This document shows, piece after piece, positions 1 to 64,000 of a stretch of 64,000 nt of DNA. A program made the position numbers and the translations under genes. Source of the stretch: Escherichia coli (GTDB lineage: Bacteria; Pseudomonadota; Gammaproteobacteria; Enterobacterales; Enterobacteriaceae); the NCBI RefSeq assembly GCF_003991155.1, contig NZ_CP031293.1, one strand, 5' to 3'. The notes under the pieces are model-generated. The model was not told the DNA's origin. It was given only the letters and a program-made list of their open reading frames with translations, and did not search any database. How positions within the stretch are numbered: position 1 is the stretch's first letter; each line of letters opens with the position of its first letter.

Positions 1-414
1 TCGTCTTTTGGGATCAATGTCGTGATAAACGAGCGTACGATTTTTGAGCTTGACGCAGTGGCTGAGCTGGCGCAACAGTTTGGTGCTAGTGAATTGCTGT
101 TGTTGCCTCAGCAAGCAACTAATGCAGTCGCAAGTATGGACGAATTGGTCGGCCGAGAGCTTCAAAACTGGGTCTCTAGCTATAGAGGAAAGGTTCGACT
201 TGCAGTAAGTGAGGTGGGAGCGTCAGGGCTCCCCATATGTGACCCTCTTCCTAATGAAACAGGCCTTCAAGCCTACGCGCATATAGACGCTTCCGGGATA
301 TTGCGCACGAGTTCTTATTCAACCACAGGTATGGATATTGAAGAAACTGGTGTTATGTCCGCGCTTAAACGGCTTAGAAATACCTTAGAGATTAAACAAG
401 GGACACAATCATGA
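1..414 (+). CDS. Hypothetical protein, C-terminal part (5' end outside window); possibly a radical-SAM-type barrel C-terminus
   Basis: Frame 1 is open from nt 1 (SSFGINVVINERT...). The stop overlaps the next start (ATGA, 411-414). The pattern NxxxxxELxxVAELAQQFGASELLLLP...AYAHIDASGILR recalls the distal half of radical-SAM enzymes. This rests on memory only. Confidence 0.55.
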   Translation, partial: SSFGINVVINERTIFELDAVAELAQQFGASELLLLPQQATNAVASMDELVGRELQNWVSSYRGKVRLAVSEVGASGLPICDPLPNETGLQAYAHIDASGILRTSSYSTTGMDIEETGVMSALKRLRNTLEIKQGTQS

Positions 415-818
415 AAATTTGGAACGGATACGGATCTGAGCATTCGATGAACTTAGTTCTCATCGGAAAATTCAAGCAAGAGCAAGATGCAGTGAAGGTC
501 GAGAAGGATATTAAAACGCTCAGTACTCAGGCTGAGAAAGATGAATGTTACTCGATCCCTTTTGATGAGCCAGAGAATCAACGGTTTTCATATGAAATGC
601 TCTCATTACTATGCAGCCTAAAACTCCACACTTTAGGACCAACCGATCTTGGTCAATTGGTGTCAGATCATCATCTAGATCGCGAAGGCGATAGAATAAC
701 AATAACTACTGATGAGGCAGAGGTATCCGCGTTCGTGAAGCTGTTTGTCGAGGCTGGAGCAAAGGTCGAGATTTTCTCAGCGCATGACTATCCGTCCGAT
801 TCCAGCGATGCCAGTTGA
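411..818 (+). CDS. Hypothetical 135-aa protein, middle gene of the overlapped operon
   Basis: The ORF is translationally coupled on both sides (ATGA at 411-414; its TGA at 816-818 overlaps the TTG at 815). I recognise no motif. Confidence 0.6.
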   Translation: MKIWNGYGSEHSMNLVLIGKFKQEQDAVKVEKDIKTLSTQAEKDECYSIPFDEPENQRFSYEMLSLLCSLKLHTLGPTDLGQLVSDHHLDREGDRITITTDEAEVSAFVKLFVEAGAKVEIFSAHDYPSDSSDAS

Positions 819-3800
819 CAGAGGATGCATTGATGCCTGAAGTAAATTGGAAAGTATTCAACGAACTGCCCGGTGCAGCAGATGTGAACTTCGAAAACCT
901 TTGCCGCGCTCTGGTACGCCGACACTATGGTCGTTTCGGTCGCTTTAAGCAACTCGCAAATCAGCCTGGGGTGGAGTTTCACCTCGAGCTGACGGAGCCT
1001 TGTGATCTCGGTGCGCCACCAGGTTGGATTGGTTGGCAATGCAAGTGGTATGAACTGGTGAATGGACAAGATTTGGGAGCCTCCCGCCGCAACAAGATCA
1101 TCGAAGGTATCGAAAAGACGCGTAAGCATGTCCCTGGAGTGACCAATTGGAAGCTTTGGACTCATCACACGTTAACAAAAGGTGATCAAGAGTGGTTTTT
1201 CGCGCTAGAGCAAGACCGCTTCCCAGAATTGAAGTTAGAACTGCTCACAGCTACGGATATCGAAGATCTTTTGGTCGGACCGGGAGCGCTTTTACGAGAA
1301 ACCTACTTTGGTGAACTGGTTCTAACTCCAGAGCTAATTGCTGAGCAGTATAAGCTTGCAGTGGCCCCATTTAAGAACCGCTACCAGCCAGATGTTCATG
1401 TAGCGGTGGGGGCTGAGGAGAATATATTCAGGCATCTGTGCAGCCAAAACGCATGGGAATCTCTGGAAGAACTCTCAAACGCTTTAAAAAAGAATCATAC
1501 GAGCATTGCTTCGGTTACTGAGCAACTCAAAACTGAGCTCAGGGCTGAAGTTGAATTACTCCTGGCCCGGGTTATTGGGTTGACTGAGTTTATTGATGGC
1601 TTACACGCGGCGCTCGGCAAAGGTGACTTTAACTCTGTATATCAAGCGTTGGTTTCAAATCCGCGTCAGCCGGTACGTTATGACAGGCTACTTTCGAAAT
1701 TGCGTGGAGCGCGCTTTGACGGGGCTCCGTTAACCGCTAATTTGGTTGCAGATATCCACGCGGTTTCGTCAGTTCTCCGCAGTCTGGAGCAATCGATTAG
1801 TGCTCGGGCGGTTGCTGTTCTTGCGGCGGCGGGGGAAGGTAAGTCTGAACTTGCAGTCAAGGTAACACAGCCAGAAGGGGCGTTCCTAGGGGGAATCCTC
1901 CTATTAGGCAAGAATCTTCATTCAGGCCAGGGGCTTGATGATCTCGTATCTGCCTTCAAGATTTCTGGGAGACCAGCAGAAAGTTTTGACCGCCTGATTG
2001 AGGCCGTAGATGCGGCAGGCCAGCGTGCAGGTAAACGCATACCTATTGTTATTGACGGTCTGAATGAGGCGGAAGATCCGAGAAATTGGAAGGATGAATT
2101 ATCCCGAGTGGATGAGCTTCTAAAGAATTTTCCTTATGTCTTGTTAGTTGTCACTCTTCGCAATGAATTCGCCCAGATGTGTCTGCCTGAGGGGTTTCCC
2201 CAAGTTGAACATAATGGGTTTCAGGAAGATCCGAAGACAGCATTTGACAAGTATTTTGAGTACTACAAGATCGATGCTACTGATGCGGATCTACCAGTCG
2301 AACTCTTGCAGCACCCCTTAACACTGAGAATTTTTTGCGAAGTAGCAAATTCTCCTCGTCAGCATATTGTCGGAGTGGAAGCATTGCCCCGTTCGCTTGC
2401 AAGCCTGTTCGAAGCTCACTTTAACAAGGTTGCAGCACGAGTCGCTGAGCTTTCACCGACGATGCATCGCATTTATCAAGATGACGTTCAGGATGCACTA
2501 CTAACGATCGCGGGTCTTCTTTGGGATAACAATGCGAGAAGTGTGGATTTTCAGGCTACACGGATGGCAGTTCGGGATATGGGGTGGGACGACAGTATTA
2601 TTCGTGCACTGGAGTCTGAAGGCATTCTCGTTCGGACTATTTCTCCAGAAGGTAGGCAAGGAGTTGCGTTTGCATACGACCTAATGGCCGGACATATGAT
2701 GGCGCGCAACCTGCTTATGAAGCCTGAACTGGTGCAATGGCTACAAAGCGATGAAGGGAACGCAAAATTTAAATCTCATGGACCTGATTCGCATACCTTC
2801 GCTTATGACGTATTACGGGCTCTGGTTGATCTGTATCCGCAACACTCTGGTAGGCGGCAGCTTTGGCAAGACTTGTCGGATGATATACTCGTTATGAACG
2901 CTCTGCTATTGACGACGCAATCGGATCCAAGATATATCGGGCGGGCTACTGTTGAACGATTTGCTCAAGCTATGCAGGAGTCGAAGCGGTTTGCACAACT
3001 TGCCTTCGAGAGACTACGGAGCACTAGGGCTGCGCTGGCACATCCGTTTGATATGAGCTTTTTGCATGATGTGCTAATGGCTATGTCCAACACTCAGCGC
3101 GATCTTTTTTGGTCAGAGTGGATTCGTCAGAAATCTGAACAAGTTAAAGACGACTTAAAATTCTTGTCGACGAGATGGAAATCGGGTCATCTGGATGAGC
3201 GTGAACTTCGAAGAGTTCGCTGGGTAATGTGGACACTGACGACGACATCCAGAGCTTTGCGGGATATGGCTACCAAAGCCCTGTATGAATTTGCCATCAG
3301 GCGGCCAGAAGAGTTTTTCCGGTTAGCGACGGAGACAATTGTAGTTTCAGACCCATATGTCCCCGAGCGAGTGTTCGCCGCAGCCTACGGTGCAGTCCTG
3401 ACCACTTGGTCGGATATCGATGCGGTAGAGTTACATGATGCGTTGCCACGGTTCGCTCGTGAGATTTACCAAACCATGTTTGCACCTGGCGCTACAGCCC
3501 CTACCTGGCATGCATTACATCAGCAGTACTGTTTGGGAATCATTGCCATTGCGAGGATGGTCGATCCAAATTGTTTTTCAGAGGACGAAGCTGTTTATCT
3601 TCTTCCGCCATTTAGCCATCTGCCTAACGTATTTGAAAGCATTCAACCGTACGATCCAGAGATGATTGGGCGAGCGGAGAGCGCAGCGATTCAAATGGAC
3701 TTTGGTAACTATACGATTGGTGGACTTATTCCAGACAGAGCGAACTACGATGACAGTAATCCGGAGTACCAACAGGTGTTGCAGGCCATTGTTTCTCGAA

Positions 3801-4891
3801 TGCTGATGCTTGGTTATGACCCTGAGCAGTTTGAAGCTGTTGATCGGCAAATGTACTCCGGTTCTCGTATGGGAGATGACAAGCACAAAATCGATCGATA
3901 TGGCAAAAAGTACGGCTGGATAGCTTACTTCGAGATGTGGGGGATACGATACGCGCAGGGCCTCCTTTCCGAAGAACGCAGTGCTCGCCCATCAGATGCT
4001 GATATCGATCCAACGTTTCCGCAAAAAGTAGAGAGTATTAGTTTGTCACTCCCAGTCTTATTTAACGATCCGTCTGTGGATGATGGTGACTGGATCGTGG
4101 GAGGCCCGCTACCTGACTACCGTAGCATCCTTGAGATTACGGAGGTTGATGGTCTGACGGGGCCATGGATCCTACTTGACGGTTTTGTTGAGCAAAATGC
4201 TACCTCGGATGACCGACAGATTTTCACTTTCCTGCGAGGAGTATTCGTAGATAGCCAAGAAGTTGACAATCTATGTAGGTTGTTCATTGATCTTGAATAT
4301 CCTGGCAATAGCGCCATCCCTGATGCTCCTGGCTACTATTACACCTATGCGGGTGAGATGCCTTTCCCGACTATTCCGGGGCTGCTAGTCGCTAATGAAC
4401 AAGAGGATGATAGCGATGAAAATTTGGTGTTCGCAGAAAGATGGTCAGGCAATGGCGTTGCGGTAGATATCACAGTGCAGGACTACAACTGGGAGAGCTA
4501 CCATAGCGTGGAGAACCAAAGCAGCGGTGCGAGCCTGCCCTCAAAGCAACTTTGTGAGGCTTTGAATCTCAGATACTGTGCAAACAAATGGGATTTGCAT
4601 GATGCTGCAGGTGTAGCGTCACTTTACCGCAAAATTGACGAAAATGGTTCGGACGTCAGTGGCTCTGTCAGCTATCTACGTCGTGATCTACTTGACCGCT
4701 ATTTGATGCAATCCGGTAAGGTATTGGTATGGCTTATGTGGGGAGAGCGTGGTTTTCATTACCGGTCCAACAAGACACGCAATTTGCACAGGTATTACGT
4801 GAATCACCAACATATTCACAAGCGTATTCATATCCATCAGATAGCTTCGAGTACTAGTAACCCAAATATTGCGGATGGAGTCGCTATATGA
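815..4891 (+). CDS. Large STAND/NACHT-like P-loop NTPase with an N-terminal Mrr/PD-(D/E)xK-like domain and a ~900-aa C-terminal region (Avs/bNACHT-like)
   Basis: The ORF is 1,358 aa (TTG at 815, or ATG at 833). Walker A is AAAGEGKS (aa 337-344, nt 1823-1846). Walker B is IVIDGLNE (aa 411-418, nt 2045-2068), followed by LLVVTLRNE. The N-terminus reads FENLCRALV..GVEFHLEL..GWQCKWY (aa 26-79), like Mrr-type nuclease cores. Confidence 0.8.
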   Translation: MTEDALMPEVNWKVFNELPGAADVNFENLCRALVRRHYGRFGRFKQLANQPGVEFHLELTEPCDLGAPPGWIGWQCKWYELVNGQDLGASRRNKIIEGIEKTRKHVPGVTNWKLWTHHTLTKGDQEWFFALEQDRFPELKLELLTATDIEDLLVGPGALLRETYFGELVLTPELIAEQYKLAVAPFKNRYQPDVHVAVGAEENIFRHLCSQNAWESLEELSNALKKNHTSIASVTEQLKTELRAEVELLLARVIGLTEFIDGLHAALGKGDFNSVYQALVSNPRQPVRYDRLLSKLRGARFDGAPLTANLVADIHAVSSVLRSLEQSISARAVAVLAAAGEGKSELAVKVTQPEGAFLGGILLLGKNLHSGQGLDDLVSAFKISGRPAESFDRLIEAVDAAGQRAGKRIPIVIDGLNEAEDPRNWKDELSRVDELLKNFPYVLLVVTLRNEFAQMCLPEGFPQVEHNGFQEDPKTAFDKYFEYYKIDATDADLPVELLQHPLTLRIFCEVANSPRQHIVGVEALPRSLASLFEAHFNKVAARVAELSPTMHRIYQDDVQDALLTIAGLLWDNNARSVDFQATRMAVRDMGWDDSIIRALESEGILVRTISPEGRQGVAFAYDLMAGHMMARNLLMKPELVQWLQSDEGNAKFKSHGPDSHTFAYDVLRALVDLYPQHSGRRQLWQDLSDDILVMNALLLTTQSDPRYIGRATVERFAQAMQESKRFAQLAFERLRSTRAALAHPFDMSFLHDVLMAMSNTQRDLFWSEWIRQKSEQVKDDLKFLSTRWKSGHLDERELRRVRWVMWTLTTTSRALRDMATKALYEFAIRRPEEFFRLATETIVVSDPYVPERVFAAAYGAVLTTWSDIDAVELHDALPRFAREIYQTMFAPGATAPTWHALHQQYCLGIIAIARMVDPNCFSEDEAVYLLPPFSHLPNVFESIQPYDPEMIGRAESAAIQMDFGNYTIGGLIPDRANYDDSNPEYQQVLQAIVSRMLMLGYDPEQFEAVDRQMYSGSRMGDDKHKIDRYGKKYGWIAYFEMWGIRYAQGLLSEERSARPSDADIDPTFPQKVESISLSLPVLFNDPSVDDGDWIVGGPLPDYRSILEITEVDGLTGPWILLDGFVEQNATSDDRQIFTFLRGVFVDSQEVDNLCRLFIDLEYPGNSAIPDAPGYYYTYAGEMPFPTIPGLLVANEQEDDSDENLVFAERWSGNGVAVDITVQDYNWESYHSVENQSSGASLPSKQLCEALNLRYCANKWDLHDAAGVASLYRKIDENGSDVSGSVSYLRRDLLDRYLMQSGKVLVWLMWGERGFHYRSNKTRNLHRYYVNHQHIHKRIHIHQIASSTSNPNIADGVAI

Positions 4892-5052
4892 GTTACGACT
4901 TCAGAAATCTTTCATCCGCAAACTTTGAGGATCTTGTGCGGGATCTTATCGAAAAAGAAGAAGGGTTCGCTTCGAAGCATTCTCTGTGGGGGCTGATAAT
5001 GATATTGATGGCCGACACGCACATGCTGGAGGGAATGTCAGTTTATAGGTAA
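4888..5052 (+). pseudogene. Frameshifted and 3'-truncated remnant of a restriction-endonuclease-like (Mrr-type N-terminus) gene
   Basis: The ATG at 4888 overlaps the upstream TGA (ATGA). It reads MSYDFRNLSSANFEDLVRDLIEKEEG. The family-typical continuation RFEAFSVGADNDIDGRHA is found in another frame after ~4966, followed by TAG at 5046-5048. No further coding sequence follows. Confidence 0.6.
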
Positions 5053-6264
5053 AACCTTATGAAGGGGCGTCGTTTAGTATACTGATGGCTATTATGAAGT
5101 GTGAGTGGTTGTCTAAAGATAAGCTAGCCCTCACACGCTGTATCAAGCGACCTCTTGTTAGCTTACTCCAGCTAGCAAGAGTAAACTTTCCCCACTCATA
5201 GGGCTATGTTTGAAGTCCGAGTCGGAAATTGGGGGGCAGAAGACATAAAAGGTCTCCTTAAGAAGTCTTCTTGTCTGTACAAAAACTCTTATTTTGACAA
5301 AGAGCATTGTAGTTATTAACAGGCTGATTAATAAATTTAAAAATAAGTCGTCAGGAACACCAGATTAGCTACCCAAATTCTCATGCCGTGGAAGCGGAAG
5401 AAAAATACTCCCCTGAATATCTTCATATCGGATATACATAATAAGCTTGAGGTTGTATATTTGAAGAATTGAGTAGCCAGAGCCTTGTTGACATAAAGCG
5501 ACACGAACAACATGTTACTTAAAATATCACGAGTATATATTCAGACTTGTTTATGTTGCGACATGGATTCTACAGGCAGCTGGCTGAAACAGTGAGTCAG
5601 AAAAATTTACAGGAGCGCCATAGTCATTAATGGATATCCGTAATATGCTGATGCAAAAGGGTAAGGAGTTTGCCGGTAATCTGCGGTGTTAGACGACAAT
5701 TACAAAACGACCTTAGGCGTCAATTACCGCTGAAAAAAGTGACAGATCACTTTCTATAAAATGCTGCCGTATGACCGACAGATTTATTCCGCTTTATAGC
5801 CATGACTGTTCGGTGCTCACTTCGCTGCGCTCCGCCTCAGTCCTGCCTAAAAAGCGTTGCAGGTTAGTTTGTATCGGCCTAATGAAAGGCTGTTTTAGCG
5901 AAGCGTAAATGTGACATCTTATCTGGTCTAATCTCTTTGCGATAATTGACGCAAAAGCATGGGCTGTAATTGTCACGCAATACTGCGGCAAGTCTCATGA
6001 TGATGCCTCTGACAGGGATCTCCGTAGCCATTAACTGGTCGATTGGTAAGCTAAAACAAAAAAATTGAATTTGTCAAGACAGCCATAATGACTACCATTT
6101 TCGTCTCTGCTTTTCCATCCTGAAATTAATGGCTATCATATTCGCAATAGACAACATCATCTTACTTGCACTCAACTATAACTAATGCTGAGTGCAAGAA
6201 ACGGGGATTATATCCCCTATCAAGGACCTGTTGAAATATTAGTCTGGAATTTCGAGGCTGTAAT

Positions 6265-6789
6265 TTAAATTGCTCCATTTGCCTTAGCATCAAGAATGAA
6301 TTTTTCATACTCGCGTTCTGCAACAACAACAGGGACTGTTTTGCGATTATATAATTGCATTAATAACAATGTACGATGCCTTCCATCAGAAACACCAAAT
6401 TCACTGTTAGATGCCTCTGGATATTCAACATACCCTTTTGATATATATTTTTTGATTTTATGCCATCTACGCGGATCAATGCAGAATGCTCCATCTCCTA
6501 ATTTTTTAAGAAAGGCTAGCCCATCGACATATACAATCCTGGTAGGACAATGCCGATAGCGTACAGGAAGGGTAAAGATAATATTTTCAAAAACAGGGAA
6601 AGTAAGACCTGAATCATCTTTAGGTATTGACTCAAAGGAATCAAAAGGATATTTTGTCATGTAATCATTTAGTTTTTCAATATCCATATTGGAAAACCAC
6701 GATACTTCCGGGAGAAATTTTTTATCTCTTTCTCTAATTTCTTTGATCGAATCTCCAAATATATCATCTAACCTCCACCCCTCTTTCAT
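6265..6789 (-). CDS. Hypothetical protein with ParB/Srx-like DGRHR motif
   Basis: The ORF is 174 aa and AT-rich, with a GGAG-type RBS. The motif VSDGRHRTLLL near the C-terminus resembles the ParB/sulfiredoxin-fold signature. It is the last gene of the rhs cassette string. Confidence 0.6.
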   Translation of the reverse strand: MKEGWRLDDIFGDSIKEIRERDKKFLPEVSWFSNMDIEKLNDYMTKYPFDSFESIPKDDSGLTFPVFENIIFTLPVRYRHCPTRIVYVDGLAFLKKLGDGAFCIDPRRWHKIKKYISKGYVEYPEASNSEFGVSDGRHRTLLLMQLYNRKTVPVVVAEREYEKFILDAKANGAI

Positions 6790-6833
6790 TTATGCTCCTA
6801 AAATAATGTGATATTAAAAATTCTGTTAATAAG

Positions 6834-7349
6834 TCAAATTTTATGAATACTAATAAGGGGTTTGCACCACTCAACCGAGAGAATATCTTCCATTTTATAA
6901 AAAACGCCATAATCACTTTGATTATAATGCTCAATTTTATCAGCCATTTGTAATCTAATTTTGTCTTTGTAAATTCTACTTCGGATCAAACTGGCGAAAT
7001 TATATATATCAACCCTCAGATTGATAATATTATTTCTATCTGGGCGTCTTTCATGTAACATATCACGAAAAGAAACAAGTAACGTAATTAATTTTTTAGC
7101 CTCATTATTTTTAATATATCCTTTTTTAAAGATGCATAATATTAATTTTGAAATTAAGCTGATTTTTATTTGTAAATTATAGATAGCATTATCGTTTGTC
7201 AGGCAGGTTATGACTTCAATTACTTCACGTGAGCGAATATAATTGTCCAGTGCTTCCCATTCATCCATTCCTCGATGCATTGAAAGTTCCAATTGCCTTA
7301 AAAAAGCATATAACCCCAATAAGAAGTCGCTATTGCAGTATATTTTCAT
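6834..7349 (-). CDS. Putative immunity protein for the orphan Rhs C-terminal toxin 2
   Basis: The ORF is 171 aa. Its ATG overlaps the toxin stop (ATGA, 7346-7349). It is very AT-rich, which is typical for an rhs-CT/immunity pair. Confidence 0.6.
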   Translation of the reverse strand: MKIYCNSDFLLGLYAFLRQLELSMHRGMDEWEALDNYIRSREVIEVITCLTNDNAIYNLQIKISLISKLILCIFKKGYIKNNEAKKLITLLVSFRDMLHERRPDRNNIINLRVDIYNFASLIRSRIYKDKIRLQMADKIEHYNQSDYGVFYKMEDILSVEWCKPLISIHKI

Positions 7350-8737
7350 GAATCACATCCTTTAATAAAACTCATTATTCGTGACCAAAAAGAGTCTTTT
7401 TTGTATATAGGGTTTTTATCGTTTAATGGTAAAGGATCGTCTGTTGGTATAACGGCTGTATTTCTTGGCCCAACATTTGTTTTAGTAAGTGAATCTTTGG
7501 AAGCATCAAACTCTACATAAGAACCATTCTTCCATGCCCCTGTTTCTGCACCTGCCGTTTTAGGATCTCCAAATGGCTCCACCTCAACGTGTACACCAAC
7601 AGGATTGCCTCTGGCAGGGTTGATAGACCCATCCTTGCTAATTCCATCAATACCCTCTGTTGAAGTATGATGTCTAACTCTAACAGTATCGTCACCAGTT
7701 AACCCTAACGGATCAATAATTTTTAGCGGATTAAATACATATCCATACAGGCAATCCCCACCTCTCAGCCCCATCGGATCAGCACACAGATACTGCCCCG
7801 TATCGCAATCATAATACCTGAATCGGTTATAGTACAGGCCTGACTCAACATCCTCGTACTGCCCCGGAAAACGTAACCGGCATGTGGGCGCATCTTCTTT
7901 ACTGATGCCTTCCTCACGCCCCCAGAGCTGCTGCTTGCCTTTCCAGACTATCAGACCCTCTTCGGTCAGCAGTTCTTGTACGCGGCCAGTTGTGTCTGTT
8001 ACCGCATAATGCAGTTGCCCCTTTTCATAACGCGCAAACGGCGTGAAATCTCCCGGCTCGTATATCCAGCGGATGGCGTTTTCATCTTCCGGTTTGCCGT
8101 CAGCGCCAACCGGAATTTCCGCCGTCAACTGGTCGCCGTTCCAGTGAAAATCCATGCCGCGTTTGTCGCGGCTGGTACAGCGCTTGCTGATGCGCCTGCC
8201 GAACGGGTCATACTTATATTCCCAGCGTTCGCCCTCCGGTGTTTCCAGTCCGGTCAACTGGCTGCGTGCATCCCATTTATAACGCCATTCCAGTGGGCGA
8301 TAACCCCCTTTATCCACCAGTTTCTGTACCAGCCTGCCGTTAACATCATATTTCCAGGTGATGTTGTGCGCATTCACCACCCGGACAAATCTCCCGTCTT
8401 CCCCTTTTCCGGTGTCCGGGTTGATGCGATGCGTCGAGTGCCGCCAGCCTTCATGTTCCCGCGATACCACACGACCATGCTGCTGTTGCTGGTGCGTCTC
8501 GCTTTCCAGTACGTTATTCACCCTGATCTGGCGACGGGTAATGTTCAGGTTTTTATCGTAAGTGAACAGCTCCTCGCACAGCGGAAACTGGCTGGAATCA
8601 CCCGTCCAGGTGGCGTGGCTTATCTGGTCGTTTGCCGTGATGGTGTTGAACATGGAGCCGCGCAGCGAGTCGGCGATTGCGGTGAGGTTATACGCTTTGT
8701 CGTAGCTTCGCTGCGTCGGGAGGTTTCCATGCCGCAC
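7346..8737 (-). CDS. Orphan Rhs core fragment (YD repeats) fused to a ~116-aa C-terminal toxin domain
   Basis: YD-repeat text is present (YDKAYNLTAIAD, WRYKWDARSQLTGLETPEGERWEYKYDPFGRR). The core-end motif is RFRYYDCDTGQYLCADPMGLRGG...NPLKIIDPLGL, followed by a unique tail. Rhs-like sequence continues upstream (8738-8848) in a different frame with no start codon, so the cassette is 5'-truncated and frameshifted. Confidence 0.8.
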   Translation of the reverse strand: MRHGNLPTQRSYDKAYNLTAIADSLRGSMFNTITANDQISHATWTGDSSQFPLCEELFTYDKNLNITRRQIRVNNVLESETHQQQQHGRVVSREHEGWRHSTHRINPDTGKGEDGRFVRVVNAHNITWKYDVNGRLVQKLVDKGGYRPLEWRYKWDARSQLTGLETPEGERWEYKYDPFGRRISKRCTSRDKRGMDFHWNGDQLTAEIPVGADGKPEDENAIRWIYEPGDFTPFARYEKGQLHYAVTDTTGRVQELLTEEGLIVWKGKQQLWGREEGISKEDAPTCRLRFPGQYEDVESGLYYNRFRYYDCDTGQYLCADPMGLRGGDCLYGYVFNPLKIIDPLGLTGDDTVRVRHHTSTEGIDGISKDGSINPARGNPVGVHVEVEPFGDPKTAGAETGAWKNGSYVEFDASKDSLTKTNVGPRNTAVIPTDDPLPLNDKNPIYKKDSFWSRIMSFIKGCDS

Positions 8738-8850
8738 AGGTCGTGCTCAAATGTCAGCGGGGCATGGTCCGCTATTCGCCATGACGTAAGATGCCCCATC
8801 AGGTCGCGGGTGAAGCGTTCTGTGATACCCTCAGCCTGTAATTTTACAGG

Positions 8851-9285
8851 TTAAATGGGGAATTTTTCTTCAATGAGCTTCAAGCCAAGTAATGCCATAT
8901 CATGAATATCTTCATCATGCGATTGAGCCGAAATTTTCAACCCGTTTACCATTCTTTTATCTGGGAAAGACATTGTTAATATAGTACACCAAAGCCTAAC
9001 GCTTTTTATTGTGTTAGGATTTTCGAGTATGTTAACGATATTTATAACAACATCATTAAAATCACACTTATAGAGAAAATCCTCAACAATTTGATATACT
9101 CCAAGACCATCACCCTCACCAAAAGATCGCAAAAATAAAGGTATTGCATCTTTATCGGGATGGGAAAGAAAGTAAATTCGTACCTCATCGTATTTATCTA
9201 TAAGATCCTGAGTAATATCACAATCCGCGGGCATTGGTTGATGTAGTGACAGGAACTCTAATGCTTCTTTTTTATTCATATTCAT
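8851..9285 (-). CDS. Putative immunity protein for Rhs C-terminal toxin 1
   Basis: The ORF starts at MNMNKKEAL, and its ATG overlaps the toxin TGA (ATGA, 9282-9285). It is AT-rich, ~144 aa, and lies immediately downstream of the toxin. Confidence 0.6.
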   Translation of the reverse strand: MNMNKKEALEFLSLHQPMPADCDITQDLIDKYDEVRIYFLSHPDKDAIPLFLRSFGEGDGLGVYQIVEDFLYKCDFNDVVINIVNILENPNTIKSVRLWCTILTMSFPDKRMVNGLKISAQSHDEDIHDMALLGLKLIEEKFPI

Positions 9286-19220: not shown

Positions 19221-20156
19221 TTAAAACATCTGTCTTGAACCAGAACTAATTTGCACAGGCATTCCCGATCGACGTTGCAACGCAGCATTTGCGCGATTTA
19301 CATCAACTTCTTGCCCGTTGATAAACGCCCGCAAAGATGGGGTTACCGGCAATGGTACTTTTCGGTCAGACTCATATTCTGCACGATTGCGCGACAGCGG
19401 CTCATGAACTTCCAGCCACTTTGAACCATCCGGTTCCGTTGTGTATTTCACTGGCTGATCAATAATTTGTACACGAGTGCCTACAGGAACATTATCAAAC
19501 AGATATTTGATATCGTCATTGCGCAGACGAATACAGCCCTGACTTACCCGGAGCCCAATACCAAAATTGGCATTGGTACCGTGGATGGCATATAGCCTGC
19601 CAATATAAATCGCATACAGCCCCATGGGATTATCAGGCCCCGCAGGAACAAATGCGGGCAAACTCTCCCCTCGTTTCGCATATTCGCGCCGAGTGTTCGG
19701 CGTTGGCGTCCAGGTTGGAGCTTCTTGTTTACGTTCAACGGTAGTCACCCAGTTACGCGGGGTTTCTCGCCCAGCCTGGCCGATACCAATAGGAAAGACT
19801 TCCACAGTATTACTGTCTGGTGGGTAGTAATAAAGACGCATCTCAGCGACGTTAACCACAATCCCTTTACGAACAGTGGCGGGCAAAATCAGTTGCTGCG
19901 GAATGGTGAGTTGCGAACCTGACTTCGGCAAGAAAACATCAGCGCCCGGATTCGCTTCCAGCATGTTACTTAACCCTTGCCCGTATTGTGCGGCAAAAGT
20001 CTCCAGCGGCTGGGTATTGTGATCAGGAACAGTTACAGTAAACGACTGCCCCACTAAACGGCTACCCTCTGGAGGTAATGGATAAGTTACCGCCAGGCTA
20101 GTATGGCTGGCAAAAAGCAGAGCAAATGAGCAAAGAATATTTACACGACGCATCAT
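19221..20156 (-). CDS. ldtA: L,D-transpeptidase LdtA (ErfK)
   Basis: It has the signal peptide [21 protein letters not shown] and the YkuD-domain text [20 protein letters not shown]. Confidence 0.9.
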
Positions 20157-20217
20157 GTCCCTTTCCTATGTCGCGAAAGCTATCCATTAAGTATAGCTTT
20201 TATCAGACTTTTCGTTT

Positions 20218-21297
20218 TTAACTGTTCAAATCAGAAGTCGTATTCCCCGGTAGAACAATATTACTGGCAGCAAGTTCGCCCATGTTGTTGTATATCGCAC
20301 AAGCAGCTTCGATGATGGGCATCGCCAGAGCTGCGCCACTCCCCTCACCTAAACGCATCTCCATATTGAGATAAGGCTCCAGCCCCAAATGCGACAGCGC
20401 TATACGCGCCCCTTTTTCTGCCGACAGGTGAGAAGGAATGAGATACGGTTTGATTGCAGGAGACATCTGGCAGGCTGCGAGCGCAGCAGCATAAGAAAGA
20501 AATCCATCCAGCAACACGGGTAAACCGCAGGAAGCAGCGCCTAACATCACGCCAGCCATTCCGACCAAATCAAATCCACCCACTTTTGCCAGAACATTAA
20601 CGCCATCCTGCGGATTTGGCTGATTCAACGTAATCGCCCGGCGCACAACATCAATTTTATTAGCCAGTTTATCTGTCGGCAGGTTTGCGCCAATCCCAAC
20701 CACTTCTTCAGGATCCCGGCCAGTGATTGTGCTGACTATTGCTGCTGCCGGTGTCGTGTTTGCCATCCCCAGTTCACCTACACCAAACAGCGTGACACCG
20801 TTTTTTGCCAGCTCCCGCGTATAACATATGACGTCCAAAAGCAACTTTTCAGCCTGACGGCGACTCATTGCCGGAGCTGAAGCAATATTGCCGCTACCTC
20901 GTGCGACACGCATGTTGATAAGCCCGGGGATAGGCTCAGCAGTATCAATACCAACATCAATTACGTGGACGTTAGCGCCCGCTTGTGCTGCCAGCACACA
21001 CACGCCGGTTGTTCCGCGGGTCATATTTTCAGCCTGAATGGCTGTGACTTCTTTTGGGGAAATAGCGACCCCTTCCTCCCAGACGCCGTGATCGGCACAC
21101 ATAACCAGTACCGCTTTTTTGCCCACATGCGGTATGCCATTCAACCCCGGCATTCCCGCCAGTTGTACGCCAAGCGCCTCCAGCCTTCCCAGGCTACCAA
21201 CAGGTTTGAGTAACCCGTCAATATGCCGTTGTGCACGCGACATAGCGGCAGGATCGATGGCAGGGATCGTATTCAGTAAATTGGCAAGTGTTTGCAT
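20218..21297 (-). CDS. cobT: Nicotinate-nucleotide--dimethylbenzimidazole phosphoribosyltransferase CobT
   Basis: The ORF is 359 aa ([32 protein letters not shown]...) and lies in the cobUST order. Confidence 0.9.
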
Positions 21298-21308
21298 GTC
21301 ACGTCTCT

Positions 21309-22052
21309 TTATAGCAGTGCCAGCAGGAAGACCAGTTCACCAAGCTCTATGGCTGCTCCCAGCGTATCGCCGGTTTGCCCGCCCAGCGTACGTTTGAGAA
21401 GCTGACCGAGGATGAAAATCGCCACCATCGTCACCACCATAGCAGCCACACCATGCATACCCGGCAATAATACGGCAGCAAAAATAGCGGCTAAGCCGAG
21501 TGTGACGCAGGTTTGTCGCCCATCAATTTTGCCAATGAACACATTGCCAAGCCCTTCTTCCCGCGCATAACGATGACGATACATCAATAATGCGGCAGTC
21601 CCGCGGCTGACCGCACATGCTGCCGCCAGCGATGCAAGGATCGGTTCGCCACGCAGAGCCAACTCGCTTAACACCAGAATCTTTGCCAGTACCACAAAAA
21701 TCAATGCCAGACCGCCGTGGGTGCCTAAACGGCTATCACGCATGATTTCCAACATGCGATCGCGGCTACGTGCAGAAAATACGCCATCACAGGTATCAGC
21801 GAGGCCGTCCAGGTGGAATCCCCCGGTCATCAGCGCCAGCATAAGTACGCTAAACAGTGCCGCCAGTGGTACGTCACACCATGCCTGCAGCACCATGAAG
21901 ACCAGCCCGCTAATCGCGCCAAGCAATAATCCAATCAAAGGAAAAGTAATAATACCGCGAGAATAATGCTCGAAATCCAGTCCCTGGGACCAGCGACGCG
22001 GTACAGGCAGACGCGTAATAAATGAGAGCATCGCCCAAAATAATTTACTCAT
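21309..22052 (-). CDS. cobS: Cobalamin (5'-phosphate) synthase CobS
   Basis: A membrane protein starting at [18 protein letters not shown]. Its ATG overlaps the cobU stop (ATGA, 22049-22052). Confidence 0.9.
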
Positions 22053-22594
22053 TTGATTTTTACTCCAATACACGAAACCACCAGCCATACTTCATTTGCC
22101 GCAGCGGCCAACTGCTGGTTTACCCGCCCGGCAATATCACGAAAATGTCGTGCCAGACGACTCTCCGGCACAATCCCCATTCCCACTTCGTTAGTCACTA
22201 ATACAACCTTTGCGGGGCAACGTTGGCAGGCAGCAATCAACGACTGAATCTCAGCATTAATCGCCTGTTCCATCGCCTGATAATCCCATTCATCAGGGTC
22301 TTTATCGCCGCCATAATCAAACAACAGATTAGTCACCATTGTGGTAACGCATTCCAGCAACACAGCCTCATTCGGGTTAATGTCTGCATGAATTAATTCA
22401 TCAAGATGTTGCCAGCGCTCCACTGTGCGCCAGTGCGCCGGGCGGCCTTTCCGATGATGTTCTATCCGTGCAGCCATCTCATCATCAAGGATTTGCGAGG
22501 TGGCGATATACAGAACCTGTGAAGAGTCCCCAATAAGCGCTTCTGCGTGGCGACTCTTCCCGCTCCGTGCTCCACCTGTCACCAAAATCATCAT
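22049..22594 (-). CDS. cobU: Adenosylcobinamide kinase/phosphate guanylyltransferase CobU
   Basis: The ORF is 181 aa with the P-loop [14 protein letters not shown]. Confidence 0.9.
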
Positions 22595-22727
22595 ACCGAC
22601 TCCTGATTCAATTGTATGATGGTATTCATTGAACAGAACAATGGATCCCCCACCGTTGCTGACCGCAAAACATTTACGCGATTAATACTGCGCGTAATAT
22701 AATTAAAAATCCAGCATTCTCAATCCA

Positions 22728-23165
22728 TTACGAAAGAAGATGGCATTGCGGAATAGCCAGACTTCCTCGTGTTAACGTCCGACAAAATGCGTCATTGACA
22801 GCGGTTTCTCTGGCATGACAGATTTCATTCAGATAATGGATTAATGCTACAGCCCCACCAGCCGGACCAGTCAGCAAACGGGCATTGTGTTCTGTAATCA
22901 AAATTACCGTCGTTCCCTCAGAATGAGCGAGCCATTCTGGTACGGATATCTCGCTTTCAGCTGCTATCAATAGCAGCACTGAATAATCGCTATACGCATC
23001 TGATAACGATTGCACAGGCCCACCGTCAAAAGGCTGGAAATCTTGCTGCCAGTCCTCACCAACCAAACAGGTTATTGGCAATATTTCCGCCAGATGTTTC
23101 GCCAGATCCACATCTCCAGATAAGAGGCAAAAAAGAGCTATCGATTCGGGTTTTATCGTTTTCAT
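22728..23165 (-). pseudogene. cbiG-like N-terminal remnant, all that remains of the cbi operon
   Basis: MKTIKPESIALFCLLSGDVDLAKHLAEILPITC...LLTGPAGGAVALIHYLNEI resembles the Salmonella CbiG N-terminus as I recall it (..VKPESIALFCLTPGG..LLSGHAGGAN..). It sits between the B12 riboswitch and cobU, where cbiA-P would be. Confidence 0.45.
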
Positions 23166-23384
23166 GCCCCTCGCCCTCCACTTAATTTCCTGTAATGGCG
23201 GTCTGGTTGATAAGCCATGAAACAAGATTGCCACACCTTAAGTGCAGCCCTGGTGCCTGTCGGCACTGCGATGAAAGAACTAAATGATGCCGCCATACCC
23301 TGATCCTTTCAGGGTGGTAGGGGTATAAAGACGCGCCTGTACTCTACCGGACGCTTCCGGGCAACCCACTTCCCACCGAAGTTG

Positions 23385-23545
23385 TTGGTATTGACTGACT
23401 GGCTGGTCTTCTGGCTTAGCGTCATCCTCTCCCGACCTTCCCAATCTCGCGATCAGTGGCATTTTCGGGTTTGTCAGCATTACAGCAGCGGGGGCTGCGA
23501 GGGATTTTCACCCTCTTCCCAGGCACAAATGTGCCACACCTGTCA
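23385..23545 (-). promoter_or_regulatory. Cobalamin (B12) riboswitch aptamer of the cbi/cob leader
   Basis: The minus strand reads GCCTGGGAAGAGGGTGAAAATCCCTCGCAGCCCCCGCTGCTGTAA...GCCACTG...AAGCCAGAAGACCAGCCAG. The last element is the B12 box at 23399-23417. These match the conserved cobalamin riboswitch core. Confidence 0.85.
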
Positions 23546-23649
23546 GCGTATGTTATGAGCTGATTTCACTTTTCCCATAACAGGGAAATAACGTTAATTA
23601 TTCATTCCAGAGTTTATTTAAACCGTCCTCTTTTTTTGGGGCATTTACT

Positions 23650-24564
23650 CTATACCGTTTCCATCGCCGCATTATCACTCACTTGCTGTCGATACACCTG
23701 CGGCGTAACCTGATAAGTCTGACGGAAAACTTTGCAAAAATAACTTGTTTGCGAAAAACCTAAATTACGCGCAATGCTGGCGATGCTCCAGTCACTATGG
23801 CACAGTAACTCACGAGCGCTGGCCATCCGTTGTTGGTTTACCCACGCATTAAACCCGATTCCATGGTATTTCTTAAATAACTTACTGAAATAATAAGGGC
23901 TTAGATAAACGTGCGAGGCGACATCTTCCAGACGCAAATCGTCTGATAAATGCGCATCAATATAACGTAAAGCTTTTTTCATTTTATTGTCGTGGGGACC
24001 AGGCGCACGAGTCTGGCGCAACGAATCTGACTGAGATTTGTTCTCTTTAATAACCACAAAATTGAGTTGTTTTTTTAGGCAATTTTCTACAATCAACTTC
24101 AACAAATCCGCAGAGGCCATAACTCTTGAGTAATCCATCTCAGGGACTTTGCGAAATTCATTAAGTAATTCGGGATCTGCCTGCCAGCAATCATCGACAT
24201 TCAGAATATCGACCAAATCGACATCATCATTACGCAGACGAACTTGCCCGCACAATACAAAACCAACTAAATGTCCGGCGATTACCAGTGGAATAGAGAA
24301 ATCGGTTAATCCGGCATGACAGCGATAAATACAAGGCTGATCGGATTTAGAGGCTTCCAGCCCCCCACAACGATCGCTCATGCGACATCGAGTGCTCATC
24401 TGAGGGTGTTGCCGCATCATCTGACAAAATGGAGTGAAGTTAAACAGCTCGGAAATTTCATCGCCGTGAATATTGACCACGACAACCGCAAGGCTGGTCG
24501 CCTGCGCAAAATCCTGCGCGATTTTATTAATGAGTTCTGAATTAAGTGTCGCCGCAGAAATCAT
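23650..24564 (-). CDS. pocR: AraC-family regulator PocR of the pdu/cob regulon
   Basis: The ORF is 304 aa with a C-terminal AraC HTH (ARNLGFSQTSYFCKVFRQ). Its position between the cob leader and pduF matches Salmonella. Confidence 0.9.
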   Translation of the reverse strand: MISAATLNSELINKIAQDFAQATSLAVVVVNIHGDEISELFNFTPFCQMMRQHPQMSTRCRMSDRCGGLEASKSDQPCIYRCHAGLTDFSIPLVIAGHLVGFVLCGQVRLRNDDVDLVDILNVDDCWQADPELLNEFRKVPEMDYSRVMASADLLKLIVENCLKKQLNFVVIKENKSQSDSLRQTRAPGPHDNKMKKALRYIDAHLSDDLRLEDVASHVYLSPYYFSKLFKKYHGIGFNAWVNQQRMASARELLCHSDWSIASIARNLGFSQTSYFCKVFRQTYQVTPQVYRQQVSDNAAMETV

Positions 24565-24766
24565 GATAAAACCTCCCAGTTAATTTATTGTTATAGCAAA
24601 ACAATTGTTTTACATTTAATCTTCACATCATCCTTGATGATTTACTGACGAGAAGCACAAAGGACAATAACAAAAGCCTCCGTGAAGCGGGAGACTTTTT
24701 AATAAGTTCGGAAAGCAGATCACAAACAGTAAAAAAATAAACGTTTATAACTGCCAGATTATTTCA

Positions 24767-25576
24767 TTATTCGCTGATTTCTTTAGGCGTTACACTATTG
24801 ACAGGTAAATTCTTTGCAATGAGATAGCGATAAATCGCCGCACCAACACATGCCCCAATGATCGGTGCAATAATGGGTACAATGAAATAAGGAATATTGC
24901 GTCCACCAGTCATCGCAATTTCCCCCCAACCCGCAAACCAGGTGAAAATTTTAGGTCCAAAATCACGCGCTGGATTCATGGCAAAACCGGTTAATGGTCC
25001 GGTAGAAGCACCAATAACAGCAACCAGAATACCAATAAGTAAAGGCGCAAGCGGTCCTTTGGGTACGCCATTACCGTCATCGGTCAACGCCATAATCAAC
25101 CCCATTAACATGGACGTTATGACCACTTCGACCAACGCAGCTTGCCATACATTAATCGCCGCTGCTGGATAAGTACTGAAGATACTGGCGAGTTGTAAAC
25201 TTTCTGCGCTACCACGCACTATATTGTGAGCAGATTCAAAATCGATAAACAAACTGCTGTAGAGAGAATATGCCAGAACCGCACCACCAAAGGCACCCGC
25301 TAATTGCGCCACACAAAATGGCAGCACTTTACGGGCTGGGAAAGAGGCAAACAGCCACAGAGCAATGGTAACTGCCGGGTTGAGATGAGCGCCGGAAATA
25401 CCTGCCGTAAGGTAAACAGCAAGCGAAATCCCTAACCCCCATATGATACAAATTTCCCACAGTCCCAGACTTGCCCCGGCAACTTTCAGGGCGCACAAAC
25501 AACCAATGCCAAAAAAGAGGAACAGTCCGGTGCCCAAAAACTCGGCAACGCATTGCGCCTTGAGTGAATCATTCAT
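24767..25576 (-). CDS. pduF: Propanediol diffusion facilitator PduF (MIP family)
   Basis: The start is MNDSLKAQCVAEFLGTG. Two NPA boxes are present (GAHLNPAVT and MNPARDFGP). Confidence 0.9.
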   Translation of the reverse strand: MNDSLKAQCVAEFLGTGLFLFFGIGCLCALKVAGASLGLWEICIIWGLGISLAVYLTAGISGAHLNPAVTIALWLFASFPARKVLPFCVAQLAGAFGGAVLAYSLYSSLFIDFESAHNIVRGSAESLQLASIFSTYPAAAINVWQAALVEVVITSMLMGLIMALTDDGNGVPKGPLAPLLIGILVAVIGASTGPLTGFAMNPARDFGPKIFTWFAGWGEIAMTGGRNIPYFIVPIIAPIIGACVGAAIYRYLIAKNLPVNSVTPKEISE

Positions 25577-25985
25577 AGTGACACCTTCTTTACGGAGTTT
25601 TTCTTTATCAGCCAACTATGCGCTGATTGTTGTGTATACCGAGCGCAACTATAAAAAATTGCTCTGCAGAAAATATTGCCAACATGCATGACAGACTCGT
25701 GTAAAAATCGTGCTAACATAACAAATTATTGTCATTGCCGAATCATGCAACACAGCTTTAATCAGTGTTGAAGTAATAATTTCCACCAAACTTTTACAAT
25801 AAAAAATTGCCATCATGACATAATAAAATTGAAACAAATATCACAGTTCCTTCCTCGAACCAAACTCAACGAAATATTATTCGCGATTAAACTCACTAGC
25901 CAACGCAATTAATTCACATTGAAACATCCACAAAACAACCAATAAATTAACAACATATAGTTCATAAAAGCAATTTTATTATATT

Positions 25986-25994
25986 TGTTCTCTA
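25986..25994. repeat. IS1 target-site duplication, left copy (TGTTCTCTA)
   Basis: It is identical to 26763-26771 and directly abuts the IS1 end. Confidence 0.9.
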
Positions 25995-26009
25995 GGTAAT
26001 GACTCCAAC

Positions 26010-26513
26010 TTATTGATAGTGTTTTATGTTCAGATAATGCCCGATGACTTTGTCATGCAGCTCCACCGATTTTGAAAACGACAGCGACTTCCGTCCCAGC
26101 CGTGCCAGGTGCTGCCTCAGATTCAGGTTATGCCGCTCAATTCGCTGCGTATATCGCTTGCTGATTACGTGCAGCTTTCCCTTCAGGCGGGATTCATACA
26201 GCGGCCAGCCATCCGTCATCCATATCACCACGTCAAAGGGTGACAGCAGGCTCATAAGACGCCCCAGCGTCGCCATAGTGCGTTCACCGAATACGTGCGC
26301 AACAACCGTCTTCCGGAGCCTGTCATACGCGTAAAACAGCCAGCGCTGGCGCGATTTAGCCCCGACGTATCCCCACTGTTCGTCCATTTCCGCGCAGACG
26401 ATGACGTCACTGCCCGGCTGTATGCGCGAGGTTACCGACTGCGGCCTGAGTTTTTTAAATGGCGGAAAATCGTGTTGAGGCCAACGCCCATAATGCGGGC
26501 GGTTGCCCGGCAT
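26010..26513 (-). CDS. insB: IS1 InsB (expressed as the InsAB' fusion by frameshift)
   Basis: The ORF is 167 aa (..[30 protein letters not shown]..). Confidence 0.95.
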
Positions 26514-26707
26514 CCAACGCCATTCATGGCCATATCAATGATTTTCTGGTGCGTACCGGGTTGAGAAGCGGTGTAAGTGAACTGCAGTTGCCATGTTTTA
26601 CGGCAATGAGAGCAGAGATAGCGCTGATGTCCGGCGGTGCTTTTGCCGTTACGCACCACTCCGTCAGTAGCTGAACAGGAGGGACAGCTGATAGAAACAG
26701 AAGCCAC
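26432..26707 (-). CDS. insA: IS1 InsA
   Basis: [51 protein letters not shown]... Confidence 0.95.
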
Positions 26708-26762
26708 TGGAGCACCTCAAAAACACCATCATACACTAAATCAGTAAGTTGGCAGCATCACC

Positions 26763-26771
26763 TGTTCTCTA
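26763..26771. repeat. IS1 target-site duplication, right copy (TGTTCTCTA)
   Basis: It is identical to 25986-25994. Confidence 0.9.
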
Positions 26772-26863
26772 TTAATTTTTCTCATTAGCCGAGTAAGTCA
26801 GCCATTCTTTTTCCTCGCTTTTTTTTATAGTCATATCGTCAAAAAAATCCAGGCGAGGTCTTT

Positions 26864-27148
26864 ATGCAACAAGAAGCGTTAGGAATGGTAGAAACCAAAG
26901 GCTTAACTGCCGCCATAGAGGCCGCAGATGCCATGGTGAAGTCGGCAAATGTTTTGCTGGTCGGCTACGAAAAAATAGGTTCCGGGCTGGTGACCGTCAT
27001 CGTTCGTGGTGATGTCGGGGCGGTAAAAGCGGCAACAGACGCGGGTGCCGCAGCTGCGCGTAACGTCGGCGAAGTAAAAGCCGTACACGTTATTCCCCGC
27101 CCACATACCGATGTCGAAAAAATCTTACCAAAGGGAATTAACCCATGA
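26864..27148 (+). CDS. pduA: BMC-H shell protein PduA
   Basis: [30 protein letters not shown]... is a BMC domain, and it is the first gene of the operon. Confidence 0.95.
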
Positions 27149-27957
27149 GCAGCAATGAACTGGTCGAACAGATCATGGCGCAGGTCATCGCTCGCGTAGC
27201 GACGCCAGAGCATGAGGTTCTCCCGAAAACCACTCATCAAATACGAGAGACGGCTATGGCAGAAAAAAGCTGCACGTTAACAGAATTTGTTGGCACCGCT
27301 ATTGGCGACACTGTAGGTCTGGTCATTGCGAACGTTGATAGCGCCCTGTTGGACGCGATGAAACTTGAAAAACGCTATCGTTCCATTGGCATTCTGGGGG
27401 CGCGTATTGGCGCAGGGCCACACATTATGGCCGCTGATGAAGCGGTAAAAGCCACCAACACTGAAGTTATTAGCATTGAACTTCCTCGCGATACTAAAGG
27501 CGGTGCCGGACACGGCTCATTGATCCTCTTAGGTGGCAACGATGTTTCCGACGTGAAACGCGGTATTGAAGTTGCCCTGAAAGAACTCGATCGGACCTTT
27601 GGTGATGTCTATGCCAACGAAGCCGGGCATCTTGAACTGCAATACACCGCCCGCGCCAGCTATGCACTGGAAAAAGCGTTTGGCGCTCCACTGGGACGGG
27701 CTTGCGGCGTTATTGTCGGCGCTCCGGCTGCGGTGGGTGTTCTGATGGCCGACACCGCGCTGAAGTCCGCCAATGTGGATGTCGTGGCATACAGCTCCCC
27801 CGCTCAAGGCACCAGCTACAGCAACGAAGTCATTCTGATTATCTCGGGTGACTCCGGCGCAGTCCGCCAGGCGGTCATCTCCGCACGCGCAATCGGTAAA
27901 ACCGTGCTTTCGACTCTCGGCGATACACCGAAAAACGATCGCCCTTCCTACATCTGA
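27145..27957 (+). CDS. pduB: BMC-T shell protein PduB (internal start for PduB' at 27256)
   Basis: The ORF is 270 aa. A second in-frame start gives [14 protein letters not shown] at codon 38, as in the known PduB/PduB' pair. Confidence 0.9.
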
Positions 27958-27975
27958 ATTCTCTGAGGCAGATTT

Positions 27976-29640
27976 ATGAGATCGAAAAGATTTGAAGCAC
28001 TGGCAAAACGCCCGGTCAACCAGGACGGTTTCGTTAAAGAGTGGATTGAAGAAGGCTTCATTGCGATGGAAAGCCCGAACGATCCTAAACCGTCAATCAA
28101 AATTGTTAACGGCGTCGTTACCGAACTGGATGGAAAACCCGCCAGTCAGTTTGACCTGATCGACCACTTTATCGCCCGCTACGGCATCAATCTCGCGCGC
28201 GCAGAAGAAGTCATCGCGATGGATTCGGTAAAACTTGCCAATATGTTGTGCGATCCAAATGTCAAACGTAGCGATATCGTTCCCCTTACCACAGCAATGA
28301 CGCCTGCAAAAATCGTCGAAGTGGTTTCGCAGATGAACGTGGTAGAGATGATGATGGCGATGCAGAAAATGCGCGCCCGTCGAACACCATCACAACAGGC
28401 TCACGTCACCAACATCAAAGATAACCCGGTACAAATTGCCGCCGACGCAGCTGAAGGCGCATGGCGCGGGTTTGATGAACAGGAAACCACTGTTGCCGTT
28501 GCTCGCTATGCACCGTTCAACGCCATCGCCCTGCTGGTCGGCTCACAGGTGGGACGTCCGGGCGTCTTGACCCAGTGTTCACTGGAAGAAGCCACCGAAC
28601 TGAAACTCGGTATGTTAGGCCACACCTGTTACGCCGAAACAATTTCTGTCTATGGTACAGAACCTGTTTTCACCGATGGCGATGATACCCCGTGGTCAAA
28701 AGGATTTCTCGCGTCATCCTATGCTTCTCGCGGCTTAAAAATGCGCTTTACTTCCGGCTCCGGCTCTGAAGTACAGATGGGTTACGCGGAAGGCAAATCA
28801 ATGCTTTATCTCGAGGCTCGATGCATTTACATCACCAAAGCCGCAGGCGTTCAGGGTCTGCAGAATGGTTCGGTAAGCTGCATCGGTGTTCCATCAGCTG
28901 TGCCATCAGGCATCCGCGCAGTATTAGCGGAAAACTTAATTTGCTCATCGCTGGATCTGGAATGCGCCTCCAGTAATGACCAGACCTTTACCCACTCGGA
29001 TATGCGCCGTACCGCACGTTTCCTGATGCAATTTCTGCCGGGTACCGACTTTATCTCGTCCGGTTTTTCCGCTGTGCCGAACTACGACAACATGTTTGCT
29101 GGTTCAAACGAAGATGCTGAAGACTTCGATGATTACAACGTCATTCAGCGTGACCTGAAGGTTGATGGCGGGCTGCGACCAGTACGCGAAGAAGATGTTA
29201 TCGCAATCCGCAATAAAGCCGCTCGCGCTTTACAGGCTGTCTTTGCCGGTATGGGACTACCGCCAATTACCGATGAAGAAGTCGAAGCGGCAACCTATGC
29301 CCACGGTTCGAAAGATATGCCTGAGCGCAATATTGTGGAAGACATCAAGTTCGCCCAGGAGATTATCAATAAAAACCGTAACAGCCTGGAAGTGGTGAAA
29401 GCCCTGGCGCAAGGCGGTTTTACCGATGTCGCCCAGGACATGCTCAACATGCAAAAAGCAAAACTGACCGGCGATTATCTCCATACCTCAGCCATCATCG
29501 TCGATGACGGACAAGTGCTCTCAGCGGTCAATGACATCAATGATTACGCCGGACCAGCTACAGGTTACCGCCTGCAAGGGGAACGCTGGGAAGAGATCAA
29601 AAATATTCCCGGTGCACTTGATCCCAACGAAATTGACTAA
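27976..29640 (+). CDS. pduC: B12-dependent diol dehydratase large subunit
   Basis: The ORF is 554 aa (MRSKRFEALAKRPVNQDGFVKEWIEEGFIAMESPNDPKPSIKI...). Confidence 0.95.
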   Translation: MRSKRFEALAKRPVNQDGFVKEWIEEGFIAMESPNDPKPSIKIVNGVVTELDGKPASQFDLIDHFIARYGINLARAEEVIAMDSVKLANMLCDPNVKRSDIVPLTTAMTPAKIVEVVSQMNVVEMMMAMQKMRARRTPSQQAHVTNIKDNPVQIAADAAEGAWRGFDEQETTVAVARYAPFNAIALLVGSQVGRPGVLTQCSLEEATELKLGMLGHTCYAETISVYGTEPVFTDGDDTPWSKGFLASSYASRGLKMRFTSGSGSEVQMGYAEGKSMLYLEARCIYITKAAGVQGLQNGSVSCIGVPSAVPSGIRAVLAENLICSSLDLECASSNDQTFTHSDMRRTARFLMQFLPGTDFISSGFSAVPNYDNMFAGSNEDAEDFDDYNVIQRDLKVDGGLRPVREEDVIAIRNKAARALQAVFAGMGLPPITDEEVEAATYAHGSKDMPERNIVEDIKFAQEIINKNRNSLEVVKALAQGGFTDVAQDMLNMQKAKLTGDYLHTSAIIVDDGQVLSAVNDINDYAGPATGYRLQGERWEEIKNIPGALDPNEID

Positions 29641-29649
29641 GGGTGAGAA

Positions 29650-30318
29650 ATGGAAATTAACGAAAAATTACTGCGTCAGATTATCGAAGGCGTGCTGGCA
29701 GAAATGCAAACCAGCGACAAGTCCGTTTCATTTCGTGCACCTGTCTCTGCAACTGTCTCTTCAGTGCCAGATACCGGAAATTTTCTGACCGAAATTGGCG
29801 AAGCCCAACAAGGCACTCAGCAAGATGAAGTCATTATTGCTGTAGGCCCGGCGTTCGGCCTGGCGCAAACCGTCAATATCATCGGTATTCCGCATAAAAA
29901 CATTTTGCGCGAAGTGATTGCCGGTATCGAAGAAGAAGGCATTAAAGCCCGTGTGATTCGCTGCTTTAAATCGTCCGATGTCGCATTCGTAGCAGTCGAA
30001 GGCGATCGTCTTAGTGGTTCAGGTATTGCTATCGGTATTCAGTCGAAAGGCACAACGGTTATCCACCAGCAGGGACTTCCCCCCTTGTCTAACCTGGAAC
30101 TTTTCCCACAAGCGCCTTTGTTGACGCTGGATACTTATCGTCAGATTGGCAAAAACGCCGCGCGTTATGCGAAGCGCGAGTCTCCACAACCGGTGCCGAC
30201 CCTCAACGATCAAATGGCGCGACCGAAATACCAGGCCAAATCTGCCATTTTGCATATTAAAGAGACGAAGTACGTGGTCACTGGCAAAAAACCGCAAGAA
30301 CTGCGCGTGACGTTTTAA
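29650..30318 (+). CDS. pduD: Diol dehydratase medium subunit
   Basis: The ORF is 222 aa with the N-terminal [19 protein letters not shown] encapsulation-peptide-like helix. Confidence 0.9.
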
Positions 30319-30332
30319 CAAAGGAAACCTTC

Positions 30333-30851
30333 ATGAATACCGATGCAATTGAGTCGATGGTCAGGGACGTGTTGAACCGCATGAACAGTTTACAGGGTGC
30401 AGCTCCTGTTTCTGCGGTCCCCAGCGCGTCAATACAGAGCGCCAAAGTGACGGATTACCCGCTGGCAAATAAACATCCGGAATGGGTTAAAACAGCAACC
30501 AATAAAACGCTCGACGATTTCACTCTGGAAAATGTGCTCAGCGATAACGTCACCGCCCAGGATATGCGCATTACCCCTGAAACATTGCGTATTCAGGCCG
30601 CGATTGCCAGAGATGCTGGTCGCGATCGCCTGGCGATGAATTTCGAACGCGCCGCTGAGCTTACCTCAGTACCGGATGATCGCATCCTCGAAATCTACAA
30701 TGCGTTACGCCCTTATCGTTCGACTAAGCAAGAACTTATTGCCATTGCTGACGATCTTGAACGGCGTTATCAGGCCAAAATTTGTGCTGCATTTGTCCGT
30801 GAAGCTGCGGAACTTTATGTCGAGCGCAAAAAACTGAAAGGCGACGATTAA
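30333..30851 (+). CDS. pduE: Diol dehydratase small subunit
   Basis: The ORF is 172 aa and lies in the expected operon position. Confidence 0.9.
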   Translation: MNTDAIESMVRDVLNRMNSLQGAAPVSAVPSASIQSAKVTDYPLANKHPEWVKTATNKTLDDFTLENVLSDNVTAQDMRITPETLRIQAAIARDAGRDRLAMNFERAAELTSVPDDRILEIYNALRPYRSTKQELIAIADDLERRYQAKICAAFVREAAELYVERKKLKGDD

Positions 30852-30896
30852 GGACGAACTATGCGATATGACGATTAAGGACGAACTATGCGATAT
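30843..30896 (+). repeat. Perfect tandem duplication, 2 x 27 bp (GACGATTAAGGACGAACTATGCGATAT), across the pduE stop / pduG start
   Basis: Copy 1 is 30843-30869 and copy 2 is 30870-30896. I verified them base by base. Confidence 0.95.
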
Positions 30897-32720
30897 ATAG
30901 CAGGCATTGATATCGGCAACTCATCAACAGAGGTTGCGCTGGCAACGCTCAGTGCAACTGGAGAGTTGTCGTTCGTGAGTAGCGCCCTGGCGGAAACCAC
31001 CGGAATTAAAGGTACGTTGCGTAACGTCCATGGTATTCAGGAGGCGCTCGCACAGGCAACGAAAAAAGTCGGCATCAATGTTAGCGATATTTCGCTTATT
31101 CGTATCAACGAAGCAACTCCGGTCATTGGTGATGTGGCGATGGAAACCATCACTGAAACTATCATCACCGAATCAACCATGATCGGTCACAACCCGAAAA
31201 CGCCGGGCGGAGTGGGGCTGGGCGTAGGGCTCACCATCACTCCGCAAGAGTTATTAACATGCCCGGCGGACACACCCTACATTCTGGTGGTGTCATCGGC
31301 ATTTGATTTTGCCGATATCGCAACAATGATAAACGCCTCCGTACGCGCCGGATATCAGCTGACTGGCGTTATTCTGCAACGCGACGATGGCGTACTGGTC
31401 AATAACCGCCTGGAAATTCCTCTCCCTATTGTTGATGAAGTCCTCTACATCGATCGTATTCCGCTCGGCATGCTGGCTGCGATTGAAGTTGCCGTTCCCG
31501 GGAAAGTTATCGAAACCCTGTCTAACCCGTATGGGATTGCCACCGTTTTCGCCCTCAATGCTGAAGAGACTAAAAATATTGTTCCTGTCGCGCGGGCGCT
31601 AATCGGCAACCGTTCAGCAGTGGTAGTGAAAACGCCTTCTGGCGACGTTAAAGCCCGTTCGATACCCGCCGGAAATATCGAACTGCTTTCTGCCGGGCGC
31701 ACAACGCGGGTTGATGTAGCTGCTGGTGCCGATGCCATTATGAAAGCGGTCGGTGAGTGCCCAAAACTGGAAAACGTGACGGGAGAACCTGGCTCCAACA
31801 TCGGCGGAATGCTGGAACATGTTCGCCAGACCATGGCTGAACTGACCAACAAACCCAGCCACGAAATTTTTATTCAGGATTTGCTGGCGATAGATACCTC
31901 TGTCCCCGTCAACGTAACCGGTGGTCTGGCAGGTGAATTTTCACTGGAACAGGCTGTGGGTATTGCCTCTATGGTGAAATCCGACCGTCTGCAAATGGCG
32001 ATGATCGCCAGTGAAATTAAGCAAAAACTGCATGTTGATGTTCAGGTCGGAGGCGCAGAAGCAGAAGCCGCCATTCAAGGGGCCTTGACTACCCCTGGAA
32101 CCACACGTCCACTGGCAATTCTGGACTTAGGTGCAGGCTCTACCGATGCCTCCATCATCAATCAGAAAGGGGAAATTGTTGCCACTCACCTTGCGGGTGC
32201 GGGCGACATGGTAACGATGATTATCGTTCGTGAGCTGGGCTTAAATGATCGTTATCTGGCAGAAGAAATCAAAAAGTACCCGTTGGCAAAAGTAGAAAGC
32301 CTGTTCCACTTACGCCATGAAGATGGCAGCGTTCAGTTCTTCCCTACTCCCCTATCCCCCTATGTATTTGCCCGCGTCTGTGTAGTGAAACCCGACGAAC
32401 TGGTGCCTATTCCCGGTGATTTGACGCTGGAAAAAGTACGCGCTGTTCGTCGCAGTGCGAAAGAGCGTGTCTTCGTAACCAATGCCCTGCGCGCGCTACG
32501 TCAGGTAAGCCCTGCCGGAAATATTCGCGACATTCCGTTCGTCGTTCTGGTGGGCGGTTCTTCGCTGGATTTCGAAGTACCACAGTTAGTCACCGATGCA
32601 TTGGCGCATTATCGACTGGTCGCCGGACGGGGGAATATCCGTGGTAGCGAAGGTCCGCGCAACGCGGTAGCTACTGGGCTACTCATCGCCTGGCACAAGG
32701 AGTCGATTCATGGAAAGTAA
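30888..32720 (+). CDS. pduG: Diol dehydratase reactivase large subunit
   Basis: The ORF is 610 aa (MRYIAGIDIGNSSTEVALA...). Confidence 0.9.
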   Translation: MRYIAGIDIGNSSTEVALATLSATGELSFVSSALAETTGIKGTLRNVHGIQEALAQATKKVGINVSDISLIRINEATPVIGDVAMETITETIITESTMIGHNPKTPGGVGLGVGLTITPQELLTCPADTPYILVVSSAFDFADIATMINASVRAGYQLTGVILQRDDGVLVNNRLEIPLPIVDEVLYIDRIPLGMLAAIEVAVPGKVIETLSNPYGIATVFALNAEETKNIVPVARALIGNRSAVVVKTPSGDVKARSIPAGNIELLSAGRTTRVDVAAGADAIMKAVGECPKLENVTGEPGSNIGGMLEHVRQTMAELTNKPSHEIFIQDLLAIDTSVPVNVTGGLAGEFSLEQAVGIASMVKSDRLQMAMIASEIKQKLHVDVQVGGAEAEAAIQGALTTPGTTRPLAILDLGAGSTDASIINQKGEIVATHLAGAGDMVTMIIVRELGLNDRYLAEEIKKYPLAKVESLFHLRHEDGSVQFFPTPLSPYVFARVCVVKPDELVPIPGDLTLEKVRAVRRSAKERVFVTNALRALRQVSPAGNIRDIPFVVLVGGSSLDFEVPQLVTDALAHYRLVAGRGNIRGSEGPRNAVATGLLIAWHKESIHGK

Positions 32721-33060
32721 AGAGCGTGCACCAGCCATCGTCGTCATGGAGATCGGTAACTGCATCACTATATGGGATGAGGTGCTTCTTGGCATTGAAG
32801 AGGAAGGTATTCCCTTTCGCATTCAACACATTCCGTCAGGTGAAGTTATCGATAGCGCCTGGCTGGCTGCTCGTCAATCTCCCCTGTTGGTTGGCATTGC
32901 CTGCGATCAGGAAAAACTGATTGTGCATTACAAAAACTTACCACCATCAGCGCCACTGTTTACGCTGATGTATCAACAAGATAACCATGCCCGGCGCAGC
33001 ATCGGCACTAACGCTGCCCGCCTGGTAAAAGGAATTCCCTTCCGGGAATTCCACTCATAA
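32710..33060 (+). CDS. pduH: Diol dehydratase reactivase small subunit
   Basis: The ORF is 116 aa, overlaps the pduG end, and is in the expected operon position. Confidence 0.85.
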
Positions 33061-33079
33061 TCCACAGGAGAAACGCAGT

Positions 33080-33355
33080 ATGAACAACGCACTAGGACTG
33101 GTTGAAACAAAAGGGTTAGTTGGCGCAATTGAAGCTGCAGATGCCATGGTTAAATCCGCCAACGTGCAGCTGGTTGGCTATGAAAAGATTGGTTCGGGTC
33201 TGATTACGGTGATGGTCCGCGGTGATGTTGGTGCAGTAAAGGCCGCCGTGGATGCGGGGAGCGCTGCGGCAAGCGCAGTTGGCGAAGTGAAATCCTGCCA
33301 TGTCATCCCGCGCCCACACAGTGATGTTGAGGCTATTTTACCTAAATCGGCATAA
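33080..33355 (+). CDS. pduJ: BMC-H shell protein PduJ
   Basis: [29 protein letters not shown]... Confidence 0.95.
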
Positions 33356-33378
33356 CCCCATTTGCTAAGGAGCACAGC

Positions 33379-33801
33379 GTGAAGCAATCACTGGGATTAC
33401 TTGAAGTCAGTGGTCTGGCACTCGCCATCAGTTGCGCAGATGCTATGGCAAAAGCCGCGTCCATCACGCTGGTTGGCCTTGAGAAGACCAATGGCTCAGG
33501 CTGGACGCTCATCAAAATCACCGGTGACGTCGCCTCGGTTAATGCGGCGATCGCGACGGGAGCCAGTTTCGCCGGACAGCGAAATGGCCTCGTCGCACAC
33601 AAAGTGATTGCCCGTCCGGGAGACGGCATTCTGCCCCACACAACTAAAGCATTGACTGTGACGGTTGAAACAAGCGAAACACCAGCAACAACCGTCATCT
33701 CAGAGATTATCAGTTGTAATTTGTGTCTTGACCCGGCATGTCAGCGGCAAAAAGGTGAGCCCCGCTCACTTTGCCTGCACGCCAATAAGCGAGGGGAGTA
33801 A
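33379..33801 (+). CDS. pduK: BMC shell protein PduK
   Basis: It has a GTG start, a BMC domain and a Cys-rich C-terminal tail (CNLCLDPACQRQKGEPRSLC). Confidence 0.9.
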   Translation: MKQSLGLLEVSGLALAISCADAMAKAASITLVGLEKTNGSGWTLIKITGDVASVNAAIATGASFAGQRNGLVAHKVIARPGDGILPHTTKALTVTVETSETPATTVISEIISCNLCLDPACQRQKGEPRSLCLHANKRGE

Positions 33802-33803
33802 CA

Positions 33804-34436
33804 GTGGATAAACAAACCTTGCAGGAAACAGTGAGCCAGATTCTGGATGAGATGCGCGAGCGCCCTATCCCTCTGGGTGTTTCCAGTCGTCATATTCATC
33901 TTTCAACAGCGGATTATTTGCGTCTTTTTCCTGAACAACCGATTAGCGAGAAAAAGCCGTTAATGCAACCTGGCCAATTCGCTGCTGAACAGGTTGTTAC
34001 GCTGGAGGGACCAAAAGGTAAATTGCACAACGTTCGCTTGTTGGGGCCGCTACGCAATGCAAGCCAGGTGGAAATTTCCCGGACGGACGCCAGAACGTTA
34101 GGGATCACCGCCCCGCTACGCATGTCAGGCGATCTCAGCGGCACTCCAGGGATTCGTTTGGTAAGCCCATTTGCGGAACTGGAGATCACATCTGGCGTCA
34201 TTGTCGCGCAACGGCATATTCATATGTCTCCGCTGGATGCCCTGATTTATGGCGTTACGCATGGCGATAAAGTGGCGGTTGCCATTGAAGGTGATGAGCG
34301 ACGACTGATATTCGAAAACGTCGCTGTTCGCGTCTCTCCGGATATGCGTCTTGAAATGCATATTGATACCGATGAAGCCAACGCCGCAGGGGCTGATAGC
34401 CCTGACGTTTTTGCCACACTGGTGTCAGTGCCATGA
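33804..34436 (+). CDS. pduL: Phosphotransacylase PduL
   Basis: The ORF is 210 aa with a GTG start and the text PLGVSSRHIHLS...AQRHIHMSP. Confidence 0.9.
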   Translation: MDKQTLQETVSQILDEMRERPIPLGVSSRHIHLSTADYLRLFPEQPISEKKPLMQPGQFAAEQVVTLEGPKGKLHNVRLLGPLRNASQVEISRTDARTLGITAPLRMSGDLSGTPGIRLVSPFAELEITSGVIVAQRHIHMSPLDALIYGVTHGDKVAVAIEGDERRLIFENVAVRVSPDMRLEMHIDTDEANAAGADSPDVFATLVSVP

Positions 34437-34924
34437 ATAACATGCTGATGCAACGTATTGTTGACGAAGTGGTTTTTCGCCTTAAACAACGTGCGGGAAA
34501 AACACTCGTGCTGACTGTTTTTCAACTGCGAGACGCCAGCGTTCAAGAGATAGTTCATCAGTATGCATCATTACAAATCCGATATGTCGATCTGCCGTTG
34601 TTACGACAACTTGCGGAGAACAAAACGTCAGATCGAGCAGCAATTCAGATACACGAAGCGTTAGCCTGGGGATTGCACATTCAATTGTCGTTGCAGCGTC
34701 ATTTCCTGAACGCCATTGAATTGAAGACTCTCGCCCGTCTACCGCTAAGCTGGTGCGACGAGCAAGGGCAACCGATCTACCTTCATCGTGATCGACTTTT
34801 AAGTTATGCCGATATTGCACAGTTAAGCTCGGGAATACTGGTGTTACAGCGAAAATGTTGTGTGACCGCACTGGCTCGTGAAGCGGCAATTACCCGAAAT
34901 ATTCAGTTAATCAGGCAGGAGTAA
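34433..34924 (+). CDS. pduM: Microcompartment structural protein PduM
   Basis: The ORF is 163 aa and lies in the expected operon position. Confidence 0.8.
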   Translation: MNNMLMQRIVDEVVFRLKQRAGKTLVLTVFQLRDASVQEIVHQYASLQIRYVDLPLLRQLAENKTSDRAAIQIHEALAWGLHIQLSLQRHFLNAIELKTLARLPLSWCDEQGQPIYLHRDRLLSYADIAQLSSGILVLQRKCCVTALAREAAITRNIQLIRQE

Positions 34925-34927
34925 CCT

Positions 34928-35203
34928 ATGCATCTGGCTCGAGTCACTGGCGCGGTAGTATCCACGCAAAAATCACCTTCTCTGATCGGGAAAAAACTGC
35001 TGCTGGTTCGCCGGGTCAGTGCTGACGGCGAACTGCCTCTCACGCCATTAACCGGCGACGAAGTTGCCGTTGATTCCGTCGGCGCAGGCGTTGGTGAGTT
35101 GGTACTCCTCAGCAGTGGTTCCAGCGCCAGACATGTGTTTTCCGGCCCTAACGAGGCCATCGACCTGGCAGTGGTCGGCATTGTCGATACGCTTTCGCGC
35201 TAA
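34928..35203 (+). CDS. pduN: BMC vertex (pentamer) protein PduN
   Basis: [27 protein letters not shown] is EutN/CcmL-type text. Confidence 0.9.
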
Positions 35204-35214
35204 GGAGCTGAAAG

Positions 35215-36222
35215 ATGGCAATTTATACCCGAACAGGTGATTCAGGAAGTACGTCTTTATTTACCGGACAGCGCGTCAGCAAAACTCATCTACGTGTCGA
35301 AACCTATGGCACGCTGGATGAACTGAACGCGACACTCAGTCTGTGTTATTGCGCCACCGCCATCGAAAGCCATCGCATCTTACTGGAAGCCATTCAACAA
35401 CAGATATTTTGGTTTAGCGCCGAACTCGCCAGTGAAAGCGAACAGCCGTCAGCGCAGCAGCGTTACATCGGTACGGAAGAAATTGCCGCGCTGGAAAACG
35501 CGATCGATAGCGCAATGAACGCCGTCCCCCCGGTTCACAGCTTCATTCTGCCTGGTCGATGTGAAGCTGCAAGCCGCATGCATTTCGCCCGCACGGTGGC
35601 TCGACGGGCTGAAAGACGTCTGGTTGAACTGACAACAGAAACCACCGTCCGGAATGTTTTGCTGCACTATATCAACCGACTTTCCGATTGCCTGTATGCC
35701 CTCGCCCGCGTGGAAGACAACGTTGCTCATCAAAACCTGATGATTCAGGAAATCACAAAACGTTATCACGAAGCCAACCACACACCAGCATTGAAGGAAC
35801 GCACAATGCCGCTCACTTTTCAGGATCTTCACCAGCTCATTCGTAGTGCGGCAATGCGCGCAGATGAACTGCATATTCCCGTTGTCATCAGCATTGTTGA
35901 TGCCAACGGAACAGAAAGTGTTACCTGGCGGATGCCTGATGCCCTGTTGGTCAGCAGTGAACTGGCACCGAAAAAAGCCTGGACCGCCGTGGCGATGAAA
36001 ACGGCAACCCACAAACTTGCTGATACCGTGCAACCCGGCGCGCCGCTTTACGGGCTCGAAAGCCATATGCAAGGCAAAGTCGTCACTTTTGGTGGCGGCT
36101 TCCCCCTCTGGCGTGACGGAAAATTGCTTGGCGGGCTTGGCATCAGCGGCGGTAGCGTTGAACAAGACATGGATATTGCCCAAAGCGCAATGGCGGCAAT
36201 TAACGTGGGAGTAAACCAATGA
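35215..36222 (+). CDS. pduO: ATP:cob(I)alamin adenosyltransferase PduO
   Basis: The ORF is 335 aa (MAIYTRTGDSGSTSLFTGQRVSK...). Confidence 0.9.
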   Translation: MAIYTRTGDSGSTSLFTGQRVSKTHLRVETYGTLDELNATLSLCYCATAIESHRILLEAIQQQIFWFSAELASESEQPSAQQRYIGTEEIAALENAIDSAMNAVPPVHSFILPGRCEAASRMHFARTVARRAERRLVELTTETTVRNVLLHYINRLSDCLYALARVEDNVAHQNLMIQEITKRYHEANHTPALKERTMPLTFQDLHQLIRSAAMRADELHIPVVISIVDANGTESVTWRMPDALLVSSELAPKKAWTAVAMKTATHKLADTVQPGAPLYGLESHMQGKVVTFGGGFPLWRDGKLLGGLGISGGSVEQDMDIAQSAMAAINVGVNQ

Positions 36223-37604
36223 ATAACTCTGAATTAGAAACACTGATCCGCAATATTCTGCGTGAGCAGCTTGCCCCCGCTACGCAACGAGCGCAAAGAA
36301 ACGCTATTTTCCAGACTGTTGATGAAGCGGTCTGCGCAGCGCACCAGGCCTTTTTACGCTTTCAACAGTGCCCGCTTAAAACCCGTAGCGCCATTATCAG
36401 CGCCATTCGCGAAGAATTAATGCCCCGCCTTACCGAACTGGCAGAAGAAAGCGCCAGTGAAACAGGGATGGGAAATAAAGAGGATAAGTATCTAAAGAAC
36501 AAAGCAGCACTCAATAATACGCCAGGAATTGAAGATTTAACCACCACTGCACTAACCGGTGATGGTGGCATGGTTTTGTTTGAATACTCCCCGTTTGGGG
36601 TTATTGGCTCGGTCACGCCAAGCACCAACCCCACGGAAACCATCATTAACAACAGCATCAGCATGCTGGCAGCAGGTAATAGCGTCTACTTCAGTCCACA
36701 CCCGGGAGCCAAATACGTTTCGTTAAAACTGATTACCACAATCGAAGACATCGCGTTTCGCTGTAGTGGCATTCACAACCTGATCGTTACCGTATCTGAA
36801 CCGACCTTTGCCGCCACCGAACAGATGATGGCGCACCCTAAAATCAGCGTTCTGGCGATTACCGGCGGTCCGGGGATCGTCGCCATGGGAATGAAAAGTG
36901 GCAAGAAAGTGATTGGTGCCGGTGCGGGTAACCCTCCGTGCATCGTCGATGAAACGGCGGATATTGTGAAAGCCGCCGAAGATATCATCAACGGCGCTTC
37001 ATTTGATTACAACCTGCCGTGTATCGCTGAAAAAAGCCTGATTGTCGTGGCATCAGTGGCAGAGTATTTAATTCAGCAGATGCAAAGTTTTGGCGCGCTT
37101 CTTCTTAACTATGAGCAAACGGAGAAATTGCGTGCAATTTGCCTGCCAGACGGTAGCGCCAACAAAAAACTGGTTGGGAAAAGCCCATCAGCCTTGCTGG
37201 AAGCGGCAGGCCTCCCTTTGCCCGCAAAAGCGCCGCGCCTACTGATTGCTGTTGTCGACGCCAATGATAGTTGGGTTACTTGTGAACAACTGATGCCAAT
37301 GCTGCCCATTGTGAAGGTCAACGATTTTGATAGCGCTCTCGCCCTGGCGTTGAAAGTGGAAGACGGCTTGCACCACACGGCAATTATGCACTCGCAGAAC
37401 GTCTCACGGCTCAACCTTGCCGCGCGCGTTATGCAAACCTCAATCTTTGTCAAAAACGGCCCCTCTTGGGCGGGTATTGGCGTCGGCGGCGAAGGCTTTA
37501 CGACCTTTACTATTGCAACACCGACCGGAGAAGGGACAACGTCAGCACGGACTTTTGCCCGCTCACGACGCTGTGTGTTAACCAGCGGCTTTTCAATTCG
37601 CTAG
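36219..37604 (+). CDS. pduP: CoA-acylating propionaldehyde dehydrogenase PduP
   Basis: The ORF is 461 aa with aldehyde dehydrogenase text and an N-terminal targeting helix (ELETLIRNILREQL). Confidence 0.9.
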   Translation: MNNSELETLIRNILREQLAPATQRAQRNAIFQTVDEAVCAAHQAFLRFQQCPLKTRSAIISAIREELMPRLTELAEESASETGMGNKEDKYLKNKAALNNTPGIEDLTTTALTGDGGMVLFEYSPFGVIGSVTPSTNPTETIINNSISMLAAGNSVYFSPHPGAKYVSLKLITTIEDIAFRCSGIHNLIVTVSEPTFAATEQMMAHPKISVLAITGGPGIVAMGMKSGKKVIGAGAGNPPCIVDETADIVKAAEDIINGASFDYNLPCIAEKSLIVVASVAEYLIQQMQSFGALLLNYEQTEKLRAICLPDGSANKKLVGKSPSALLEAAGLPLPAKAPRLLIAVVDANDSWVTCEQLMPMLPIVKVNDFDSALALALKVEDGLHHTAIMHSQNVSRLNLAARVMQTSIFVKNGPSWAGIGVGGEGFTTFTIATPTGEGTTSARTFARSRRCVLTSGFSIR

Positions 37605-37614
37605 AGAAACGGAA

Positions 37615-38727
37615 ATGAATACTTTTTCACTGCAGACGCGTTTATACAGCGGACCAGGAAGTCTCAAGGTACTTAGCCGTTTCTCTCATAGACACATCTG
37701 GATTATTTGCGATGCCTTTCTGGCACACTCACCACTCATTGACACGTTGCATCAGGCGCTGCCAGACAGTAATCGTCTCAGTATTTTTAGCGAAATAACG
37801 CCCGACCCAACTATCCAGACCGTGGTGAAAGGCATTGCGCAAATGCAGACTTTACGCCCGGATGTGGTTATCGGTTTTGGCGGCGGTTCTGCCCTGGACG
37901 CCGCAAAAGCGATTGTCTGGTTTGGTCGCCAGTGTGGCATTGAAATTGAAACCTGCGTAGCCATTCCTACCACCAGCGGTACCGGTTCCGAAGTGACCAG
38001 TGCTTGTGTCATCAGCGATCCTGAGAAAGGGATTAAATATCCCCTTTTCGATAATGCACTTTATCCGGATATCGCGATCCTTGATCCATCTCTGGTCGTC
38101 AGCGTGCCACCGGCGATAACGGCCAATACCGGGATGGATGTTTTAACCCATGCGCTTGAAGCTTATGTTTCTCCTCGCGCCAGCGACTTCACGGATGCAC
38201 TGGTCGAAAAAGCCGTGCAAATTGTTTTTCAATACCTGCCCACTGCAGTGAAGAAAGGCGATTGTCTCGCCACCCGTGGCAAAATGCATAATGCATCGAC
38301 ACTTGCAGGAATGGCCTTTAGCCAGGCTGGACTGGGATTAAACCATGCAATTGCTCATCAACTCGGCGGACAGTTTCATCTGCCACACGGCCTGGCGAAT
38401 GCGCTCCTGCTCACGGCGGTTATCCGCTTTAATGCTGGCGATCCGCGCGCTGCCAAACGCTACGCCCGGCTGGCGAAAACGTGCCATTTATGCCCGGACA
38501 ACGCCAATGACACCGCCAGCCTGAATGCACTTATTCAACATATTGAACAGCTTAAAACAACCTGTACGCTGCCGACTCTTACCAATGCGCTGAAAGAAAA
38601 AAAAGCAGAATGGTCAATACGCATACCAGATATGGTTCAGGCGGCACTGGCGGATGCAACGTTGCGTACCAACCCGCGTGCGGCTGATGCCTCCGCGATT
38701 GCAGAACTGCTCGAGGAGTTGTTATGA
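37615..38727 (+). CDS. pduQ: 1-propanol dehydrogenase PduQ (iron-type ADH)
   Basis: The ORF is 370 aa (GGGSALDAAKA...HAIAHQLGGQFHLPHG). Confidence 0.9.
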   Translation: MNTFSLQTRLYSGPGSLKVLSRFSHRHIWIICDAFLAHSPLIDTLHQALPDSNRLSIFSEITPDPTIQTVVKGIAQMQTLRPDVVIGFGGGSALDAAKAIVWFGRQCGIEIETCVAIPTTSGTGSEVTSACVISDPEKGIKYPLFDNALYPDIAILDPSLVVSVPPAITANTGMDVLTHALEAYVSPRASDFTDALVEKAVQIVFQYLPTAVKKGDCLATRGKMHNASTLAGMAFSQAGLGLNHAIAHQLGGQFHLPHGLANALLLTAVIRFNAGDPRAAKRYARLAKTCHLCPDNANDTASLNALIQHIEQLKTTCTLPTLTNALKEKKAEWSIRIPDMVQAALADATLRTNPRAADASAIAELLEELL

Positions 38728-40067
38728 ACGTCGAGTTAACCTCCTGCGACGACCAGACCATCCGCGAGCGAGTACAGGCAGCAGGTGTCGTGGGTGCTGG
38801 CGGGGCAGGTTTTCCAACCCATATTAAGCTACAAGCGCGTGTTGACACGTTCCTGGTGAATGCGGCGGAATGCGAACCCATGTTGAAAGTGGATCAACAG
38901 TTAATGGTGCAGCAAGCCAGCCGCCTGCTTCGCGGTGTTCACTATGCGATGAAAGCCACCGGGGCCAGTAGCGGAATCATCGCGCTGAAAGAGAAATATC
39001 AACGGGCAATAAACGCACTCACACCACTGTTACCACCGGATATCCGCCTGCATATTTTGCCCGATGTTTACCCCGCAGGAGACGAAGTGCTGACCATCTG
39101 GATGGCAACTGGTCGCCGCGTTCCACCCGCTGCATTACCCGTTAGCGTCGGTGTGGTGGTCAATAATGTTCAAACCGTACTTAATATTGCCAGAGCCGTC
39201 GAGCAACAGTATCCAGTGACGCGCCGCACACTCACTATTAATGGTGCAGTGGCGAAACCAATAACGGTAACCGTCCCCATCGGCATGTCTTTCCGTGAAG
39301 TCCTGGCGCTGGCGGGCGGCGCAACAGTAGATGCTCCTGGTTTTATCAATGGCGGGCCGATGATGGGAAGTTTGATCACATCGCTCGACACACCCGTCAG
39401 CAAAACCACTGGCGGCTTGCTGGTTTTACCCAACTCTCATTCACTGATCCAACGTCGAATGCAGAATGACCGCAGCGTACTTACCGTCGCGAAAACTGTT
39501 TGTGAGCAATGCCGCTTGTGTACCGATCTCTGCCCACGTCATTTAGTCGGTCACGAACTGGCCCCCCATTTATTAGTACGTGCGGTTAACTACCAACAGC
39601 TCGCTACGCCACAACTGTTACTGACGGCGCTCACCTGTTCGGAGTGCAACGTCTGCGCCAGCGTCGCCTGTCCGGTAGGAATTTTACCAATGCGCATAAA
39701 CCGCCTGCTTAAGCAGGAATTACGCGCACAAAATCTCCGCTACGAAGGTGCCTTAAATCCTGCAGATCCCTTGGCAAATTATCGACTGGTTCCCGTAAAA
39801 CGGCTGGTAACCAGACTGGGCTTAACCCCGTGGTATCAGGATGCGCCATTGTCTGAACAGGTGCCTCAGCCCGAAAAAGTGACGTTATTGTTACGCCAGC
39901 ACATCGGTGCCAGCGCAATTGCGTGTGTACAAAAAGGCGATCGCGTCGTTCATGGGCAATGTGTAGGTCAAATTCCACACGGCACATTAGGTGCCCCCAT
40001 TCATGCCAGTATTGATGGCATGGTCAGCGATGTGACAGAAAACGCGATTACGCTTGTGAGAGGTTAA
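38724..40067 (+). CDS. pduS: Cobalamin reductase PduS (RnfC-like, Fe-S)
   Basis: The ORF is 447 aa with [12 protein letters not shown] and two Cys clusters ([12 protein letters not shown] and [13 protein letters not shown]). Confidence 0.9.
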
Positions 40068-40069
40068 CG

Positions 40070-40624
40070 ATGTCGAAAGCGGTAGGTATTTTAGAACTTA
40101 GCAGTATCGCGAAAGGGATGGAAACCGGCGACGCCATGCTGAAAAGCGCCAACGTTGAGTTACTGGTCAGCAAAACGCTATGCCCCGGAAAATTTCTGCT
40201 GATGCTCGGTGGCGATGTGGGCGCGGTGCAACAGGCCATCAACAGCGGTGCTTCCCTTGCTGGTGAAATGCTGGTCGACAGTCTTGTCCTGCCGAATATT
40301 CATCCCAGTCTCCTTTCTGCAATCAGCGGACTGAACCAAGTTGAACAGCACCGGGCTGTCGGCGTAGTCGAAACCTGGAGTGTCGCCGCCTGCATTGACG
40401 CTGCCGATTGTGCTGTCAAAGCTGCGAATGTCATTCTTGTTCGCGTGCATATGGCTTTTGGCATTGGCGGTAAATGCTACATGGTGGTTGCTGGCGATAT
40501 TTCAGATGTTAATAACGCGGTCTCTGTCGCCAGCGAGCGTGCGGGAGAAAAAGGTTTGTTGGTCTATCGGTCGGTGATTGCCCGTCCACATGAAGCCATG
40601 TGGCGTCAGATGGTGGAGGGATAA
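40070..40624 (+). CDS. pduT: BMC-T shell protein PduT
   Basis: The ORF is 184 aa with tandem BMC domains. Confidence 0.9.
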
Positions 40625-40974
40625 TGACAACTCAGCACACAACTGAACGGATGATTCAGGAATATGTCCCTGGTAAGCAGGTCACGCTGGCACATGTCAT
40701 CGCCAATCCAGGGAAGGATCTGTTTAAGAAATTGGGTTTACCAGACACCGTTTCTGCTATTGGCATTCTGACGATTACCCCCAGCGAAGCATCTATCATC
40801 GCATGCGATATCGCCACAAAATCAGGCGCTGTAGAGATCGGTTTTCTTGATCGTTTTACCGGTGCCGTAGTGCTGACTGGTGATGTTTCTGCCATTGAAT
40901 ATGCACTTAGCCAGGTTACCCGTACGCTGGGTGAAATGATGCGCTTTACCACCTGCCCCATTACGCGGACCTGA
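40624..40974 (+). CDS. pduU: BMC shell protein PduU (circularly permuted BMC)
   Basis: It starts at [19 protein letters not shown] (TAATG overlap with pduT). The listed longer ORF begins upstream, inside pduT. Confidence 0.85.
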
Positions 40975-40978
40975 CGTT

Positions 40979-41422
40979 ATGCAACGTATGATGCTTATCG
41001 GCCCCAGCCAGTGCGGAAAAACGTCACTCACGCAATGTCTGCGTGGCGAAAATATCCATTATCAGAAAACGCAGGCAATCGTCTGGTCCCCGACCACCAT
41101 TGATACACCAGGCGAATACCTCGAAAACCGCAGCCTCTACAGTGCATTGTTGGTCAGTGCCTGCGAAGCAGACATTATCGCGCTGGTACTTAATGCGGAC
41201 GCACCGTGGTCACCTTTTTCGCCAGGCTTTACCTCGTCAATGAATCGCCCGGTCATTGGAGTAGTAACCAAAGCAGATTTAGCCAGTATGGAACAAATAT
41301 CTTTGGTGAAATGTTGGTTACGGGAAGCTGGAGCGCACAACGTGTTAGTAACCAGTGCGGTTAATAACAATGGAGTTACAGAAGTTTTTGCCTTGCTGCA
41401 TACAGAAGAAGGCTGTCGCTAA
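40979..41422 (+). CDS. pduV: Small GTPase-like protein PduV (EutP family)
   Basis: The ORF is 147 aa with the P-loop [10 protein letters not shown]. Confidence 0.9.
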
Positions 41423-41480
41423 TTTCGATAGGTTCTCAGATGAGAATGATGACGGTGATACACAGATAAGAATCAATGAG

Positions 41481-41509
41481 CAATGAGGGTTGCCGGGCAA
41501 CCCTCATTG
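41481..41509. terminator. Palindromic bidirectional terminator between convergent pduV and yeeX
   Basis: CAATGAGGGTTGCC-G-GGCAACCCTCATTG has perfect 14-bp arms. Confidence 0.7.
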
Positions 41510-41522
41510 AATAAAACAGGAA

Positions 41523-41852
41523 TTACTTCGCTTCGCCGTTTTTCATTTCGCCCATAGCTTTCAGCTTTTTGGAGATATCGCGGCGTTCTTTGGAGAGCTC
41601 GGCATTTTTGATGATGTAATCGTCAACGCGATCTTCATAGTCACCTTTCATGCTGGCGATGATGCCCTGGATTGCTTCAACGCTCATCCCTGGCTTGATG
41701 TAATCGCTCAGGTTGTCCAGCAACAGGACGCGCTTCTGGTTGTCACGGATCTTTTTCTCAACGTCCTGAATTTCACGTTGCAGTTTGTTCTTACGACGGA
41801 ACAGACGAACAAATTCCAGTACGTCCTGGAATGAAGGCTTGGTAGTTTCCAT
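41523..41852 (-). CDS. yeeX: UPF0265 protein YeeX
   Basis: [41 protein letters not shown]... is 109 aa. Confidence 0.9.
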
Positions 41853-42023
41853 TTTTATACCCCTGATAATGTGAGAGTCGGATTCGTTTAAGCAACCGCT
41901 ATTCGTTAGGGCCAACATTACTCATAGCTGCCGCAGATGACAATGCTTTTATCCCTTTTCACTATCATACCCTTTATCCTTGCTGAATCGAAGCAGCAGC
42001 AAGATGATTCTGAAGTTCAGGAA

Positions 42024-43082
42024 TTATTTGCGCAAGGCCCGGCAAATCAGATTCGATAGCAACTCAAGCTGATGTGCCGTTTCCATGTTCAGCCACACAT
42101 AACCATAGATTGGTGTTTCTACGACTTTCAGGTCATGGTGGTTATCGAGCAACTGACGCAACTCTTCCACAGCATCGTTCAATTTTTCCGTATTGGCAAA
42201 AACCGGCTGCGGATTACCTTCGTACAGCGCATGAACAAGGCTCAGCAGTATTTGCTGCATCATGTGCTGGGTATCACGAAGTTTTTGCGCGTTCAATAAC
42301 ACGAAATGGCTGGGGCGCGTGGCCCAGTATGCATTGATTTGCAACTCCAGCATACAAACCAGATTGCGATTAATGGTCTGGATACCTTCATATATCGATT
42401 TGGGAATACGGGTTTCTTTGCTGGCGGGCGCAATCAGCCCACGCATTTTCACGGCATCGGTCAGCAGTTTTTGTAGATGGCTTTCCAGACGTGGGCGTTC
42501 GAGTAAGTTCGGTGAGAATGCAGATTGATAGACCCGATTATACTCGGTCAGACTTTTCGCCAGTTGAATGCGCCAGTGGATGAACGCCCGTTGTGGCCAG
42601 ATACCGGTAAACAACATTGCCAGTAAAGAGCCGAGGATCACATCGCCGCTTCGCCACAACGCCGTATCAATTTCACCTGTCGGGGAACCCACAACAATTG
42701 CCAGCGTCACCCCAATCAATAATCCTTGATACGGTTTCTTGCCCAGCGCCAGCCAACCGCAAAGAAACATCGCCGCCGCGCACCAGACTAACATCAGCGG
42801 TAACGAAATTAACTCCAGTTGCAGAGCGATAAGACCTAAAATCGAACCCAACACCGTACCGCCAATACGTTCGAAGGCACGAGGGACAACGTTACCCCAG
42901 AACGAGATTGGCCCCATAATCACCACCATGGTGACCAGCGGCCAGGTACTTTCCGGGATAGTAAACAGGCGGATAATGAGAAAAGTGAGCAGGAATGCCA
43001 GCGCGACCCGAGTACCATGCACAATGCGGTAATGGCGGTATACCCGGATTTCAAACGGGCTTAATGACTTATCGGCACGCAC
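42024..43082 (-). CDS. yeeA: Inner-membrane FUSC-family protein YeeA
   Basis: The ORF is 352 aa, is a membrane protein, and shows synteny. Confidence 0.85.
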   Translation of the reverse strand: MRADKSLSPFEIRVYRHYRIVHGTRVALAFLLTFLIIRLFTIPESTWPLVTMVVIMGPISFWGNVVPRAFERIGGTVLGSILGLIALQLELISLPLMLVWCAAAMFLCGWLALGKKPYQGLLIGVTLAIVVGSPTGEIDTALWRSGDVILGSLLAMLFTGIWPQRAFIHWRIQLAKSLTEYNRVYQSAFSPNLLERPRLESHLQKLLTDAVKMRGLIAPASKETRIPKSIYEGIQTINRNLVCMLELQINAYWATRPSHFVLLNAQKLRDTQHMMQQILLSLVHALYEGNPQPVFANTEKLNDAVEELRQLLDNHHDLKVVETPIYGYVWLNMETAHQLELLSNLICRALRK

Positions 43083-43279
43083 GCAGAAACTCCGTAATGA
43101 AGATTAAAAGCGCTCATAACTCATCTGTCGGCCAGAAGGCGCGCCTCTGAATTATCCGACGGACATACCGGGAACAGTGTAATTTCCCGGCAGGAGCGAA
43201 AAAATTGAAAGGCGCATCTTACTCTTTTCGCTTTCAAAAAAAGAGTGGTCATCGCGTTAACACACCGCCCTGAGATGAA

Positions 43280-43753
43280 TTAGTGATGTTTTGGCTGCAC
43301 CGCAACATACATTTCGATATCCCAGTACCCATCTTCCGCGCCATTGTTCAAGTAAACCTCGAAGCAGGGCTTTGGTAACATTTCATAGGCACTGTCCTGC
43401 AAGAGGCTATTAAAGAACTGATACCAGGGTTTAGCAAAATCATCACCGACTACACGAGCCACCGCCACCGCATACTGACCACCTGAAATTTCTGTCAGAA
43501 TGACGCCCTCACTGTTTTCGGGGAGCGTAAAGTTATTCGGTACCGTCACGACGGTGTCGCAGCGTAATTTTTCGGCGGGTGTTTCATCTGGATTGTCGTA
43601 ATAGACAGCAACCCACTCCTTCGGCACAATATTTTTGCTATCTATCCACATCATCAACTGCTCAAAACCTTTCTTTACCGTCTGCTCCCACGGGCCAACA
43701 AGATGGAAACCTGCAACGGTACGTTTATCTTCCTGCTTAATCTCGTAGTTCAT
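43280..43753 (-). CDS. sbmC: DNA gyrase inhibitor SbmC (GyrI)
   Basis: The ORF is 157 aa ([26 protein letters not shown]...). Confidence 0.9.
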
Positions 43754-43871
43754 GACGCCTCCATTAACACTGTTTTTATATACAGTATAGTTGCAATATT
43801 AAAACCACAAGGAATGAGTGTTGATTATGCGAGCAGACTCGCACTCCTGCCAGTCTGCTGCAAAAGAAAGG

Positions 43872-45044
43872 TCAGGCCTTATGGTGGAAATAATCACTCA
43901 GCCGGGAAAACATGCTGCCTTCCCCGACAGATTCCAGGGTAACCAGCGGCCAGTGCGCCACCTGTTTATCACGGTCGTAAAGTTCAATTTCCCCTACCCG
44001 CTGATGGGCGCTAATTGGCGCGGTGAGTTCTTTACCATCAAGGGTATATTTGGCTTTGATATGTGGAATTTCGGCTTTCGGTAGCACCATCCAGAACTCT
44101 TGTTCCGTTCCCAGGGCGATATTTTCTTTATCGCCATACCAGATGCGTTCCGTACCAACCTTTTTCCCACGGTGCAAAATTTGCACCGTAGTAAAGTTTT
44201 GTTGCCCCCAACGCAGTAATTTTCTTGCCTCTTCCTCACGACCTTTTGCGCTGTCAGCCCCCATTACCACTGCAATGAGACGACGCTGCCCATCTACAGC
44301 CGAAGCAATGAGATTAAACCCGGCACCAGAAGTATGACCCGTTTTCAGGCCGTCAACATTCATGGTTTTATCCCACAATAACCCGTTACGGTTTTGCTGG
44401 GTGATACCGTTCCAGGTGAGGCTTTTCTCACTGTACATATGATAAAACTCGGGCTCGCCGTGGATGATAGCGCGAGAAAGCACAGCTAAATCATAAGCCG
44501 AGCTATGCTGGCCAGGTGCATCCAGACCATGCACTGTTTCAAAATGCGTATCCTTGAGATGCAGCTTCTCGGCATAGTTGTTCATCATTTCAACAAACTG
44601 CCGTTGCCCACCGGCAATATAGTCAGCCAGAGCAACACAAGCGTCATTTCCGGAATCCACAATTAAACCACGGCTTAAATCACGTACCGATACGCGATCG
44701 CCCTCTTTCAGAAACATCAGTGAAGAACCGACAAACACCGGATTATCTTTCGCCCACGCATCGCGCCCCACGGTGACAATATCGTCTGGCGTAATGCGAT
44801 GACTATCGATAGCACGATCCACGACATAGCCCGTCATCAGCTTTGTCAGGCTGGCGGGATTGCGCTGTTGATGCTCATTACCCGCGGTGAGAATCTGACC
44901 GGTGGTGTAATCCATCAATACCCAGGACCCGGCATGAATCTCTGGAGGCTGAGGTGAAAAAGGAATGTTTTCCGCCGCAAAACCAGACGATAAATTAAAA
45001 ACGAACAAAGAAGCAGCAATAATAAGACGGCGTTTCAACAGCAA
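43872..45044 (-). CDS. dacD: D-alanyl-D-alanine carboxypeptidase DacD (PBP6b)
   Basis: It has a signal peptide and the SxxK (PASLTKLMT), SGN and KTG motifs. Confidence 0.9.
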   Translation of the reverse strand: MLLKRRLIIAASLFVFNLSSGFAAENIPFSPQPPEIHAGSWVLMDYTTGQILTAGNEHQQRNPASLTKLMTGYVVDRAIDSHRITPDDIVTVGRDAWAKDNPVFVGSSLMFLKEGDRVSVRDLSRGLIVDSGNDACVALADYIAGGQRQFVEMMNNYAEKLHLKDTHFETVHGLDAPGQHSSAYDLAVLSRAIIHGEPEFYHMYSEKSLTWNGITQQNRNGLLWDKTMNVDGLKTGHTSGAGFNLIASAVDGQRRLIAVVMGADSAKGREEEARKLLRWGQQNFTTVQILHRGKKVGTERIWYGDKENIALGTEQEFWMVLPKAEIPHIKAKYTLDGKELTAPISAHQRVGEIELYDRDKQVAHWPLVTLESVGEGSMFSRLSDYFHHKA

Positions 45045-45246
45045 ACCCTCAGGTGTTTCAAATAGCTGTTCTTTTTACGGAAATACTTATGAACTGGCTG
45101 GAATAAAGTGCAAGAAAATGTGACTACTATCTCATTTTTATCTGACATGATCTGTTGCCACTCGCTGCCAAATTGTCGCGCTAAAGCTGATTAGCACGGT
45201 GATATTTGATACTCTGGCAGACAGCAGAAACAACGGATTTAACCTA

Positions 45247-45295
45247 ATGATGAATGACGGTAAGCAACAATCTACCTTTTTGTTTCACGATTACG
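45247..45295 (+). pseudogene. sbcB: 5' stub (first 16 codons) of exonuclease I gene sbcB, interrupted by the prophage
   Basis: ATGATGAATGACGGTAAGCAACAATCTACCTTTTTGTTTCACGATTACG encodes MMNDGKQQSTFLFHDY. The sequence then diverges from the sbcB continuation I recall (..ETFGTHP..). Confidence 0.8.
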
Positions 45296-45814
45296 CGCAA
45301 CACCCCTGAGAACCGCCATAAACAAGGGTTTCATGATTTGTGATTTTAGTTTGGTACGCAATTTGGTACACAACACAATTTTCACTTCAGCGGGTAGTCA
45401 TCAAACTCACCATAACGCACTTCGTTGATGATGTACGTGATCACCAAAAATATCGCATCCGGACTAGTTCCATCTTCATGCGCAGGCATATGTTCATGCC
45501 TACCTGTCTGCAAACCAGTAATAAGCCATTACAGGGTGATAGTGATGCATCAACTACGTTAAGCGCAGAGAAATGATGCAGTGGTGGGCGGATTGGCTTG
45601 ATGAAAAGGTGGAGTGATCCACCTTAACCACTATCGAAGAGCACAAAGCCTTGCAATCCAGTGCAAAGCTTTGTGTGTCTCAGTTTTGTTTCATAGGTAA
45701 TCATGCGTTCACTACGATGCAAGAATCCATACCAAATTTTATTTAAAACTCACAAATACACTAGATAAAAACAATCCCGCAGTTTTCATGCGGGATATAC
45801 TGCATTTATTGCAA

Positions 45815-48292
45815 CTACATTGCCATTAATATAAACATAGCCAATTCGTCATAACGAATTCCGTAGCGTCCACCTGCTTTTTTTACAAGAATCATATTTC
45901 CTGTTTTATATTGAGAATAAATTTTCTCACCTGTATCAGGATCTGTGCTCTCTTCAGTTATCACCTCTTCATCCCATACGTCTGGCCATTCATCGTAACA
46001 CCAAAAAGCATATTGCTCAGGATTTAAACCATGCTTTCTAAGAATATCTCCTACGGTTTGAGCGCCAACTCCAAAATGATACCTTGATAACTCCAATCCT
46101 TTAAAATTAATCGACTCATTAAACCTGAACTTGCATATAATTCCCTTTATTTCCAGCGCAGCATCACGCTCTGCCTGAGTAATGTCATATATTGTTTTAA
46201 GTGTTTCATCTGATGTGCTTATAGTCCCGGATGCAGAATAAATCTGAGCCCATCTAAATGATGGTGCACCAAGAGATTTGCTGTTATCAATAATTGGTGA
46301 AAAATTACCTTTAATGGCAATATTTCCAGAGTCGCCGAATATATTAATAACTGTAGAGTCATCACCATGGTTTTTTACGCTTAAGTTTCTTGATAAAATA
46401 TTTATATCTTTGTTATACCCACTAACATTAATCCATCTTTTACCATCAATGTGATACCCGTAAATATTTCCGTTTGATTGTTCGTCAGGTGACTCTCTAA
46501 GAACAATAGCATCTACTCCAGACGACCATTGTATTTTTGTATCTGTAGGCCTCCAGTTCTTTATAATGAACGAACCATCAGTAAACTCCGTTTTTATTTG
46601 TCTATTGTCTACAAATGCGTCTCTTGGTTTAAACTCACTTGTGTTAACGCTGCTCTGAAGATCAGAAGCAAAAAATCTAAGATTTCCTGTATAACCCTGA
46701 GTCTCGGTCAGGTTATACGCAATCATAATTCCATTTTCAAACTCAGATGATGTTATTTTAACATCACGGCAATCACCAAAAATGCAATTTCCTTTATCAA
46801 ATGTTGTTTGAGCTTTGAATTTATCAAACCTTAAATTACGAACAGGGAAACCATCAACCTCTAATGCAAAGGATGCATGAAGGCCAAAGTATTCTGATGG
46901 CTTACCTGATGTATGATCAAGAGTAGTGGCTACTGTATTCTCAAAAACAGTCCCGCTAAAATTATTACCAATTGACGGAAACCTGATTACACTTATTGTA
47001 CCTTGTATTTCAGGAGAAATACCAGATAGTGTGATGTTAGTTCCATCAAATGATGCATCTGAATACGTATATACTGATTCACTGCCAGCAATTTTAAACT
47101 GTTTAACTGAAGTTATTCTCATCGACTTTTTATGTTTAAATGTCACTGAGCTTTCAGTATTACTTACAAGATCAATCTGAGGGCTATTCCTTATCGCGAT
47201 TCCTGACTGGACATAAACGTTATTAAAGTGCGTTTTTTCAGGATTTCCCTTCATTGAAAGGCTCCCGTCATTTTCTGTCAGTAGTAGTCCTTTTACCCTC
47301 CAATAGCCGACAATCTGTACGTTATCAATAACTGAATCACAGCTATCGTATACATGCAACCCTATATCCCAGTTATCACCCAATGAATAAGAATCAGGGT
47401 TATTGTATCCTTCAATACCATTTTTACTTACCATTATTCTCAGATTGCGTAACTGTGATGCCCTGTTGATACTAACAGCTACGCTCATGGCTTTTGGTGT
47501 AGCAGGAGTAACACCTACAGAATCTTCATTCGTAAACTCAGTGAACTTACAAGATATCCCTTCAACAATTTTAACCGGTCTTTCATTAGAGATGTTAAAA
47601 AAATATTTGTTTTTTTCTCCATCACCAGTAAATACAAGATGGGTTCCTTTACTCCAACTTTTTAATAATCTTTCAGGCGCTGGTCTATATGTATCCCAAT
47701 AATCAATGCCAGATCCAACCAGTGAACACCCCTCAGGAATGTTAATATTCTTCTTGATGATGCATATTCCTTCCGGAATTGTTATAACCGACCTTCCAGA
47801 GTTTAAAGCTTTAATAAAAGCATCTGAATCATCTGTTTCCCCATCTATTTTTGCTCCCCACCCTCTAACATCTCCACAATCTCTCCATCGTGCCATCTGC
47901 AACTCAGGATATTTTTTAGCGCCATCTGGATCTTCTAATTGCTGCCGTAGCTGATCGGGGTCATACTTCAGCACATTAGGAAAATAGAACTGCTGCGCAC
48001 CATATGCATCATAAACAGCCATAGAATGGCCTTGCACAGTTACAAACTTGGCTATTTGCCCGTTATATACCGGGTAACCAGCAGCGTTAATGATGATTGG
48101 TTGCGAAACAGGAACGTGAGAGCCATCTTCGTTCTCCACATAAACCTGAATCTGGTTTTCAGGATTTACAGGGTCAGTGTCAATTTTACCGATATAAATT
48201 TTGCCATTGGCAACCGCTTTAAAAGAACGTGCCATAGTGAAGAGTTGAGAAGGCATACTCACTACAACATTGGCATTTATCGAATCTGTCAT
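45815..48292 (-). CDS. Tailspike: P22 gp9-type head-binding N-domain, beta-helix depolymerase-like centre and C-terminal intramolecular-chaperone (peptidase S74-like) domain
   Basis: The N-terminus [64 protein letters not shown] matches P22 gp9. The centre has [30 protein letters not shown]. The C-terminus has [15 protein letters not shown]...[10 protein letters not shown]...[13 protein letters not shown]. Confidence 0.85.
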
Positions 48293-48350
48293 TTAATTTG
48301 CTCCAGATACAAGGAATCGCCGCAGCATGGCTACGGTGAATTTTGGGCAT

Positions 48351-48373
48351 AAAAAACCCAGCCGAAGCTGGGT
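48351..48373 (-). terminator. Rho-independent terminator between ant and the tailspike gene
   Basis: The minus strand has ACCCAGC-TTCG-GCTGGGT followed by TTTTTT. Confidence 0.75.
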
Positions 48374-48391
48374 CGTTGCGTTGGTTATCTG

Positions 48392-49321
48392 TCAGTAGTT
48401 ATGTACTGAAGGAGGTAATTCTTTATTCTTAAGTCTCATCCATGCGGAAAGATTCGTTGGTCCGTCTGGCTCATTGATATCAACATCTCGTGTGTGATTG
48501 ATTAAAACGTCTCTCGCCATTCCGATAACATACGAGAACTCATGACCATAGTCGTAGCATCTGCCGGAATAGTTCGATTGAATTTGTTTTAATGCCGGAT
48601 ACAGTTCGCGGAATAACGCCTGTGAGCGGTTGGCATAATCCCATAACCATACAAGGCTGTTTGCTTCTTTTGCAGAAAGCTCGTTGGTTTTCTTCTCTTG
48701 TTTGCCAATGAACTCACCTTCAAGCGGAACGCGAGCAGCAAGTGACAGTGCTTCGGTAAACTGCTCATCACTGATTTCTTTGTACGAACATCCAAAATGG
48801 GATTTCAGTGACGACCACATGGTGATCATCGCCTTCGCCTGTTTTTCTTTTGGCAGAGACTGACCGCGACTCATGACGAGTTGTTTAATGGCTTCCTGCT
48901 GTTCAGTGGTGATTTTACCCGGCAACGCCTTTTTAGCTTTGCGTGGGTTAACTACATGGCCTTTAGTCCAGTACTCGTAGAGCACATCGTCACACTCTTC
49001 CTGATACTGGATTACCTTGTCGCGGATTTCAGGGCGGACTTTGTTTGGACTGATGGTTTGCAGCCAGCCAGCAAGTTTGCGAAGTGCCAAACAAATAATC
49101 TCACGGCACTGTTCATCACCAGGAAGCTGCATTGTGATTTTCACAATGGAGGTTTTAAACCGTTGCTTTATTTTCGTAAACTGTGAAGCCCAATCCATAC
49201 CCATACCTTCAACGATAGGTTTCATTGGGGTGTACGGCTCACCGTTGTGATTGACGACATAAAGCTCTGCGCCGTGGAATGGCACGTTGATAGTAGATAC
49301 TGCTGTTGCTATACTTTTCAT
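48392..49321 (-). CDS. ant: Antirepressor (Ant-like; P22_AR N-terminal type)
   Basis: The ORF is 309 aa, lies downstream of arc in the immI region, and contains [33 protein letters not shown]. Confidence 0.75.
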
Positions 49322-49387
49322 GTCAGTTTTTCCTCAAAATTTACTGGCGATTTAAGCCCGAGCTACTCGCAATAGCTTGGGCTTTAC

Positions 49388-49534
49388 TCATTCTGGACAA
49401 ACAATTCCATCCTTAGCTACTGACTCCTTTAGTCTCCTCAATACCTCATTACTGAACGACCGATCATCCTTTTTCGCGGACTGCTCCAAAGCCTTTTCCA
49501 GCCATTCTGGCATCCTTAATGTCTTAACTTTCAT
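49388..49534 (-). CDS. arc: Arc-like ribbon-helix-helix repressor
   Basis: MKVKTLRMPEWLEKALEQSAKKDDRSFSNEVLRRLKESV is an RHH pattern. An AAGGAG RBS is present. The listed ORF start at 49600 is upstream of the likely start. Confidence 0.75.
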   Translation of the reverse strand: MKVKTLRMPEWLEKALEQSAKKDDRSFSNEVLRRLKESVAKDGIVCPE

Positions 49535-49580
49535 TTTTGCTCCTTTGCTCCTTTGTATGTGGTACGCATACATAGTATTT

Positions 49581-49609
49581 AGGTACGCATTGATAGTCAA
49601 TAGATACCT
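49581..49609. promoter_or_regulatory. Candidate immI operator: near-palindrome AGGTAcgcATTGA-TAG-TCAATagaTACCT in the arc/mnt divergent region
   Basis: It lies in the 112-bp divergent intergenic region (49535-49646). GGTACGCAT is also repeated at 49561 and 49582. Confidence 0.5.
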
Positions 49610-49646
49610 ACATATCCTGTGGTAAATAATTATTCAGGATGCGCCG

Positions 49647-49898
49647 ATGTCTGATCGTAAGTACAAAAACCCTCAAGTGAATCTGAGGCTTCCTGTAGAG
49701 ATAAAGGAACGTCTTATTGAGCTGGCTGAGGCTAATTCTCGTTCATTAAATGCTGAGATGGTAGCAGCACTTGAGGCATGGACTGAAAAAAATAAACATA
49801 TTCAAGCACTAGATATTGCAACTATAGCATCGCGGTTGATAGAGCTTGAGCATGAGGTTGAGAAGTTAAAATGTATGCATGGCAACGGTGAAAAATGA
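49647..49898 (+). CDS. mnt: Mnt-like ribbon-helix-helix repressor
   Basis: NPQVNLRLPVEIKERLIELAEANSRSLNAEMVAALEAW has the same RHH pattern as P22 Mnt, followed by a C-terminal coiled tail. Confidence 0.75.
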   Translation: MSDRKYKNPQVNLRLPVEIKERLIELAEANSRSLNAEMVAALEAWTEKNKHIQALDIATIASRLIELEHEVEKLKCMHGNGEK

Positions 49899-50209
49899 AA
49901 CGCATCGCTATTTTGTTAATATTGTTCTTCTCTACAATAGTTTGCGCCAAACAAAAATCAGATAATGGCGATCTTAAAGGCCTGCAAGAACTCATGATAA
50001 CTTCGAAATTTGCTGGCATGTGCGGCACAATCAAACAAATGGCAACATTTCAAGAATCAACAAAAATGCCTGGCGGAGATGAGTTCTTACAGCGTTTTCT
50101 GACCACAGAGCAAGCAAGACTTGGAATGAATCCACAGGAGTTTCTTGAAGCATGCCAGAAGTCAATTTCAGCTTATACCAATTATTACAATCTAACTTCT
50201 GATAAATAA
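49895..50209 (+). CDS. Small secreted protein (moron, sieA-position)
   Basis: Its ATG overlaps the mnt stop (ATGA). It has the signal peptide MKRIAILLILFFSTIVCA. I see no recognisable homology. Confidence 0.6.
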   Translation: MKRIAILLILFFSTIVCAKQKSDNGDLKGLQELMITSKFAGMCGTIKQMATFQESTKMPGGDEFLQRFLTTEQARLGMNPQEFLEACQKSISAYTNYYNLTSDK

Positions 50210-50234
50210 TAGAAAGGATTTTATAAATAACTTT

Positions 50235-50720
50235 ATGAAAAAATCACTATTAATTATCCCGCTTCTGCTGGCTGGATGCGCAAAAGTAAGTGACTACCAA
50301 GCAAGTTGCGAACAACGCTATCCAAAGCTTAGTGATATGGCTAATTGCCTTGATGCCAGCGTGAAGAACGACTCACGCATGGCATCAGCACCAACACCTA
50401 AGCTGTATGTCCTTGCTGCGAAGATGCTCGGGCAAGGTGTCGATGAAGGCAAGATAAGTGACGCACAGGCAAGACTTGAGCTTCAGAATCTTTATGTTCA
50501 ATTACAAAGCCAAGAACAAGCCCAACAAATAGCGCAAAGCCAAGCATTCCAGCAGGCTTTATTGAATTATCAGGCTGTAAACACAATGCAAGCGATCGAG
50601 CAAAAAGCGCGCCAGCCTGTTATAACTCAACCTTACCCAACACGCGTTGACACATATACAAACTGCAATTCAGGATTTGGAAACACCGTCACATGCAACA
50701 GTAGCAGCAACATTAGATAA
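50235..50720 (+). CDS. Lipoprotein, Gln-rich (moron, sieA-position)
   Basis: It has the lipobox LLAGC (Cys15) with Ala at +2. The centre is Q-rich (QSQEQAQQIAQSQAFQQALLNYQ). Confidence 0.65.
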   Translation: MKKSLLIIPLLLAGCAKVSDYQASCEQRYPKLSDMANCLDASVKNDSRMASAPTPKLYVLAAKMLGQGVDEGKISDAQARLELQNLYVQLQSQEQAQQIAQSQAFQQALLNYQAVNTMQAIEQKARQPVITQPYPTRVDTYTNCNSGFGNTVTCNSSSNIR

Positions 50721-50722
50721 AG

Positions 50723-52885
50723 CTATTCATATTCATTCATACCGCTTAACGAGGCGACAATACCAGCTCTCGACAAGCGATTGAATTCATCGCTACCAAT
50801 AGCATCGCGTATTGCTTTTACGGCGGCTTTATTTGCCATAAATCTGCGTTCCGCCGCCGCTAATGCTTCTTTACTTCCGCCAGCTCTTACTGCTTTCGTG
50901 GCTTCCTGAACTGCTTTCTCTATCGCATATCGGCCGCTACGCGTGGTGGCAATTTTAGATACAGCACCTTTTAACCCGGCGCCAACTAAAGCACCTGCGG
51001 CAGCGCCTGCAATGCCCCCTCCTGCTCCACCAACAATGGCACCTGATGTTGAGTTGGCAATTGCATTTAACACTGTTGATGTGACGTTGGATAAACCGGC
51101 ATCCAGATCGCGTAGTACATTGGCAGTTCTCCCTGTTCTTTCAATATACTGCTGAGGCTTCACTGCTGCTCTTGCAAGAGTGCCATATGCATCAGCAATT
51201 CTTCCGAGTTCTGAGGAATATCTGCTAATGGCTTTTACATTTTGTGGGGTAAGTATCCCTGCGATATGGTTAATTCCTGCTGCATCAGCTTTGCCACCAC
51301 GTACACCATGCGAGATAGCATCTTGCAACATTGATGATATAGCAGGAACACGCTCTGATTCTGGCAGCGCGCGGATCATAGAATGGAACCCAGCAGGACC
51401 ATTAAGACCTTTAGCTGACGATGATTGAAGGGATTTTACTCCATTCGTAATCAGTGCATCTGTTGCCAAATCACGCCCGAAAACAGACTCTGCACTCTCT
51501 TGTGCTGATAACCTCGCTTTAGACAGATCATTAGCTTTCTGCCAGTCATCAAGAAATCCGCCGTTTTCCGCCATTGTGCGCATATCATCAGTAATTGCCC
51601 GGCGTATTTCCCCTGCTCTCCTTGCCGCATTTGCCTCTCCGCTACGCTTATATTTTTGCTCCGCATCAGCAAATTTCGCTCTCCATGCTTTCATGCCATC
51701 AAATGTTACCCCACCTTGATTGTTTGCCTGAACAAACTGTTTCATTTCAGGAGTAAGCGGTATGCCAGCAGATCGCTCTGCCTGAATAACGGCATTACCA
51801 TTTAGCATTCTTGCTTTTTGATTTGGCATTGTTGACCGCACGTCATCCCATGCCGCGCGCTCGGCATCCTTCATCTGATCAAGATTTTGAAGAATCCTTT
51901 GTTTTATAGCCGCACTTTTTTCTGATGCCGTTCCAGATGCGGCCCCAAATTCATCAAGGTTTCGACTTAACTTTGATGATATTTCGTTAAATGCTGCCTG
52001 ATGGGCGTCCTGAACAATTCCTGGTGTTGATGCCAATGCGCCTTCGGCTTGTGCAATTCCACGACTTCCAGATCGCATTCCTGGTGTTAATGCGTTTATA
52101 TCAATTCCAGCAGACTCAGCCGCTTTTGCTACATCTTCGGACACATTAGCGGCCTGACTGGCAATTGACTGACGCCCAGCACCTGACTTTGCCATCCTGG
52201 AAACATCATTAGCAGAATTCAGTGCTGCACCACCAAGAGCCTGTGAAACCCTTGGCGCAATAACGCGCCCGACACCTGAAAGAACGCCTTGAGCACCAAT
52301 ATTGATACCACCGTTAATGGCAGCATTTTGTGCAAAGTCGCCCTCCTGATTTGCAGCATCAGCAAGAGAACCTGCAATCATGTTTCCTGCGGAACCGATA
52401 TCTCCAGCGAGCTTTGCTGGCGCTCCAGCAGCTTTTGCCGCTGTGCCAATTGGCAGGAGATACCCACCAATTGTTTCACCGGCTTGCGCATAAGGGTCTG
52501 TCGGTCGATCGACTGGACGATAGACATCATCCAAAACCTTTGGGCCACCAAGCCCCTGGCTGATTGCATTAATCAGACTTGCGCCACCCTGCAATACGTC
52601 AAATGGTATGTTTACCAGACCACGACCAGCCTGTTCTGCAATTTGCCCTGCACTTTGACCACCTGTGAGCCAATCACCAGCTTGTTGCATCAATGATGGT
52701 TCTTCTTTCTGCTGCTGTGGCGGAGGGTATGCTGCATAAAACTGATCTCTTGCTTCAGCCCATTTGTCACCAGCCTTAGGGGCAACAACCTCATCAAAAT
52801 ATTGCGCTTGAGCCTGTGCTTTCTGTTCTTCAGTTAACGCCTGATACTGTGGAGAAGCGATAACATCTTTCCATGCTTTAGCCAT
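50723..52885 (-). CDS. Ejection (internal virion) protein, gp16 position
   Basis: The ORF is 720 aa, Ala/Gly-rich, and the last of the three ejection genes. Confidence 0.75.
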
Positions 52886-54225
52886 TAATCACCCCATAAA
52901 GACGAGAAACCGGAATTATTGCTGTCGCTTCCTGATTTTCGCTCACTAACATATGTGTCATAACCTGATGAACTATATCCCATTGATTCAGCCTCCCTTG
53001 CTGCAACCTTTTGAAATACAGAATATTGCGATCGGATTTCAGATAACTGTTTTCTGACGACCTCTTCAGGCTGTGTTATATCGAGTTTCGCGATCAGGTT
53101 TTCCAGTTTTTGGCCTTCAGCATTGGAGAGGCTACCCATACCTCGCATAGTCTGCACGTTCTGGACAAACGCACCCGACTTTAATTCTTCTATCGCATTA
53201 CGGTTTGCAAGCCCTTCAGCACTTGTGAAGCCATCTATATTTCTTCCTTCGAAGCGACCGATACCTTCAAGCTCCTTCTTACCAAGCAAAGAATCAATTT
53301 TCTCTATCCCTCGCTCACCAGTAATCAACGCATTGTTGTAATTATTGTTGCCATCAAGCCATCTCTTAGCCTGAGACATTCTGGCTGACGTTGCAGCTTT
53401 ACCGGTTAGAGGATCAATTCCCGTCGCTGCTATCTGTGAGTTAAGAGACAAAACATCCATATCCTGAAGTTGTCCTGCTCTTTCAAGGGCCGCCTGTGAC
53501 TGCTTAAACACATACTTGTCGTGATTCAGTCTTGCCATTTGAGCCTTATAGGAAAGATCCTGCCCCCTAATAGCCCTCGCATTCGTCATGTCATTATTGC
53601 GAATGGTTTCGTTAATTCTTTGCTGTTCCTGCTGGCGACCAACCATCTTGTCCTGAACATTGAAGTAATCAATCGGACCAAGAGCAGCCATTCCGAGGTG
53701 ATCAACAAACTCACCAAATCCTGAAGGATTCTGCTGATACATCTGAGCAACGTTGTTAGGGTCAACGCCGACGCGCGCCAGTTCCTTGGCGTTGTTTTGC
53801 AGCCATGATTGCATTGCTTCTGGAGACGAGGCCGCAAGGCGTGCGCCAGCTGCTAAGGTGCCGATAGAATTACGCTGCTCTTCATCAATGAATCCCATGC
53901 CTTTACGAACGGATTCAATCTGGTCTGGATATTGAGTAGCCAACTGACGCAAAGCACCGCGATCACCAGACGCATAAGCATTAGCGTATGCCTGCTGAAA
54001 TTCTTTCTGCCGCTGAGCCTGCTTTTCCTGCTGAAACACCCCCGCAATACCTGAAAGTCCTTGCAAAGCAGTCAGCCCAACATTGTTAGCGCCTGAACGC
54101 TCAATATCATTGTTCTGCCTGATAAGCTGAAGCGTATTGCCGATGTCATTTACGCTCGGAGCGTTTGAGTTGACGCCGCCGATACCAGCCAACAATCCGC
54201 CATTTGATCCTTGCCAAGTAGCCAT
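52885..54225 (-). CDS. Ejection protein, gp20 position
   Basis: The ORF is 446 aa and is assigned by gene order. Confidence 0.75.
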
Positions 54226-54234
54226 GATTACCCC

Positions 54235-54927
54235 TTAAAACAACGAACCAAGCAATCCGATACCAGCACCAATGCCAGCGCCCCAAGGTGTTGATGTTCC
54301 CAAAAGGCTGGCAAGACCTGCACCGGCAATCGCACCGGACGTTCCGCCGCTAATTGCTGTCTGAAGACTTGATGGTTTATTGGCATTAGCAGCGGCAAGT
54401 GCTGCGCTTTGCTGTGCAATGCTGCTCATGTTGTTGGCGTACGTCTGCCCGGCGTTTGCCTGACCTTGCAGAGCACCAAGCCCAACGTTTGCCAGATTGT
54501 TGTAATTGCTCATCTGGTTTGATAACCAAGACTGACCGAGAGTCGGCGCGATCGTAGCCAGTTGATTGCTTGTGGCTGTCGAACCAAGTCCGCCAGTCGC
54601 CTCCGCAGCAGCAAGACTCTGGTAACGAGCCTGACCTGCAAGGTCTTTATACTGCTGAGAATTGTAATACTGATTAAGTGCCTTCCCCTGACCTTCTAAA
54701 CTGGAAAGATTCTGAAGCTGGTTAACATACTGCTCCGCAAGCGGCGTGAACGGAGCAAGGTTTTTCATGATCGTCTGCCACTGCTGATTTTGCAGGTCTG
54801 CGGCATACTTCTGGGCTTCTGCTGCATACTTTGCGCTTTTATCAGAACTGCCACCTTTCCCGCCTTTTTCAGGGCAATAAGGTTCCTCGCCGCGCAGTTT
54901 TCTGCCCAGCTTAAATGCATATAACAT
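54235..54927 (-). CDS. Ejection protein, gp7-like
   Basis: MLYAFKLGRKLRGEEPYCPEKGGKGGSSDKSAKYAAEAQKYAADLQ resembles P22 gp7. Confidence 0.8.
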   Translation of the reverse strand: MLYAFKLGRKLRGEEPYCPEKGGKGGSSDKSAKYAAEAQKYAADLQNQQWQTIMKNLAPFTPLAEQYVNQLQNLSSLEGQGKALNQYYNSQQYKDLAGQARYQSLAAAEATGGLGSTATSNQLATIAPTLGQSWLSNQMSNYNNLANVGLGALQGQANAGQTYANNMSSIAQQSAALAAANANKPSSLQTAISGGTSGAIAGAGLASLLGTSTPWGAGIGAGIGLLGSLF

Positions 54928-54929
54928 GG

Positions 54930-55385
54930 CTATCTCCCGTGATTCAGGAAGTCGATTAGTTCTTCGCGTGTGGCGCTGTAAAACGTCACGTCATCCACGC
55001 CTTTGAAGTATTTCTTGATGGTTCCTACACGCTTAAGGCCAATCATTGCGCAGTACATCTGACCGTGGCGGAATTTGCGCGCAGCGAACGATGTGACACA
55101 CTGAACAGTGGTGTTAGTCAGAATGTATCGCCAGAACGCCAGCCCGATTTCCTTGCTGAAGCCGCGAACCTCTGGCAGGTACATGGCGTGGCAATCGAAT
55201 GTCAGCGGCTGAATCTCCTGATAGTAAACAATGCCGCCGAACTGCCCGTGCACGTTAACTTCAAAGTAACGGCAATCAGGTTTGTAGCCGTATTCATCAC
55301 CGTTATTGCTCCCGGCGATAATGTCAGGGTGATTTCCGACTGCTTCTATCAGGTCGATGTTTCGCGTTGGTTTGAATGTAATCAT
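54930..55385 (-). CDS. gp14-position virion assembly protein
   Basis: The ORF is 151 aa and lies between the needle gene and gp7. Confidence 0.65.
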   Translation of the reverse strand: MITFKPTRNIDLIEAVGNHPDIIAGSNNGDEYGYKPDCRYFEVNVHGQFGGIVYYQEIQPLTFDCHAMYLPEVRGFSKEIGLAFWRYILTNTTVQCVTSFAARKFRHGQMYCAMIGLKRVGTIKKYFKGVDDVTFYSATREELIDFLNHGR

Positions 55386-56086
55386 CAGTCAATCAGCCCA
55401 TGTAATCTAAGTGCTGTTTCAAGCGCCAGAATACGCTGCCGCGCCTGCTGCAAACCTGTAGCGAGAGCCGCGACTTCGGATTGCGTGTACGTAGTGCCGA
55501 CAGTGTATGACTGGTTAGCGTTGAATGAGCCAAGAAGTGGCGTACCTGTGGCTGCAGTCCATCCGGTCTGCCTTGCTCCAACGACCTGAATTCCATCAAC
55601 TGAATATGATGTTTTTACATCCAGCGGTGACGCAAGAGACTGCGATTCGGTTACGGTTTTCGATACGTAATCACTCTTAATGCCAGAGACATCGTTTTCT
55701 ACGTCATTCAGTCTTTGGTCAACAGTGACCAGATGCGCCTGAATATCGATAACCTCATCCAGCAAGTAATCAACATCGCTACGCAGTACGACTATCTTCC
55801 CTTCGGCAGTTGTTAACCTGACCTCAAGGAGATTTATCGCTTTTGTGTTTGCGGTGATTCTTGCGTCGTGATCAGCCAGTTCGACATCCTGTTCATCGTT
55901 TTTCACCTGAGCATCGTAAGCGCCCTGACCAGCCTGATTTGCCTTCCCGGCAATTGCGCCGACATCAGCCCCCTGATTAATGACATACAGCAGGTAAGAC
56001 TGGCTGAAGATATTGCGTGGAAGGATTGATGTATCGAGCCGCGTCGCCTGCACAATAACAGGAGTGTTGAGATTCGAATCCGCCAT
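55385..56086 (-). CDS. Tail needle (gp26-like trimeric coiled coil)
   Basis: [36 protein letters not shown]...[18 protein letters not shown]...ALRLHGLID is close to P22 gp26. Confidence 0.9.
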
Positions 56087-57504
56087 TACTCAATCCTTAT
56101 CTGAGCGCCAGAAAGAGTTACAGGTGACTTCGTGATAACGCGCAATTTGAAGCCGACATTTTTCCTGATGCGCCCTACTCTCTTCCACAAAACACGCTTG
56201 TCGTAAACGAACGGTTCATTCTGCTCAATCATCTGCTCACGACCGTAATTGATGCCATCAGTGGTTGCCGAGAGGAACAGGCGGTCGGCGTACTGAGCGA
56301 CACCCGTCGATGATTCCACCTCCAGATCAAAGCATCTGGCGTTATCCGCTTTGAACAACGGAGTAAACAGCAGGTGTTCCTGTTGCTTGTCGTACTGGCT
56401 GCTGATATCGAATTGCAATTTCCCGGTCACGGACTCCAGCTTATCGCCGCACGTTATCTGATTGCCTTCGTAAATGAAGTCGATAGCGCGGTACACATCG
56501 TCATACAGGCCTGTTTTCAGTACACACCATTGCGGACCATTGGCGCTTGAAGATGCGTCGTACACGAGAACATGGCGCGGAAGATGGATAATCAGCAGCT
56601 CATGCGCATCAAATCGCAGAGACTCCATCACACCATCAGCCAGTTCATCAGCAGTGTAGGAGCGGAGGATTTTCTCAATGCTCGCGCTGGCGATTGGTGA
56701 TACCTGACCGGAGCCGATGATATATACAGACGGCGCACCTGTTGCCGGATTGCTGATGAACGCATAAGAATCAGCGAATGGCGTTTTGCAGTAAGTCCCG
56801 GCGATGCCTTTTTGCACCATCAGTGATGGCTGTGCGACATACAAAGCGGCACCAACGGTAGTTGATCCTGTCAGGGAGAAATATTCAATAGTCGATGAAC
56901 CAAAGCATACGATGAAGTCTCGCCATGTTCCGATGCCGATGATGCCGTCAGGCTGCGATTCTGCGCGATATTGTGCGCTGTAGCGGTCAGGGTGCGATTC
57001 GTCTTCAAGGTCAGTGATAAACCATGAATCAGTACCGTCTTTTGACCACGCATAACGCCCACGCAAGCGCGTAATGTCGCGAACAGAACCTAACTCATAC
57101 TGCGTGAATCCGCTGTCCGTAGGCCAGTTTGAGACGGTTTTAACCGTGCCATCATAGCGATACTCGACCAGTTGACCATTAACGCCTACCGCCTGTGATG
57201 TCCGACCATGCGCCATTGATACGCGACCACTTCCGGCAACATCACCGACTTCACTTTCGCCTTTGTACAGCTTGCCACCACACACACGATAAACAGCATT
57301 CTGCGCCATGTTGTACTCGACACCGCGAGATACACCGTTCACATCAGAACGTTTTGCAATGCCCGGGAATGAGCGAAGATATCCGCTGCTGTTCAGGATT
57401 TCTTTGGGTGTAGCCAACATATTCACTGGCAGATAGTCGATATAGTCGGCATTTCGGAAGTCTTTGCCGACACCTTTCATAAGCGGAAGTTGCTGAATCG
57501 GCAT
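56086..57504 (-). CDS. Tail hub / head-completion protein gp10-like
   Basis: The ORF is 472 aa, the same length and position as P22 gp10. Confidence 0.85.
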
Positions 57505-58005
57505 TTATTCGCCCCCGTTATCGCAAGGTTCCTTCCGGTGGAAGTAATTCCAACCATTCCACTTCGCCAACTGGTTACCGCTACCAACAGGCATACGGTT
57601 TGGATAACCGGACTTACATTTAGCGGCTTTTGCTCTGTCCATTGCAGACAGTTTGACGAGTCGCTCTTTCCCGTATCTGGCAGTGGTTATAAGTTTTGCA
57701 GGCGCTTCCAGCGCATAATCCGGTGCAATGCGGCAGGCAAGGTTGAAAATAACAGCATTGATAGCGTTATTTGATAAACCGTGCTCATCGCCCGGATCCG
57801 GAGCGACATCTGCATCAGCAAAAATGTAGCCAACGTTGATCCCAGGTGACGCATCACCGCCAAGCCATTCAGCCATCATCATTTCAAGGTCGTTGACGCC
57901 GTCTTCCATAGACTGCGGTTCGACATCAGTTAACGTGGCATTTGATGCCACACCGAGCTTACGTAATGCCGCAAGGACTAAATCACCCTTCGTTGTCAGG
58001 TTCAT
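57505..58005 (-). CDS. Tail adaptor gp4-like
   Basis: The likely start gives [47 protein letters not shown], which is close to P22 gp4 (166 aa). Confidence 0.9.
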
Positions 58006-58219
58006 CTGATGCCGCCTTAGGTTTTCGACCAGGCTTTTTACGCTGCTTTTCTTCTGGCTCTGGCTCTTGCTTTGCAACATCCTTCAAAAGGTCATCAGGA
58101 TGTGAAAACCAGCCAGCATCCAGATATTCCTGAAGCTCTTCGGCTTTCACGATTTCAAAGTCGTAGCCAACGCCTTTCCACTTCTTCATGTCGCCATGAC
58201 GAAAGATCATGTGTGTCAT
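57983..58219 (-). CDS. Small hypothetical protein between coat and gp4
   Basis: [24 protein letters not shown]... has a charged, low-complexity tail. It overlaps the gp4 start by ~23 nt. Confidence 0.4.
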
Positions 58220-58263
58220 GCTTGTCTCCAGATAAAAACGGGAGCCGAAGCTCCCTCTGGTTA

Positions 58264-59559
58264 TCACGCGGTCTGGTTAGGCAGACCAACACCAATTGCC
58301 TCTGGCCGTACAGCACATGCTGAATACCACACAGCAATACGGCACTTACCAGACAGAGTATTGATATCACCCTGCGTTGCGAAGATGCCGTTAACACCAA
58401 TACCAGGAATGCTGAAGGAAGACGTTTTCATGCCAGCAAACAGTTCATGGGTTACCGGAATCGGCTGAGACAGCAGGCGGATTGAGTCATCAGCCCAGAA
58501 CACGTTAGCGGTGGTTGTTGCCACGTTCAGAACGTTTACCGTAGTGGAATCAGCAAGAGAGGTGTTTACGTTAGCGTAAGCCTTCTCTTCTTTTGTCAGT
58601 GACGCGTCATCCAGTGCAATCGGCTTCGGCGTGATTTCGATGTGAGTACTATCGATCACACGGGTGATTGAGAAAGTTGCATCATCAGTCAGCACGTTCT
58701 TCGCCATCTGAGACAGGAATTTCACACCAGTGAAACTGATTTTGTCGCCGCGCTTAAATCCGGTGGTGGAGGATACAGTCACCGTTGCAACACGGTTGTC
58801 GACGTTCTCTTTGTTACCATCGGTATCAAGGGTGTATGCCTGCGGCTTAAACTTCTGCGCGCCAGAAACAGTTACACCAGTAGCGGTTGACTTGGTAACT
58901 GCCGGAAGTTTCGGTGAGCGAAGAATTTCATCAAAGCCAGCAATCTGACGCTGAATAGTACCGTTGTGATACGCATCTTCAGGAACGCGCCCGAAGATGT
59001 CACCATCTACAAGATTGCGGCCTGCTTTGCGGTAATCGTCAGGGTTCAGGAAGTAACTGATACCCATGTCGCGGTTGAGTTCGCGGGAGAACATCAGTCG
59101 CTCTGCATCAGACACAAAATCCCAGCCAGACAGGCCAGTAGATGGACCAATTGCGCGGGTATCGTGAACAACAAGTGAGCCCATTTCGGTTGCCTGTTTG
59201 GCAATTGCTGACTCAATGTTATTCGCCAGTTTTTTGGCGGATGCCTGGATGCGGCGACGGTAAGAACGCTCATCACGCAGGTCATCTGCACGAAGCTCGA
59301 AGAAATCGTTATCCGGATCGCCCATGTTGCACTTCACGGAGAGTTCCAGAATCCCGGTTGCGTTGCCAGTTAAATCCCAGCCAGTCTGGGTTGGCGCTTC
59401 CTGCTCAACAGGCATCCACACGGTGTTGCTTGAACGCTGCATGGATTCTGCCGGAGGGGTGTATTTTGTCACTTTGGACGCCATTGGCGTCAGGTTCTGG
59501 ACGGTTTCGATGATTTCATCCAGAGCATACGTGACCAGTTGACCTTCATTTAATGCCAT
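58264..59559 (-). CDS. Major capsid (coat) protein gp5-like (HK97 fold with I-domain)
   Basis: [27 protein letters not shown]...GVGLPNQTA is 431 aa and near-collinear with P22 coat. Confidence 0.95.
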
Positions 59560-60470
59560 TATCGAATTCCTTTATTCAGTTGCGCCTTGAGCTTGCGGTA
59601 TGTCTCCACATCACCTTTGTTTGCTGCCGCTTCCATCTGCTTTTCAATCGCAGAGATATTTGCAGCAACAGCGTGTCCCTGAATGGGTTCATCAGGTAAC
59701 GGGGCTTCTGAAACAGGCTTTGCTCGAGGCTTGAGAGTTAAACGTTCTGACAGTCGAGTGAGTTCAATCAGCGCGGATTGCCCGTCCATCGCCAGCAACT
59801 GGCGTGTTTTCTCAGGATTAGCACCAAGGTGATACATGAGAGCGGCGGATTTCTCCGGGAAGAGGCGCATGATGTCGGCACCGACTGCTGGCGGCACCAG
59901 TTGCATGAATGCATCCTCTTTCTCCTGATAGTCAGGGATATTGAGTTTTTCCGCTGCGTCGTAGTGCTTACGGGCTGCCTCGACGTATTGCGCTGATTGC
60001 TGGGTGAACTCCTGAGTTTTGCGCCCCTGCTCGGCGACAGCCCGGCTTCGTGCGTCCATAGCCTTGATCTGCCATTCACTGTTTGCCTGCTGGAAGGCAG
60101 CCAGTGCGCGGCTCTGGTCATAGTCGTACTTAGCCAGTGCATCTTCGGAAAGATAATCGTTAGGGTCTGGTTGTTTTGGTAACTCAGGGTTCACCCGCAG
60201 GTGCTCCGGCAACTCTCCACGCTTAACCGCTTCCATCTGCTGCTCAAGCTCACGCTGGCGTTTGCGTTCGATGCGGCGACGGGCAAATTCAGCATTAGTT
60301 GCCGGGTCTTGTTTTGGTTTCTCATCGTCTTTCAGGACAATCTCGAAGCCTTCTTCCTGACCTGCGTTGTCGTTGGCATTATCGACAACTAAGCCATCAG
60401 CAGATGCCGCTGCATGATTGCCGGGCAGGGTTAATTCTTCAGAAGCCTGAATGTCGGTGGTTTGGTCCAT
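59559..60470 (-). CDS. Scaffolding protein gp8-like
   Basis: The ORF is 303 aa, charged and helical, and lies between portal and coat. Confidence 0.85.
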
Positions 60471-60483
60471 GATTAACTCTCTC

Positions 60484-62649
60484 TTATTGAGGTGTCTCGG
60501 CTACTCCGCCGGAGGGGATTTGAACTTGACGCATAAGATTCGCGAAATCCATGCGTTGTGAATGAGTCTGGTCTGCATCTTTAAGAAGCAGCTCAGCGTT
60601 AGCACGAGCATCTTTGCTGCGCTGTTGCTGGAATTGACCTACGAGCTTGAGGTACTCACGCAGTTCTGCCTGCTTGTCTAGGTCCATATTGTTGAAGATT
60701 TCCGCAATCTTCGCGGCGTTGAGTTGGTTTTGGGCTTCAACCTTGGCGGCTTCAACCTGAATCTGCGCCTGTTGGTTCTCTGCCTTGAGCAATTCAGCCT
60801 GACCTTGCAGAAGGATACCCTGCGCCTGAATTTGCTCTGCTGATGGCTGCTGCGGCTGCTGTTGAGCCTGCTGTACCATCTCCATCTCTTCAGGTGTTTC
60901 TGGTTTCTTCAGCCCCATCATCACCAGTTGCTTGTTCGCGTACTCTCGCATCATCTCGACGCCTTTACCGTCAAGCAGCGTGAAGTATTGCAGCATCAGC
61001 ATCTGGAACTCTGGAGTACCTTGTGGAACCTTGGTGAGTAACTCCTGAATCTCTGCGCGGTTCTGTTCCTTCATACTCTGGAAGGATGGTCCAACGTCTG
61101 TATAGCACTCATAGCGACCGCGAATGTCGTTGAGTGTGACCACATTGCCGGACTGGTAATCTACAACTTGCGCGTAGAGTTGAACGTCTTTCTCGCTTCC
61201 GTCTTCAAGAGTCAGCGTTACATGGCGAGGAACGTCATAAATATCGTTGACCATTGAGGCATAAATCTCGCCATCACGTCGCATTGCGGTAGCCAGGTTA
61301 TCCTGAAACACGTATGTCTCAAGGTCTGCCCGCATGTTCAGTTGATTGACGGTATCGAAAGCGACCTGACCATTTGCCGCCTGCGCATCAACGCCAAGAC
61401 TAGCCACCTCTTTCACTGCGTTGGTGGCTGCCTCAAGCATGTAAGCGTTGGCTTGCGGCACTTCAGGGTTTTCCATGTAGGAGATTGGACCAATCGGCAG
61501 GTCGTTACCGTTTTCATCGGTCCTGTTCTGCAGATAGTACGGATAGTCATCATTTCCACCGTACATGTATTCGTAGCCTTCGATTTGCTCAGGGAAGAAG
61601 GTCGGTTTCTTCTTCGGTGAACGAGCAACAATATCGGCGTTGAATGACATGATCATGTTACGAAGGCGCTGACCGTCTTTCGTCAGCCTTACCACTCCTT
61701 CGTAGCACTCCTTGTCACCAGCGAATGACCATTCGCCATACACTGGAACGATTGGAATATGCTCTCCGGCTATCTTCTCGCGGTCTTTCAGTATCTGCGT
61801 GCAGGTGATGATCGACTTATACACACGCCGACGCTTGACCTTACGCTCTGCCACCTTAATGAATCCACGATTAGCCAGGTCGTCGATGACGTCTTTGATA
61901 TCCTGCTGGTAATAGCTGACCGGCTCACCTGTCAGCGGGTCGCGGTAGATGAAGACTTTCTCTTTCTTCTCTTCGACCTCGTAATACTCAGCGACGTAGA
62001 CGACATCATTCGATACCCACGGAAACAGCCATGTATCGTTCGGATTCTGGAAAGATGGCAAGGTGTCAGGATCAATACCGTAATCCTCTGCGAACTCTTT
62101 CCAGCCATTGCGTGACAAAGCGTTAATCACCGTGCAGTGCTTAGCGTCGCTCTTATCCATCTGCTTGCTATTGGCGTCCCATATGACGTGTGAGCAGGCT
62201 TCATGGATTGGAAGGCGTCGGATTACCTGATTGTTGCTTGTTGGATCGTTGTCTTCGTACTGCGTGACCAGACGCCATGCACCAACGCCGGACTCTATCT
62301 GCTCACGAACGCCAACGTTAACGGCAATTTTTGCCGTGTTATGGCGCATATCAGTACGATACATCCCCATCAACACATCGGCTGCATCAGGATTAGCACC
62401 GTCTTTTGGTCGGAAGAGAACGTCGATAGGGTTCCGGCGCATCTCTGCGACCAACTTCCTGACCACCGGGCGGACAACATCGAATTGTCCGCGATATTGC
62501 AGGGTGGTGTAGTTTGATAGCCAGTCATCCCATTGCGACACTCGGCTAAAATACAGGTCATTTGTCGCCTCGGTTCTGGCTTCATCGCTCGCCATCCAGT
62601 CTGCGTCAAACTTACACAGAATGGAATTGAGTCTGTTTTCGTCGGCCAT
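60484..62649 (-). CDS. Portal protein gp1-like
   Basis: The ORF is 721 aa with a Q-rich C-terminal barrel region ([18 protein letters not shown]). Confidence 0.9.
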
Positions 62650-64000
62650 TTAAGTTCTCCGTGCGATGGGCCTGATTGGGGCTGGTATCTTTTTCTCTTT
62701 TGGCTTTTTGATGTCGCGCATCATTTTTGCGAAGCGGCGCATCATGTATGCATAGCGAACGGCGGATAGCACGTCGTCGTTAAGCTTGACGATTTTCCCG
62801 TTTTCATCACGGTGATAGAGGCGGAACTCCTCAAAGAATGGCTCACAGGTGTTGAATACTTTGAAGCGACCGTCGAGCATCATGTCTCGCAATTCAGTGA
62901 TGCCAGGCTCAACAGCGTTACCGCCATCAGGCCATGTCGCATGCTCCTGCAACATCATAAATCCAGCGTCTGCATACTGCCCTTTGAGCTGCTCACCGCC
63001 GCCCTTCTCATGCTGGTTTCCGTCATGAGGCCATGCGGTTGGCACTTTATGCGCCCATGATTTAACAGCTCCCCATGCCTGAACCGCTGTTTTTTCTTTC
63101 GCCTTCCACACGCGTGAAACGTAGATTGTGTCTGCGTCCTTATCCCACCAAAGCTGAACCTGCGCCTGTGGGTGATCCCATCCGAAATCCATCCCACCAA
63201 TTACGTAGAAGTGATCAGGACACTCGAACGGCTGACACTTAATTGTCTCTTCCGGTATCTGGAAGATTCGACCACTACCCATCGTAGGAATACCGCGAGC
63301 ACGCGCCTCTCTCTCATGCTCTGGATAGGATGCGATGATTTGCTCTTTCTGCTCGTCGGTATAGTGCTCAGCGTCATAGATGGTCATGTTGACCACTTTC
63401 TGCGACTTGCTTGGATTCTTCAGGAACTTGGTAACAACGTCAGACATCCCCATCAGCGGGGTAAACGTCAGAATTGAGAATTGACCGTATTTGTTGGTAC
63501 GGGTAAGACCTTCGCCATAAATGCTGTATGGTGGCTCTTCGTCAAACCACACGCCGTGGATTGTGTCACCCTGCCAGCGAGCACGGCCTTGCGAGTATGG
63601 TTTGAAGTAGCAGATTGAAATGCCATCTTCAACGCCATCAGCCGTGTGATGCTTAACCAGAAGATGATCAACAAGGTTCGGAAAGAAAGGAGACTTCTTC
63701 CAGCTAATGATGTCTTCTTTCGGTATGGAACCGTAGCCAGGCTCATCATTCTCTTCGATACGACCGCACAGGATGCGTTGAGTCGTTTTGGTTACAGTCT
63801 CGTTTGTCTCGCCACCAATCCAGAAGACAACGGGCTCATAGAAACGCTTACCTTTCCACTCACCGCCATATTTACCATCAGCAGGATAGCCTTTTGTGCC
63901 CGGATAACGCCCTGTAAGGTGAAACGCGACTTCAGCAGCACCAGTAAATGACTTACCAAGCTGGTTACCAGCCATAAAACATCGCTCTGGATAGTCATGC
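62650..64000 (-). CDS. Terminase large subunit gp2-like (5' end outside window)
   Basis: The frame stays open to the window edge (..HDYPERCF-MAGNQLGKS). The Walker A motif is GNQLGKS. Confidence 0.85.
   Translation of the reverse strand, partial: HDYPERCFMAGNQLGKSFTGAAEVAFHLTGRYPGTKGYPADGKYGGEWKGKRFYEPVVFWIGGETNETVTKTTQRILCGRIEENDEPGYGSIPKEDIISWKKSPFFPNLVDHLLVKHHTADGVEDGISICYFKPYSQGRARWQGDTIHGVWFDEEPPYSIYGEGLTRTNKYGQFSILTFTPLMGMSDVVTKFLKNPSKSQKVVNMTIYDAEHYTDEQKEQIIASYPEHEREARARGIPTMGSGRIFQIPEETIKCQPFECPDHFYVIGGMDFGWDHPQAQVQLWWDKDADTIYVSRVWKAKEKTAVQAWGAVKSWAHKVPTAWPHDGNQHEKGGGEQLKGQYADAGFMMLQEHATWPDGGNAVEPGITELRDMMLDGRFKVFNTCEPFFEEFRLYHRDENGKIVKLNDDVLSAVRYAYMMRRFAKMMRDIKKPKEKKIPAPIRPIARRT

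Follow-up and report, generated by a model that had tools for sequence, protein, structure and literature searches.

The first 5 kb of the 64,000-nt Escherichia coli stretch analysed here (the window) very probably carry, judged from sequence, an avap1 (radical SAM) - avap2 (DUF6375) - avs2 operon that is orthologous to the anti-phage system KpAvs2. This three-gene unit is a genuine defence operon and is already published, not new. Béchon et al. (2024, Nat Commun 15:9860; PMC11564622) cloned and tested the trio Avap1-Avap2-Avs2 of Klebsiella pneumoniae S_15PV, named it "KpAvs2", and demonstrated defence, abortive infection, DNA smearing, and co-immunoprecipitation of Avap2 with Avs2. The three-gene operon was enough for defence, and KpAvs2 alone gave weak defence. 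An earlier note on this DNA, made from the sequence alone, had proposed an undescribed defence system, and stated that a named system of the same composition would speak against this. The KpAvs2 operon is such a system, with the same gene set, order, and domains already named and tested. The note was right in its more general proposal, a coupled defence operon built around an Avs-type nuclease-STAND NTPase; the two partner genes are obligate, with strict synteny in related loci. The features are summarized in Table 1.

Table 1. Features of the KpAvs2-type operon and of the surrounding island (window coordinates).
Feature	Coordinates	Strand	Evidence
avap1, 3' part (last 137 codons + stop)	1..414	+	full gene 305 aa, from identical E. 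coli genomes
avap2, 135 aa, DUF6375	411..818	+	Pfam PF19902 E=8.8e-60, full length
avs2 (KpAvs2 orthologue), 1352 aa	833..4891	+	PADLOC Avs2 PDLC02164, PDB 9o4e, K. pneumoniae orthologues
Mrr-like PD-(D/E)xK nuclease effector, aa 1-130	833..1222	+	N-terminal profile vs EcAvs4 nuclease
Helical linker between nuclease and NTPase, aa 131-300	1223..1732	+	orthology with KpAvs2 Avap2-binding bundle
STAND NTPase module, aa 301-560	1733..2512	+	motifs read directly, aligned to 9o4e Walker A/B
C-terminal TPR-like/beta-rich sensor, aa 561-1352	2513..4888	+	homology to EcAvs2 sensor
Pseudogene stub of a PADLOC PDC-S73-type gene (Mrr_cat + nSTAND3 NTPase)	4888..5266	+	intact MLI107 counterpart
Degenerate ~95-nt repeat	6006..6101	+	81-88% identical to L001:11236-11330, just upstream of avap1, outside window
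tRNA-Asn (asnT), island integration site	17266..17341	-	ARAGORN
Second tRNA-Asn gene	19090-19165	+	ARAGORN

Compared with the Klebsiella orthologues, Avs2 was 95-96% identical (no gaps; these are 1352-aa proteins that share its 90% cluster), Avap2 97-98%, and Avap1 ~94%. Translated from ATG 833, the window Avs2 has the length of published KpAvs2, for which the published deletion 1066-1352 served as the comparison, and carries K71 and K337 at the published mutant positions. The link to the tested S_15PV allele is indirect, by way of species, protein length, residue numbering, and cluster membership. Homology along the length of the window proteins was also found for the operon of Nitrospirae JdFR-85 (L062), a genome included in Fig. 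1B of PMC11564622. Phenotype, triggers, DNA degradation, and Avap2 binding are taken from the literature on the 95%-identical orthologue; identity, architecture, motifs, and synteny come from the window. The activity and trigger range of the E. coli copy would, by analogy, be the same as those of KpAvs2.

The window begins inside avap1, and the truncation of the system suspected from the letters was confirmed in 100%-identical E. coli genomes (locus L001). There avap1 is the first gene of the operon, occupies L001:11497-12414, and starts 504 nt before the window. Its visible part had been likened to a radical-SAM barrel; the full gene encodes a true radical-SAM enzyme, with a Pfam PF04055 match (E=2.9e-15) and the CxxxCxxC motif present as CDLRCAHC. 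The CxxxCxxC, GGGEP, and SxDG motifs are conserved in at least 90% (62 loci). Avap1 did not reach the curated cut-off of viperin or of any NCBIfam radical-SAM family, and matched the generic radical-SAM core only. An AlphaFold2 model had a mean pLDDT of 61 and an unreliable C-terminal third. Foldseek searches with this model returned SkfB, SuiB, viperin, anSME, PqqE, and MoaA at TM scores of about 0.4-0.5, which confirms the superfamily branch of Avap1 and nothing beyond it.

The start of avap2 overlaps the avap1 stop in ATGA 411-414, and the gene lies directly upstream of avs2, 14 nt before ATG 833. The hallmark of Avap2, K-I-W-x-G-Y-G-S-E-H-S-M-N-L-V together with TDE and S-A-H-D-Y-P, is kept across phyla; W4, Y7, E10, H11, D101, E102, H125, and D126 are invariant. 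DUF6375 is a small family (295 clusters at 50% identity). A search for Rosetta-stone fusions in the 295 representatives found nearly all of them to be stand-alone proteins of 120-145 aa, and in the data examined DUF6375 was never seen in any context other than the Avs2 operon. In PMC11564622, Avap2 was placed on the KpAvs2 helical bundle by AlphaFold-Multimer and co-immunoprecipitation; by analogy, the window Avap2 may be a constitutive binding partner of Avs2. We would guess that Avap2 is a subunit that stabilises or locks the region next to the nuclease.

The window Avs2 matched the PADLOC Avs2 model PDLC02164 over aa 8-969 (E=7.7e-116) and EcAvs2 (PDB 9o4e) over aa 331-1043 (E=2.1e-36). With the NCBIfam Avs2 equivalog NF041813, it scored 276.4 bits against a cut-off of 1000, with coverage of aa 310-943 only. 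The score is far under the cut-off, which places the protein outside this equivalog, in an Avs2 subfamily that has diverged and has another N-terminus. Its start is likely ATG 833, as called by RefSeq and supported by the Shine-Dalgarno sequence AGAGGA at 820-825 and by the modal Avap2-to-Avs2 spacing of +14 nt in relatives. The in-frame TTG 815, over TGA 816-818, which had been taken for the start, is the less likely alternative.

Within the N-terminal nuclease, the PD-(D/E)xK core with a QxK variant (GVEFH...GWQCKWY) was found where it had been described. The catalytic residues are E48 and the Q69-x-K71 motif (K71 codon 1043-1045). A profile of 19 orthologous N-termini matched the EcAvs4 nuclease (PDB 8dgf; E=1.5e-5), and the alignment paired GVE with GIE and GWQCK with GWQSK. 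Among orthologues, E48, Q69, and C70 are invariant, and position 71 is mostly K, with R in some. The helical linker that follows is, like the distal C-terminus, the least conserved part of Avs2 (median identity 33% in 62 loci). The NTPase motifs likewise read as originally located: Walker A AAAGEGKS (GEGKS with K337, codon 1841-1843), Walker B IVIDGLNE (2045-2068), and the sensor-1-like strand LLVVTLRNE. The K71A and K337A substitutions each kill KpAvs2 defence (PMC11564622). A Pfam search with the 1358-aa ORF gave no family at E<=1, hence no NACHT (PF05729), and the NTPase, thought at first to be of NACHT type, belongs instead to the STAND NTPases of the Avs2 family. The label 'NACHT domain-containing protein' occurs in some RefSeq records only.

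The C-terminal region had been proposed as a sensor, in agreement with its homology to the EcAvs2 sensor (PDB 9o4e). Deletion of aa 1066-1352 from KpAvs2 abolished binding of Ksap1, Ksap2, and terminase, and defence was lost (PMC11564622); by analogy, this distal part of the window protein may form the phage-protein recognition pocket. It has the highest substitution density in comparisons with most close orthologues, up to 8-10% versus 3-5% elsewhere, whereas the substitutions relative to the closest K. pneumoniae copies are spread about evenly along Avs2. With 4-8% of Avs2 substituted, aa 1066-1352 included, the recognised phage proteins could change.

The start/stop overlaps on which the coupling of the genes had been based (ATGA 411-414, TTG 815 over TGA 816-818, and ATGA 4888-4891) are all present in the sequence, and an ATGA-type 4-nt overlap between Avap1 and Avap2 in 54 of 78 related loci indicates more coupling than expected by chance. 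Scanning the operon and its flanks for promoters and terminators gave nothing above the shuffled expectation; the promoter lies outside the window. An Rfam scan of L001:10700-19000 gave no match, and the region has a GC content of 47-50%, no different from E. coli in general.

To follow the trio across genomes, as the earlier note had suggested, 80 related loci were compared. They span Proteobacteria, Cyanobacteria, Actinobacteria, Nitrospirae (L062), and an archaeon, Methanothrix. Avap1 was directly upstream of Avap2 in 76/76 testable loci, and a nuclease-headed Avs2 was directly downstream of Avap2 in 74/74. Native carriers made up 25 of 5426 complete E. coli genomes, and the operon was chromosomal in all of them; the asnT island location is known from the one strain examined.

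Annotation would suggest a multi-gene defence system not yet described and distinct from those with a name: searches of all ORFs against Pfam, NCBIfam, and PADLOC gave no system-level name for either partner gene, and the RefSeq labels go no further than 'radical SAM protein' and 'DUF6375 family protein'. The partners had accordingly passed as unrecognised; they are the radical-SAM (PF04055) Avap1 and the DUF6375 (PF19902) Avap2. With identical composition, order, and domain architecture published and tested (PMC11564622), 94-98% identity to the Klebsiella orthologues, and homology along the length to the L062 operon, we consider novelty extremely improbable. It is just as hard to credit that the locus is an ordinary single-gene Avs2 beside two genes that have nothing to do with it, such as a small biosynthetic or RiPP-like pair. 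Most Avs2 proteins do function alone, and peptide maturases (SkfB, SuiB, and PqqE) are among the closest relatives of Avap1 with a solved structure. However, the ordered co-occurrence holds without exception across phyla, mostly with 4-nt overlaps, the small and almost always stand-alone DUF6375 family never appeared here in another context, and Avap2 co-precipitates with an Avs2 that defends only weakly by itself (PMC11564622).

The KpAvs2-type operon is followed by a 54-aa ORF (4888-5052), which had been counted as a fourth coupled gene. The overlap is real; the four-gene unit is not, the true gene number being three. The ORF is the frameshifted 5' end of a PDC-S73-type gene: it matches PDC-S73 over residues 1-27 only, far from the full-length (~750 aa) nuclease + nSTAND3 protein. 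There is a 1-nt deletion after codon ~26, followed by further indels; the window copy has three 1-nt deletions, and its homology is gone after about 5266. In E. coli MLI107, the gene next to avs2, joined to it by the same ATGA overlap, is intact (762 aa; L082:8009-10297) and matches PDC-S73 (E=5e-146), nSTAND3 (E=7.5e-49), and Mrr_cat. This arrangement, together with the stub retained in the window, would fit a four-gene system whose Mrr + nSTAND3 component has decayed here, leaving it crippled. We regard this as very unlikely, since no PDC-S73-type homologue occurs within 7 kb of the operon in 80 other related loci, the same gene type is elsewhere partnered with a PDC-S06 AAA_13 ATPase, and the published three-gene operon suffices for defence (PMC11564622). 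Moreover, 23 of the 25 E. coli carriers keep the stub decayed but avap1, avap2, and avs2 intact. The 54-aa ORF was therefore rejected as a fourth component of the KpAvs2-type operon.

Two tRNA-Asn genes and flanking repeats support the tRNA-Asn island setting, and Rhs toxin/immunity cassettes adjoin, as had been noticed from the sequence. The island is 18 kb long and has a 16-nt tRNA-Asn repeat at either border, with the operon at its far end. One copy of the exact repeat, TGGCTCCTCTGACTGG, is the tRNA 3' end at L001:29266-29281; the other, at L001:11231-11246, lies 250 nt before avap1, and homology to K-12-like genomes stops exactly at this latter copy. The ~95-nt repeat copy just upstream of avap1 begins inside this 16-nt sequence, and a third, weaker copy lies at window 5291-5348. 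The copy at 6006..6101 is probably the inner boundary of an Avs2-carrying module within the asnT island.

By orthology with KpAvs2, Avs2 would act in the cytoplasm as a pattern-recognition receptor. The distal part of its C-terminal sensor would bind a phage protein directly, either the large terminase subunit or the small Ksap1 or Ksap2, depending on the phage. Binding, with ATP at the STAND module (K337), would lead to oligomerisation (a tetramer was shown for EcAvs2), which would bring the N-terminal Mrr-type nuclease domains (K71) together; non-specific DNA degradation would then abort the infection, and the cell would be lost. Avap2 is predicted to sit on the helical bundle between nuclease and NTPase before and after infection, and would be needed for full defence. 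Avap1 would be needed against some phages only, as reported for KpAvs2 with T2 as the tested case (PMC11564622).

As to what Avap1 does, we would guess that it modifies a protein or small-molecule partner and thereby widens the phage range. A more specific version, to which we assign a low probability, is that Avap1 is not viperin-like but a radical-SAM enzyme acting on proteins or peptides, which modifies the Avs2-Avap2 complex post-translationally and so tunes phage sensing or nuclease firing. Candidate targets are the N-terminal peptide of Avap2, K-I-W-x-G-Y-G-S-E-H-S-M-N, which is phylum-invariant and probably flexible, or the helical linker of Avs2, which is poorly conserved. If true, this would account for the need for Avap1 with T2 but not with SECphi18, and would be the first known radical-SAM modification regulating an NLR-like immune receptor.

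The E. coli carriers are native hosts of a system that, as KpAvs2, has so far been studied only by heterologous expression in E. coli. The strict three-gene synteny is now documented from Proteobacteria to an archaeon, and the invariant Avap1 and Avap2 motifs are pinpointed as possible targets for mutational work. A feature that looked novel from sequence alone proved to be a validated published system, both of whose accessory genes are left unnamed by standard annotation tools. In a literature search for follow-up on Avap1, Avap2, and PDC-S73, later Avs2 preprints used KpAvs2 without addressing the accessory genes.

Among known systems, prokaryotic viperins (pVips) share a radical-SAM enzyme in a defence operon, and viperin models are among the best Avap1 matches, over the core barrel only. 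In contrast to pVips, Avap1 alone gives no defence, and it scores 58.5 bits with the viperin model NF038283, whose cut-off is 180, with coverage of core aa 40-180 only, which leaves it outside that family. For the Klebsiella operon, ddh-nucleotides were not detected, and no NTP pocket was seen in the predicted Avap1 structure (PMC11564622). Avap1 as a pVip was rejected on the sub-cut-off score and because no ddhNTP products were reported (PMC11564622).

The nuclease-headed EcAvs4 and SeAvs3 (PDB 8dgf) share the N-terminal Mrr-like nuclease with its (D/E)...QxK core, an effector activated by oligomerisation, and DNA degradation. They differ in their sensor families and triggers (portal for Avs4), and each is a single-gene system, with neither a radical-SAM nor a DUF6375 partner. 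EcAvs2 (AVAST type 2; PDB 9o4e; Gao et al. 2022) has a homologous STAND NTPase and C-terminal sensor; EcAvs2 and KpAvs2 both recognise terminase, and Ksap1 activates both (bioRxiv 10.64898/2026.04.30.721860). However, EcAvs2 acts alone and has another, non-enzymatic-looking N-terminal effector, whereas the window Avs2 would, like KpAvs2, use an Mrr nuclease with a helical bundle and need Avap2.

The closest likeness is to the KpAvs2 operon of S_15PV, with which the window shares the gene trio, its order, the domains (radical SAM, DUF6375/PF19902, and Mrr nuclease-STAND-sensor), the 1352-aa length of Avs2, K71, and K337. The window differs in the E. coli host, the asnT-integrated island, and the decayed PDC-S73-type gene downstream. 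Relative to the Klebsiella copies, its Avs2 carries about 53-63 substitutions, 12-23 of them in the recognition region (aa 1066-1352), so that its trigger spectrum could differ slightly from that of KpAvs2.

All three start/stop overlaps on which the earlier note had built its four-ORF operon are borne out by the ORF list and raw sequence (see table), and the Walker A, Walker B, and GVEFH...GWQCKWY motifs of the large protein lie where that note had placed them. The missing upstream part was taken from E. coli strain WW2 (locus L001; window position = L001 position - 12000). In this strain the first gene, avap1, is complete; it encodes 305 aa, and is annotated in RefSeq as "radical SAM protein"; ahead of it lie ~700 nt of non-coding sequence and yeeN, a core gene. 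In 54 of 78 related loci, avap1 and avap2 meet in a 4-nt overlap of the ATGA type. The TTG previously read as the start of avs2 is not favored: the commonest spacing between avap2 and avs2 among related loci is +14 nt, whose equivalent in the window is ATG 833, and both AGAGGA at 820-825, ahead of this ATG, and the RefSeq annotation agree with it.

Features of the operon and its surroundings (window coordinates unless prefixed with L001)
Feature	Coordinates	Strand	Remarks
avap1, 3' part (truncated first ORF)	open at left window edge, ends 414		ORF list and raw sequence
avap2, 135 aa	411-818		ATGA 411-414 couples to preceding frame
avs2, TTG reading, 1358 aa	815 to 4891		TTG 815 overlaps TGA 816-818
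avs2, ATG reading, 1352 aa	start 833		RefSeq start
54-aa ORF	ATGA 4888-4891, ends 5052		ORF list and raw sequence
~95-nt degenerate repeat	L001:11236-11330 and 6006-6101		81-88% identity; brackets 6.8-kb Avs2 module
~95-nt repeat, third copy	5291-5348		weaker
Rhs-core ORF, 463 aa	7346-8737		within Rhs stack
tRNA-Asn	17266-17341	-	asnT
tRNA-Asn	19090-19165	+	

Avap1 contains CDLRCAHC, a canonical cluster motif, and its match to PF04055 (E=2.9e-15) bears out, on the full gene, the faint radical-SAM resemblance first noted in its 3' part. It scored far under the curated cut-offs for viperin, MoaA, SPASM maturases, and all other NCBIfam radical-SAM families; it has one cluster motif only, and SPASM or twitch cysteines are absent. 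Structure prediction placed it in the SkfB/SuiB/viperin/anSME/MoaA branch. The conservation of CxxxCxxC, GGGEP, and SxDG argues for Avap1 being an active enzyme. Avap2, in which no motif had been recognized, matches DUF6375 (PF19902) across its full length (E=8.8e-60) and has the invariant motifs W-x-G-Y-G-S-E-H-S-M-N-L-V, TDE, and SAHDYP. The structure prediction that had been proposed for this protein gave a ferredoxin-like alpha+beta fold with generic structural matches only; the predicted structures of Avap1 and Avap2 contribute little information. With 295 clusters at 50% identity, DUF6375 is a small family. Nearly all of its members are 120-145 aa long and stand alone, and these clusters yielded no informative fusions.

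The large protein is Avs2 (PADLOC Avs2, E=7.7e-116), and the structure of EcAvs2 (PDB 9o4e) matches it across NTPase and sensor (E=2.1e-36). The Avs logic proposed for the NTPase was thus upheld, but the protein had no Pfam NACHT match. A profile of 19 orthologous N-termini matched the Mrr-like nuclease domain of EcAvs4 (PDB 8dgf, E=1.5e-5), in agreement with the nuclease suspected there; the alignment pairs GVE with GIE and GWQCK with GWQSK.

We scanned one genome per GTDB species with an alignment of Avap2 homologs, and kept 80 of the 109 confirmed loci. These span Gamma-, Beta-, Alpha-, and Deltaproteobacteria, Cyanobacteria, Actinobacteria, Firmicutes, Planctomycetes, Verrucomicrobia, Nitrospirae, Acidobacteria, and Methanothrix. 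Wherever the contig is long enough, the three genes are adjacent, on one strand, and in constant order: an Avap1 homolog lies immediately 5' of Avap2 in 76/76 loci with sufficient contig, and an Avs2 headed by the same nuclease immediately 3' in 74/74, so that the test of co-occurrence and gene order proposed in the earlier note came out in favor of the trio. Across the 62 complete loci, the median identities to the window proteins are 58% for the Avs2 nuclease, 52% for Avap1, 51% for the Avs2 NTPase, 47% for Avap2, 43% and 35% for Avs2 aa 561-1065 and 1066-1352, respectively, and 33% for the Avs2 helical linker (aa 131-300); Avap1 and Avap2 are therefore under as much constraint as the catalytic modules. 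The two segments of Avs2 under least constraint are those published as the phage-recognition pocket and as the Avap2-binding bundle.

Two Methanotrichaceae/Methanothrix MAGs (L076 and L077) carry the full trio on contigs binned to methanogenic archaea. Their Avap2 sequences are 48-49% identical to that of E. coli, and the finding implies inter-domain transfer of the trio, unless these contigs were mis-binned.

The 54-aa ORF had been counted as part of the unit. The sequence from 4888 to ~5266 matches the 5' end of genes that other E. coli have under the annotation restriction endonuclease or nSTAND3 NTPase. In E. coli MLI107, whose operon copy is 90-95% identical, an intact 762-aa gene (L082:8009-10297; PADLOC PDC-S73 E=5e-146, nSTAND3 E=7.5e-49, Mrr_cat) joins avs2 by the same ATGA overlap. 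The window copy is a frameshifted stub: 1-nt deletions occur after about codon 26 and at two further sites, homology is lost near 5266, and only the first ~25 codons of the ORF are authentic. None of the 80 other loci had a homolog of the 762-aa gene within 7 kb of the operon, and in E. coli MB06233 (L083:3752-8286) a PDC-S73-type gene follows a PDC-S06 AAA_13 ATPase and overlaps its stop. Because the window copy is decayed, and the gene type lacks counterparts in the other loci and has a PDC-S06 partner elsewhere, the fourth ORF is a decayed neighboring defense gene rather than part of the Avs2 system. With its coupling to avs2 in MLI107 and to PDC-S06 in MB06233, one type of STAND nuclease is joined behind two different upstream defense genes; no mention of PDC-S73 was found in the literature searched.

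The window is chromosomal E. coli DNA. Of 5426 complete genomes, 25 carry the region of window positions 1-5400, in each case on the chromosome, and 23 are 100% identical to it. One carrier, E. coli EC0585 (NZ_CP195049.1 2982053-2989411), has an IS100 (IS21-family istA/istB) within the operon region that splits the match into two pieces, which looks like a natural knockout.

The tRNA-Asn genes and toxin/immunity cassettes noted earlier are indeed nearby; the stretch from the operon to the tRNA genes is occupied by Rhs toxin/immunity cassettes together with integrases and an IS3 element. K-12-like homology stops at L001:11246, and its last 16 nt (L001:11231-11246) are TGGCTCCTCTGACTGG, the 3' end of tRNA-Asn, an exact copy of which is found at the asnT 3' end (L001:29266-29281, window 17266-17281). 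These direct repeats delimit an island of 18 kb that is integrated at asnT, and the operon lies at its integrase-distal end. The degenerate ~95-nt repeat at the edges of the Avs2 module suggests that this module and the Rhs/integrase module were added separately, one after the other. The Rhs stack (6265-9303, - strand; L001:18265-21770) is made up of C-terminal toxin fragments of Rhs proteins with small putative immunity genes after each, and includes an orphan Rhs tip that is a pseudogene by annotation; the IS3 element and a DUF2169 gene adjoin. Between asnT/yeeO and the his operon, ~26600-41200 (L084:9614-24172) holds a complete propanediol-utilization (pdu) microcompartment operon with pocR/pduF, adjoined by cobUST; this operon belongs to the accessory genes of E. 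coli and has no relation to the Avs2 finding.

A full-text literature search for DUF6375 led to Béchon et al. 2024 (PMC11564622), in which the Klebsiella pneumoniae S_15PV Avs2 (KpAvs2), with Mrr nuclease, STAND NTPase, and C-terminal sensor, has a radical-SAM Avap1 and a PF19902/DUF6375 Avap2 as partners; ~5% of Avs2 homologs carry Avap2, most of these with Avap1 too. By orthology, the distal C-terminal pocket would bind a phage protein: Ksap1 (Dhillonvirus), Ksap2 (Stephanstirmvirinae), the Bas22 large terminase, or, by co-expression assays, many other terminases. With ATP bound, the STAND module would oligomerize (the EcAvs2 oligomer is a C4 tetramer), the Mrr nuclease would degrade DNA non-specifically, and the infected cell would stop growing before phage release. 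Avap2 would sit constitutively on the helical bundle between nuclease and NTPase. It is needed against SECphi18, and its deletion was not obtainable (PMC11564622), which suggests that KpAvs2 without Avap2 is toxic. Avap1 is dispensable against SECphi18 and contributes against T2, and no viperin-type products were detected for it (PMC11564622). The roles of both partners were not reported in the literature searched; the invariant Avap2 motifs point to residues for mutation.

KpAvs2 is 1352 aa long (published deletion 1066-1352) and is inactivated by K71A and K337A (PMC11564622); likewise, window Avs2 read from ATG 833 has 1352 aa, with K71 in GWQCK and K337 in GEGKS. Its 90%-identity cluster includes K. 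pneumoniae proteins of 1352 aa that are 95-96% identical without gaps, while Avap2 and Avap1 are 97-98% and ~94% identical to the Klebsiella copies, respectively. The independently fetched locus L062 is from Nitrospirae bacterium JdFR-85, a genome given as a KpAvs2-operon homolog in Fig. 1B of PMC11564622. We infer the identity of the window operon to the tested S_15PV allele. The earlier interpretation was correct in that this is a defense operon that follows Avs logic, has obligate partners, and begins with a radical-SAM gene, but its central claim of novelty fails: the same gene set had already been named and tested (PMC11564622), and the window operon is an already known, experimentally characterized system.

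Follow-up and report, generated by a model that had tools for sequence, protein, structure and literature searches.

What does the C-terminal tail of a truncated rhs gene in Escherichia coli encode, and can its product still reach another cell from a locus that has lost its delivery gene? We examined this question in a stretch of 64,000 nucleotides of contig NZ_CP031293.1 (assembly GCF_003991155.1), hereafter the window, which contains, at a tRNA-Asn gene, a degraded T6SS-effector island. The preliminary description, made from the sequence alone, had recognised an orphan rhs-CT cassette, and its main elements are present in the sequence: a 5′-truncated core joined to a 117-aa tail (8848-7346, minus strand; tail TGDDTVRVRHHTS...KGCDS, 7699-7349) and a 171-aa gene whose ATG overlaps the TGA of the toxin (7348-7346) in the tetranucleotide ATGA (Table 1). 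GC content drops along the cassette, from 55-59% in the core through ∼40-46% in the tail to 23-31% in the immunity gene.

Table 1. Features of the orphan cassette and of the neighbouring island, by position in the window.
Feature	Coordinates	Strand	Basis or remark
ORF174, 174 aa, no assigned function	6265..6789	-	after immunity gene in E. coli
171-aa putative cognate immunity gene	6834..7349	-	start in ATGA overlap with toxin stop
C-terminal toxin domain, residues 347-463 and stop codon	7346..7699	-	predicted ART fold
Rhs core, residues 1-346 of 463-aa ORF, GTG start 8737	7700..8737	-	Pfam, NCBIfam, RefSeq CDS WP_072652862.1
115-bp deletion junction	8704..8705		blastn vs intact sister rhs L007
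Truncated Rhs core, 5′ end, frame A (AEGITERF...RRSEA)	8705..8848	-	translation, blastn
Immunity-like gene of upstream cassette 1	8851..9303	-	RefSeq hypothetical protein
Main rhs remnant: last ∼58 core codons and different tail (cassette 1), IS3-cut	9282..9812	-	Rhs_assc_core
IS3-family transposase gene	9836..11013	+	RefSeq
Truncated DUF2169 (T6SS adaptor) gene, 111 aa	11017..11352	-	RefSeq

The 463-aa ORF (7346-8737, minus strand), which RefSeq lists as CDS WP_072652862.1, matched the Pfam models RHS_repeat (2.3e-10) and RHS (1.9e-6) and the NCBIfam models RHS_core (1.2e-28), Rhs_assc_core (1.5e-19, residues 272-346) and YD_repeat (8.7e-10). The core ends at nt 7700 with ...CADPMGLRGGDCLYGYVFNPLKIIDPLGL, in which DPMGL...PLKIIDPLGL forms the autocleavage and demarcation motif, NPLKIIDPLGL agreeing with PxxxxDPxGL. 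YD repeats, the Rhs-associated core and the demarcation motif thus identify the fragment as an Rhs/YD-repeat core. It is not a full-length Rhs: its RHS_core score of 99.6 bits lies below the cut-off of 2000, and it has neither the PAAR/trafficking domain of the N-terminus nor a complete shell, only the region from ∼residue 937 onward being left. The description of the cassette as an orphan is supported, since PAAR and the N-terminal part are absent and homology to the core sets in at ∼codon 937 of a 1464-aa Rhs, right behind the point where the immunity gene of cassette 1 stops.

A frame change in the first codons of the core had also been noted. The second frame is real, as AEGITERFTRDLMGHLTSWRIADHAPLTFEHDL is encoded in a different frame from the rest of the core, but its cause is a 115-bp deletion rather than a point frameshift. 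This was mapped by blastn against L007, a sister E. coli island with an intact 1464-aa PAAR-Rhs that served as the reference: positions 8829-8705 of the window correspond to L007 7855-7979 (87% identity) and positions 8704-7753 to L007 8095-9049 (core 87% identical in nucleotides to the sister main rhs), whereas L007 7980-8094 has no counterpart in the window. With these 115 bp, ∼38 codons were lost at 8704/8705 and the frame was shifted; the lost peptide, GFYQTLAYTRTGMPTKQNAGDHQAGPYERNKSLERQW, is present in the intact sister Rhs. The statement that no start lies upstream holds for the Rhs protein, but not for the fragment, in which the in-frame GTG at 8737 opens the 463-aa ORF.

Damage to the island extends upstream of the cassette. 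The main rhs remnant (Rhs_assc_core 6.5e-15, residues 13-58) is annotated in RefSeq as a pseudogene "missing N-terminus", and the IS3 element replaces ∼5 kb between DUF2169 codon ∼112 and a point close to where the main rhs core ends. Sister islands carry an intact DUF2169 gene and the 1464-aa PAAR-Rhs at the position of IS3; DUF2169, left as an N-terminal remnant of the former effector operon, is 111 aa long in the window, compared with 393 aa in the sister islands L004-L009 and 396 aa in Citrobacter. Because IS3 destroyed the main rhs, the toxin could not be delivered from this locus. The immunity-like gene of cassette 1 had no family match in Pfam or NCBIfam, and the tail of cassette 1 had no meaningful PDB match. 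Downstream, ORF174 always follows the immunity gene in E. coli, as in the sister islands L004-L009, but is absent from that position in L003, L010 and L027 and does not belong to the pair in other taxa; no match to it was found in Pfam, NCBIfam, PADLOC or the PDB. A second island ∼45 kb away holds rhs fragments only.

The tail itself matched no curated toxin family in the profile search that the preliminary description had proposed: no Pfam model was matched, Tox-ART-HYD1 (PF15633) not even at E≤10, and the tail, the immunity protein and ORF174 gave nothing beyond noise in Pfam, NCBIfam and PADLOC. Matches to Phage_cement_2 (E 0.05) and P-mevalo_kinase (E 0.07) were dismissed as chance. The tail is not globally unique, contrary to the preliminary description, since tails in Citrobacter, Proteus and one metagenome contig share 58-90% identity with it. 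By sequence comparison it belongs to an uncurated family of 188 representative clusters, of which scanned viral contigs contained no relatives. For the 114 representatives that cover the whole domain, its distance from the C-terminus is 0-36 residues (0-8 residues in all but P0007, with 13, and P0061, with 36). Of eight long members sampled, two had no Pfam match and the others carried RHS_repeat, DUF6531 or DUF6443. Many other members are free-standing proteins of 110-200 aa, outside Rhs genes, with an immunity homologue behind them; one of these is on a MobA-bearing contig and one lies beside integrases.

The family conserves the motifs RVRHHT, GVHVEVEPFG, YVEFD and GPRNTAVIP. All positions conserved in ≥90% of members are retained in the window tail (R10, H11, T13, I21, I27, G36, V37, V39, E40, P43, F44, G55, E64, F65 and I85). 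H11 is 97% conserved and is followed by His in 80% of members, as in the window, and by Tyr or Phe in 19%, while the strand-2 position, H38 in the window, is His in 53% and Asp in 42%. Comparison of two orphan copies gave a dN/dS of 0.07 (dS 0.72), which points to strong purifying selection on the toxin.

The structure of the tail, whose prediction had likewise been proposed, was modelled as an ADP-ribosyltransferase (ART) fold with a split β-sheet (pLDDT 77.5), with TreTu as the best structural match (TM ∼0.5). The preliminary description had also seen a loose resemblance to HYD1-type ART toxins. The predicted fold and sub-threshold matches in relatives are in line with this resemblance, but the tail is not a member of Tox-ART-HYD1. 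At E≤10, Tox-ART-HYD1 (PF15633) was matched by 8 of 62 relatives, all below the gathering threshold of 25 bits (best 22.2 bits for P0007, 18.4 for P0003); close relatives reached 18-22 bits over profile positions 1-77, and the best match starts exactly at the VRH[HY]TS strand. TreTu_C (PF24691; threshold 27 bits) was matched by 4 of the 62, with ∼14 bits at best and in the YVEFD region only. These two Rhs-borne ART families were the only ones among the sub-threshold Pfam matches in relatives. When the family profile was compared with PDB sequences, only a 21-residue match to TreTu appeared, which was not significant (E 0.55-1.2), and a match to 3k17 (Lin0012, E 0.14) was discarded as chance. 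On the predicted structure and the sub-threshold matches in relatives, we assign the window toxin, as a prediction, to an ART-fold family that would be a sister to TreTu_C and Tox-ART-HYD1.

How similar would its active site be to those of the described toxins? TreTu, from the Rhs-main of Salmonella Typhimurium (PDB 7ZHL/7ZHM), is likewise a ∼110-aa Rhs C-terminal domain behind DPxGL, with an Arg in strand 1, a His in strand 2, a Phe in the next loop, a C-terminal helix and an immunity gene directly downstream, and the motif YVEFDvPe..Lv.TN.G is common to it and the toxin family. R10, H38 and F44 are plausible equivalents of residues of the TreTu site (R6-H31-W68, E12, S25, F41). E12 and S25, however, have no conserved equivalents, and Asp takes the place of the catalytic strand-2 His in 42% of members; the family has invariant glutamates of its own, E40 and E64. 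Because the strand-2 His is found in only 53% of members and an equivalent of E12 is not conserved, the constellation of the active site would differ from that of TreTu. Tre23 (Photorhabdus laumondii Plu0353, PF15633) is also an Rhs-borne ART toxin, and the N-terminal strand ..VRH[HY]T.. of the family aligns to PF15633 positions 1-25, where Tre23 has H8-Y9; the strand-2 Tyr of Tre23, Y33, corresponds to His or Asp. The signature of Tox-ART-HYD1, attributed to Zhang and colleagues in 2012, reportedly consists of H, [RK], [FY] and [DE]. Measured against this signature and against H8-Y9...Y33 of Tre23, H11, E40 and E64 are conserved, and strand 2 holds His or Asp, not Tyr. We regard R10, H11, E40, F44 and E64 as candidate residues for NAD+ binding and ADP-ribosyl transfer.

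An ART fold could also belong to an NADase like Tne2 or Tse6, which would deplete NAD(P)+ rather than modify a macromolecule. The very small size of the domain (∼100 aa) would suit such an enzyme, and the invariant E40 and E64 could hydrolyse, but structure is matched best by a transferase, and all hints from sequence likewise lead to transferases (TreTu, Tox-ART-HYD1), sequence identity to Tne2 is 6% and no NADase family was matched in Pfam. We therefore consider an NADase highly unlikely.

That the 171-aa ORF is the immunity gene, as first proposed, is upheld by its linkage to the toxin. Proteus, Salmonella, Citrobacter and metagenome-assembled genomes of several phyla have a homologue directly behind the toxin, and direct linkage was found at ≥14 independent loci, in Enterobacterales, Alcaligenaceae, Acidobacteriota and Gemmataceae. 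Because this linkage extends over genera and phyla, the product of the gene is very probably the cognate immunity protein. The at least 14 linked loci and the low dN/dS of the toxin are the sequence-level support for a presumably active toxin that the linked immunity protein would neutralise specifically. The immunity family is small, all-helical and unannotated, with no Pfam match for either the protein or the family, and the predicted structure is all-α and resembles no hydrolase. It is unlike TriTu, a small β-sheet lid (PMC9825190), and gave no match to Imm-My6CBD, the partner of Tox-ART-HYD1. The pair as a whole appears uncharacterised, as had been suspected: Pfam, NCBIfam and PADLOC hold no model for it and a literature search on the RefSeq accessions returned nothing. 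Sister E. coli islands without the toxin retain the immunity gene (91% aa identity, dN/dS 0.28). Because these toxin-less islands keep it, the sequences suggest that immunity is useful on its own.

Of 5426 complete E. coli genomes, 23 carry the cassette, at 100% identity and always in the orphan form. The preliminary description had also proposed a comparison with full-length rhs genes of other strains, and a full-length Rhs with this tail was absent from all 5426 E. coli genomes; one with a tail of the same family is present in Citrobacter werkmanii (CP019986.1, L027), in the order vgrG, DUF2169, PAAR-like Rhs (1487 aa), CT and immunity gene. The toxin there belongs to the same family (58% identity, E 5e-48), as does the immunity protein (35% identity); the toxin stop and immunity start overlap in the same way, and the operon is of the same DUF2169-Rhs type as the sister E. 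coli islands. In contrast to the orphan in the window, the Citrobacter toxin is part of a full-length, vgrG-linked Rhs and is presumably deliverable. This operon is presumably the deployable version of the toxin.

Could the E. coli cassette simply be decaying, functionless pseudogene debris in an island eroded by IS elements? The 5′ truncation, the 115-bp deletion and the damage that IS3 did to DUF2169 and the main rhs would all fit this explanation, as would a further IS3-associated deletion, found in 2 of the 23 genomes, that runs from the core beyond ∼8511 up to the integrase. The 23 copies are uninformative on selection because all are 100% identical. On the other hand, the ORFs of tail and immunity protein are intact with all family-invariant residues kept, the two further-deleted genomes still keep both, and the toxin-less sister islands keep the immunity gene. 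We thus judge mere debris to be distinctly unlikely.

In its architecture the cassette resembles the orphan rhs-CT/rhsI modules described from Salmonella Typhimurium LT2 and from E. coli (Poole 2011, PMC3150448; Koskiniemi 2014, PMC3967940; Starsta 2020, PMC7043789). Like these, it combines a 3′ core fragment with a tail of a different kind and a tightly linked immunity gene, follows the (former) main rhs, lacks export and initiation signals and shows a drop in GC at the tail. It differs from them in that the main rhs was deleted by IS3 and in its additional 115-bp internal deletion. Recombination with the main rhs can activate known orphan cassettes (PMC3967940), a documented route that is closed at this locus because the adjacent main rhs was deleted.

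It is plausible that the cassette is silent, as was first proposed. In Salmonella, promoters within the conserved core, ∼89 nt upstream of the PxxxxDPxGL sequence, drive transcription of both main and orphan rhs-CT/rhsI, and these transcripts yield a toxic product from a non-ATG start (PMC7043789). An alternative is thus that the cassette is not silent but acts as a type II toxin-antitoxin (TA)-like module, in which the toxin would be made from an internal start on a core-internal transcript and neutralised by the 171-aa protein, with an effect on growth or stress of the host and not on competitors. Consistent with this idea, the core segment corresponding to that with the Salmonella promoter is retained (7753-8704), the 463-aa GTG ORF is intact, many family members stand free with an immunity homologue outside Rhs genes, and the toxin is under strong purifying selection. 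However, a promoter and terminator scan gave no excess over shuffled sequences and listed no site in the corresponding stretch of the cassette-2 core, GTG 8737 is preceded only by a weak GAG 8 nt upstream, and the purifying selection could predate the loss of the full-length Rhs. For these reasons we consider a TA-like module unlikely.

Instead, we favour, with reasonable confidence, an orphan rhs-CT/rhsI cassette with an ART-fold toxin and a binding immunity protein that is undeliverable here. The 117-aa tail would be a small ART-fold toxin acting in the cytoplasm. NAD+ would be bound in a cleft formed by strand 1 (R-H-[H/Y]-T), strand 2 (GV[H/D]VE, PF) and the YVEF strand, and ADP-ribose would be transferred to an essential target, possibly, by analogy with TreTu and Tre23, some part of the translation machinery. 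The targets of these two toxins are EF-Tu D21 and 23S rRNA helix 44, respectively. Both inhibit translation in an NAD+-dependent manner, and their immunities neutralise by binding, without reversal of the modification (PMC9825190, PMC8661411). Likewise, the 171-aa helical protein would most likely neutralise the toxin by 1:1 binding with occlusion of the active site and not by reversal. In its deployable form the domain would sit at the end of a PAAR-like Rhs behind vgrG and DUF2169, to be released by aspartyl autocleavage at DPxGL and delivered by the T6SS. Because the N-terminal two thirds of Rhs are missing, the 115-bp deletion breaks the frame and the main rhs was lost to IS3, the toxin would be undeliverable from this locus. 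The remaining role would be immunity against neighbours firing this toxin family; in addition, the locus may give low-level internal expression of toxin and antitoxin and serve as a reservoir for recombination.

The toxin is a further member of the well-known kind of Rhs warfare and not a new kind of system. A more far-reaching proposal, which we advance tentatively and regard as somewhat unlikely, is that it represents a distinct, phylum-spanning ART toxin/immunity family in which the strand-1 R-H, the invariant Glu of GV[H/D]VE and the Glu of YVEF form a site unlike the described triads; its target may then differ from EF-Tu and 23S rRNA, and the same pair may be employed in two ways, by Rhs/T6SS as a warhead and on mobile elements as a free-standing TA-like module.

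Rhs-borne ART toxins, whose targets include FtsZ, EF-Tu D21, 23S rRNA helix 44, structured RNAs and tRNA-Thr, are a recurrent source of new modes of blocking growth in bacteria. The family described here is small (∼100 aa), strongly conserved and outside the curated models, and its immunity family is equally unannotated. Identification of the target would add an entry to this list and a new Pfam-type family pair, and the presumably deliverable Citrobacter version is usable for experiments. The E. coli locus mainly documents the decay of an effector island, in which the delivery gene was lost to IS3 and the toxin tail and its immunity gene remain. Sister strains keep the immunity gene only, in keeping with the view that orphan immunity genes persist because they protect.

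Region 6200-9900 of the window, which is E. coli chromosome, was matched at 100% identity in 19 complete genomes and at ≥99.9% in 21, and cassette 2 sits inside a genomic island bounded by yeeN/amn and the tRNA-Asn adjoining yeeO. Sister E. coli islands at the same position (L004-L009) carry an intact DUF2169 gene (393 aa) and a 1464-aa PAAR-Rhs. Relative to these strains, an IS3-family element in the window takes the place of ∼5 kb that begins at DUF2169 codon ∼112 and reaches almost to the end of the main rhs core, and we conclude that the delivery gene was lost from this locus through IS3. Cassette 1 represents the 3′ end, cut by IS3, of a main rhs once present here; its tail (LLAGPGEDLYVGTYGSS...HTPHHAIQD...) differs from that of cassette 2, had no Pfam, NCBIfam or PDB match, and forms with the small gene that follows it a further uncharacterised, putative toxin/immunity pair.

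Genes of the island's effector region (window coordinates)
Feature	Coordinates	Strand	Remark
DUF2169 gene, truncated	11352-11017	-	N-terminal remnant
IS3-family element, transposase gene	9836-11013	+	
Cassette 1	9812-9282	-	last ∼58 codons of rhs core plus tail 1
Small gene after cassette 1	9303-8851	-	150 aa, putative immunity
Cassette 2	8848-7346	-	under study
171-aa gene	7349-6834	-	
174-aa gene (ORF174)	6789-6265	-	

The remainder of the island (11600-17350) contains genes of ash-family, HTH and integrase-domain type, a HigA-type antitoxin gene whose HigB partner is absent from the annotation, and, adjoining the tRNA-Asn at ∼17266-17341, a pseudogene of a tyrosine recombinase interrupted by an internal stop. 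A 1352-aa "hypothetical protein" (833-4891, +) encoded beside the Rhs remnants is an Avs2-type antiviral STAND NTPase (PADLOC Avs2, E 7.5e-116). Upstream of it, in the same orientation (1-818), are a radical SAM gene and a DUF6375 gene; this trio, found again in sister islands, may be a defence cluster.

The 463-aa ORF of cassette 2 (7346-8737) matched RHS_repeat, RHS, YD_repeat, Rhs_assc_core (1.5e-19, residues 272-346) and RHS_core (1.2e-28), and its core ends in CADPMGL...NPLKIIDPLGL, the next 117 residues being the tail, which bears out the Rhs core and boundary motif of the preliminary description. GC content steps from 55-59% in the core to ∼40-46% in the tail and 23-31% in the downstream gene, the classic Rhs core/tip discontinuity. 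Homology of the core starts at ∼residue 937 of the 1464 in the sister Rhs, immediately past the preceding gene's stop codon. The initial codons (AEGITERF...FEHDL) are indeed in a frame other than that of the remaining core, but the alignment indicates a 115-bp deletion rather than a point frameshift: window 8829-8705 aligns with 7855-7979 of sister island L007, and 8704-7753 with L007 8095-9049, both at ∼87% identity, and therefore 115 bp are absent at 8704/8705 and the frame is shifted. An upstream start had also been thought missing; RefSeq nonetheless annotates the GTG-initiated 463-aa frame as a CDS, preceded only by a weak GAG.

A word-indexed search found 18 relatives of the tail, and a profile run against 1.84 billion representatives gave 188 clusters at E≤1e-3, 146 of them at ≤1e-10. 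Where the domain was covered in full (114 representatives), it ended 0-8 residues from the C-terminus in 112, and 13 and 36 residues from it in the other two. Proteins as long as 3268 aa carry the domain (RHS_repeat, DUF6531 or DUF6443 on 6 of 8 sampled long members; no Pfam match on 2), and many members are proteins of 110-200 aa. Over 118 domains, with L1 the last Leu of DPLGL (ORF residue 346), conservation was 100% at E40, 99% at I21 and F44, 98% at P43, 97% at R10, H11, G36 and V37, 96% at E64 and F65, 95% at T13 and G55, 93% at V39 and 92% at I85, with H, Y or F at position 12 and H (53%) or D (42%) at position 38; at none of these positions does the window's tail depart from the consensus. 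The tail is, on these comparisons, a member of a genuine toxin family. Metagenome contig L003 carries an independent orphan copy (90% identical in aa, 86% in nt); dN/dS between it and the window's tail was 0.07 (dS 0.72), and purifying selection has therefore acted on the toxin.

Free-standing pairs of a 117-195-aa toxin and immunity, lying outside any Rhs gene, occur at three loci (L011 5001-5953, L012 1054-2050, L013 5001-6084), one of them sharing its contig with a MobA/MobL relaxase and another beside two integrases and a primase; they resemble modules of toxin-antitoxin type carried by mobile elements.

The tail had been said to resemble loosely the N-terminal signature of HYD1-type ADP-ribosyltransferase (ART) toxins, and a Pfam search and structure prediction had been proposed. 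Neither Pfam nor NCBIfam matched the window's own tail. When 62 relatives were scanned individually, Tox-ART-HYD1 (PF15633) and TreTu_C (PF24691), both ART toxins on Rhs proteins, were the only Pfam families matched by more than one relative: the former by 8 (best 22.2 bits against a cut-off of 25, over profile positions 1-76, starting at the VRH[HY]TS strand) and the latter by 4 (∼14 bits against 27, at the YVEFD motif). Membership in either family was rejected, since these scores lie under the families' own thresholds. The AlphaFold2 model (pLDDT 77.5, core >90) had TreTu (7ZHM/7ZHL) as its four top Foldseek matches in the PDB (probability 0.99-1.0), followed by tRNA 2′-phosphotransferase, CC0527 and the ART-like domain of CNFy. 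We conclude that the predicted fold is ART and that the family probably stands beside PF15633 and PF24691 as a sister scoring under their thresholds, so that the suggested resemblance holds for the fold but falls short of the HYD1 cut-off. Active-site residues are R6, E12, S25, H31, F41 and W68 in TreTu (PMC9825190) and H8, Y9 and Y33 in Tre23 (PMC8661411), among which R10/H11 and F44 have plausible equivalents. However, the active site is not transferable from either toxin, because the strand-2 His of TreTu is frequently Asp in this family, the position of E12 is variable, and the acidic E40 and E64 are most conserved.

As described, the 171-aa gene overlaps the toxin stop codon (ATGA). A single-sequence search with its product found 5 relatives and a profile search 20 clusters; none matched Pfam, and all, where the source gives a name, are "hypothetical protein". 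They lie immediately after a toxin homologue in Proteus mirabilis (36% identity, E 3e-33), Salmonella serovar Carno, Citrobacter werkmanii, metagenome contigs L003, L011, L012 and L013, and six MAG loci (Alcaligenaceae, Gammaproteobacteria, Acidobacteriota, Gemmataceae); the exception is L017, with a different small ORF, and two loci end at a contig edge. This arrangement across genera and phyla supports the earlier assignment, and the 171-aa gene is very probably the cognate immunity gene. ORF174 always stands behind it in E. coli islands, though not in other taxa; it had no Pfam, NCBIfam, PADLOC or PDB match, and it has a DGRHR-like motif (VSDGRHRTLLL) reminiscent of ParB/sulfiredoxin-type domains. 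The siting of the 171-aa relatives right after toxin homologues points to binding of the toxin as the likeliest mode of neutralisation. Such binding has been demonstrated for TriTu (PMC9825190) and Tri23 (PMC8661411).

The proposed comparison with full-length rhs genes bearing the same tail succeeded in Citrobacter werkmanii (CP019986.1) but found none among 5426 complete E. coli genomes. In Citrobacter, a 1487-aa PAAR-like Rhs ends in the toxin domain (58% identity, E 5e-48), and the genes follow one another as vgrG, DUF2169, Rhs and immunity homologue, with the same overlap as in the window. This operon is presumably a deployable version, and its gene order would show how the toxin is naturally delivered, by loading onto the T6SS spike via the DUF2169 adaptor. 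Downstream (8676-10163 of this locus, L027) lies an orphan Rhs fragment whose ART tail is Scabin/pertussis-S1-like, and then a Tox-HNH-EHHH fragment; thus two unrelated ART toxins share one array.

Tail and immunity gene were present in 23 of the 5426 E. coli genomes, always at the window's locus, and were 100% identical in 22, the immunity gene being 99.8% identical in the remaining one. In 2 of the 23, a further IS3-associated deletion extends from ∼8511 in the core as far as the integrase but spares tail and immunity: in strain 980-2 it is bordered by an identical IS3 transposase protein (WP_152895938.1), and UID2309220003 has the same truncated match, known from the sequence match alone. 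The rhs core subtype is rare (44 genomes). Another tRNA-Asn, ∼45 kb past the start of the window, hosts a second island (L024, NZ_CP127324.1 1361777-1380687) that has only Rhs fragments, interrupted by IS3 and ISAs1; one encodes a 510-aa Rhs-core protein whose core identity is ∼90%, and an immunity gene of the Imm11 family is also present. The intact main PAAR-Rhs of L004-L009 has a different tail and a 181-aa immunity, directly followed (e.g. L007 9454-10516) by a homologue of the 171-aa protein (91% aa identity) and ORF174, without the cassette 2 toxin. Homology to the window begins exactly at the ATG, and this homologue is an orphan immunity gene.

The preliminary description and interpretation of cassette 2 were essentially right. 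New are the placement of the tail, on its predicted structure, in an uncurated ART-fold family near TreTu and Tox-ART-HYD1, a co-inherited immunity family, the full-length Citrobacter counterpart, and the 115-bp deletion with IS3-mediated loss of the delivery gene. Activation of orphan rhs-CTs by recombination with an adjacent main rhs is documented (PMC3967940), and at the window's locus this route is closed. Internal expression, as of Salmonella orphan cassettes (PMC7043789), may occur in cassette 2, and the promoter scan weighs neither way.

Follow-up and report, generated by a model that had tools for sequence, protein, structure and literature searches.

Between pocR and cobU of Escherichia coli lies a Cobalamin riboswitch whose former 17-kb B12 synthesis operon is gone, and from comparative sequence analysis we consider it probable (roughly 0.6) that this element is a working AdoCbl riboswitch that has outlived the operon and now makes a stub of the CbiG protein B12-repressible by way of a short relay open reading frame (ORF). 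Its survival after the loss of the operon would be due to continued control of a selected target. The DNA analyzed, referred to as the window, is a stretch of 64,000 nucleotides of contig NZ_CP031293.1; on its minus strand pocR is followed by the riboswitch, a 44-codon ORF, a 145-codon ORF (cbiG') and cobU (Table 1). An initial annotation of this locus had described a genuine riboswitch, a gutted operon, a CbiG remnant and cobU behind it, all of which we recovered; its suggestion that the riboswitch might be a fossil, and its treatment of the ORF as debris, did not stand.

Table 1. Features of the pocR-cobT region in the window.
Feature	Position	Strand	Basis and remarks
pocR	23650..24564	(-)	AraC-family regulator of pdu/cob; NCBIfam TransRegPocR 1.2e-166 and Pfam PocR domain
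Shortened pocR-aptamer spacer	23559..23649	(-)	91 nt; without the promoter-like block of relatives
Cobalamin (AdoCbl-type) riboswitch aptamer including B12 box	23384..23558	(-)	RF00174, 109.4 bits
Expression platform	23294..23383	(-)	Invariant CAACAACUUCGGUGGGAAGUGGGUUG element, predicted RBS hairpin, old cbiA AUG
44-codon relay ORF (putative)	23162..23296	(-)	Starts at the cbiA ATG; TGA overlaps the cbiG' ATG
cbiG' ORF, 145 codons	22728..23165	(-)	NCBIfam NF004463 1.7e-19; blastx to CbiG
Pre-cobU spacer, decayed cbiP 3' end	22595..22727	(-)	Colinear alignment z = 3.0; blastn 22607-22560
cobU	22049-22594	(-)	Pfam CobU 8.7e-63; NCBIfam PRK05800
cobS	21309-22052	(-)	ORF list; PGAP annotation of an identical strain
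cobT	20218-21297	(-)	ORF list; PGAP annotation of an identical strain

Results

The Predicted Riboswitch Is under Strong Purifying Selection

The element between pocR and cobU is a Cobalamin riboswitch of the Rfam family RF00174, as had been proposed from its core and B12 box, both of which are present in the sequence. The Cobalamin covariance model matches over all of its positions (1-189 of 189; cmscan) with an E-value of 1.7e-26, and the score lies well over the gathering score of 31.5 bits. PGAP had already annotated the riboswitch. Strain 2016C-3878 of E. coli is an exact match to the window except that it has no IS1. Scores of 105-113 bits were obtained in the other Escherichia species and of 103-113 bits in every lineage with a gutted operon.

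Across seven Escherichia species, 24 of the 175 aptamer columns are variable, compared with 150 of 217 fourfold degenerate sites (69%; p 7e-30), and the same holds for the expression platform (16 of 90 columns; p 7e-17); 14-18% of the sites thus vary in these two parts, while the aptamer core and the B12 box are invariant. Aptamer and platform together (265 nt) carry no indel at all, as opposed to several in the flanking spacers, and the aptamers of the different species are 87-95% identical. The canonical base pairs of the model are kept at 40-43 of 48 positions in all eight species compared, with compensatory changes in locus L006 and in Escherichia fergusonii, where the aptamer has accumulated 22 substitutions but retains 43 of 48 canonical pairs and shows two compensatory double changes. 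Collectively, these comparisons show that the predicted riboswitch is under strong purifying selection and is not a fossil. A real fossil series is available for comparison in the loss of the riboswitch from Pseudocitrobacter and in the decayed cobU gene of E. albertii.

A Predicted RBS Hairpin Has Been Retained together with the Old cbiA Start Codon

Within the platform, a predicted hairpin formed by ACCCUGA (23315-23309) and UCAGGGU (23303-23297) holds the Shine-Dalgarno sequence AAGGA in its loop, directly in front of the old cbiA AUG (23296-23294). The RNAalifold consensus comprises this 7-bp RBS hairpin and a pairing of CCCC with codons 2-3. In alignments the platform hardly differs from the leaders of the intact operons of Salmonella, Citrobacter and Intestinirhabdus and is conserved to the same degree as these; the hairpin as well as the start context AUGGCGGC are near-invariant in 13 sequences that include intact operons. 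Hence, both the RBS-sequestering hairpin and the start-codon context of a Salmonella-type leader are conserved in the window.

The third feature of such a leader, a promoter of its own between pocR and the leader, was not found. The pocR stop codon and the aptamer are separated by only 91 nt, compared with about 320-340 nt in Salmonella, Citrobacter and Klebsiella, and a stretch of about 250 nt is missing; this is a third loss in addition to those that had been described before. In the relatives the missing stretch carries a promoter-like site (TTGTCA, 16 nt, TAAAAT; positions 11000-11027 of the Salmonella locus L014), and their conserved block AAATTGTCATAGCGCAACAAAATA could not be located in the window even when up to three mismatches were allowed. 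Scanning of the minus strand of 23559-23649 yielded no promoter-like and no terminator-like site; a spacer hairpin is formed just 5' of the aptamer by pairing of 23582-23574 with 23559-23551. Since no promoter is recognizable between pocR and the aptamer, that the riboswitch itself is transcribed is a point that we infer; the transcript would probably arise by read-through out of pocR or from a weak, unrecognized promoter.

The Former cbiA Start Codon Leads into a Short ORF That Ends at the Start of cbiG'

The ORF that begins at the old cbiA start codon (MAASFSS...GGRGA*) terminates in an ATGA stop/start overlap with cbiG'. In seven Escherichia species its 135 nt have stayed open and free of indels, and in each of them it ends with ATGA. 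Only its first three codons are demonstrably derived from cbiA; comparison of 23287-23225 with the start of cbiA and of 23240-23166 with the end of cbiF revealed no significant DNA homology (z <= 0.9), and a value of z = 3.1 was obtained for the body of the ORF with another target window, but that window included the start of cbiG. The variability of the three codon positions (0.45/0.39/0.48) shows no periodicity, so that the sequence of the encoded peptide is not selected. In E. fergusonii, a 49-codon ORF of unrelated sequence starts at the same ATG and overlaps the start of the stub by 20 nt; the body of the relay ORF is unalignable there (43% identity). In a Scandinavium-type lineage the riboswitch-controlled ATG is joined to the stub by an in-frame fusion. 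Three arrangements therefore link the riboswitch-controlled ATG to the stub, namely the ATGA overlap (six species and the window), the 20-nt overlap, and the in-frame fusion. The locus thus has the layout expected of a translational relay, a uORF at a riboswitch-controlled TIR whose stop codon overlaps the downstream start codon. The coupling may not be obligatory since cbiG' possesses a Shine-Dalgarno-like sequence (GGAGG) of its own.

cbiG' Encodes the N-Terminal Third of CbiG and Has the Signatures of a Selected Gene

The resemblance of the 145-codon ORF to the N-terminus of CbiG, noted previously from its translation, is borne out by the profile for cobalt-precorrin-5A hydrolase (NF004463; 70.2 bits over profile positions 1-126 of 351) and by blastx (E 1e-22 to 1e-25). 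Codons 1-119 (23165-22809) are homologous to the N-terminal region of CbiG and align with residues 1-119 of the Citrobacter and Salmonella proteins at 43-47% identity, while codons 120-145 (22808-22731) form a neutrally evolving tail. This tail is possibly an out-of-frame remnant of cbiP, judging from a weak blastx match (E about 0.5-0.8) and a DNA z-score of 0.3.

The stub corresponds to roughly the first third of CbiG, a protein composed of the Pfam domains CbiG_N, CbiG_mid and CbiG_C (PDB 3eeq), and its score is far below the NF004463 cut-off of 546 bits for a full-length equivalog. It lacks the mid and the C-terminal (CobE-like) domains and carries a seven-residue deletion inside the CbiG_N domain, whose Pfam model no longer detects it; a Pfam scan of the ORF gave no match to CbiG_N, CbiG_mid or CbiG_C at E <= 0.1, compared with 122, 48, and 100 bits, respectively, in intact CbiG. 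Because the CobE-like domain and the rest of the pathway are absent, the stub cannot be a hydrolase. An AlphaFold model of the stub has low confidence (pLDDT 63); among PDB structures it is most similar to the CbiG homologue 3eeq (probability 0.99, TM 0.51), a fold match that is only supportive.

Rather than debris, as which it had been viewed, the ORF displays signatures of purifying selection. Among seven species 178 of its 435 columns are variable, and this variability is distributed over the three codon positions as 0.35/0.25/0.52 (p 7e-5); with eight species the values are 0.50/0.31/0.73 (p 6e-10), and the tail shows no such periodicity. The dN/dS values of 0.32-0.62 indicate weak constraint only; the corresponding value for pocR across Escherichia is about 0.04. 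All indels in cbiG' are in frame, and neither a stop codon nor a frameshift was found in eight species. In simulations, the probability that no stop would have appeared under neutrality in seven species was 0.0007; this ORF-retention test is biased by four loci (L084, L085, L087 and L091) that had been found by ORF-based protein searches, and for the four loci found via PocR alone the probability is 0.009. Stops or frameshifts, a dN/dS near 1 and a lack of periodicity, the hallmarks of a pseudogene, are therefore not what the comparison reveals, and by these sequence measures cbiG' is a gene under protein-level purifying selection. Some E. coli strains carry truncated alleles of 136, 113 or 95 amino acids.

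A word-indexed protein search with the stub recovered only Escherichia stubs, and an exhaustive profile search uncovered no wider family of stand-alone CbiG_N proteins, with E. fergusonii as the only addition. Other short profile matches were rejected as stand-alone CbiG_N proteins; they are frameshifted fragments of ordinary CbiG.

The cbiA-cbiP Genes Were Lost in at Least Two Deletions

Relatives whose operon is intact were gathered via their PocR loci; their cbiG gene lies about 7.5 kb downstream of the pocR start. Alignment with the pocR-cbiA leaders of Salmonella and Citrobacter shows homology from 23562 to 23288 of the window and places the first deletion junction just past cbiA codon 3. 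The second junction lies at about CbiG codon 119 and is followed by a weakly recognizable remnant of the cbiP 3' end (22727-22598), whose colinear alignment with the last 135 nt of Pseudocitrobacter cbiP was equalled in 1 of 300 shuffles and which also gave a blastn match (Table 1). The previous estimate of at least two deletions is in keeping with these junctions. The comparison shows that cbiA-cbiP and about 250 nt of the spacer were lost in the common ancestor of Escherichia, which retained the aptamer, the platform, the RBS hairpin and the cbiA start codon.

Directly behind cbiG', as had been reported, cobU is the first gene of cobUST (20218..22594), which encode functions for nucleotide-loop assembly and cobinamide salvage. 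It is preceded by a promoter-like site (TTGAGA, 22723-22718; 16 nt; TATATT, 22701-22696), and blocks of this pre-cobU region are conserved across Escherichia and kept in K-12 as well as in strains with a pduV'-cobU deletion. A 7-bp hairpin at 22697-22674 is specific to E. coli; its 3' arm is not conserved in other species. No intrinsic terminator between the riboswitch and cobU is conserved across the Escherichia species compared, and a weak hairpin with a T-rich tail (23248-23230) was discarded as a terminator because it is not conserved either. A search of 23383-22595 for a Rho-utilization signal revealed no C-rich, G-poor stretch, the C/G ratio never exceeding 1.22.

The Riboswitch and the Stub Persist without cobUST and Accompany pdu

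Of 5,426 complete E. coli genomes, 643 have the gutted layout, as do all Escherichia species that were sampled; cobUST is found in 5,398 of these 5,426 genomes, whether the riboswitch is there or not. Conversely, E. fergusonii, from which cobUST is absent, and E. albertii, with its fragmented cobU and deleted cobT, both possess an intact riboswitch, downstream ORF and stub. In the Scandinavium-type lineage the riboswitch and the stub are likewise intact, cobUST is absent downstream, and nac follows directly; the variability of this stub by codon position is 0.08/0.09/0.27. As the module has been kept where cobUST is absent or broken, control of cobUST can be at most a side effect. From these sequence comparisons, the riboswitch appears to control the relay frame and the CbiG stub, and not primarily cobUST.

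In all gutted lineages sampled, the module stands beside pocR and an intact pdu operon, and in E. coli its number (643 genomes) compares with 642 genomes that carry pduCDE. The constant association with pocR and intact pdu genes suggests that the module functions in the B12-dependent use of propanediol. Strains of E. coli negative for pdu arise by deletions that remove the module too; the co-loss of module and pdu could be mere physical linkage. The Escherichia and the Scandinavium-type stubs are each closer to true CbiG than to one another, and no homology was detected between the linkers and spacers of the two lineages (z = -0.4) that would speak for a shared origin. Independently, in both of these old gutted lineages, the aptamer has come to lie within 50-120 nt of pocR and the promoter-like block has disappeared.

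Discussion

By homology with the studied leaders of the Salmonella cob operon and of E. coli btuB, binding of AdoCbl would cause the hairpin to make the Shine-Dalgarno sequence and the AUG inaccessible, and translation from the old cbiA start codon would stop. The short ORF would then serve as a translational relay that makes the synthesis of the CbiG N-terminal stub B12-repressible. In E. coli, read-through may furthermore add a B12-repressible component to the transcription of cobUST; such control would be a side effect, given that cobUST has its own promoter region and that the module is kept in species without cobUST.

In Salmonella enterica, an AdoCbl riboswitch in the cob leader controls cbiA translation (PMC3050690, listing Richter-Dahlfors & Andersson, 1992, and Ravnum & Andersson). 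The element studied here is its ortholog: it has the same position after pocR, the same aptamer (106.9 bits in L014), platform and RBS hairpin, and the same AUGGCGGC. It differs in that no biosynthetic genes follow and a 44-codon ORF instead of cbiA is the first cistron, and in that it has lost the promoter-like block along with about 250 nt of spacer and 5' leader. The btuB riboswitch of E. coli is a further member of this Rfam family and acts as a translational OFF switch by occluding the ribosome-binding site (PMC3050690); it has another locus and sequence and is universal in E. coli, while the present element is confined to the 12% of genomes that carry pdu. For the relay itself the closest parallel is ppe2 of Mycobacterium tuberculosis, where a translational OFF B12 riboswitch is followed by the uORF uPPE2, an AUGA overlap and then ppe2-cobQ-cobU, and where expression of the downstream gene, which has no Shine-Dalgarno sequence, was shown experimentally to depend on the uORF relay (PMC11260477). 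Both loci share a short ORF whose stop codon overlaps the next start codon (AUGA) and relics of a disrupted B12 pathway downstream. The lineage and the riboswitch variant are unrelated, however; cbiG' has its GGAGG, the relay in Escherichia is a prediction from sequence, and the relayed product is a CbiG fragment instead of a PPE protein.

Co-option of the riboswitch for B12 feedback on cobUST, which the initial annotation had considered, would work through Rho-dependent polarity: blocked translation of the leader ORFs would terminate transcription before cobU, and the upstream transcript would yield salvage enzymes only at low AdoCbl levels. Such an effect is possible in E. coli, where riboswitch and cobUST are contiguous on the same strand with no conserved intrinsic terminator between them. 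B12 riboswitches often precede salvage genes, and selection for a translated leader of 573 nt would explain why both ORFs have stayed open and free of frame-disrupting indels. Riboswitch-linked polarity is also documented in other systems (PMC11260477). As the reason for retention of the riboswitch we nevertheless regard co-option as unlikely. The module is intact in E. fergusonii, E. albertii and the Scandinavium type despite their absent or broken cobUST, cobU keeps a conserved promoter-like region that also serves strains without the riboswitch such as K-12, no rut-like stretch is present from the platform to cobU, and selection for open ORFs leaves the codon-position periodicity of cbiG' unexplained.

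The riboswitch might instead sense B12 at the 3' end of the pduF-pocR transcript, with the ORFs being secondary; B12 would then alter the 3' end or the stability of the pocR mRNA, and pdu induction would depend on the B12 supply. The independently shortened distance to pocR and the lost promoter-like block in both old gutted lineages would fit with this explanation, as would the fact that no gutted lineage sampled has the module without pocR and pdu, and the near-equal E. coli counts of module and pduCDE. A precedent is found in Listeria monocytogenes, where AspocR, regulated by a B12 riboswitch next to pocR, ties pdu expression to B12. There, too, the B12 sensor is located immediately beside pocR in a pdu-using organism; AspocR is an antisense RNA, however, while the element in Escherichia is sense, lies downstream of pocR and has kept its translational platform. 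A 3'-end device would need neither the RBS hairpin nor the start codon nor the ORF leading into the stub, all of which are as conserved as the aptamer, and it would not account for the protein-level selection on the stub; moreover, no terminator-like structure is predicted. We thus judge this explanation to be improbable, even more so than co-option. The least credible explanation by far is that riboswitch and ORFs have no function and simply have not had time to decay, despite the loss of the operon that the riboswitch served, the absence of the riboswitch from most E. coli strains and the stub's missing Pfam signature. No part of the locus is more conserved in seven to eight Escherichia species than aptamer and platform, with aptamers that are 87-95% identical where neutral sequence (fourfold sites, ORF tail) is 60-70% variable across the genus and that score 105-113 bits everywhere, even where the body of the relay ORF has become unalignable (E. 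fergusonii).

Escherichia and the Scandinavium type both kept the B12-dependent pdu microcompartment but lost corrin synthesis. Tentatively, and with somewhat less than even confidence, we propose that each of them independently carved the first ~120 residues of CbiG out of the cbi operon and brought this stub under the old cob riboswitch beside pocR, where it would have been preserved as a small protein that is repressed by B12 and has acquired a new function. This function could be the binding or handover of corrinoids, or a B12-dependent brake on PocR/pdu expression.

The E. coli pdu island has been treated as a Salmonella-like acquisition (PMC12922286; PMC9220930). Neither of these two publications mentions a second B12 riboswitch of E. 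coli or a stub gene, and our search of the literature for this arrangement in E. coli returned nothing. The island matters for gut colonization. Our data show that pdu, pocR, riboswitch and stub make up an old, genus-wide layout of Escherichia from which pdu-negative strains such as K-12 derive by deletion. According to Lawrence and Roth, cob and pdu were reportedly lost and reacquired, and the genus-wide layout bears on this account. More generally, a riboswitch can remain under selection after the loss of its operon, across more than one genus's worth of divergence, and a fragment of a biosynthetic enzyme may be exapted as a B12-regulated protein.

The Riboswitch and the Remnant of the cbi Operon

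The window was 100% identical to E. coli strain 2016C-3878 across the 1,251 nt queried, and it represents E. coli chromosome. Its minus strand carries, in this order, pduF, pocR, the riboswitch, a 145-codon open reading frame (hereafter cbiG'), cobU, cobS, cobT, ldtA and tRNA-Asn; the pdu operon lies on the plus strand, divergent from the pduF-pocR side. The PGAP annotation already carries the labels "cobalamin riboswitch" and "hypothetical protein" at these positions. The initial annotation had placed a B12 riboswitch before a gutted cbi operon that leads into cobUST, and the covariance-model match confirmed the riboswitch in front of cobU (Table). The proposed kinship of cbiG' with the CbiG N-terminus was likewise borne out, both by the NCBIfam match and by 43-47% identity to residues 1-119 of CbiG from Citrobacter and Salmonella; Pfam CbiG_N did not match cbiG', and intact CbiG scores 122 bits with this model. 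In 50-odd relatives fetched via PocR, cbiG starts about 7.5 kb past the pocR start. The initial observation is confirmed.

Table. Positions of the elements at the pocR-cobU locus and of neighboring features in the window
Feature	Position	Strand	Remarks
Cobalamin riboswitch (RF00174)	23384-23558	-	cmscan 109.4 bits, gathering score 31.5, full model covered
Expression platform	23294-23383	-	
cbiA ATG	23296-23294	-	
Relay ORF	23162-23296	-	44 codons
cbiG' ORF	22728-23165	-	NCBIfam cobalt-precorrin-5A hydrolase model, first 126 positions, 1.7e-19
cobU	start 22594	-	next gene after cbiG'
Leader homology to Salmonella and Citrobacter	23562-23288	-	aptamer, platform, cbiA ATG, three codons
Homology at the cbiG start	23166-23065	-	
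Hairpin 5' of aptamer	23582-23551	-	9 bp, arms UGUUAUGGG / CUCAUAACA
Hairpin between cbiG' and cobU	22697-22674	-	perfect 7 bp, UUACGCG / CGCGUAA, then AUGUUUUG
sRNA STnc230 (RF02075)	24625-24708	+	76 bits
IS1	25995-26762		complete, 768 bp; 9-bp target duplication TGTTCTCTA
pduA ATG	26864	+	
isrC, isrK, C4 antisense RNA, EFASI	9832-13825	+	phage/satellite-type sRNAs
tRNA-Asn	17269-17341	-	
tRNA-Asn	19090-19162	+	

Homology to the leader of Salmonella and Citrobacter extends into cbiA codon 3, and no origin could be assigned to the approximately 120 nt that follow. Homology picks up exactly at the cbiG start and stops near codon 119. Between cbiG' and cobU lies a 133-nt spacer whose alignment with the cbiP end is colinear (z = 3.0); its final 48 nt are also matched by blastn. 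The pocR-aptamer gap measures about 320-340 nt in relatives, where it holds a conserved block with a promoter-like TTGTCA-16-TAAAAT (11000-11027 in L014, a relative with a Salmonella-type cob leader), versus 91 nt in Escherichia, whose spacer lacks this block.

Directly 5' of the aptamer, the arms of a hairpin read GAG/CUC in E. fergusonii, GUUAUGG/CCAUAAC in Salmonella and AUGAUGA/UCAUCAU in C. sedlakii; it looks like a covarying leader helix beyond the Rfam model. STnc230 is encoded in the pocR-pduF gap, on the strand opposite to these genes, and keeps this position in every Escherichia, Salmonella, Citrobacter and Klebsiella locus scanned.

Distribution of the Layout

Among 5,426 complete E. 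coli genomes, 643 have the full layout (pduCDE in 642), and those that lack it derive from it by deletion. K-12 retains no more of cbiG' than its final 144 nt, behind an IS5; in further deletion strains a pduV remnant is joined to the middle of the ORF or, in others, to the spacer. Since the layout is shared by E. whittamii, E. ruysiae, divergent "E. coli", E. marmotae, E. albertii, a cryptic clade and E. fergusonii, it is older than the genus. Two further matches look like contamination in public assemblies: a contig labeled Veillonella parvula MAG (L004) is 99-100% E. coli along this locus, and a 383-bp contig labeled Streptomyces cahuitamycinicus (L082) shares 98% identity with E. coli PocR.

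Selection on the Riboswitch, the Relay ORF and the CbiG Stub

In a seven-species alignment from pocR through cobS, variable columns numbered 24/175 in the aptamer, 16/90 in the platform and 178/435 in cbiG', against 150/217 at the fourfold-degenerate sites of pocR and cobS. Both aptamer and platform thus vary less than the fourfold sites (p = 7e-30 and 7e-17) and less than cbiG' (1.6e-11 and 2e-5), a contrast that also holds in four loci found without reference to the ORF. The 265 nt of the riboswitch contain no indels, while both flanking spacers contain several. The E. fergusonii aptamer (112.9 bits) has 22 substitutions, yet 43 of 48 pairs are canonical and two compensatory double changes are present. 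Almost no variation is seen, either within Escherichia or in comparison with genera possessing intact operons, in the platform elements and in a 7-bp RBS hairpin whose loop holds the Shine-Dalgarno sequence. The suggestion that the riboswitch is simply a fossil is therefore rejected.

The old cbiA ATG opens a 44-codon relay ORF whose TGA overlaps the cbiG' ATG (ATGA). In seven species it is open over 135 nt and free of indels; codon periodicity was not detected in it, and hence what is conserved would be its translation and not its peptide. The body of the E. fergusonii relay ORF is unrelated (43% identity); there, a 49-codon ORF from the same ATG reaches into the cbiG' start. In three loci of the Scandinavium type, a second lineage with a gutted cbi operon, the cbiA ATG runs in-frame via about 57 codons into CbiG residues 3-123 (ORFs of 179-190 aa). 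Three distinct routes thus join a riboswitch-controlled start to one and the same CbiG piece.

The substitution pattern indicates that the stub itself is a gene. Its dN/dS is 0.32-0.62 (pocR, 0.04; cobU, 0.15), and variability of codons 1-119 by codon position is 0.35/0.25/0.52 when seven species are compared (p 7e-5) and 0.50/0.31/0.73 with eight species (p 6e-10). When the substitution events observed in cbiG' were re-placed at random, all sequences stayed stop-free in just 0.07% of runs for seven species and 0.9% for the unbiased four. All cbiG' indels are in-frame. The 26-codon tail lacks codon periodicity, and its rate of variation is that of fourfold sites. An AlphaFold model of the stub was weak (pLDDT 63), with the CbiG homologue 3eeq as best PDB match.

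For the Scandinavium-type pair, variability of the CbiG part by codon position is 0.08/0.09/0.27; the aptamer is 96-98% identical there, pocR 91-93% and the stub 77-85%. The Escherichia and Scandinavium-type stubs both resemble true CbiG more than they resemble each other, and homology is not detectable between their linkers or pocR-aptamer spacers, so that an independent origin would be the simpler reading; saturation of neutral sites may instead explain the missing linker and spacer homology.

Is cobUST the Target?

The geometry in E. coli would allow read-through from the riboswitch into cobUST, and the initial annotation considered that cobUST might have come under B12 control. However, the riboswitch (103-113 bits) and its ORFs are kept in E. 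fergusonii, where ldtA directly follows the stub and cobUST is absent, in E. albertii, where cobU is shattered and cobT absent, and in the Scandinavium type, where nac comes next. Moreover, conserved blocks of its own lie upstream of cobU; they include a TTGAGA-16-TATATT site and are kept in riboswitch-less strains. A rut-like C-rich region was not found at the locus. The module adjoins pocR and intact pdu in all gutted lineages that were sampled, and it occurs in E. coli almost exactly as often as pduCDE. In E. coli, control of cobUST is thus no more than an accessory effect. The initial interpretation is partly supported: the element is no fossil, and it is probably not mainly a cobUST switch.

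The hairpin between stub and cobU overlaps the promoter-like site of cobU; E. coli strains, K-12 among them, have it, but its 3' arm is not kept in other Escherichia species. The E. albertii loci (L085/L086, 4436-5877) retain intact cobS beside the fragmented cobU, and E. fergusonii (L090/L091, 6472-6698) has lost cobUST wholly; cobinamide salvage is in decay inside the genus Escherichia.

The best reading of these sequence comparisons is a functional riboswitch that would gate the relay ORF and, through it, a selected, pdu-linked CbiG N-terminal stub. The Salmonella cob leader is the orthologue of this E. coli element. Of the systems that have been tested, the nearest in mechanism is the M. 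tuberculosis ppe2 B12 riboswitch, which controls a uORF from which an AUGA overlap relays translation to ppe2, itself located upstream of relic cobQ and cobU (PMC11260477). In the literature searched, we found no account of the E. coli arrangement.

Mobile and Putative Mobile Elements in the Window

The IS1 element is inserted in the control region between the divergent pduF and pduA, and about 100 nt separate its end from the pduA ATG downstream. In strain 2016C-3878, which is otherwise identical, the element is absent (pduA-pduF gap of 510 nt versus 1,248 nt in the window); the insertion may uncouple pdu from PocR in the window's strain. The phage/satellite-type sRNAs cluster upstream of the first tRNA-Asn gene, which suggests a P4-like integrated element; yeeO lies between the two tRNA-Asn genes.

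Other Gutted cbi Loci

Pseudocitrobacter cyperus (L039, 10900-13200) has lost the riboswitch and cbiA-cbiO and kept cbiP-cobU, the order being pocR, no riboswitch, full-length cbiP (508 aa) and cobUS. This is an independent gutting with an outcome opposite to that in Escherichia. Hafnia paralvei (L065, 11266-17504) carries the riboswitch, a 118-aa cbiA'::'cbiF fusion ORF, full-length cbiG and then an inserted island, and is a young version of the gutted layout. Two large opposite-strand ORFs in the island (694 aa with a helicase-like motif; 687 aa, ATPase-like) make it resemble a defense island. Collectively, these loci show that cbi decay recurs among Enterobacterales and does not always spare the riboswitch.

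Follow-up and report, generated by a model that had tools for sequence, protein, structure and literature searches.

Does the insertion sequence that lies between pduF and pduA in this Escherichia coli strain cut the pdu operon off from its activator PocR, or has everything needed for induction been retained in the short segment left in front of pduA? An earlier note on this DNA had raised the first possibility, and we followed it up by analysing the whole 64-kb stretch (64,000 nucleotides; hereafter the window) and by comparing it with complete genomes and with the corresponding promoters of other genera. The features discussed below are listed in Table 1.

A complete IS1 with a 9-bp target duplication

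The element is a complete IS1, exact in its length and at both ends, as had been claimed. It differs from IS1A of K-12 at 10 nucleotide positions (98.7% identity, 2 amino acid differences) and has no structural difference from it; it shares with IS1A and IS1R of E. coli the length of 768 bp, imperfect terminal repeats of ~23 bp, insA and insB' with an A6C frameshift motif, the 9-bp duplication and the preference for AT-rich targets. The terminal inverted repeats form 24-nt arms (25994-26017 and 26740-26763) that are 79% complementary, and the transposase genes point toward pduF, away from pduA. Conceptual translation predicted an InsAB' transposase of 232 aa with 2 substitutions compared with IS1A. 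Because the coding capacity is intact and the insertion is recent and private (see below), this copy is apparently competent for transposition.

The perfect 9-bp duplication also held. TGTTCTCTA occurs twice in the window, on either side of IS1, and once in an empty-site genome, the a priori chance that 9 bp agree at two given places being 4^-9 (~4e-6). The duplication was demonstrated directly by alignment with MRY15-117, which has an empty site: positions 24122-25994 and 26763-45295 of the window aligned at 100%, with an overlap of exactly 9 bp on the reference. IS1 entered the pduF/pduA control region where it is richest in AT (28.5% GC over 25800-25999).

The ATG of pduA is at 26864 and 101 bp (26763-26863) are left on this side, in agreement with the earlier note. 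The 379 bp that it gave for the pduF side had to be revised, since they were measured to a TTG start of an open reading frame at 25615. The true start is the ATG at 25576, which is preceded by a conserved AAGGTG ribosome-binding site and is supported by the RefSeq annotation of an identical sequence and by conservation across genera; with the duplicated copy counted, the pduF-side part thus measures 418 bp, and in the empty site the two genes are 510 bp apart. The statement that the pdu operon is otherwise intact was borne out, as 26763-45295 aligned without a single mismatch to a genome whose pduA to pduV genes are annotated as intact.

Table 1. Features of the pocR-pduF-pduA region in the window
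Feature	Position	Strand	Remarks
pocR	23650..24564	-	304 aa, AraC-family activator, intact
pduF	24767..25576	-	269 aa, propanediol diffusion facilitator
Inferred leftward pduF promoter	25644..25680	-	-10 TATAGT 25653-25648, -35 block GGCAATATTTTCT; entirely left of IS1
Palindromic strong PocR-box-like site	25714..25739	.	ACAATAATTTGTTAT / ACAAATTATTGTCATTGCC on opposite strands; top two matrix matches in the 64-kb window
Candidate second, distal box	25905..25923	+	GCAATTAATTCACATTGAA; -144 from -10 start in empty site; score 7.1; TCACAT core conserved; tentative
Promoter-proximal upstream box	25970..25988	+	GCAATTTTATTATATTTGT; -79 to -61 from -10 start in empty site; RCAAT
Candidate junction promoter toward pduF/pocR	25978..26008	-	IRR TGGAGT or TTGGAG, 18 or 19 bp spacer, perfect TATAAT 25983-25978; scores 9.0, 8.5
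Left copy of 9-bp target-site duplication	25986..25994	.	TGTTCTCTA; single copy in empty-site genomes
IS1, complete	25995..26762	-	768 bp; both canonical ends, 0 mismatches, each once in window
IS1 IRR, adjoining pduF side	25995..26017	-	TATCAATAAGTTG = 9/9 IHF consensus; outward TTGGAG
insB frame	26010..26513	-	TTAAAAAAC -1 frameshift motif 26450-26458 (IS1 position 305)
insA	26432..26707	-	91 aa, intact
IS1 IRL (insA end), adjoining pduA side	26740..26762	-	outward -35-like TTGGCA 26749-26754 (+); IHF-consensus-like AATCAGTAAGTTG 26739-26751
Candidate junction promoter into pduA	26749..26778	+	IRL -35 TTGGCA, 18-bp spacer with duplicated target, flank TAATTT (26773-78)
Right copy of 9-bp target-site duplication	26763..26771	.	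TGTTCTCTA; single copy in empty-site genomes
Core pdu promoter, retained beside pduA	26795..26831	+	invariant block AAGTCAGCCATTCTTTTT, 17-bp spacer, -10 TATAGT 26826-26831
pdu operon, pduA to pduV	26864..41422	+	19 genes (pduABCDEGHJKLMNOPQSTUV), intact; 14.56 kb

The insertion is recent and private

The pdu microcompartment operon was found in 642 of 5,426 complete E. coli genomes (~12%). None of the 5,426 carried IS1 at this site, which was empty in all 642 that have the region, and a 32-mer spanning the IS1 junction had no match in metagenome contigs. Among the complete E. coli genomes there is a clone with an empty site that matches both IS1 flanks and the entire pdu operon at 100% identity. 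Because of this identity and of the absence of IS1 at this position from the 5,426 genomes, we conclude that the insertion is recent and private to one member of an E. coli clone. That the junction was found in no other record, and that IS1 is multicopy (a median of 10 matching places per genome) and a frequent source of assembly errors, could also point to a misassembly or a collapsed repeat. This is extremely improbable, since exact IS1 ends with a perfect 9-bp duplication of a single-copy sequence are the signature of transposition and are unlike misjoining.

An independent IS1 insertion affects the regulation of the same locus in E. coli 17MR471 (NZ_CP051158). There IS1 breaks the activator gene pocR, whereas here pocR is intact and the target promoter of the structural operon is broken.

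The core pdu promoter stays with pduA

We compared pdu promoters across genera by anchoring them at the -10. A search of genome contigs with PduF returned no Salmonella, Citrobacter or Klebsiella, and a Salmonella-type locus (L031) was reached through PocR homologues; its cob promoter (Pcob) matches published LT2-derived primers exactly, and its pduA leader and that of SL1344 are not the same. The core pdu block is invariant in Escherichia, Pseudocitrobacter, Intestinirhabdus, Scandinavium, Salmonella, Yersinia and Tolumonas. In eight genera the distance from its CAGCCATTCTTTTT motif to the -10 is exactly 27 bp, while the leader ranges from 37 to 86 nt. In the window, the -35 hexamer of this core is CATTCT (26803-26808) and the putative transcription start is near 26838. 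IS1 entered 55 to 63 bp upstream of the -10, i.e. at about -70 from this putative start. The RNA used in one study (PMC10433801) begins 44 nt before the pduA ATG, and its 5' end may represent a different pdu transcription start, yet one that is still within the retained segment. A gapped alignment of Pcob with the pdu promoter (Ppdu) suggested another register, with the pdu start at AAGTCAG; it was rejected because, of the two, only the one anchored at the -10 is conserved across genera. Full-text literature searches on where pduA transcription starts, on an IHF requirement and on IS1 within the pdu locus of E. coli returned nothing usable.

The upstream boxes are displaced

In Salmonella, 373 bp upstream of pduA suffice for the response to PocR and propanediol (PMC4245221). 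The only evidence that PocR binds at the pdu promoter comes from an in vivo roadblock assay, in which two Ppdu boxes 215 bp apart acted like the boxes of Pcob (PMC11264322). We tried to locate these boxes from the published values (80%, 56%, 215 bp) and found box I-like matches at 75-80% and no 48-mer that reached 56% at the stated distance. Because the boxes could not be reproduced, we relied on position-anchored conservation.

The Salmonella enterica Pcob has the same arrangement as the pdu promoter, with an RCAAT box at about -77, a CCA(T/G)T..TTTTT block at -35 and a TA(T/C)AGT -10. RCAAT was found at -77 in four Pcob orthologues, and at -76 to -79 from the -10 in the Ppdu orthologues with the core block, except in Tolumonas (-66, about one helical turn closer). 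The sequence between this box and the core is variable. In position, the box matches the 5' portion of PocR box II in Pcob, and from its conservation and the analogy with Pcob we infer that it binds PocR at the pdu promoter. In the E. coli strain studied here, IS1 has added 777 bp, which places the proximal box ~856 bp from the -10 versus 79 bp in the empty site. The distal candidate box is likewise displaced; the second box of Pcob is at -153 to -155, while this pdu candidate, at -144, is weak.

A matrix built from the Pcob box I and II orthologues gave its three best matches in the 64-kb window all in the pduF/pduA intergenic region, left of IS1, and nothing significant in the retained 101 bp. 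The proximal box of E. coli scored 3.5, which is weak, compared with ~21 for that of Yersinia, level with the training sites; the E. coli pdu promoter may accordingly be less dependent on the -79 box than expected, or use other contacts. A degenerate box-like repeat over the -35 (GCCATTCTTTTT, score 5.6) is retained beside pduA and might support some action of PocR. Two other leads were dropped. One was a reading of the conserved boxes as IHF sites: agreement with WATCAANNNNTTR was 8-9 of 9 positions for the distal box and for both ends of IS1, and just 6-7 of 9 for the Ppdu-proximal box. The E. coli cob promoter could not serve as an internal reference, as there are only ~90 bp from the pocR stop to the B12 riboswitch and the Pcob boxes are absent.

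The suggestion that PocR-dependent elements had been split from the operon thus held up on the comparative evidence. The proximal box and all strong PocR-box-like sites are on the pduF side, but the core promoter has stayed with pduA. Of the marks of a PocR-dependent promoter, a -35 block 27 bp before a TA(T/C)AGT or TATATT -10 is present and contiguous with the first gene (26799-26831), so that this part of the promoter does lie within the 101 bp; the RCAAT box 77-79 bp before the -10 is no longer contiguous with the core, and the upstream boxes are all outside. The refuting case named in the earlier note, with the promoter and all PocR sites inside the 101 bp, was thus borne out by half.

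The putative leftward pduF promoter is built from the same three parts as those of pdu and cob, the palindromic site being, on the minus strand, at -79 from its -10. The three promoters of the regulon hence all combine a -10 of the form TA(T/C)AGT with a CAGCCATTCTTTTT-type block at -27 and, further upstream, an RCAAT box at -77 to -79. Unless Chen et al. 1995 already describe it, this layout would amount to the cis-regulatory code of the regulon controlled by PocR. Since the box, the block and the -10 of the pduF promoter are all left of IS1, the regulation of pduF-pocR should still be normal.

Expected effect on pdu expression

Two published results on Salmonella bear on the consequence of this split. 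In Pcob, box II is 9 bp upstream of the -35, and its replacement abolished the response to PocR (Teng 2024, PMC11264322). Ppdu gave ~50 AU without PocR versus ~3500 AU with PocR in the same work. IS1 lies between the core promoter and the conserved boxes; the core, intrinsically very weak without PocR, would no longer respond to 1,2-propanediol through PocR, and pduA-V would either not be transcribed or show a low, uninduced expression driven by the -35 of IRL (TTGGCA) and a -10 in the flank (TAATTT). Because the core is weak without PocR and the equivalent box of Pcob is essential for activation, we consider it probable that IS1 has separated the core from its boxes and that induction of pduA-V by PocR and propanediol is lost, with pduF-pocR behaving normally. 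Between silencing and constitutive expression, which the earlier note had left open, the sequence leans toward lost induction and at most a weak constitutive transcript from the IRL junction.

It is very unlikely that nothing has changed, with all that PocR and polymerase need being present in the retained 101 bp, or with looping from the displaced boxes, and induction near normal. The most conserved block of the region (26795-26831) is indeed retained, the -79 box of E. coli is degenerate, and the distance of 215 bp that Teng et al. gave for the Ppdu boxes suggests some action at a distance. However, the spacing from box to -10 is constant across genera within 1-3 bp or one helical turn, which suggests a phase-dependent contact that an insertion of 777 bp would destroy, and the -35 block and -10 of Pcob were on their own unresponsive to PocR once box II had been replaced. 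A gain of expression by another route, in which IS1 disrupts an H-NS silencing complex so that the native core is transcribed at a higher basal rate, is highly improbable. Such an effect is known for IS1 and IS5 near the bgl promoter, where they relieve H-NS repression, with similar cases at flhDC and ade, and the present insertion resembles the bgl and fuc cases in that the element entered an AT-rich upstream regulatory region (PMC2753651), here the AT-richest segment (28.5% GC). Between the divergent fucAO and fucPIK operons, also in the context of propanediol, an insertion sequence activates one operon and silences the other (PMC2753651). Yet the bgl promoter keeps its essential CRP site, and insertions of the bgl and fuc type keep the activator site or replace its function, whereas here the candidate activator boxes have been separated from the promoter, so that loss rather than gain would be expected; Ppdu without PocR is, besides, almost inactive even on a high-copy plasmid.

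The remaining alternative to lost induction is that the IRL junction is a promoter strong enough to express pduA-V constitutively, without PocR or propanediol, which we regard as unlikely. The outward TTGGCA, 8 bp from the end of IS1, matches TTGACA at 5 of 6 positions, and the TAATTT 18 bp downstream matches at 3 of 6, among them the A in second and the T in sixth place. On a crude sigma-70 matrix, with which ~1.5 sites per kb per strand reach a score of at least 8, this is the top-scoring plus-strand site between IS1 and pduA (8.6, versus ~3.5 for the native core). Against it stand the 3-of-6 match of its -10 and its 18-bp spacer. It was not called in a stricter consensus scan, and the promoter scan found no sigma-70-like promoter inside IS1 pointing at pduA. 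The -35 is within IRL, whose binding by InsA and IHF should dampen it, which goes against constitutive expression, and constitutive synthesis of a 19-gene microcompartment operon would be costly. Prentki et al. are said to have described, in 1986, an IS1 junction promoter at bla. An outward -35 of IS1 combined with a suitably spaced -10 makes a hybrid promoter at afaA (+7 log2), bla and acrEF (PMC8764528, PMC9330008). As in these cases (bla, the afa operon in ST131, acrEF), an outward -35 end is upstream of an operon and the spacer is set by 8 bp of inverted repeat plus the 9-bp duplication; the flank -10 is weak here, and the IRL end faces the operon, whereas in the ST131 cases examined IS1 was oriented as the downstream gene. 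Hybrid promoters appear to be the exception, because in the same ST131 study IS1 lowered expression when upstream of osmB and had no effect upstream of ugd. Since the junction site outscores the native core, expression of pduA-V need not be zero, and the IRL junction could give weak constitutive expression. A rewiring of the whole locus, with low PocR-independent expression of pduA-V from the IRL junction and constitutive expression of pduF-pocR from the candidate promoter at the IRR junction, is distinctly unlikely; if true, it would mean that microcompartment synthesis has been uncoupled from propanediol sensing in a natural isolate.

Significance

The event is a fresh instance of a well-known kind, an ordinary insertion in a single strain. 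Salmonella needs pdu to replicate in the lumen of the inflamed gut (PMC10433801). If the promoter has been cut off, as we think probable, a strain with 19 perfect-looking pdu genes would be scored as 'pdu-positive' by gene content and yet be phenotypically negative or deregulated; the case shows that such insertions in control regions have to be looked for. The insertion also provides a natural promoter-bisection allele with which to probe the upstream elements that the pdu promoter needs.

The IS1 insertion between pduF and pduA

The complete 768-bp IS1 with a 9-bp duplication reported in the earlier note was confirmed: its ends are exact, and TGTTCTCTA lies on each flank. Each canonical end occurs once in the 64 kb searched, and the terminal repeats paired as expected in an inverted-repeat comparison. 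Because the element lies on the minus strand, with insA and insB placed as in the table, its left inverted repeat (IRL), at the insA end, adjoins the pduA side; the transposase genes point away from pduA. The copy differs from K-12 IS1A by 10 mismatches in 768 bp, and its conceptual InsAB' translation (232 aa) carries two substitutions relative to IS1A. The element looks functional.

Comparison with other genomes shows a real, simple, and recent insertion. Some 20 complete E. coli genomes, all of one clone, match window positions 1-25000 at ~100% identity. Genome MRY15-117 aligned with positions 24122-25994 and 26763-45295 with zero mismatches, the overlap between both blocks being exactly the 9-bp duplication; in this and the other clone genomes the pduF-pduA intergenic region is empty (510 bp). 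The region was present in 642 of 5,426 complete E. coli genomes, matching as one uninterrupted place in 639, and none of the 5,426 had IS1 at this site. The sole full-coverage match among them was 17MR471, where the IS1 is inside pocR. A 32-mer from the right junction had no match in a metagenome collection. IS1 entered the AT-richest part of the pduF-pduA region (28.5% GC), in line with its known preference for AT-rich DNA, reportedly described by Zerbib et al. in 1985.

The pdu operon, which looked otherwise intact in the earlier note, is so (19 of 19 genes). The pduF side of the split region, put there at 379 bp, is actually 418 bp, because pduF starts at the ATG listed in the table; the RefSeq annotation and the conserved ribosome-binding site place the start there and not at a TTG at 25615.

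Synteny with the otherwise identical clone stops at 45295, about 48 nt into the 5' end of sbcB, the attachment site of Shigella phage Sf101. Positions 45296-64000 are a P22-like prophage (tailspike, portal, DNA-transfer proteins, terminase), whose best matches in relatives are 94-97% identical and at other chromosomal positions. It represents a second private mobile-element event, <20 kb from IS1.

Coordinates of features in the window (17MR471: coordinates of locus L001)
Feature	Position	Strand	Remarks
Cobalamin riboswitch	23384-23558	minus	109 bits
STnc230 sRNA family match	24625-24708	plus	76 bits (gathering score 50)
pduF start, ATG	25576		RefSeq annotation of identical sequence; conserved ribosome-binding site
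PocR-box-like match	25644-25662	minus	matrix
PocR-box-like match	25714-25732	minus	matrix
PocR-box-like match	25721-25739	plus	matrix
Candidate second box, weak	25905-25923		at -144
9-bp duplication TGTTCTCTA	25986-25994 and 26763-26771		both sides of IS1
IS1, complete, 768 bp	25995-26762	minus	both canonical ends, 0 mismatches
insB frame	26010-26513	minus	
insA, intact	26432-26707	minus	91 aa
Frameshift motif TTAAAAAAC	26450-26458		in IS1
Putative Ppdu -35, CATTCT	26803-26808		
Putative Ppdu -10, TATAGT	26826-26831		
pdu operon, pduA to pduV	26864-41422		19 genes, identical to genes annotated intact
pocR split by an independent IS1, E. coli 17MR471 (NZ_CP051158.1)	2402-4093		pocR split

The core pdu promoter and its upstream boxes

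We compared the pduF-pduA regions of Escherichia ruysiae, E. whittamii, Escherichia sp., Pseudocitrobacter, Intestinirhabdus, Scandinavium, four Yersinia, Tolumonas, and one Salmonella-type locus. Conservation peaked at AAGTCAGCCATTCTTTTTCCTCGC...TATAGT (window 26795-26831). CAGCCATTCTTTTT lay exactly 27 bp ahead of the -10 in every genus, the -10 being TATAGT (TATATT in Yersinia and Tolumonas), and the pduA ATG followed the -10 at distances of 37 to 86 nt. A fixed 27-bp spacing with a variable leader is the behavior of a promoter rather than of a leader element. Because the conserved block keeps this promoter-like spacing, the predicted core pdu promoter (Ppdu) is within the 101 bp left beside pduA, with transcription probably starting near 26838. 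Its crude score as a sigma-70 site, about 3.5, is poor, as expected of an activator-dependent promoter. The suggestion of the earlier note that PocR-dependent promoter elements may be separated from the operon is supported by the comparison for the conserved upstream boxes, which are left of IS1; the core stays beside pduA.

When orthologues were anchored, ungapped, at the -10 (offsets counted from its start), every Ppdu orthologue had an RCAAT-initiated box at -76 to -79, except that of Tolumonas, in which the box sits about one helical turn nearer, at -66; the sequence between box and core is variable. Salmonella Pcob, the cob promoter, shares this layout, with TACAGT, CCAGTTTTT at equal distance, and AACAATAAATTGTCAT at -77. 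RCAAT is at -77 in four Pcob orthologues, and three of these carry another at -153 to -155. Teng et al. 2024 (PMC11264322) identify these sites as boxes for the activator PocR: box II comprises 48 bp and ends 9 bp ahead of the -35, and box I (20 bp) lies 52 bp farther upstream. The primers of that study match the Salmonella-type locus L031 exactly.

Ten orthologues of Pcob boxes I and II served to build a position matrix. Its three best matches in the 64-kb window were all in the pduF-pduA region, left of IS1; they scored 15.3 to 16.1, above the 99th percentile of shuffles (14.4). The 101 bp left beside pduA held nothing significant. For the box at -79, scores were about 21 in Yersinia, 9-15 in Pseudocitrobacter, and 8.8 in the Salmonella-type locus; its E. 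coli version, GCAATTTTATTATATTTGT (25970-25988), scored a weak 3.5. We infer that PocR would bind at E. coli Ppdu. Relative to a leftward TATAGT (25653-25648), which has its own GGCAATATTTTCT block, the palindromic strong site (25714-25739) occupies -79; this points to a pduF promoter of Ppdu-like design, entirely left of IS1. A three-part layout is common to this putative pduF promoter (25644-25739, minus), E. coli Ppdu (25970-26831, plus), and Salmonella Pcob (L031, 4913-5080): an RCAAT box at -77 to -79, a G(C/G)CA(A/T)T..TTTT block that precedes the -10 by about 27 bp, and a T-rich run leading into TA(T/C)AGT. The block, which overlaps the -35, resembles a degenerate copy of the box. According to Rondon and Escalante-Semerena (1997), IHF is reportedly required for cob/pdu induction.

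Predicted effect on pdu expression

Every effect on expression considered here is a prediction. In empty-site coordinates the 9-bp target spans -63 to -55; it overlaps the final 3 nt of the 19-mer box and lies inside the 48-bp stretch equivalent by position to Pcob box II. With IS1 in place, the box remains intact on the pduF side, the core keeps only TGTTCTCTA and downstream sequence, and the gap between box and -35 block, formerly about 31 bp, is now about 808 bp. With Pcob box II replaced, the promoter no longer responded to PocR; removal of Pcob box I caused a 'significant loss of function', and Ppdu gave about 50 AU without PocR versus about 3500 AU with it (PMC11264322). In Salmonella, 373 bp upstream of pduA were enough for the response to PocR and propanediol (PMC4245221), whereas 101 bp remain in this E. 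coli. Because of these data, we think it rather probable that PocR- and propanediol-dependent induction of pduA-V would be lost, and this is the most likely outcome. Caution is due mainly because the -79 box of E. coli is weak and because a box-like repeat across the -35 has been retained.

A promoter scan found no sigma-70-like promoter facing pduA inside IS1, and detected the known inward pIRL promoter (CTGCCA-16-TATGAT), which has the opposite direction. The IS1 inverted repeat has an outward -35 that forms a junction promoter given a well-placed -10 (PMC8764528, PMC9330008). On the pduA side, TTGGCA (26749-54) is separated by 18 bp from TAATTT (26773-78); with a crude matrix this pair scores 8.6, above the native core. 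However, sites scoring at least 8 occur about 1.5 times per kb per strand, TAATTT has 3 of 6 consensus positions, and IS1 outcomes in ST131 are mixed (afaA, +7 log2; ugd, no change; osmB, -2 log2; PMC8764528), and we consider meaningful constitutive expression of pduA-V from this junction unlikely. Relief of H-NS silencing, as at bgl (PMC2753651), is conceivable, the control region being AT-rich, but would be unlikely to help a promoter cut off from its activator boxes. On the other flank, TTGGAG or TGGAGT of the right inverted repeat, 18-19 bp from a perfect TATAAT (25983-25978), could provide extra uninduced transcription towards pduF/pocR.

Among sigma-70-like sites in the native control region, the best (TTGAAA-18-TAAATT, 25919-25948, plus; crude score 11.4) faces pduA, about 120 bp upstream of core Ppdu, and any transcript from it would now enter IS1.

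Neighboring and related control regions

In window 23235-23649 (minus), the pocR stop is just 90 bp or so from the cobalamin riboswitch, which is followed by a small ORF and then cobUST. Because PocR boxes of the Salmonella Pcob type are absent from this E. coli interval, the remnant cob genes are probably outside PocR control. The STnc230 match is in the pocR-pduF spacer, antisense to the pduF/pocR direction. The control regions of pdu and cob are mosaic between lineages: in L007 (Escherichia sp. MOD1-EC7003) the pduA leader is of the S. Typhimurium SL1344 type, matching a published primer exactly, and Pcob is Salmonella-like, and L031 (Logan ERR9783140), matched exactly by the LT2-derived Pcob primers, has a pduA leader differing from the SL1344 type. 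The contig JAGZPX010000009.1, binned as a Veillonella parvula MAG, has a pdu locus of E. coli type (PduF 99% identical, intergenic region near-identical) and is almost certainly misbinned E. coli sequence.

Discussion

The element is an ordinary IS1, and insertion sequences in regulatory regions are well known (bgl, fucAO/fucPIK, flhDC, afa, acrEF). The distinctive point is that this one bisected, within a divergent control region, the activator-dependent promoter of a large microcompartment operon that is otherwise perfect, and left the regulator unit untouched. In 17MR471, the pduF-pduA region and pdu genes are intact. Truncated PocR proteins (P0062 and P0073; 257-265 aa, 98% identical), recorded from Shigella boydii and S. 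flexneri, hint at decay of the locus in Shigella. Together with the independent pocR insertion in 17MR471, they suggest recurrent loss of pdu regulation in this species group.

Follow-up and report, generated by a model that had tools for sequence, protein, structure and literature searches.

The junction between pduE and pduG in this Escherichia coli strain carries a perfect 27-bp tandem duplication. We consider it probable (about 0.7) that this is a genuine, heritable and protein-silent change of single origin, across which PduG synthesis would be relayed and which behaves as a near-neutral marker of its lineage. The feature is a short tandem duplication polymorphism: its copies are identical and lie head to tail, and the single-copy allele is present in close relatives.

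The duplication occupies positions 30843-30896 of the window, as the whole 64-kb stretch of DNA analyzed is termed here. Direct reading of the sequence gives two copies of GACGATTAAGGACGAACTATGCGATAT that are 100% identical. Tandem Repeats Finder reports an array at the same positions with a period of 27, 2.0 copies, 100% matches and a score of 108, which makes it the top-scoring tandem array of the window. A pattern search allowing up to three mismatches matches GACGATTAAGGACGAACTATGCGATAT twice in the window, against an expectation of zero from 100 dinucleotide-preserving shuffles, and a repeat search of the window returns the same 27-bp pair as the other three approaches. From the reading of 30600-31140, the junction runs ...AAAGGC, GACGATTAAGGACGAACTATGCGATAT, GACGATTAAGGACGAACTATGCGATAT, ATAGCAGGC..., and GAACTATGCGATATGACGATTAAGGACG is a k-mer of this junction. 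An initial sequence-only reading had described a perfect 27-bp tandem duplication here, and every coordinate it gave is right. No microhomology is present at the edges of the 27-bp unit, which cannot be extended by a single base (c/t before, a/g after). Slipped-strand origin through flanking short direct repeats was rejected, given exactly 2.0 copies without edge microhomology. A nearby CGAT...CGAT repeat has a period of 18 nt, compared with 27 for the duplication. The features of the junction are:

30333-30851, plus strand: pduE, diol dehydratase small subunit, 172 aa (open reading frame list; Pfam PF02287, E=1.9e-62)
30843-30869, plus strand: repeat copy 1, GACGATTAAGGACGAACTATGCGATAT (sequence, Tandem Repeats Finder, pattern and repeat searches)
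30850-30854, plus strand: SD1, AAGGA (TAAGGA with the T before it), overlapping the pduE stop and 6 nt upstream of ATG1
30861-30878, plus strand: mini-ORF, ATG CGA TAT GAC GAT TAA, translated as MRYDD-stop and in frame with pduG
30870-30896, plus strand: repeat copy 2, same as copy 1, holding the SD and start codon used by pduG
30877-30881, plus strand: SD2, AAGGA, overlapping the mini-ORF stop (TAA, 30876-30878) and 6 nt upstream of the pduG ATG
30888-32720, plus strand: pduG, diol dehydratase reactivase large subunit, 610 aa (open reading frame list; Pfam PF08841, E=3.8e-163, and PF18427)

The duplicated unit is the entire intercistronic module: the last two pduE codons, the TAA stop overlapping TAAGGA, a 6-nt spacer, and an ATG followed by two codons. 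TAAGGA and AAGGA are complementary to the 3' end of 16S rRNA. Copy 1 holds the final two pduE codons and the pduE stop (TAA, 30849-30851). The initial reading had also placed in this copy an AAGGA motif and an ATG at 30861 reading MRYDD-stop, as the sequence and its translation confirm. Its further claim that copy 2 supplies the pduG start at 30888, with both coding sequences intact, is borne out by the open reading frame list, Pfam and RefSeq. PduG begins MRYIAGIDIGNSSTEVALA in the open reading frame list and translation, and RefSeq places its start at the second ATG in genomes identical to the window. Read in a single frame, the junction translates as KLKGDD-stop-GRT-MRYDD-stop-GRT-MRYIAGIDIG... 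Because the whole stop/SD/start module is duplicated, neither the PduE nor the PduG protein is altered. Consistently, duplication carriers and a single-copy genome share the PduE accession WP_061092878.1, and carriers and single-copy genomes alike have a PduG of 610 aa. The gene pair has the character of a pdu operon, with a small-subunit domain followed by reactivase ATPase-like and swiveling domains in a pduABCDE-GH order; RefSeq gives pduA-B-C-D-E-G-H-J... in 100%-identical genomes.

The window is chromosomal, and the distribution of the two-copy junction was established with queries of several lengths. A 901-nt junction query matches 640 of 5,426 complete E. coli genomes, 29 of them at 901/901; the best match after those 29 is 97.0% identical over an 874-nt span, i.e. 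27 nt shorter. A 41-nt query (30850-30890), which is unable to seed megablast on a single-copy junction, returns exactly the same 29 genomes among the 5,426, all at 100%. Carriers hence represent 29 of the 640 pdu-positive complete E. coli genomes, and every one has exactly two copies. The two-copy junction is also found on a metagenome contig (OHAB01001143.1; L084). Carriers are wild isolates from 2012 onwards, sequenced by many groups, from humans, cattle, dogs, a cat, pigs, sheep, chicken, mink, surface water and several wastewater plants.

These data bear on whether the duplication is an assembly or sequencing artefact, a mobile-element footprint or an engineering scar, which we regard as scarcely conceivable. 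Short tandem repeats can in general be mis-assembled, and nothing further speaks for an artefact. Against it stand 29 complete genomes, produced in many laboratories and on many platforms and drawn from many hosts and countries, together with the metagenome contig, always with two copies. The caution in the initial reading that the repeat could be an assembly artefact is therefore set aside by the shared junction in 29 independently assembled complete genomes and in the metagenome contig. An element footprint or scar is opposed by the copies themselves, which directly abut with no remnant between them. A length of 27 bp is far above that usual for insertion sequence (IS) target-site duplications. 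An IS target-site duplication or excision footprint was accordingly rejected as the origin of the repeat: nothing lies between the copies, and the IS1 of the same window has a classic 9-bp duplication.

Nor is the duplicated form the normal junction of pdu operons, as the initial reading had allowed it might be. A 153-nt query, equal to the window minus one repeat copy, was run against a spread sample of 38 of the approximately 610 other pdu-positive E. coli genomes. It matches without interruption in the sampled genomes, often at 153/153, including in ECOR29 and an O121 strain, and no other junction length variants occur among these 38 single-copy genomes. The duplicated junction is likewise absent from all 80 species representatives with a PduG relative, a set that includes E. 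coli, Citrobacter, Klebsiella, Phytobacter, Yersinia, Veillonella and lactobacilli, with Salmonella not among them. The E. coli species representative (L004) has the identical unit in single copy. Since the window minus one copy matches many unrelated E. coli at 153/153 and 80 species lack the duplication, the single copy is ancestral and the duplication derived and rare. The spacer between the small-subunit stop and the reactivase start is 9-18 nt in most of the 80 representatives. In four loci (L009, L019, L034 and L037; locus positions about 1350-1500), from a Citrobacter amalonaticus strain, Klebsiella michiganensis, Hafnia paralvei and Yersinia frederiksenii, the gap between the reactivase gene and the nearest long ORF ahead of it is 134-148 nt; these may have a dha-type operon or a rearranged one with an insert.

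Carriers share a recognizable haplotype. With a 25-kb query, 27 of the 29 match the window at 100.0% identity over 24.2 kb of cob/pdu and the remaining two (980-2 and UID2309220003) at 99.2%, and the nearest single-copy genomes reach at most 98.8%. There is no single-copy revertant of the window's pdu haplotype among the complete genomes, as 27/27 retain two copies. Nor is copy-number variation of the kind expected from a VNTR or contingency locus seen among the 29 carriers, which always have two copies. Published sequence types are available for four of the 29 carriers (Korea, Japan, China), and all four are ST457: CREC-544 (PMC5884925), MRY15-117 and MRY15-131, isolated in 2012 and 2013 (PMC5430464), and AR13438 (PMC10100771). 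The last of these papers characterizes ST457 as an emerging ExPEC/ESBL lineage that has reservoirs in wildlife and livestock. No literature linking ST457 with pdu was found, the one paper with both terms treating each separately, and no published account of the 27-bp duplication was found in the literature searched.

The carriers outside the main haplotype are informative about origin. Strain 980-2 is identical to the window over 23612-32101 (approximately 7.7 kb without the window-private IS1), with the duplication inside, and is SNP-dense relative to the window in 21813-23611 (cobS/cobU) and from 32102 onward. The metagenome contig is identical to the window from 28552, across the duplication, and diverges at 32102. 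It and strain 980-2 have this breakpoint in common and differ in sequence further downstream. Overall, the two non-haplotype carriers and the contig are identical to the window over the stretches available, and all diverge from 32102. The single-copy strain AR_0077 also starts to differ from the window at 32102, inside pduG. Judged from these alignments, the window's pdu haplotype downstream of mid-pduG is of separate ancestry, with a putative recombination breakpoint at 32102. The duplication lies on one shared core haplotype, which is joined to at least three downstream haplotypes. This fits one origin with later recombination in the flanks, or a spread of the core segment by recombination, and does not fit recurrent mutation. 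Most likely, to judge by the shared core sequence, the duplication goes back to one event in the pdu operon of an E. coli strain, and the ST457 lineage and close relatives carry it today.

The consequence for translation follows from spacing. The distance from the pduE stop to the pduG start is 9 nt in the single-copy allele and 36 nt in the duplicated one. The distance from the mini-ORF stop to the pduG ATG is again 9 nt, as from the pduE stop to the pduG ATG in the single-copy allele, and that from the pduE stop to ATG1 is also 9 nt. TAAGGA overlaps both stops, and each step has the short distance characteristic of termination-reinitiation coupling. ATG1 and ATG2 lie 27 nt apart, in sequence contexts that are identical from -18 to +9.

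On this geometry, ribosomes that end pduE, or that load de novo at SD1, would start at ATG1. After five codons they would stop at the TAA overlapping SD2, 9 nt ahead of the pduG ATG. The proposed route would run from the pduE stop over 9 nt to ATG1, through five codons to the TAA, and over another 9 nt to ATG2. Because the mini-ORF stop repeats the ancestral pduE-pduG geometry, PduG synthesis would be relayed instead of blocked. If each junction has a reinitiation efficiency c, the coupled flux would change from c to about c² in the duplicated allele. De novo loading at SD1 would contribute a new term of approximately c times the de novo rate, and de novo loading at SD2 would be kept, less mutual exclusion with ribosomes at ATG1. 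With starts 27 nt apart, some mutual exclusion between initiating ribosomes is possible. The net change in PduG is probably small, within a few-fold, and could be a mild decrease or a mild increase. If pduG relies mainly on termination-reinitiation, two inefficient steps would be multiplied and PduG could be several-fold lower. A five-codon, SD-led ORF with a rare CGA codon also makes peptidyl-tRNA drop-off possible; an inducible chromosomal operon should express the MRYDD mini-ORF at too low a level for this to matter.

The initial reading had raised a decoy start that could lower or re-tune pduG translation. In a fuller form of this view, unlikely in our judgment though still to be reckoned with, ATG1 and SD1 would act as decoys which take the ribosomes of pduG, ribosomes on the mini-ORF would cover SD2, and the 36-nt gap would end coupling. 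PduG would then fall well below PduCDE, possibly adaptively. The 27-nt start-to-start distance is indeed below the ribosome footprint, and in E. coli a stop-start gap of 38 nt lowers reinitiation by 80-100% (PMC10666635). However, in another model reinitiation is roughly flat from 0 to 25 nt (PMC4538824). Under either published model, direct pduE-to-pduG reinitiation over 36 nt is probably weak, but the mini-ORF stop rebuilds the native 9-nt stop-SD-start geometry exactly, and the mini-ORF could act as a coupling relay as easily as a decoy. Experiments on close upstream ribosome-binding sites (RBSs) and mini-ORFs have revealed both coupling and occlusion, with a conflict range of 3-25 nt (PMC13285730). 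Provoked spatial conflict between upstream and main RBSs decreases main-ORF translation in that system, whereas the published short uORF that comes closest, that of glnK with 4 aa, acts positively (PMC13285730). The 27-nt spacing here is just outside this range, leaving occlusion uncertain either way. Adaptive re-tuning through a decoy is further opposed by the absence of any sign of selection.

RNA folding likewise argues against the decoy, since opening the pduG RBS is predicted to cost about as much energy in either allele. Over -15..+5 and four flank sizes, the opening energy is 5.5-6.4 kcal/mol for ATG2 of the duplicated allele and 5.4-8.1 kcal/mol for the single-copy allele, with 4.7-6.3 kcal/mol for ATG1. 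Modeling thus indicates that pduG RBS accessibility is about equal in both alleles, with no meaningful structural change predicted. A new RNA structure hiding the pduG RBS was rejected, as opening energies are about equal over the four window sizes. In the minimum-free-energy fold, the SD-proximal GGACGAAC (30852-30859 / 30879-30886) pairs with GTCGTTCG (30966-30975), approximately 80-110 nt downstream in pduG. Only one of the two GGACGAAC copies can pair with GTCGTTCG at once, and the effect on opening energy is negligible. No sigma-70-like promoter or intrinsic terminator is predicted from the novel joint on either strand of the junction. The repeat search detected only one inverted repeat nearby, a 10-nt AT-rich palindrome located at the start of pduG and flanking nothing. 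A leader-peptide transcription attenuator was rejected as well: no terminator-like site lies at or after the mini-ORF, which is absent from nearly all relatives.

The opposite effect, an increase in PduG, seems improbable. The mini-cistron would then serve as a bicistronic-type leader, the extra SD recruiting ribosomes and translation of the mini-ORF keeping the pduG RBS unfolded. In axe-txe, a natural 2-codon mini-ORF upstream of txe does increase downstream translation (PMC8708949), and uORFs that work by translational coupling are on record (PMC13285730). The identical context of both SD/ATG pairs would also suit such a leader. However, the pduG RBS is predicted not to be strongly structured in either allele, so the expected gain from unfolding is small, and ribosomes terminating on pduE already do the same job in the single-copy allele.

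Returning to the relay of near-neutral effect, the allele is kept in all genomes with the ST457 haplotype, which argues that it is not appreciably deleterious. This retention could instead reflect a benefit. In its strongest form, an adaptive relay mini-cistron would have been fixed in the globally spreading ST457, resetting the PduGH:PduCDE ratio and thereby 1,2-propanediol use in the gut; we give this little credence.

Comparison with known systems helps to place the junction. Both of its steps resemble termination-reinitiation coupled genes (Huber et al. 2019/2023; Tian & Salis 2015) in their 9-nt gap and in an SD that overlaps the upstream stop. Unlike ordinary coupled operon genes, two such junctions stand in series here with a five-codon ORF between them, and coupling is suggested by sequence geometry. 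Two-cistron or bicistronic design (BCD) leaders, the axe-txe mg2 minigene (PMC8708949) and the uRBS/uORFs of S. meliloti (PMC13285730) share with it a very short SD-led ORF that ends at or beside the main RBS. In BCDs, glnK and uORF1, stop and start overlap (ATGA or TAATG), whereas here they are 9 nt apart. As for the elements of a BCD, a leader ORF with its own SD is present, and SD2 overlaps only the stop codon. The MRYDD mini-ORF is also a by-product of duplication limited to one lineage, in contrast to conserved regulatory mini-ORFs. Toxic minigenes of the lambda bar type, which act through peptidyl-tRNA drop-off, are similarly SD-led, with 2-6 codons and a rare codon (CGA). They differ in that the mini-ORF described here sits in a modestly expressed, inducible chromosomal operon, gives no sign of toxicity and is retained in 27/27 genomes with the window haplotype. 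VNTR-like indels likewise show perfect head-to-tail copies, an ancestral single-copy allele in relatives and clonal inheritance. In contrast to them, the duplication lacks flanking microhomology, is fixed at two copies in 29 genomes and has a unit that exactly spans a gene junction. It is outside any conserved regulatory family, being without an attenuator, confined to one lineage, without stop/start overlap, fixed in copy number and unrelated to mobile elements. It is a previously undescribed, ordinary case of a protein-silent short tandem duplication polymorphism across a gene junction.

The window strain differs from other carriers upstream of the operon. A 768-bp IS1 on the minus strand (25995-26762), with InsA and InsB Pfam domains and its 9-bp target-site duplication, sits in the pduF-pduA intergenic region, its end 101 bp upstream of the pduA ATG (26864). 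It is missing from all 27 otherwise 100%-identical complete genomes and is private to the window strain. The insertion may split the pdu operon from its PocR-dependent control region, or bring a new promoter. Its effect on operon expression could outweigh that of the duplication on PduG in this isolate.

Several other features of the locus were observed. The cob/pdu control region (about 22000-26000; L001 11819-17177) comprises cobT-cobS-cobU, a remnant ORF, a cobalamin riboswitch, pocR and pduF. One genome labels the remnant, of 145 aa, as 'cobalamin biosynthesis protein'. Like other E. coli, the strain has lost the cbi genes, and the operon (pduA-V) ends at pduV, without pduW or pduX. As cbi genes are missing, propanediol use depends on external corrinoids. 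Homology to the ST457 reference genomes ends approximately 48 bp into sbcB; 45296-64000 is a P22-like prophage on the minus strand, whose genes (PHROGs) encode tailspike, DNA transfer/ejection proteins, head closure, major head, portal and large terminase. At this sbcB site, strain 980-2 carries another prophage, which is related but not the same. At the other end, about 1-17000 (L001 1-8942) is a variable island adjoining duplicated tRNA-Asn genes, containing an RHS-repeat protein, an IS3-family transposase, an integrase pseudogene and a HigA antitoxin. The island is common to strain 980-2 at 99.97%, arranged differently.

The duplication is real, and neither an artefact nor the normal junction, yet it is an ordinary protein-silent indel whose description has mainly clean-up value. 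The ST457 pdu haplotype could be recognized simply by this 27-bp difference in length, and the case warns annotators that the first ATG is not the pduG start. The natural allele pair, a 9-nt junction versus a 9+18+9-nt relay, would serve to test models of coupling against those of RBS occlusion. If PduG dosage is changed, the locus would illustrate, on a small scale, how duplicating an intercistronic module can tune operon stoichiometry. Should the relay be adaptive, the two alleles would form a natural isogenic pair with which to ask whether ribosomes reinitiate after termination only across very short distances.

Follow-up and report, generated by a model that had tools for sequence, protein, structure and literature searches.

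A mosaic tailspike of a P22-like Escherichia coli prophage, with a beta-helix module associated with a K14-type group 2 capsule locus

The tailspike gene and its prophage setting

The stretch of Escherichia coli DNA analyzed here (64,000 nucleotides; hereafter the window) contains on its minus strand, at positions 45815..48292, an open reading frame of 825 codons plus a stop codon, with an ATG start. The encoded protein matches PHROG 1171 ('tail spike protein') with an E-value of 2e-203, and its 19 near-identical RefSeq copies, in which the intact reading frame is 98–99% identical across 19 genomes, carry the annotation 'phage tailspike protein'. Directly upstream, as in the immI region of P22, lies the gene of the anti-repressor Ant (48392..49321, minus strand; PHROG 245, E 3.5e-97), followed at 50723..62649 on the same strand by P22-like virion genes for DNA transfer/ejection proteins, tail needle, gp10-like head closure protein, coat and portal. 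The virion genes visible in the window are all full length and have strong PHROG matches; the arrangement is thus that of a P22-like virion gene set with the tailspike downstream of immI/ant. Two terminator-like hairpins on the minus strand were located by a pattern scan, as matches to the consensus only: one between ant and the tailspike start (48355..48374), and the other (45774..45796) 19 nt downstream of the tailspike stop codon. The prophage adjoins dacD, from which the tailspike gene is separated by only 770 bp, and no gtr or other O-antigen-modification genes are found in that interval. The gene corresponds to gene 9, the tailspike gene, of a temperate P22-like podovirus that has integrated next to dacD; its product would bind and destroy the receptor.

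A first-pass annotation had read the protein as a P22-type attachment module joined to a beta-helix receptor module unlike that of P22 and to an S74-type chaperone that cleaves itself off. Matches to Pfam, to the PDB and to homologue profiles bear out this three-part reading, and the sequence strings quoted in its support are all present in the translation.

Domain organization of the tailspike

The head-binding (particle-attachment) domain comprises aa 1–115 (47948..48292, minus strand) and matches Pfam Head_binding (PF09008) at aa 4–114 with an E-value of 1.2e-65 (219 bits against a cut-off of 24). Direct PDB sequence matches to Sf6 gp14 (gp14N, 7sg7) and P22 gp9 (gp9N, 1lkt and 2vky) span aa 1–119 only, confirming the earlier suggestion that residues 1 to about 115 are close to P22 gp9, and aa 1–125 are 94% identical to HK620 gp9 by tblastn. 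Compared with P22 gp9, Sf6 gp14 and HK620 gp9, the N-terminal head-binding domain is 51–94% identical and has the same position in the virion, and the receptor modules are of the same right-handed beta-helix fold class; however, the helices themselves are unrelated in sequence, the matches ending at aa ~119–125, and those three tailspikes cleave O antigens and have no S74 chaperone. By homology with P22, Sf6 and HK620, aa 1–115 would attach the spike trimer to the tail hub. The neck or linker that follows (aa 116–165; 47798..47947, minus strand), as delimited by tblastn, PDB 9vvr_A and homologue identities, is common to tailspikes with other catalytic modules: over aa 1–164, tblastn gives 87% identity to the endosialidase tailspike of CUS-3 and ~90% to phages Gally and 683R2, the neck is also present in 9vvr_A, and its identity is 64–78% in homologues with different N-termini.

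The cap at the N-terminal end of the beta-helix, together with the first rungs and the motif DG.TDD..A, occupies aa 142–197 (47702..47869, minus strand), where Pfam Pect-lyase_RHGA_epim (PF12708) is matched with 27.1 bits against a cut-off of 27; the extended motif DG.TDD..A...A that had been taken as the start of the receptor module was located within this match, at aa 150–175. In recombination terms the cap is part of the N-terminal block, and the exchangeable receptor-binding/depolymerase module consists of aa 195 to ~688 (46229..47710, minus strand), that is, the right-handed parallel beta-helix and the start of the C-terminal stalk. The fold assignment rests on a beta-helix model of high confidence, to which phage capsule and O-antigen depolymerases and AlgE4-type enzymes are the best structural neighbours. 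Of the 52 homologues, 40 match the Pect-lyase_RHGA_epim family. The nearest solved beta-helix enzymes, GVE2 ORF18 (7chu), AlgE4 (2pyg), Klebsiella Depo32 (7vz3), CBA120 TSP2 (5w6p) and K5 lyase (2x3h), are 9–16% identical and have other substrates, and they offer no guide to the linkage cleaved; no match of the helix to the PDB exceeds 16% identity. Polygalacturonases are only remote fold neighbours (12–15% identity). NCBI names some homologues GH28; no Glyco_hydro_28 match was found with Pfam, and the NCBIfam scan of the protein was empty. In the alignment of homologues D309, E352, E478, D510 and E519 are invariant and D306, E340, D342 and D480 nearly so, and invariant Trp, Arg and His residues are also present in the module; the nine acids are candidate catalytic residues, although these are guesses from conservation.

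The first-pass annotation had called the helix novel, which is correct insofar as no characterized tailspike matches over the full length (the best match in the phage collection, at 80%, is an unverified, unannotated record, and a literature search for DIJ06P1 found nothing), and incorrect insofar as the module is not unique: 28 complete E. coli genomes contain it in nearly identical form, as does a 654-member protein cluster. The sialidase families PF12217, PF12218 and PF12195 were not found in the Pfam scan of the tailspike; as judged from its sequence, the protein is not an endosialidase, and its likeness to endosialidases is confined to the stalk and chaperone.

The stalk before the cleavage site (aa 661–693; 46214..46312, minus strand) is suggested by a weak match to Pfam End_tail_spike at aa 654–693 (20.1 bits against a cut-off of 25) and by a match at aa 655–693 to the endosialidase stalk of 4hiz (E 0.013). 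The monomer model is of low confidence here, with pLDDT below 50 at aa 671–691; a triple beta-helix is the predicted form of the stalk once the chains trimerize. The remaining residues, aa 694–825 (45818..46213, minus strand), are an intramolecular chaperone of the peptidase S74 type with a mass of 15.3 kDa; the chaperone type proposed for the last ~150 residues is supported, and the length is corrected to 132. The single sequence falls just short of the Pfam Peptidase_S74 cut-off (PF13884, aa 694–756; 21.4 bits, 0.6 below the threshold of 22), and the absence of an S74 profile hit had been named as evidence against the assignment; at the family level, however, the match is clear, since a profile built from the 52 homologues finds 3gw6 with an E-value of 3e-39, 3gud with 3e-36 and 4uw8 with 9e-30, and 48 of the 52 match PF13884 at E ≤ 0.001. 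The single sequence also matches 7y5s (2e-15), T5 pb1 (4uw8, 6e-12), the endoNF chaperone (3gw6, 8e-10) and 6eu4 in the PDB, and the modelled chaperone, with pLDDT of 82–95, matches 3gw6 in Foldseek with an E-value of 5e-9.

In S74 peptidases cleavage is by a Ser-Lys dyad, the nucleophilic Ser being followed five residues downstream by Lys (S911 and K916 in endoNF; PMC3828593). The predicted nucleophile here is Ser694 (codon 46211..46213, minus strand), which falls, in the alignments, on the residue replaced in 3gw6 (S911A) and on the serine mutated to alanine in 4uw8, and the predicted general base is Lys699 (codon 46196..46198, minus strand), which aligns with endoNF K916 in 3gw6; S694, D695 and K699 are nearly invariant across the 52 homologues. 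The chaperones of EndoNF (3gw6; MEROPS S74), T5 pb1 (4uw8) and GA-1 gp12 (3gud) are therefore homologous at the level of family profiles (E 3e-39 to 9e-30), with both dyad residues aligned at the same five-residue spacing; they are only ~20–25% identical to this one, for which cleavage is a prediction. Each chain would cut itself between T693 and S694 by means of the Ser694/Lys699 dyad after trimerization, so that the 92-kDa precursor would yield the 15-kDa chaperone and a mature subunit of 77 kDa.

Exchange of modules between podovirus lineages

The tailspike is a mosaic of three blocks: aa 1–194 (adaptor, neck and helix cap), aa 195 to ~688 (specificity) and aa ~689–825 (chaperone). The evidence comes from comparison with P0006, a 918-aa fibre whose cluster has 654 members and whose type, annotated 'tail fiber domain-containing protein', occurs in T7-like E. 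coli prophages such as that of ECONIH2. Residues 196–660 of the tailspike are 99–100% identical to P0006, whereas outside the helix the identity is 11–20% at the N-terminus and ~31–33% in the chaperone; the P0006-type fibre thus has the same specificity module and the same K14-type hosts, but another N-terminal adaptor and another chaperone allele, and its prophage is T7-like rather than P22-like. At the nucleotide level the helix module is 98.5% identical to that of the P0006-type fibre, and the breaks in DNA identity are sharp, at codons ~195 and ~688. A mosaic origin also fits the base composition, G+C being 35.7% in the helix module, 42% in the N-terminal part and 49% in the whole window.

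The prophage that carries the module in ECONIH2 encodes a core protein of the T7 gp14 family, and this copy of the module is annotated as a pseudogene; the prophages of O15_8X and E50 are at a different chromosomal site. Altogether, the prophages with the module are of two phage backbones, P22-like and T7-like, and have integrated at three or more chromosomal sites. Recombination at the block borders would carry the specificity module from P22-like to T7-like prophages or the reverse, and the tailspike would provide a clean natural case in which podovirus lineages have exchanged, along domain boundaries, a receptor module and, separately, the chaperone that folds it. A more distant blastn search found only ~3 diverged copies of the module in complete E. 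coli genomes, which are too few for a comparison of diverged homologues with other K types.

Association with a K14-type capsule locus and the probable receptor

Whether the tailspike recognizes O antigen or capsule had been left open by the first-pass annotation; a provisional answer comes from a survey of 5,426 complete E. coli genomes. The helix module (aa 195 to ~688) is present in 28 of these genomes, with at least 98.4% identity. All 28 carriers have kpsE of the group 2 kps locus, which ~31% of all genomes possess, and 27 of them share one kps region 2 that is found in 2% of all genomes and in 80 of the 5,398 non-carriers (p about 1e-46); in these figures presence or absence of kps was read indirectly, from the counts of match places per genome record obtained with a chimeric query, and the carriers, as lysogens, are not independent samples. 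Clonality is evident for E20, E50, E57 and E67 from Hebei and for the CREC/CRKP isolates. The exception is GF43, which has kpsE and no match to the K14 region 2. The host kps locus is absent from the 64-kb window, and the capsule link rests on the carrier genomes.

The associated locus has a standard three-gene region 2 that fits K14_8 and the K14 cluster length; the label K14 is taken from gene lengths, domain content and cluster length in a paper supplement (PMC13171606) rather than from alignment with a K14 reference strain. The locus encodes an acetyltransferase, consistent with an O-acetylated K14 polymer. Two other capsule types were considered and set aside. K2 came into question as ECONIH2 is an O6 strain with pks, but K2 region 2 is present in 0 of the 28 carriers and serves as a negative control; K52 was plausible for the O15 strains, but its genes in kTYPr are numbered to at least 13, with reported kpsM/T rearrangements, whereas the locus found here is K14-like with three genes.

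The O types of the carriers vary (O83 in three, O15 in three, O6 in six, O5 in one and none of these in fifteen; at least five types in all), while the region 2 is shared, which argues for the K14 capsule rather than O antigen as the target. The K14 reading also has a precedent in the tailspike of CUS-3, a K1-specific P22-like prophage of E. coli RS218, whose record gives experimentally shown endosialidase activity and a K1 host. The most likely receptor, deduced from which genomes carry the module, is therefore a group 2 capsule of type K14, and the explanation as a whole, in which a three-block mosaic tailspike with S74 self-cleavage would use its central helix to recognize and probably degrade this capsule, is given a probability of about 0.75. 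The beta-helix (aa ~140–660) would bind the surface polysaccharide, most probably the Kdo-containing, O-acetylated K14 polymer, and probably depolymerize it, letting the virion reach the outer membrane.

An endoglycosidase specific for O antigen, with host range set by O serotype as in P22, Sf6 and HK620, might be expected from the head-binding domain and prophage backbone, which are typical of O-antigen-specific P22-like phages, and from the beta-helix fold in common with O-antigen tailspikes such as CBA120 TSP2/3. It is nevertheless very improbable given near-identical modules across O83, O15, O6, O5 and at least one further O type, the presence of the module in only 3 of 36 O83 genomes and 3 of ~100 O15 genomes, and the lack of O-antigen-modification genes between tailspike and dacD. 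The association with K14 kps could also be a by-product of ancestry or ecology, the target being colanic acid, enterobacterial common antigen (ECA), LPS core or a conserved capsule linker. In its favour, several of the carriers are plainly clonal, aa 2–369 of the tailspike match PHROG 8280 ('colanic acid degradation'), and ECA is made by all E. coli, with colanic acid within their capability; yet the number of O types, integration sites and backbones implies more than one acquisition of the module, kps lies at the pheV/yghD site, without linkage to dacD, the dsdC-side site or yfgI, the K2 control is negative, and a proportion of 27 in 28 carriers over a 2% background would not be expected of a target universal in E. 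coli. This reading is accordingly considered improbable.

Recognition of K14 by other means than glycosidase action, through a binding-only adhesin or a deacetylating esterase, would suit an O-acetylated capsule and a protein in which no GH or PL family signature has been established, and hydrolase, lyase, esterase and binding-only functions are indistinguishable from sequence. It is judged unlikely, as the pectate-lyase-type beta-helix, matched at the family level by most of the homologues, carries its five invariant acids together with Trp, Arg and His as depolymerases do, and the known phage deacetylase spikes, to our knowledge, have SGNH domains. A defective prophage in which the gene survives as a relic, giving no functional spike, is very unlikely: prophage regions are often decayed, as the ECONIH2 pseudogene illustrates, and ~18 kb of prophage is visible in the window, but the reading frame is intact and conserved across the 19 genomes, the visible neighbouring virion genes are full length, and Phi05_1387 B, classified in Uetakevirus and 80% identical, was deposited as a phage.

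In design the tailspike can be regarded, by analogy, as a K14 equivalent of siaK1, the K1-specific endosialidase tailspike of CUS-3. Both combine a head-binding domain, a capsule-depolymerase part and an S74 chaperone, both genes occupy the same slot directly after ant in a P22-like prophage, and both have a group 2 capsule rather than O antigen as target, by prediction in the present case. However, the catalytic part of the CUS-3 protein is a sialidase (homologues of that architecture match PF12217, PF12218 and PF12195) acting on polysialic acid, whereas here it is an unrelated pectate-lyase-type beta-helix with K14 as predicted substrate; CUS-3 also has neuO downstream of the tailspike, a gene without counterpart here.

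In bloodstream infections by E. coli in Europe, K14 ranks among the five commonest capsule types; its invasive potential was estimated as the second highest (OR 8.9), and it is present in the multidrug-resistant lineages CC131 and CC69 (PMC13171598). The E. coli K types listed in 2025 as having known phage depolymerases are K1, K3, K5, K7, K12, K20, K26, K28, K30, K31, K32, K36, K38, K39, K42 and K95, a list from which K14 is absent (PMC12488582), and no characterized phage enzyme for the K14 capsule was found. If the prediction is true, the tailspike would supply a ready K14-specific protein, both binding and degrading, for capsule typing, serum sensitization and engineering of phage or pyocin host range. 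It is possible, though doubtful, that aa 195–688 are the first sequence-defined E. coli K14 depolymerase, perhaps an endo-Kdo-hydrolase that cleaves the beta-ketosidic Kdo linkage; were this so, the module could be put to direct use as a reagent for K14 typing or decapsulation, and the wider family to which it belongs (30–80% identical, in phages and prophages of E. coli, Citrobacter, Yersinia and Rahnella) could be depolymerases for Kdo-containing capsules. Co-occurrence of surface-polysaccharide loci with a prophage module, as used here, would then be a cheap means of assigning receptors to orphan tailspikes if the K14 prediction is correct.

Domain architecture of the tailspike

The tailspike gene is an intact open reading frame of 825 codons with an ATG start on the minus strand (45815..48292; ORF list of the window), precisely where the first-pass annotation had placed it; the sequence strings quoted there are all found in the protein, and both its observation and its interpretation of the tailspike are judged correct. 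The P22-type head-binding domain that it proposed is recovered as a Pfam Head_binding match at aa 4-114 (E 1e-65), solved tailspike chains of P22, Sf6 and related phages align to aa 1-119 only, and identity is 94% to HK620 gp9 (aa 1-125) and 87% to the CUS-3 endosialidase tailspike (aa 1-164); by homology, the tailspike belongs to the P22 head-binding family. The neck appears to be a linker commonly used in recombination.

The central part of the tailspike has the pectate-lyase-like beta-helix depolymerase fold that had been proposed from its sequence: a PF12708 (pectate-lyase-like) match at aa 142-197, which includes the DG.TDD..A motif, barely reaches threshold (27.1 bits, cut-off 27), and an AlphaFold2 model computed from 52 homologues is a right-handed beta-helix from aa 140 to ~660, with pLDDT mostly >90. 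No close relative of this helix was found among solved or named proteins. D309, E352, E478, D510 and E519, together with Trp, Arg and His, are invariant across the homologue alignment, and D306, E340, D342 and D480 are nearly so; all these residues are candidates for substrate binding and catalysis. Within the homologue family (alignment A1) aa 561-660 have diverged far more rapidly (identity 11-63%) than aa 196-560 (31-81%), and aa 561-660 may be a specificity-determining subdomain.

The tailspike also belongs to the S74 chaperones, as first suggested, with a Peptidase_S74 score of its own (aa 694-756, 21.4 bits) 0.6 bit short of the Pfam cut-off. The single sequence matches Klebsiella Kp7 gp51 (7y5s, 2e-15), T5 pb1 (4uw8, 6e-12) and the endoNF chaperone (3gw6, 8e-10), the 52-homologue profile matches 3gw6 at 3e-39, GA-1 3gud at 3e-36 and 4uw8 at 9e-30, and 48 of the 52 homologues match PF13884. 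Aligned pairwise with the 3gw6 and 4uw8 constructs, which are uncleavable, S694 falls at their Ser-to-Ala position, and K699 pairs with K916, both residues of the dyad being nearly invariant in the 52 homologues. Cleavage of the predicted scissile bond, between T693 and S694, would yield a mature chain of 76.7 kDa and a released domain of 15.3 kDa. A recent 18-chain structure of an 843-aa tail spike (PDB 9vvr_A) has the neck motif and chaperone in common with this protein, and not the helix.

Exchange of the specificity module

Per-region identities divide the tailspike into three independently inherited blocks. P0006, a 918-aa T7-like-prophage fibre named 'tail fiber domain-containing protein' (cluster n=654), shares 99-100% identity with the tailspike across aa 196-660, dropping to 11-20% ahead of aa 166 and to 31-33% in the chaperone. 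DNA alignment places the junctions at codon ~195 (GIDYWD) and codon ~688, the latter a few codons ahead of the cleavage serine; the mobile unit is therefore the mature specificity module, its partners are the adaptor with neck and helix cap, and the chaperone, and its borders are unusually clean. The flanks have ~49% G+C, codons 1-195 of the tailspike only 42% and its remaining codons ~36%. Among other homologues, related helices are paired with five different N-terminal adaptors (P22 head-binding, TSP1/gp66-type, T7 tail-fibre, tail-collar and a head-tail connector fusion). The P0006-type protein of strain ECONIH2 (NZ_CP014667.1 2698624-2701098), marked in RefSeq as a pseudogene 'missing C-terminus', lies in a prophage adjoining yfgI that encodes a T7 gp14-family core protein and an SLT-domain internal protein; temperate T7-like elements with capsule spikes are of interest.

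Host association with capsule loci and the predicted receptor

The module is present at 98.4-99.9% identity in 28 complete E. coli genomes (the carriers), and the whole tailspike gene at 98-99% in 19. Capsule loci were scored with chimeric queries, in which module DNA was joined to a shorter probe and matching places were counted per genome. With a CFT073 kpsE probe, 28/28 carriers gain one place, as against ~31% of genomes overall, and with the CFT073 K2 region 2 probe, used as control, 0/28 do; place counts from this control reveal two module copies in Combat2C1, OZ040490, E57 and ECE170, presumably two different prophages in one cell. A 1.15-kb probe from the 760-aa gene of a K14-type region 2 adds a place in 27 of the 28 carriers and matches only 80 further genomes in the collection (80/5,398 others; Fisher p = 7e-47, a value inflated by clonality). 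Among the carriers there are at least five O types, two phage backbones and no fewer than three sites of integration (dacD-sbcB, a dsdC-side site and yfgI), to none of which the kps locus is linked. GF43 (NZ_CP172127.1) alone among the carriers has kpsE and lacks a K14-type region 2 match; its capsule may have switched after lysogeny, the locus may be disrupted, or the K type may be a related one.

K14 is reportedly (Jann et al. 1983, on O6:K14:H31) an O-acylated polymer of a GalNAc-Kdo disaccharide, a structure that would fit the epimerase, two-domain transferase and acetyltransferase and the O6 carriers. Given the capsule as receptor, we put the probability that the locus is K14 at ~80-85%; K52 was also weighed as the K type and set aside. 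In the kTYPr catalogue the K14 reference cluster (13,918 bp) has two K14-specific genes, K14_7 and K14_8, the latter encoding a 761-aa protein whose N-terminal GT-A domain covers residues 2-227; K14 is grouped with the Kdo-containing types, which have GT99/GT107-like Kdo-transferase domains encoded in their loci, and with the four K types that are most frequent and most diverse in ST (PMC13171606).

The domain identities, the fold, the dyad residues, the mosaic borders and the host association are shown by homology or computation. In the mechanism we propose, the chaperone would drive trimerisation and then be removed by self-cleavage, the N-terminal domain would dock onto the tail hub, and the helix would bind and endo-cleave K14 chains, allowing the virion to reach the outer membrane; K type would determine host range. 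From the K14 structure, hydrolysis would be likelier than elimination, and the beta-Kdo ketoside is an attractive though unproven candidate for the bond that is cut. The closest known system in function and architecture is the K1 endosialidase tailspike of CUS-3, whose activity is recorded as experimentally shown and which shares the adaptor, the slot after ant, the chaperone type and the capsule (here predicted) as target. The catalytic modules are wholly different, which sets the present tailspike apart from the endosialidases. As a modular (predicted) tailspike depolymerase with an autochaperone it is of an ordinary kind, and its specificity is probably new and of practical interest: a non-exhaustive literature search found no characterised K14 depolymerase, and K14 is not among the E. 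coli K types that a 2025 paper lists as having a known phage depolymerase (PMC12488582).

The prophage setting

To the right of the tailspike gene lie genes for an Ant anti-repressor, Arc/Mnt-like proteins and P22-type virion proteins (DNA-transfer and ejection proteins, tail needle, head closure protein, coat and portal), so that the tailspike gene corresponds to gene 9 and sits at the right end of a P22-like prophage. Hairpins resembling terminators stand just upstream of its start and 19 nt past its stop. The stop is separated from dacD by 770 bp (45045-45814), most of which is phage DNA with the predicted attR, since the dacD-sbcB intergenic region of the non-lysogen ECONIH2 is only ~208 bp; unlike P22 (gtrABC) and CUS-3 (neuO), no gtr or acetyltransferase conversion genes are found in these 770 bp.

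Two small divergent genes of ribbon-helix-helix type adjoin ant (49388-49600 (-) and 49647-49898 (+)), a layout like that of P22 immI; the second matches PHROG 795, whose label, 'partition protein ATPase', seems misapplied, the product being an Arc/Mnt-like protein of 83 aa. Between these genes and the DNA-transfer protein gene are two plus-strand ORFs (49895-50209 and 50235-50720), one of 104 aa with a signal-peptide-like N-terminus and the other of 161 aa matching PHROG 6067 (function unknown), in a slot that we take to be the sieA position on the P22 map; they may be lysogen-expressed morons, perhaps for superinfection exclusion. Elsewhere in the window two tRNA-Asn genes lie in opposite orientation ~1.7 kb apart (17266-17341 (-) and 19090-19165 (+)); islands classically integrate at asn tRNA genes.
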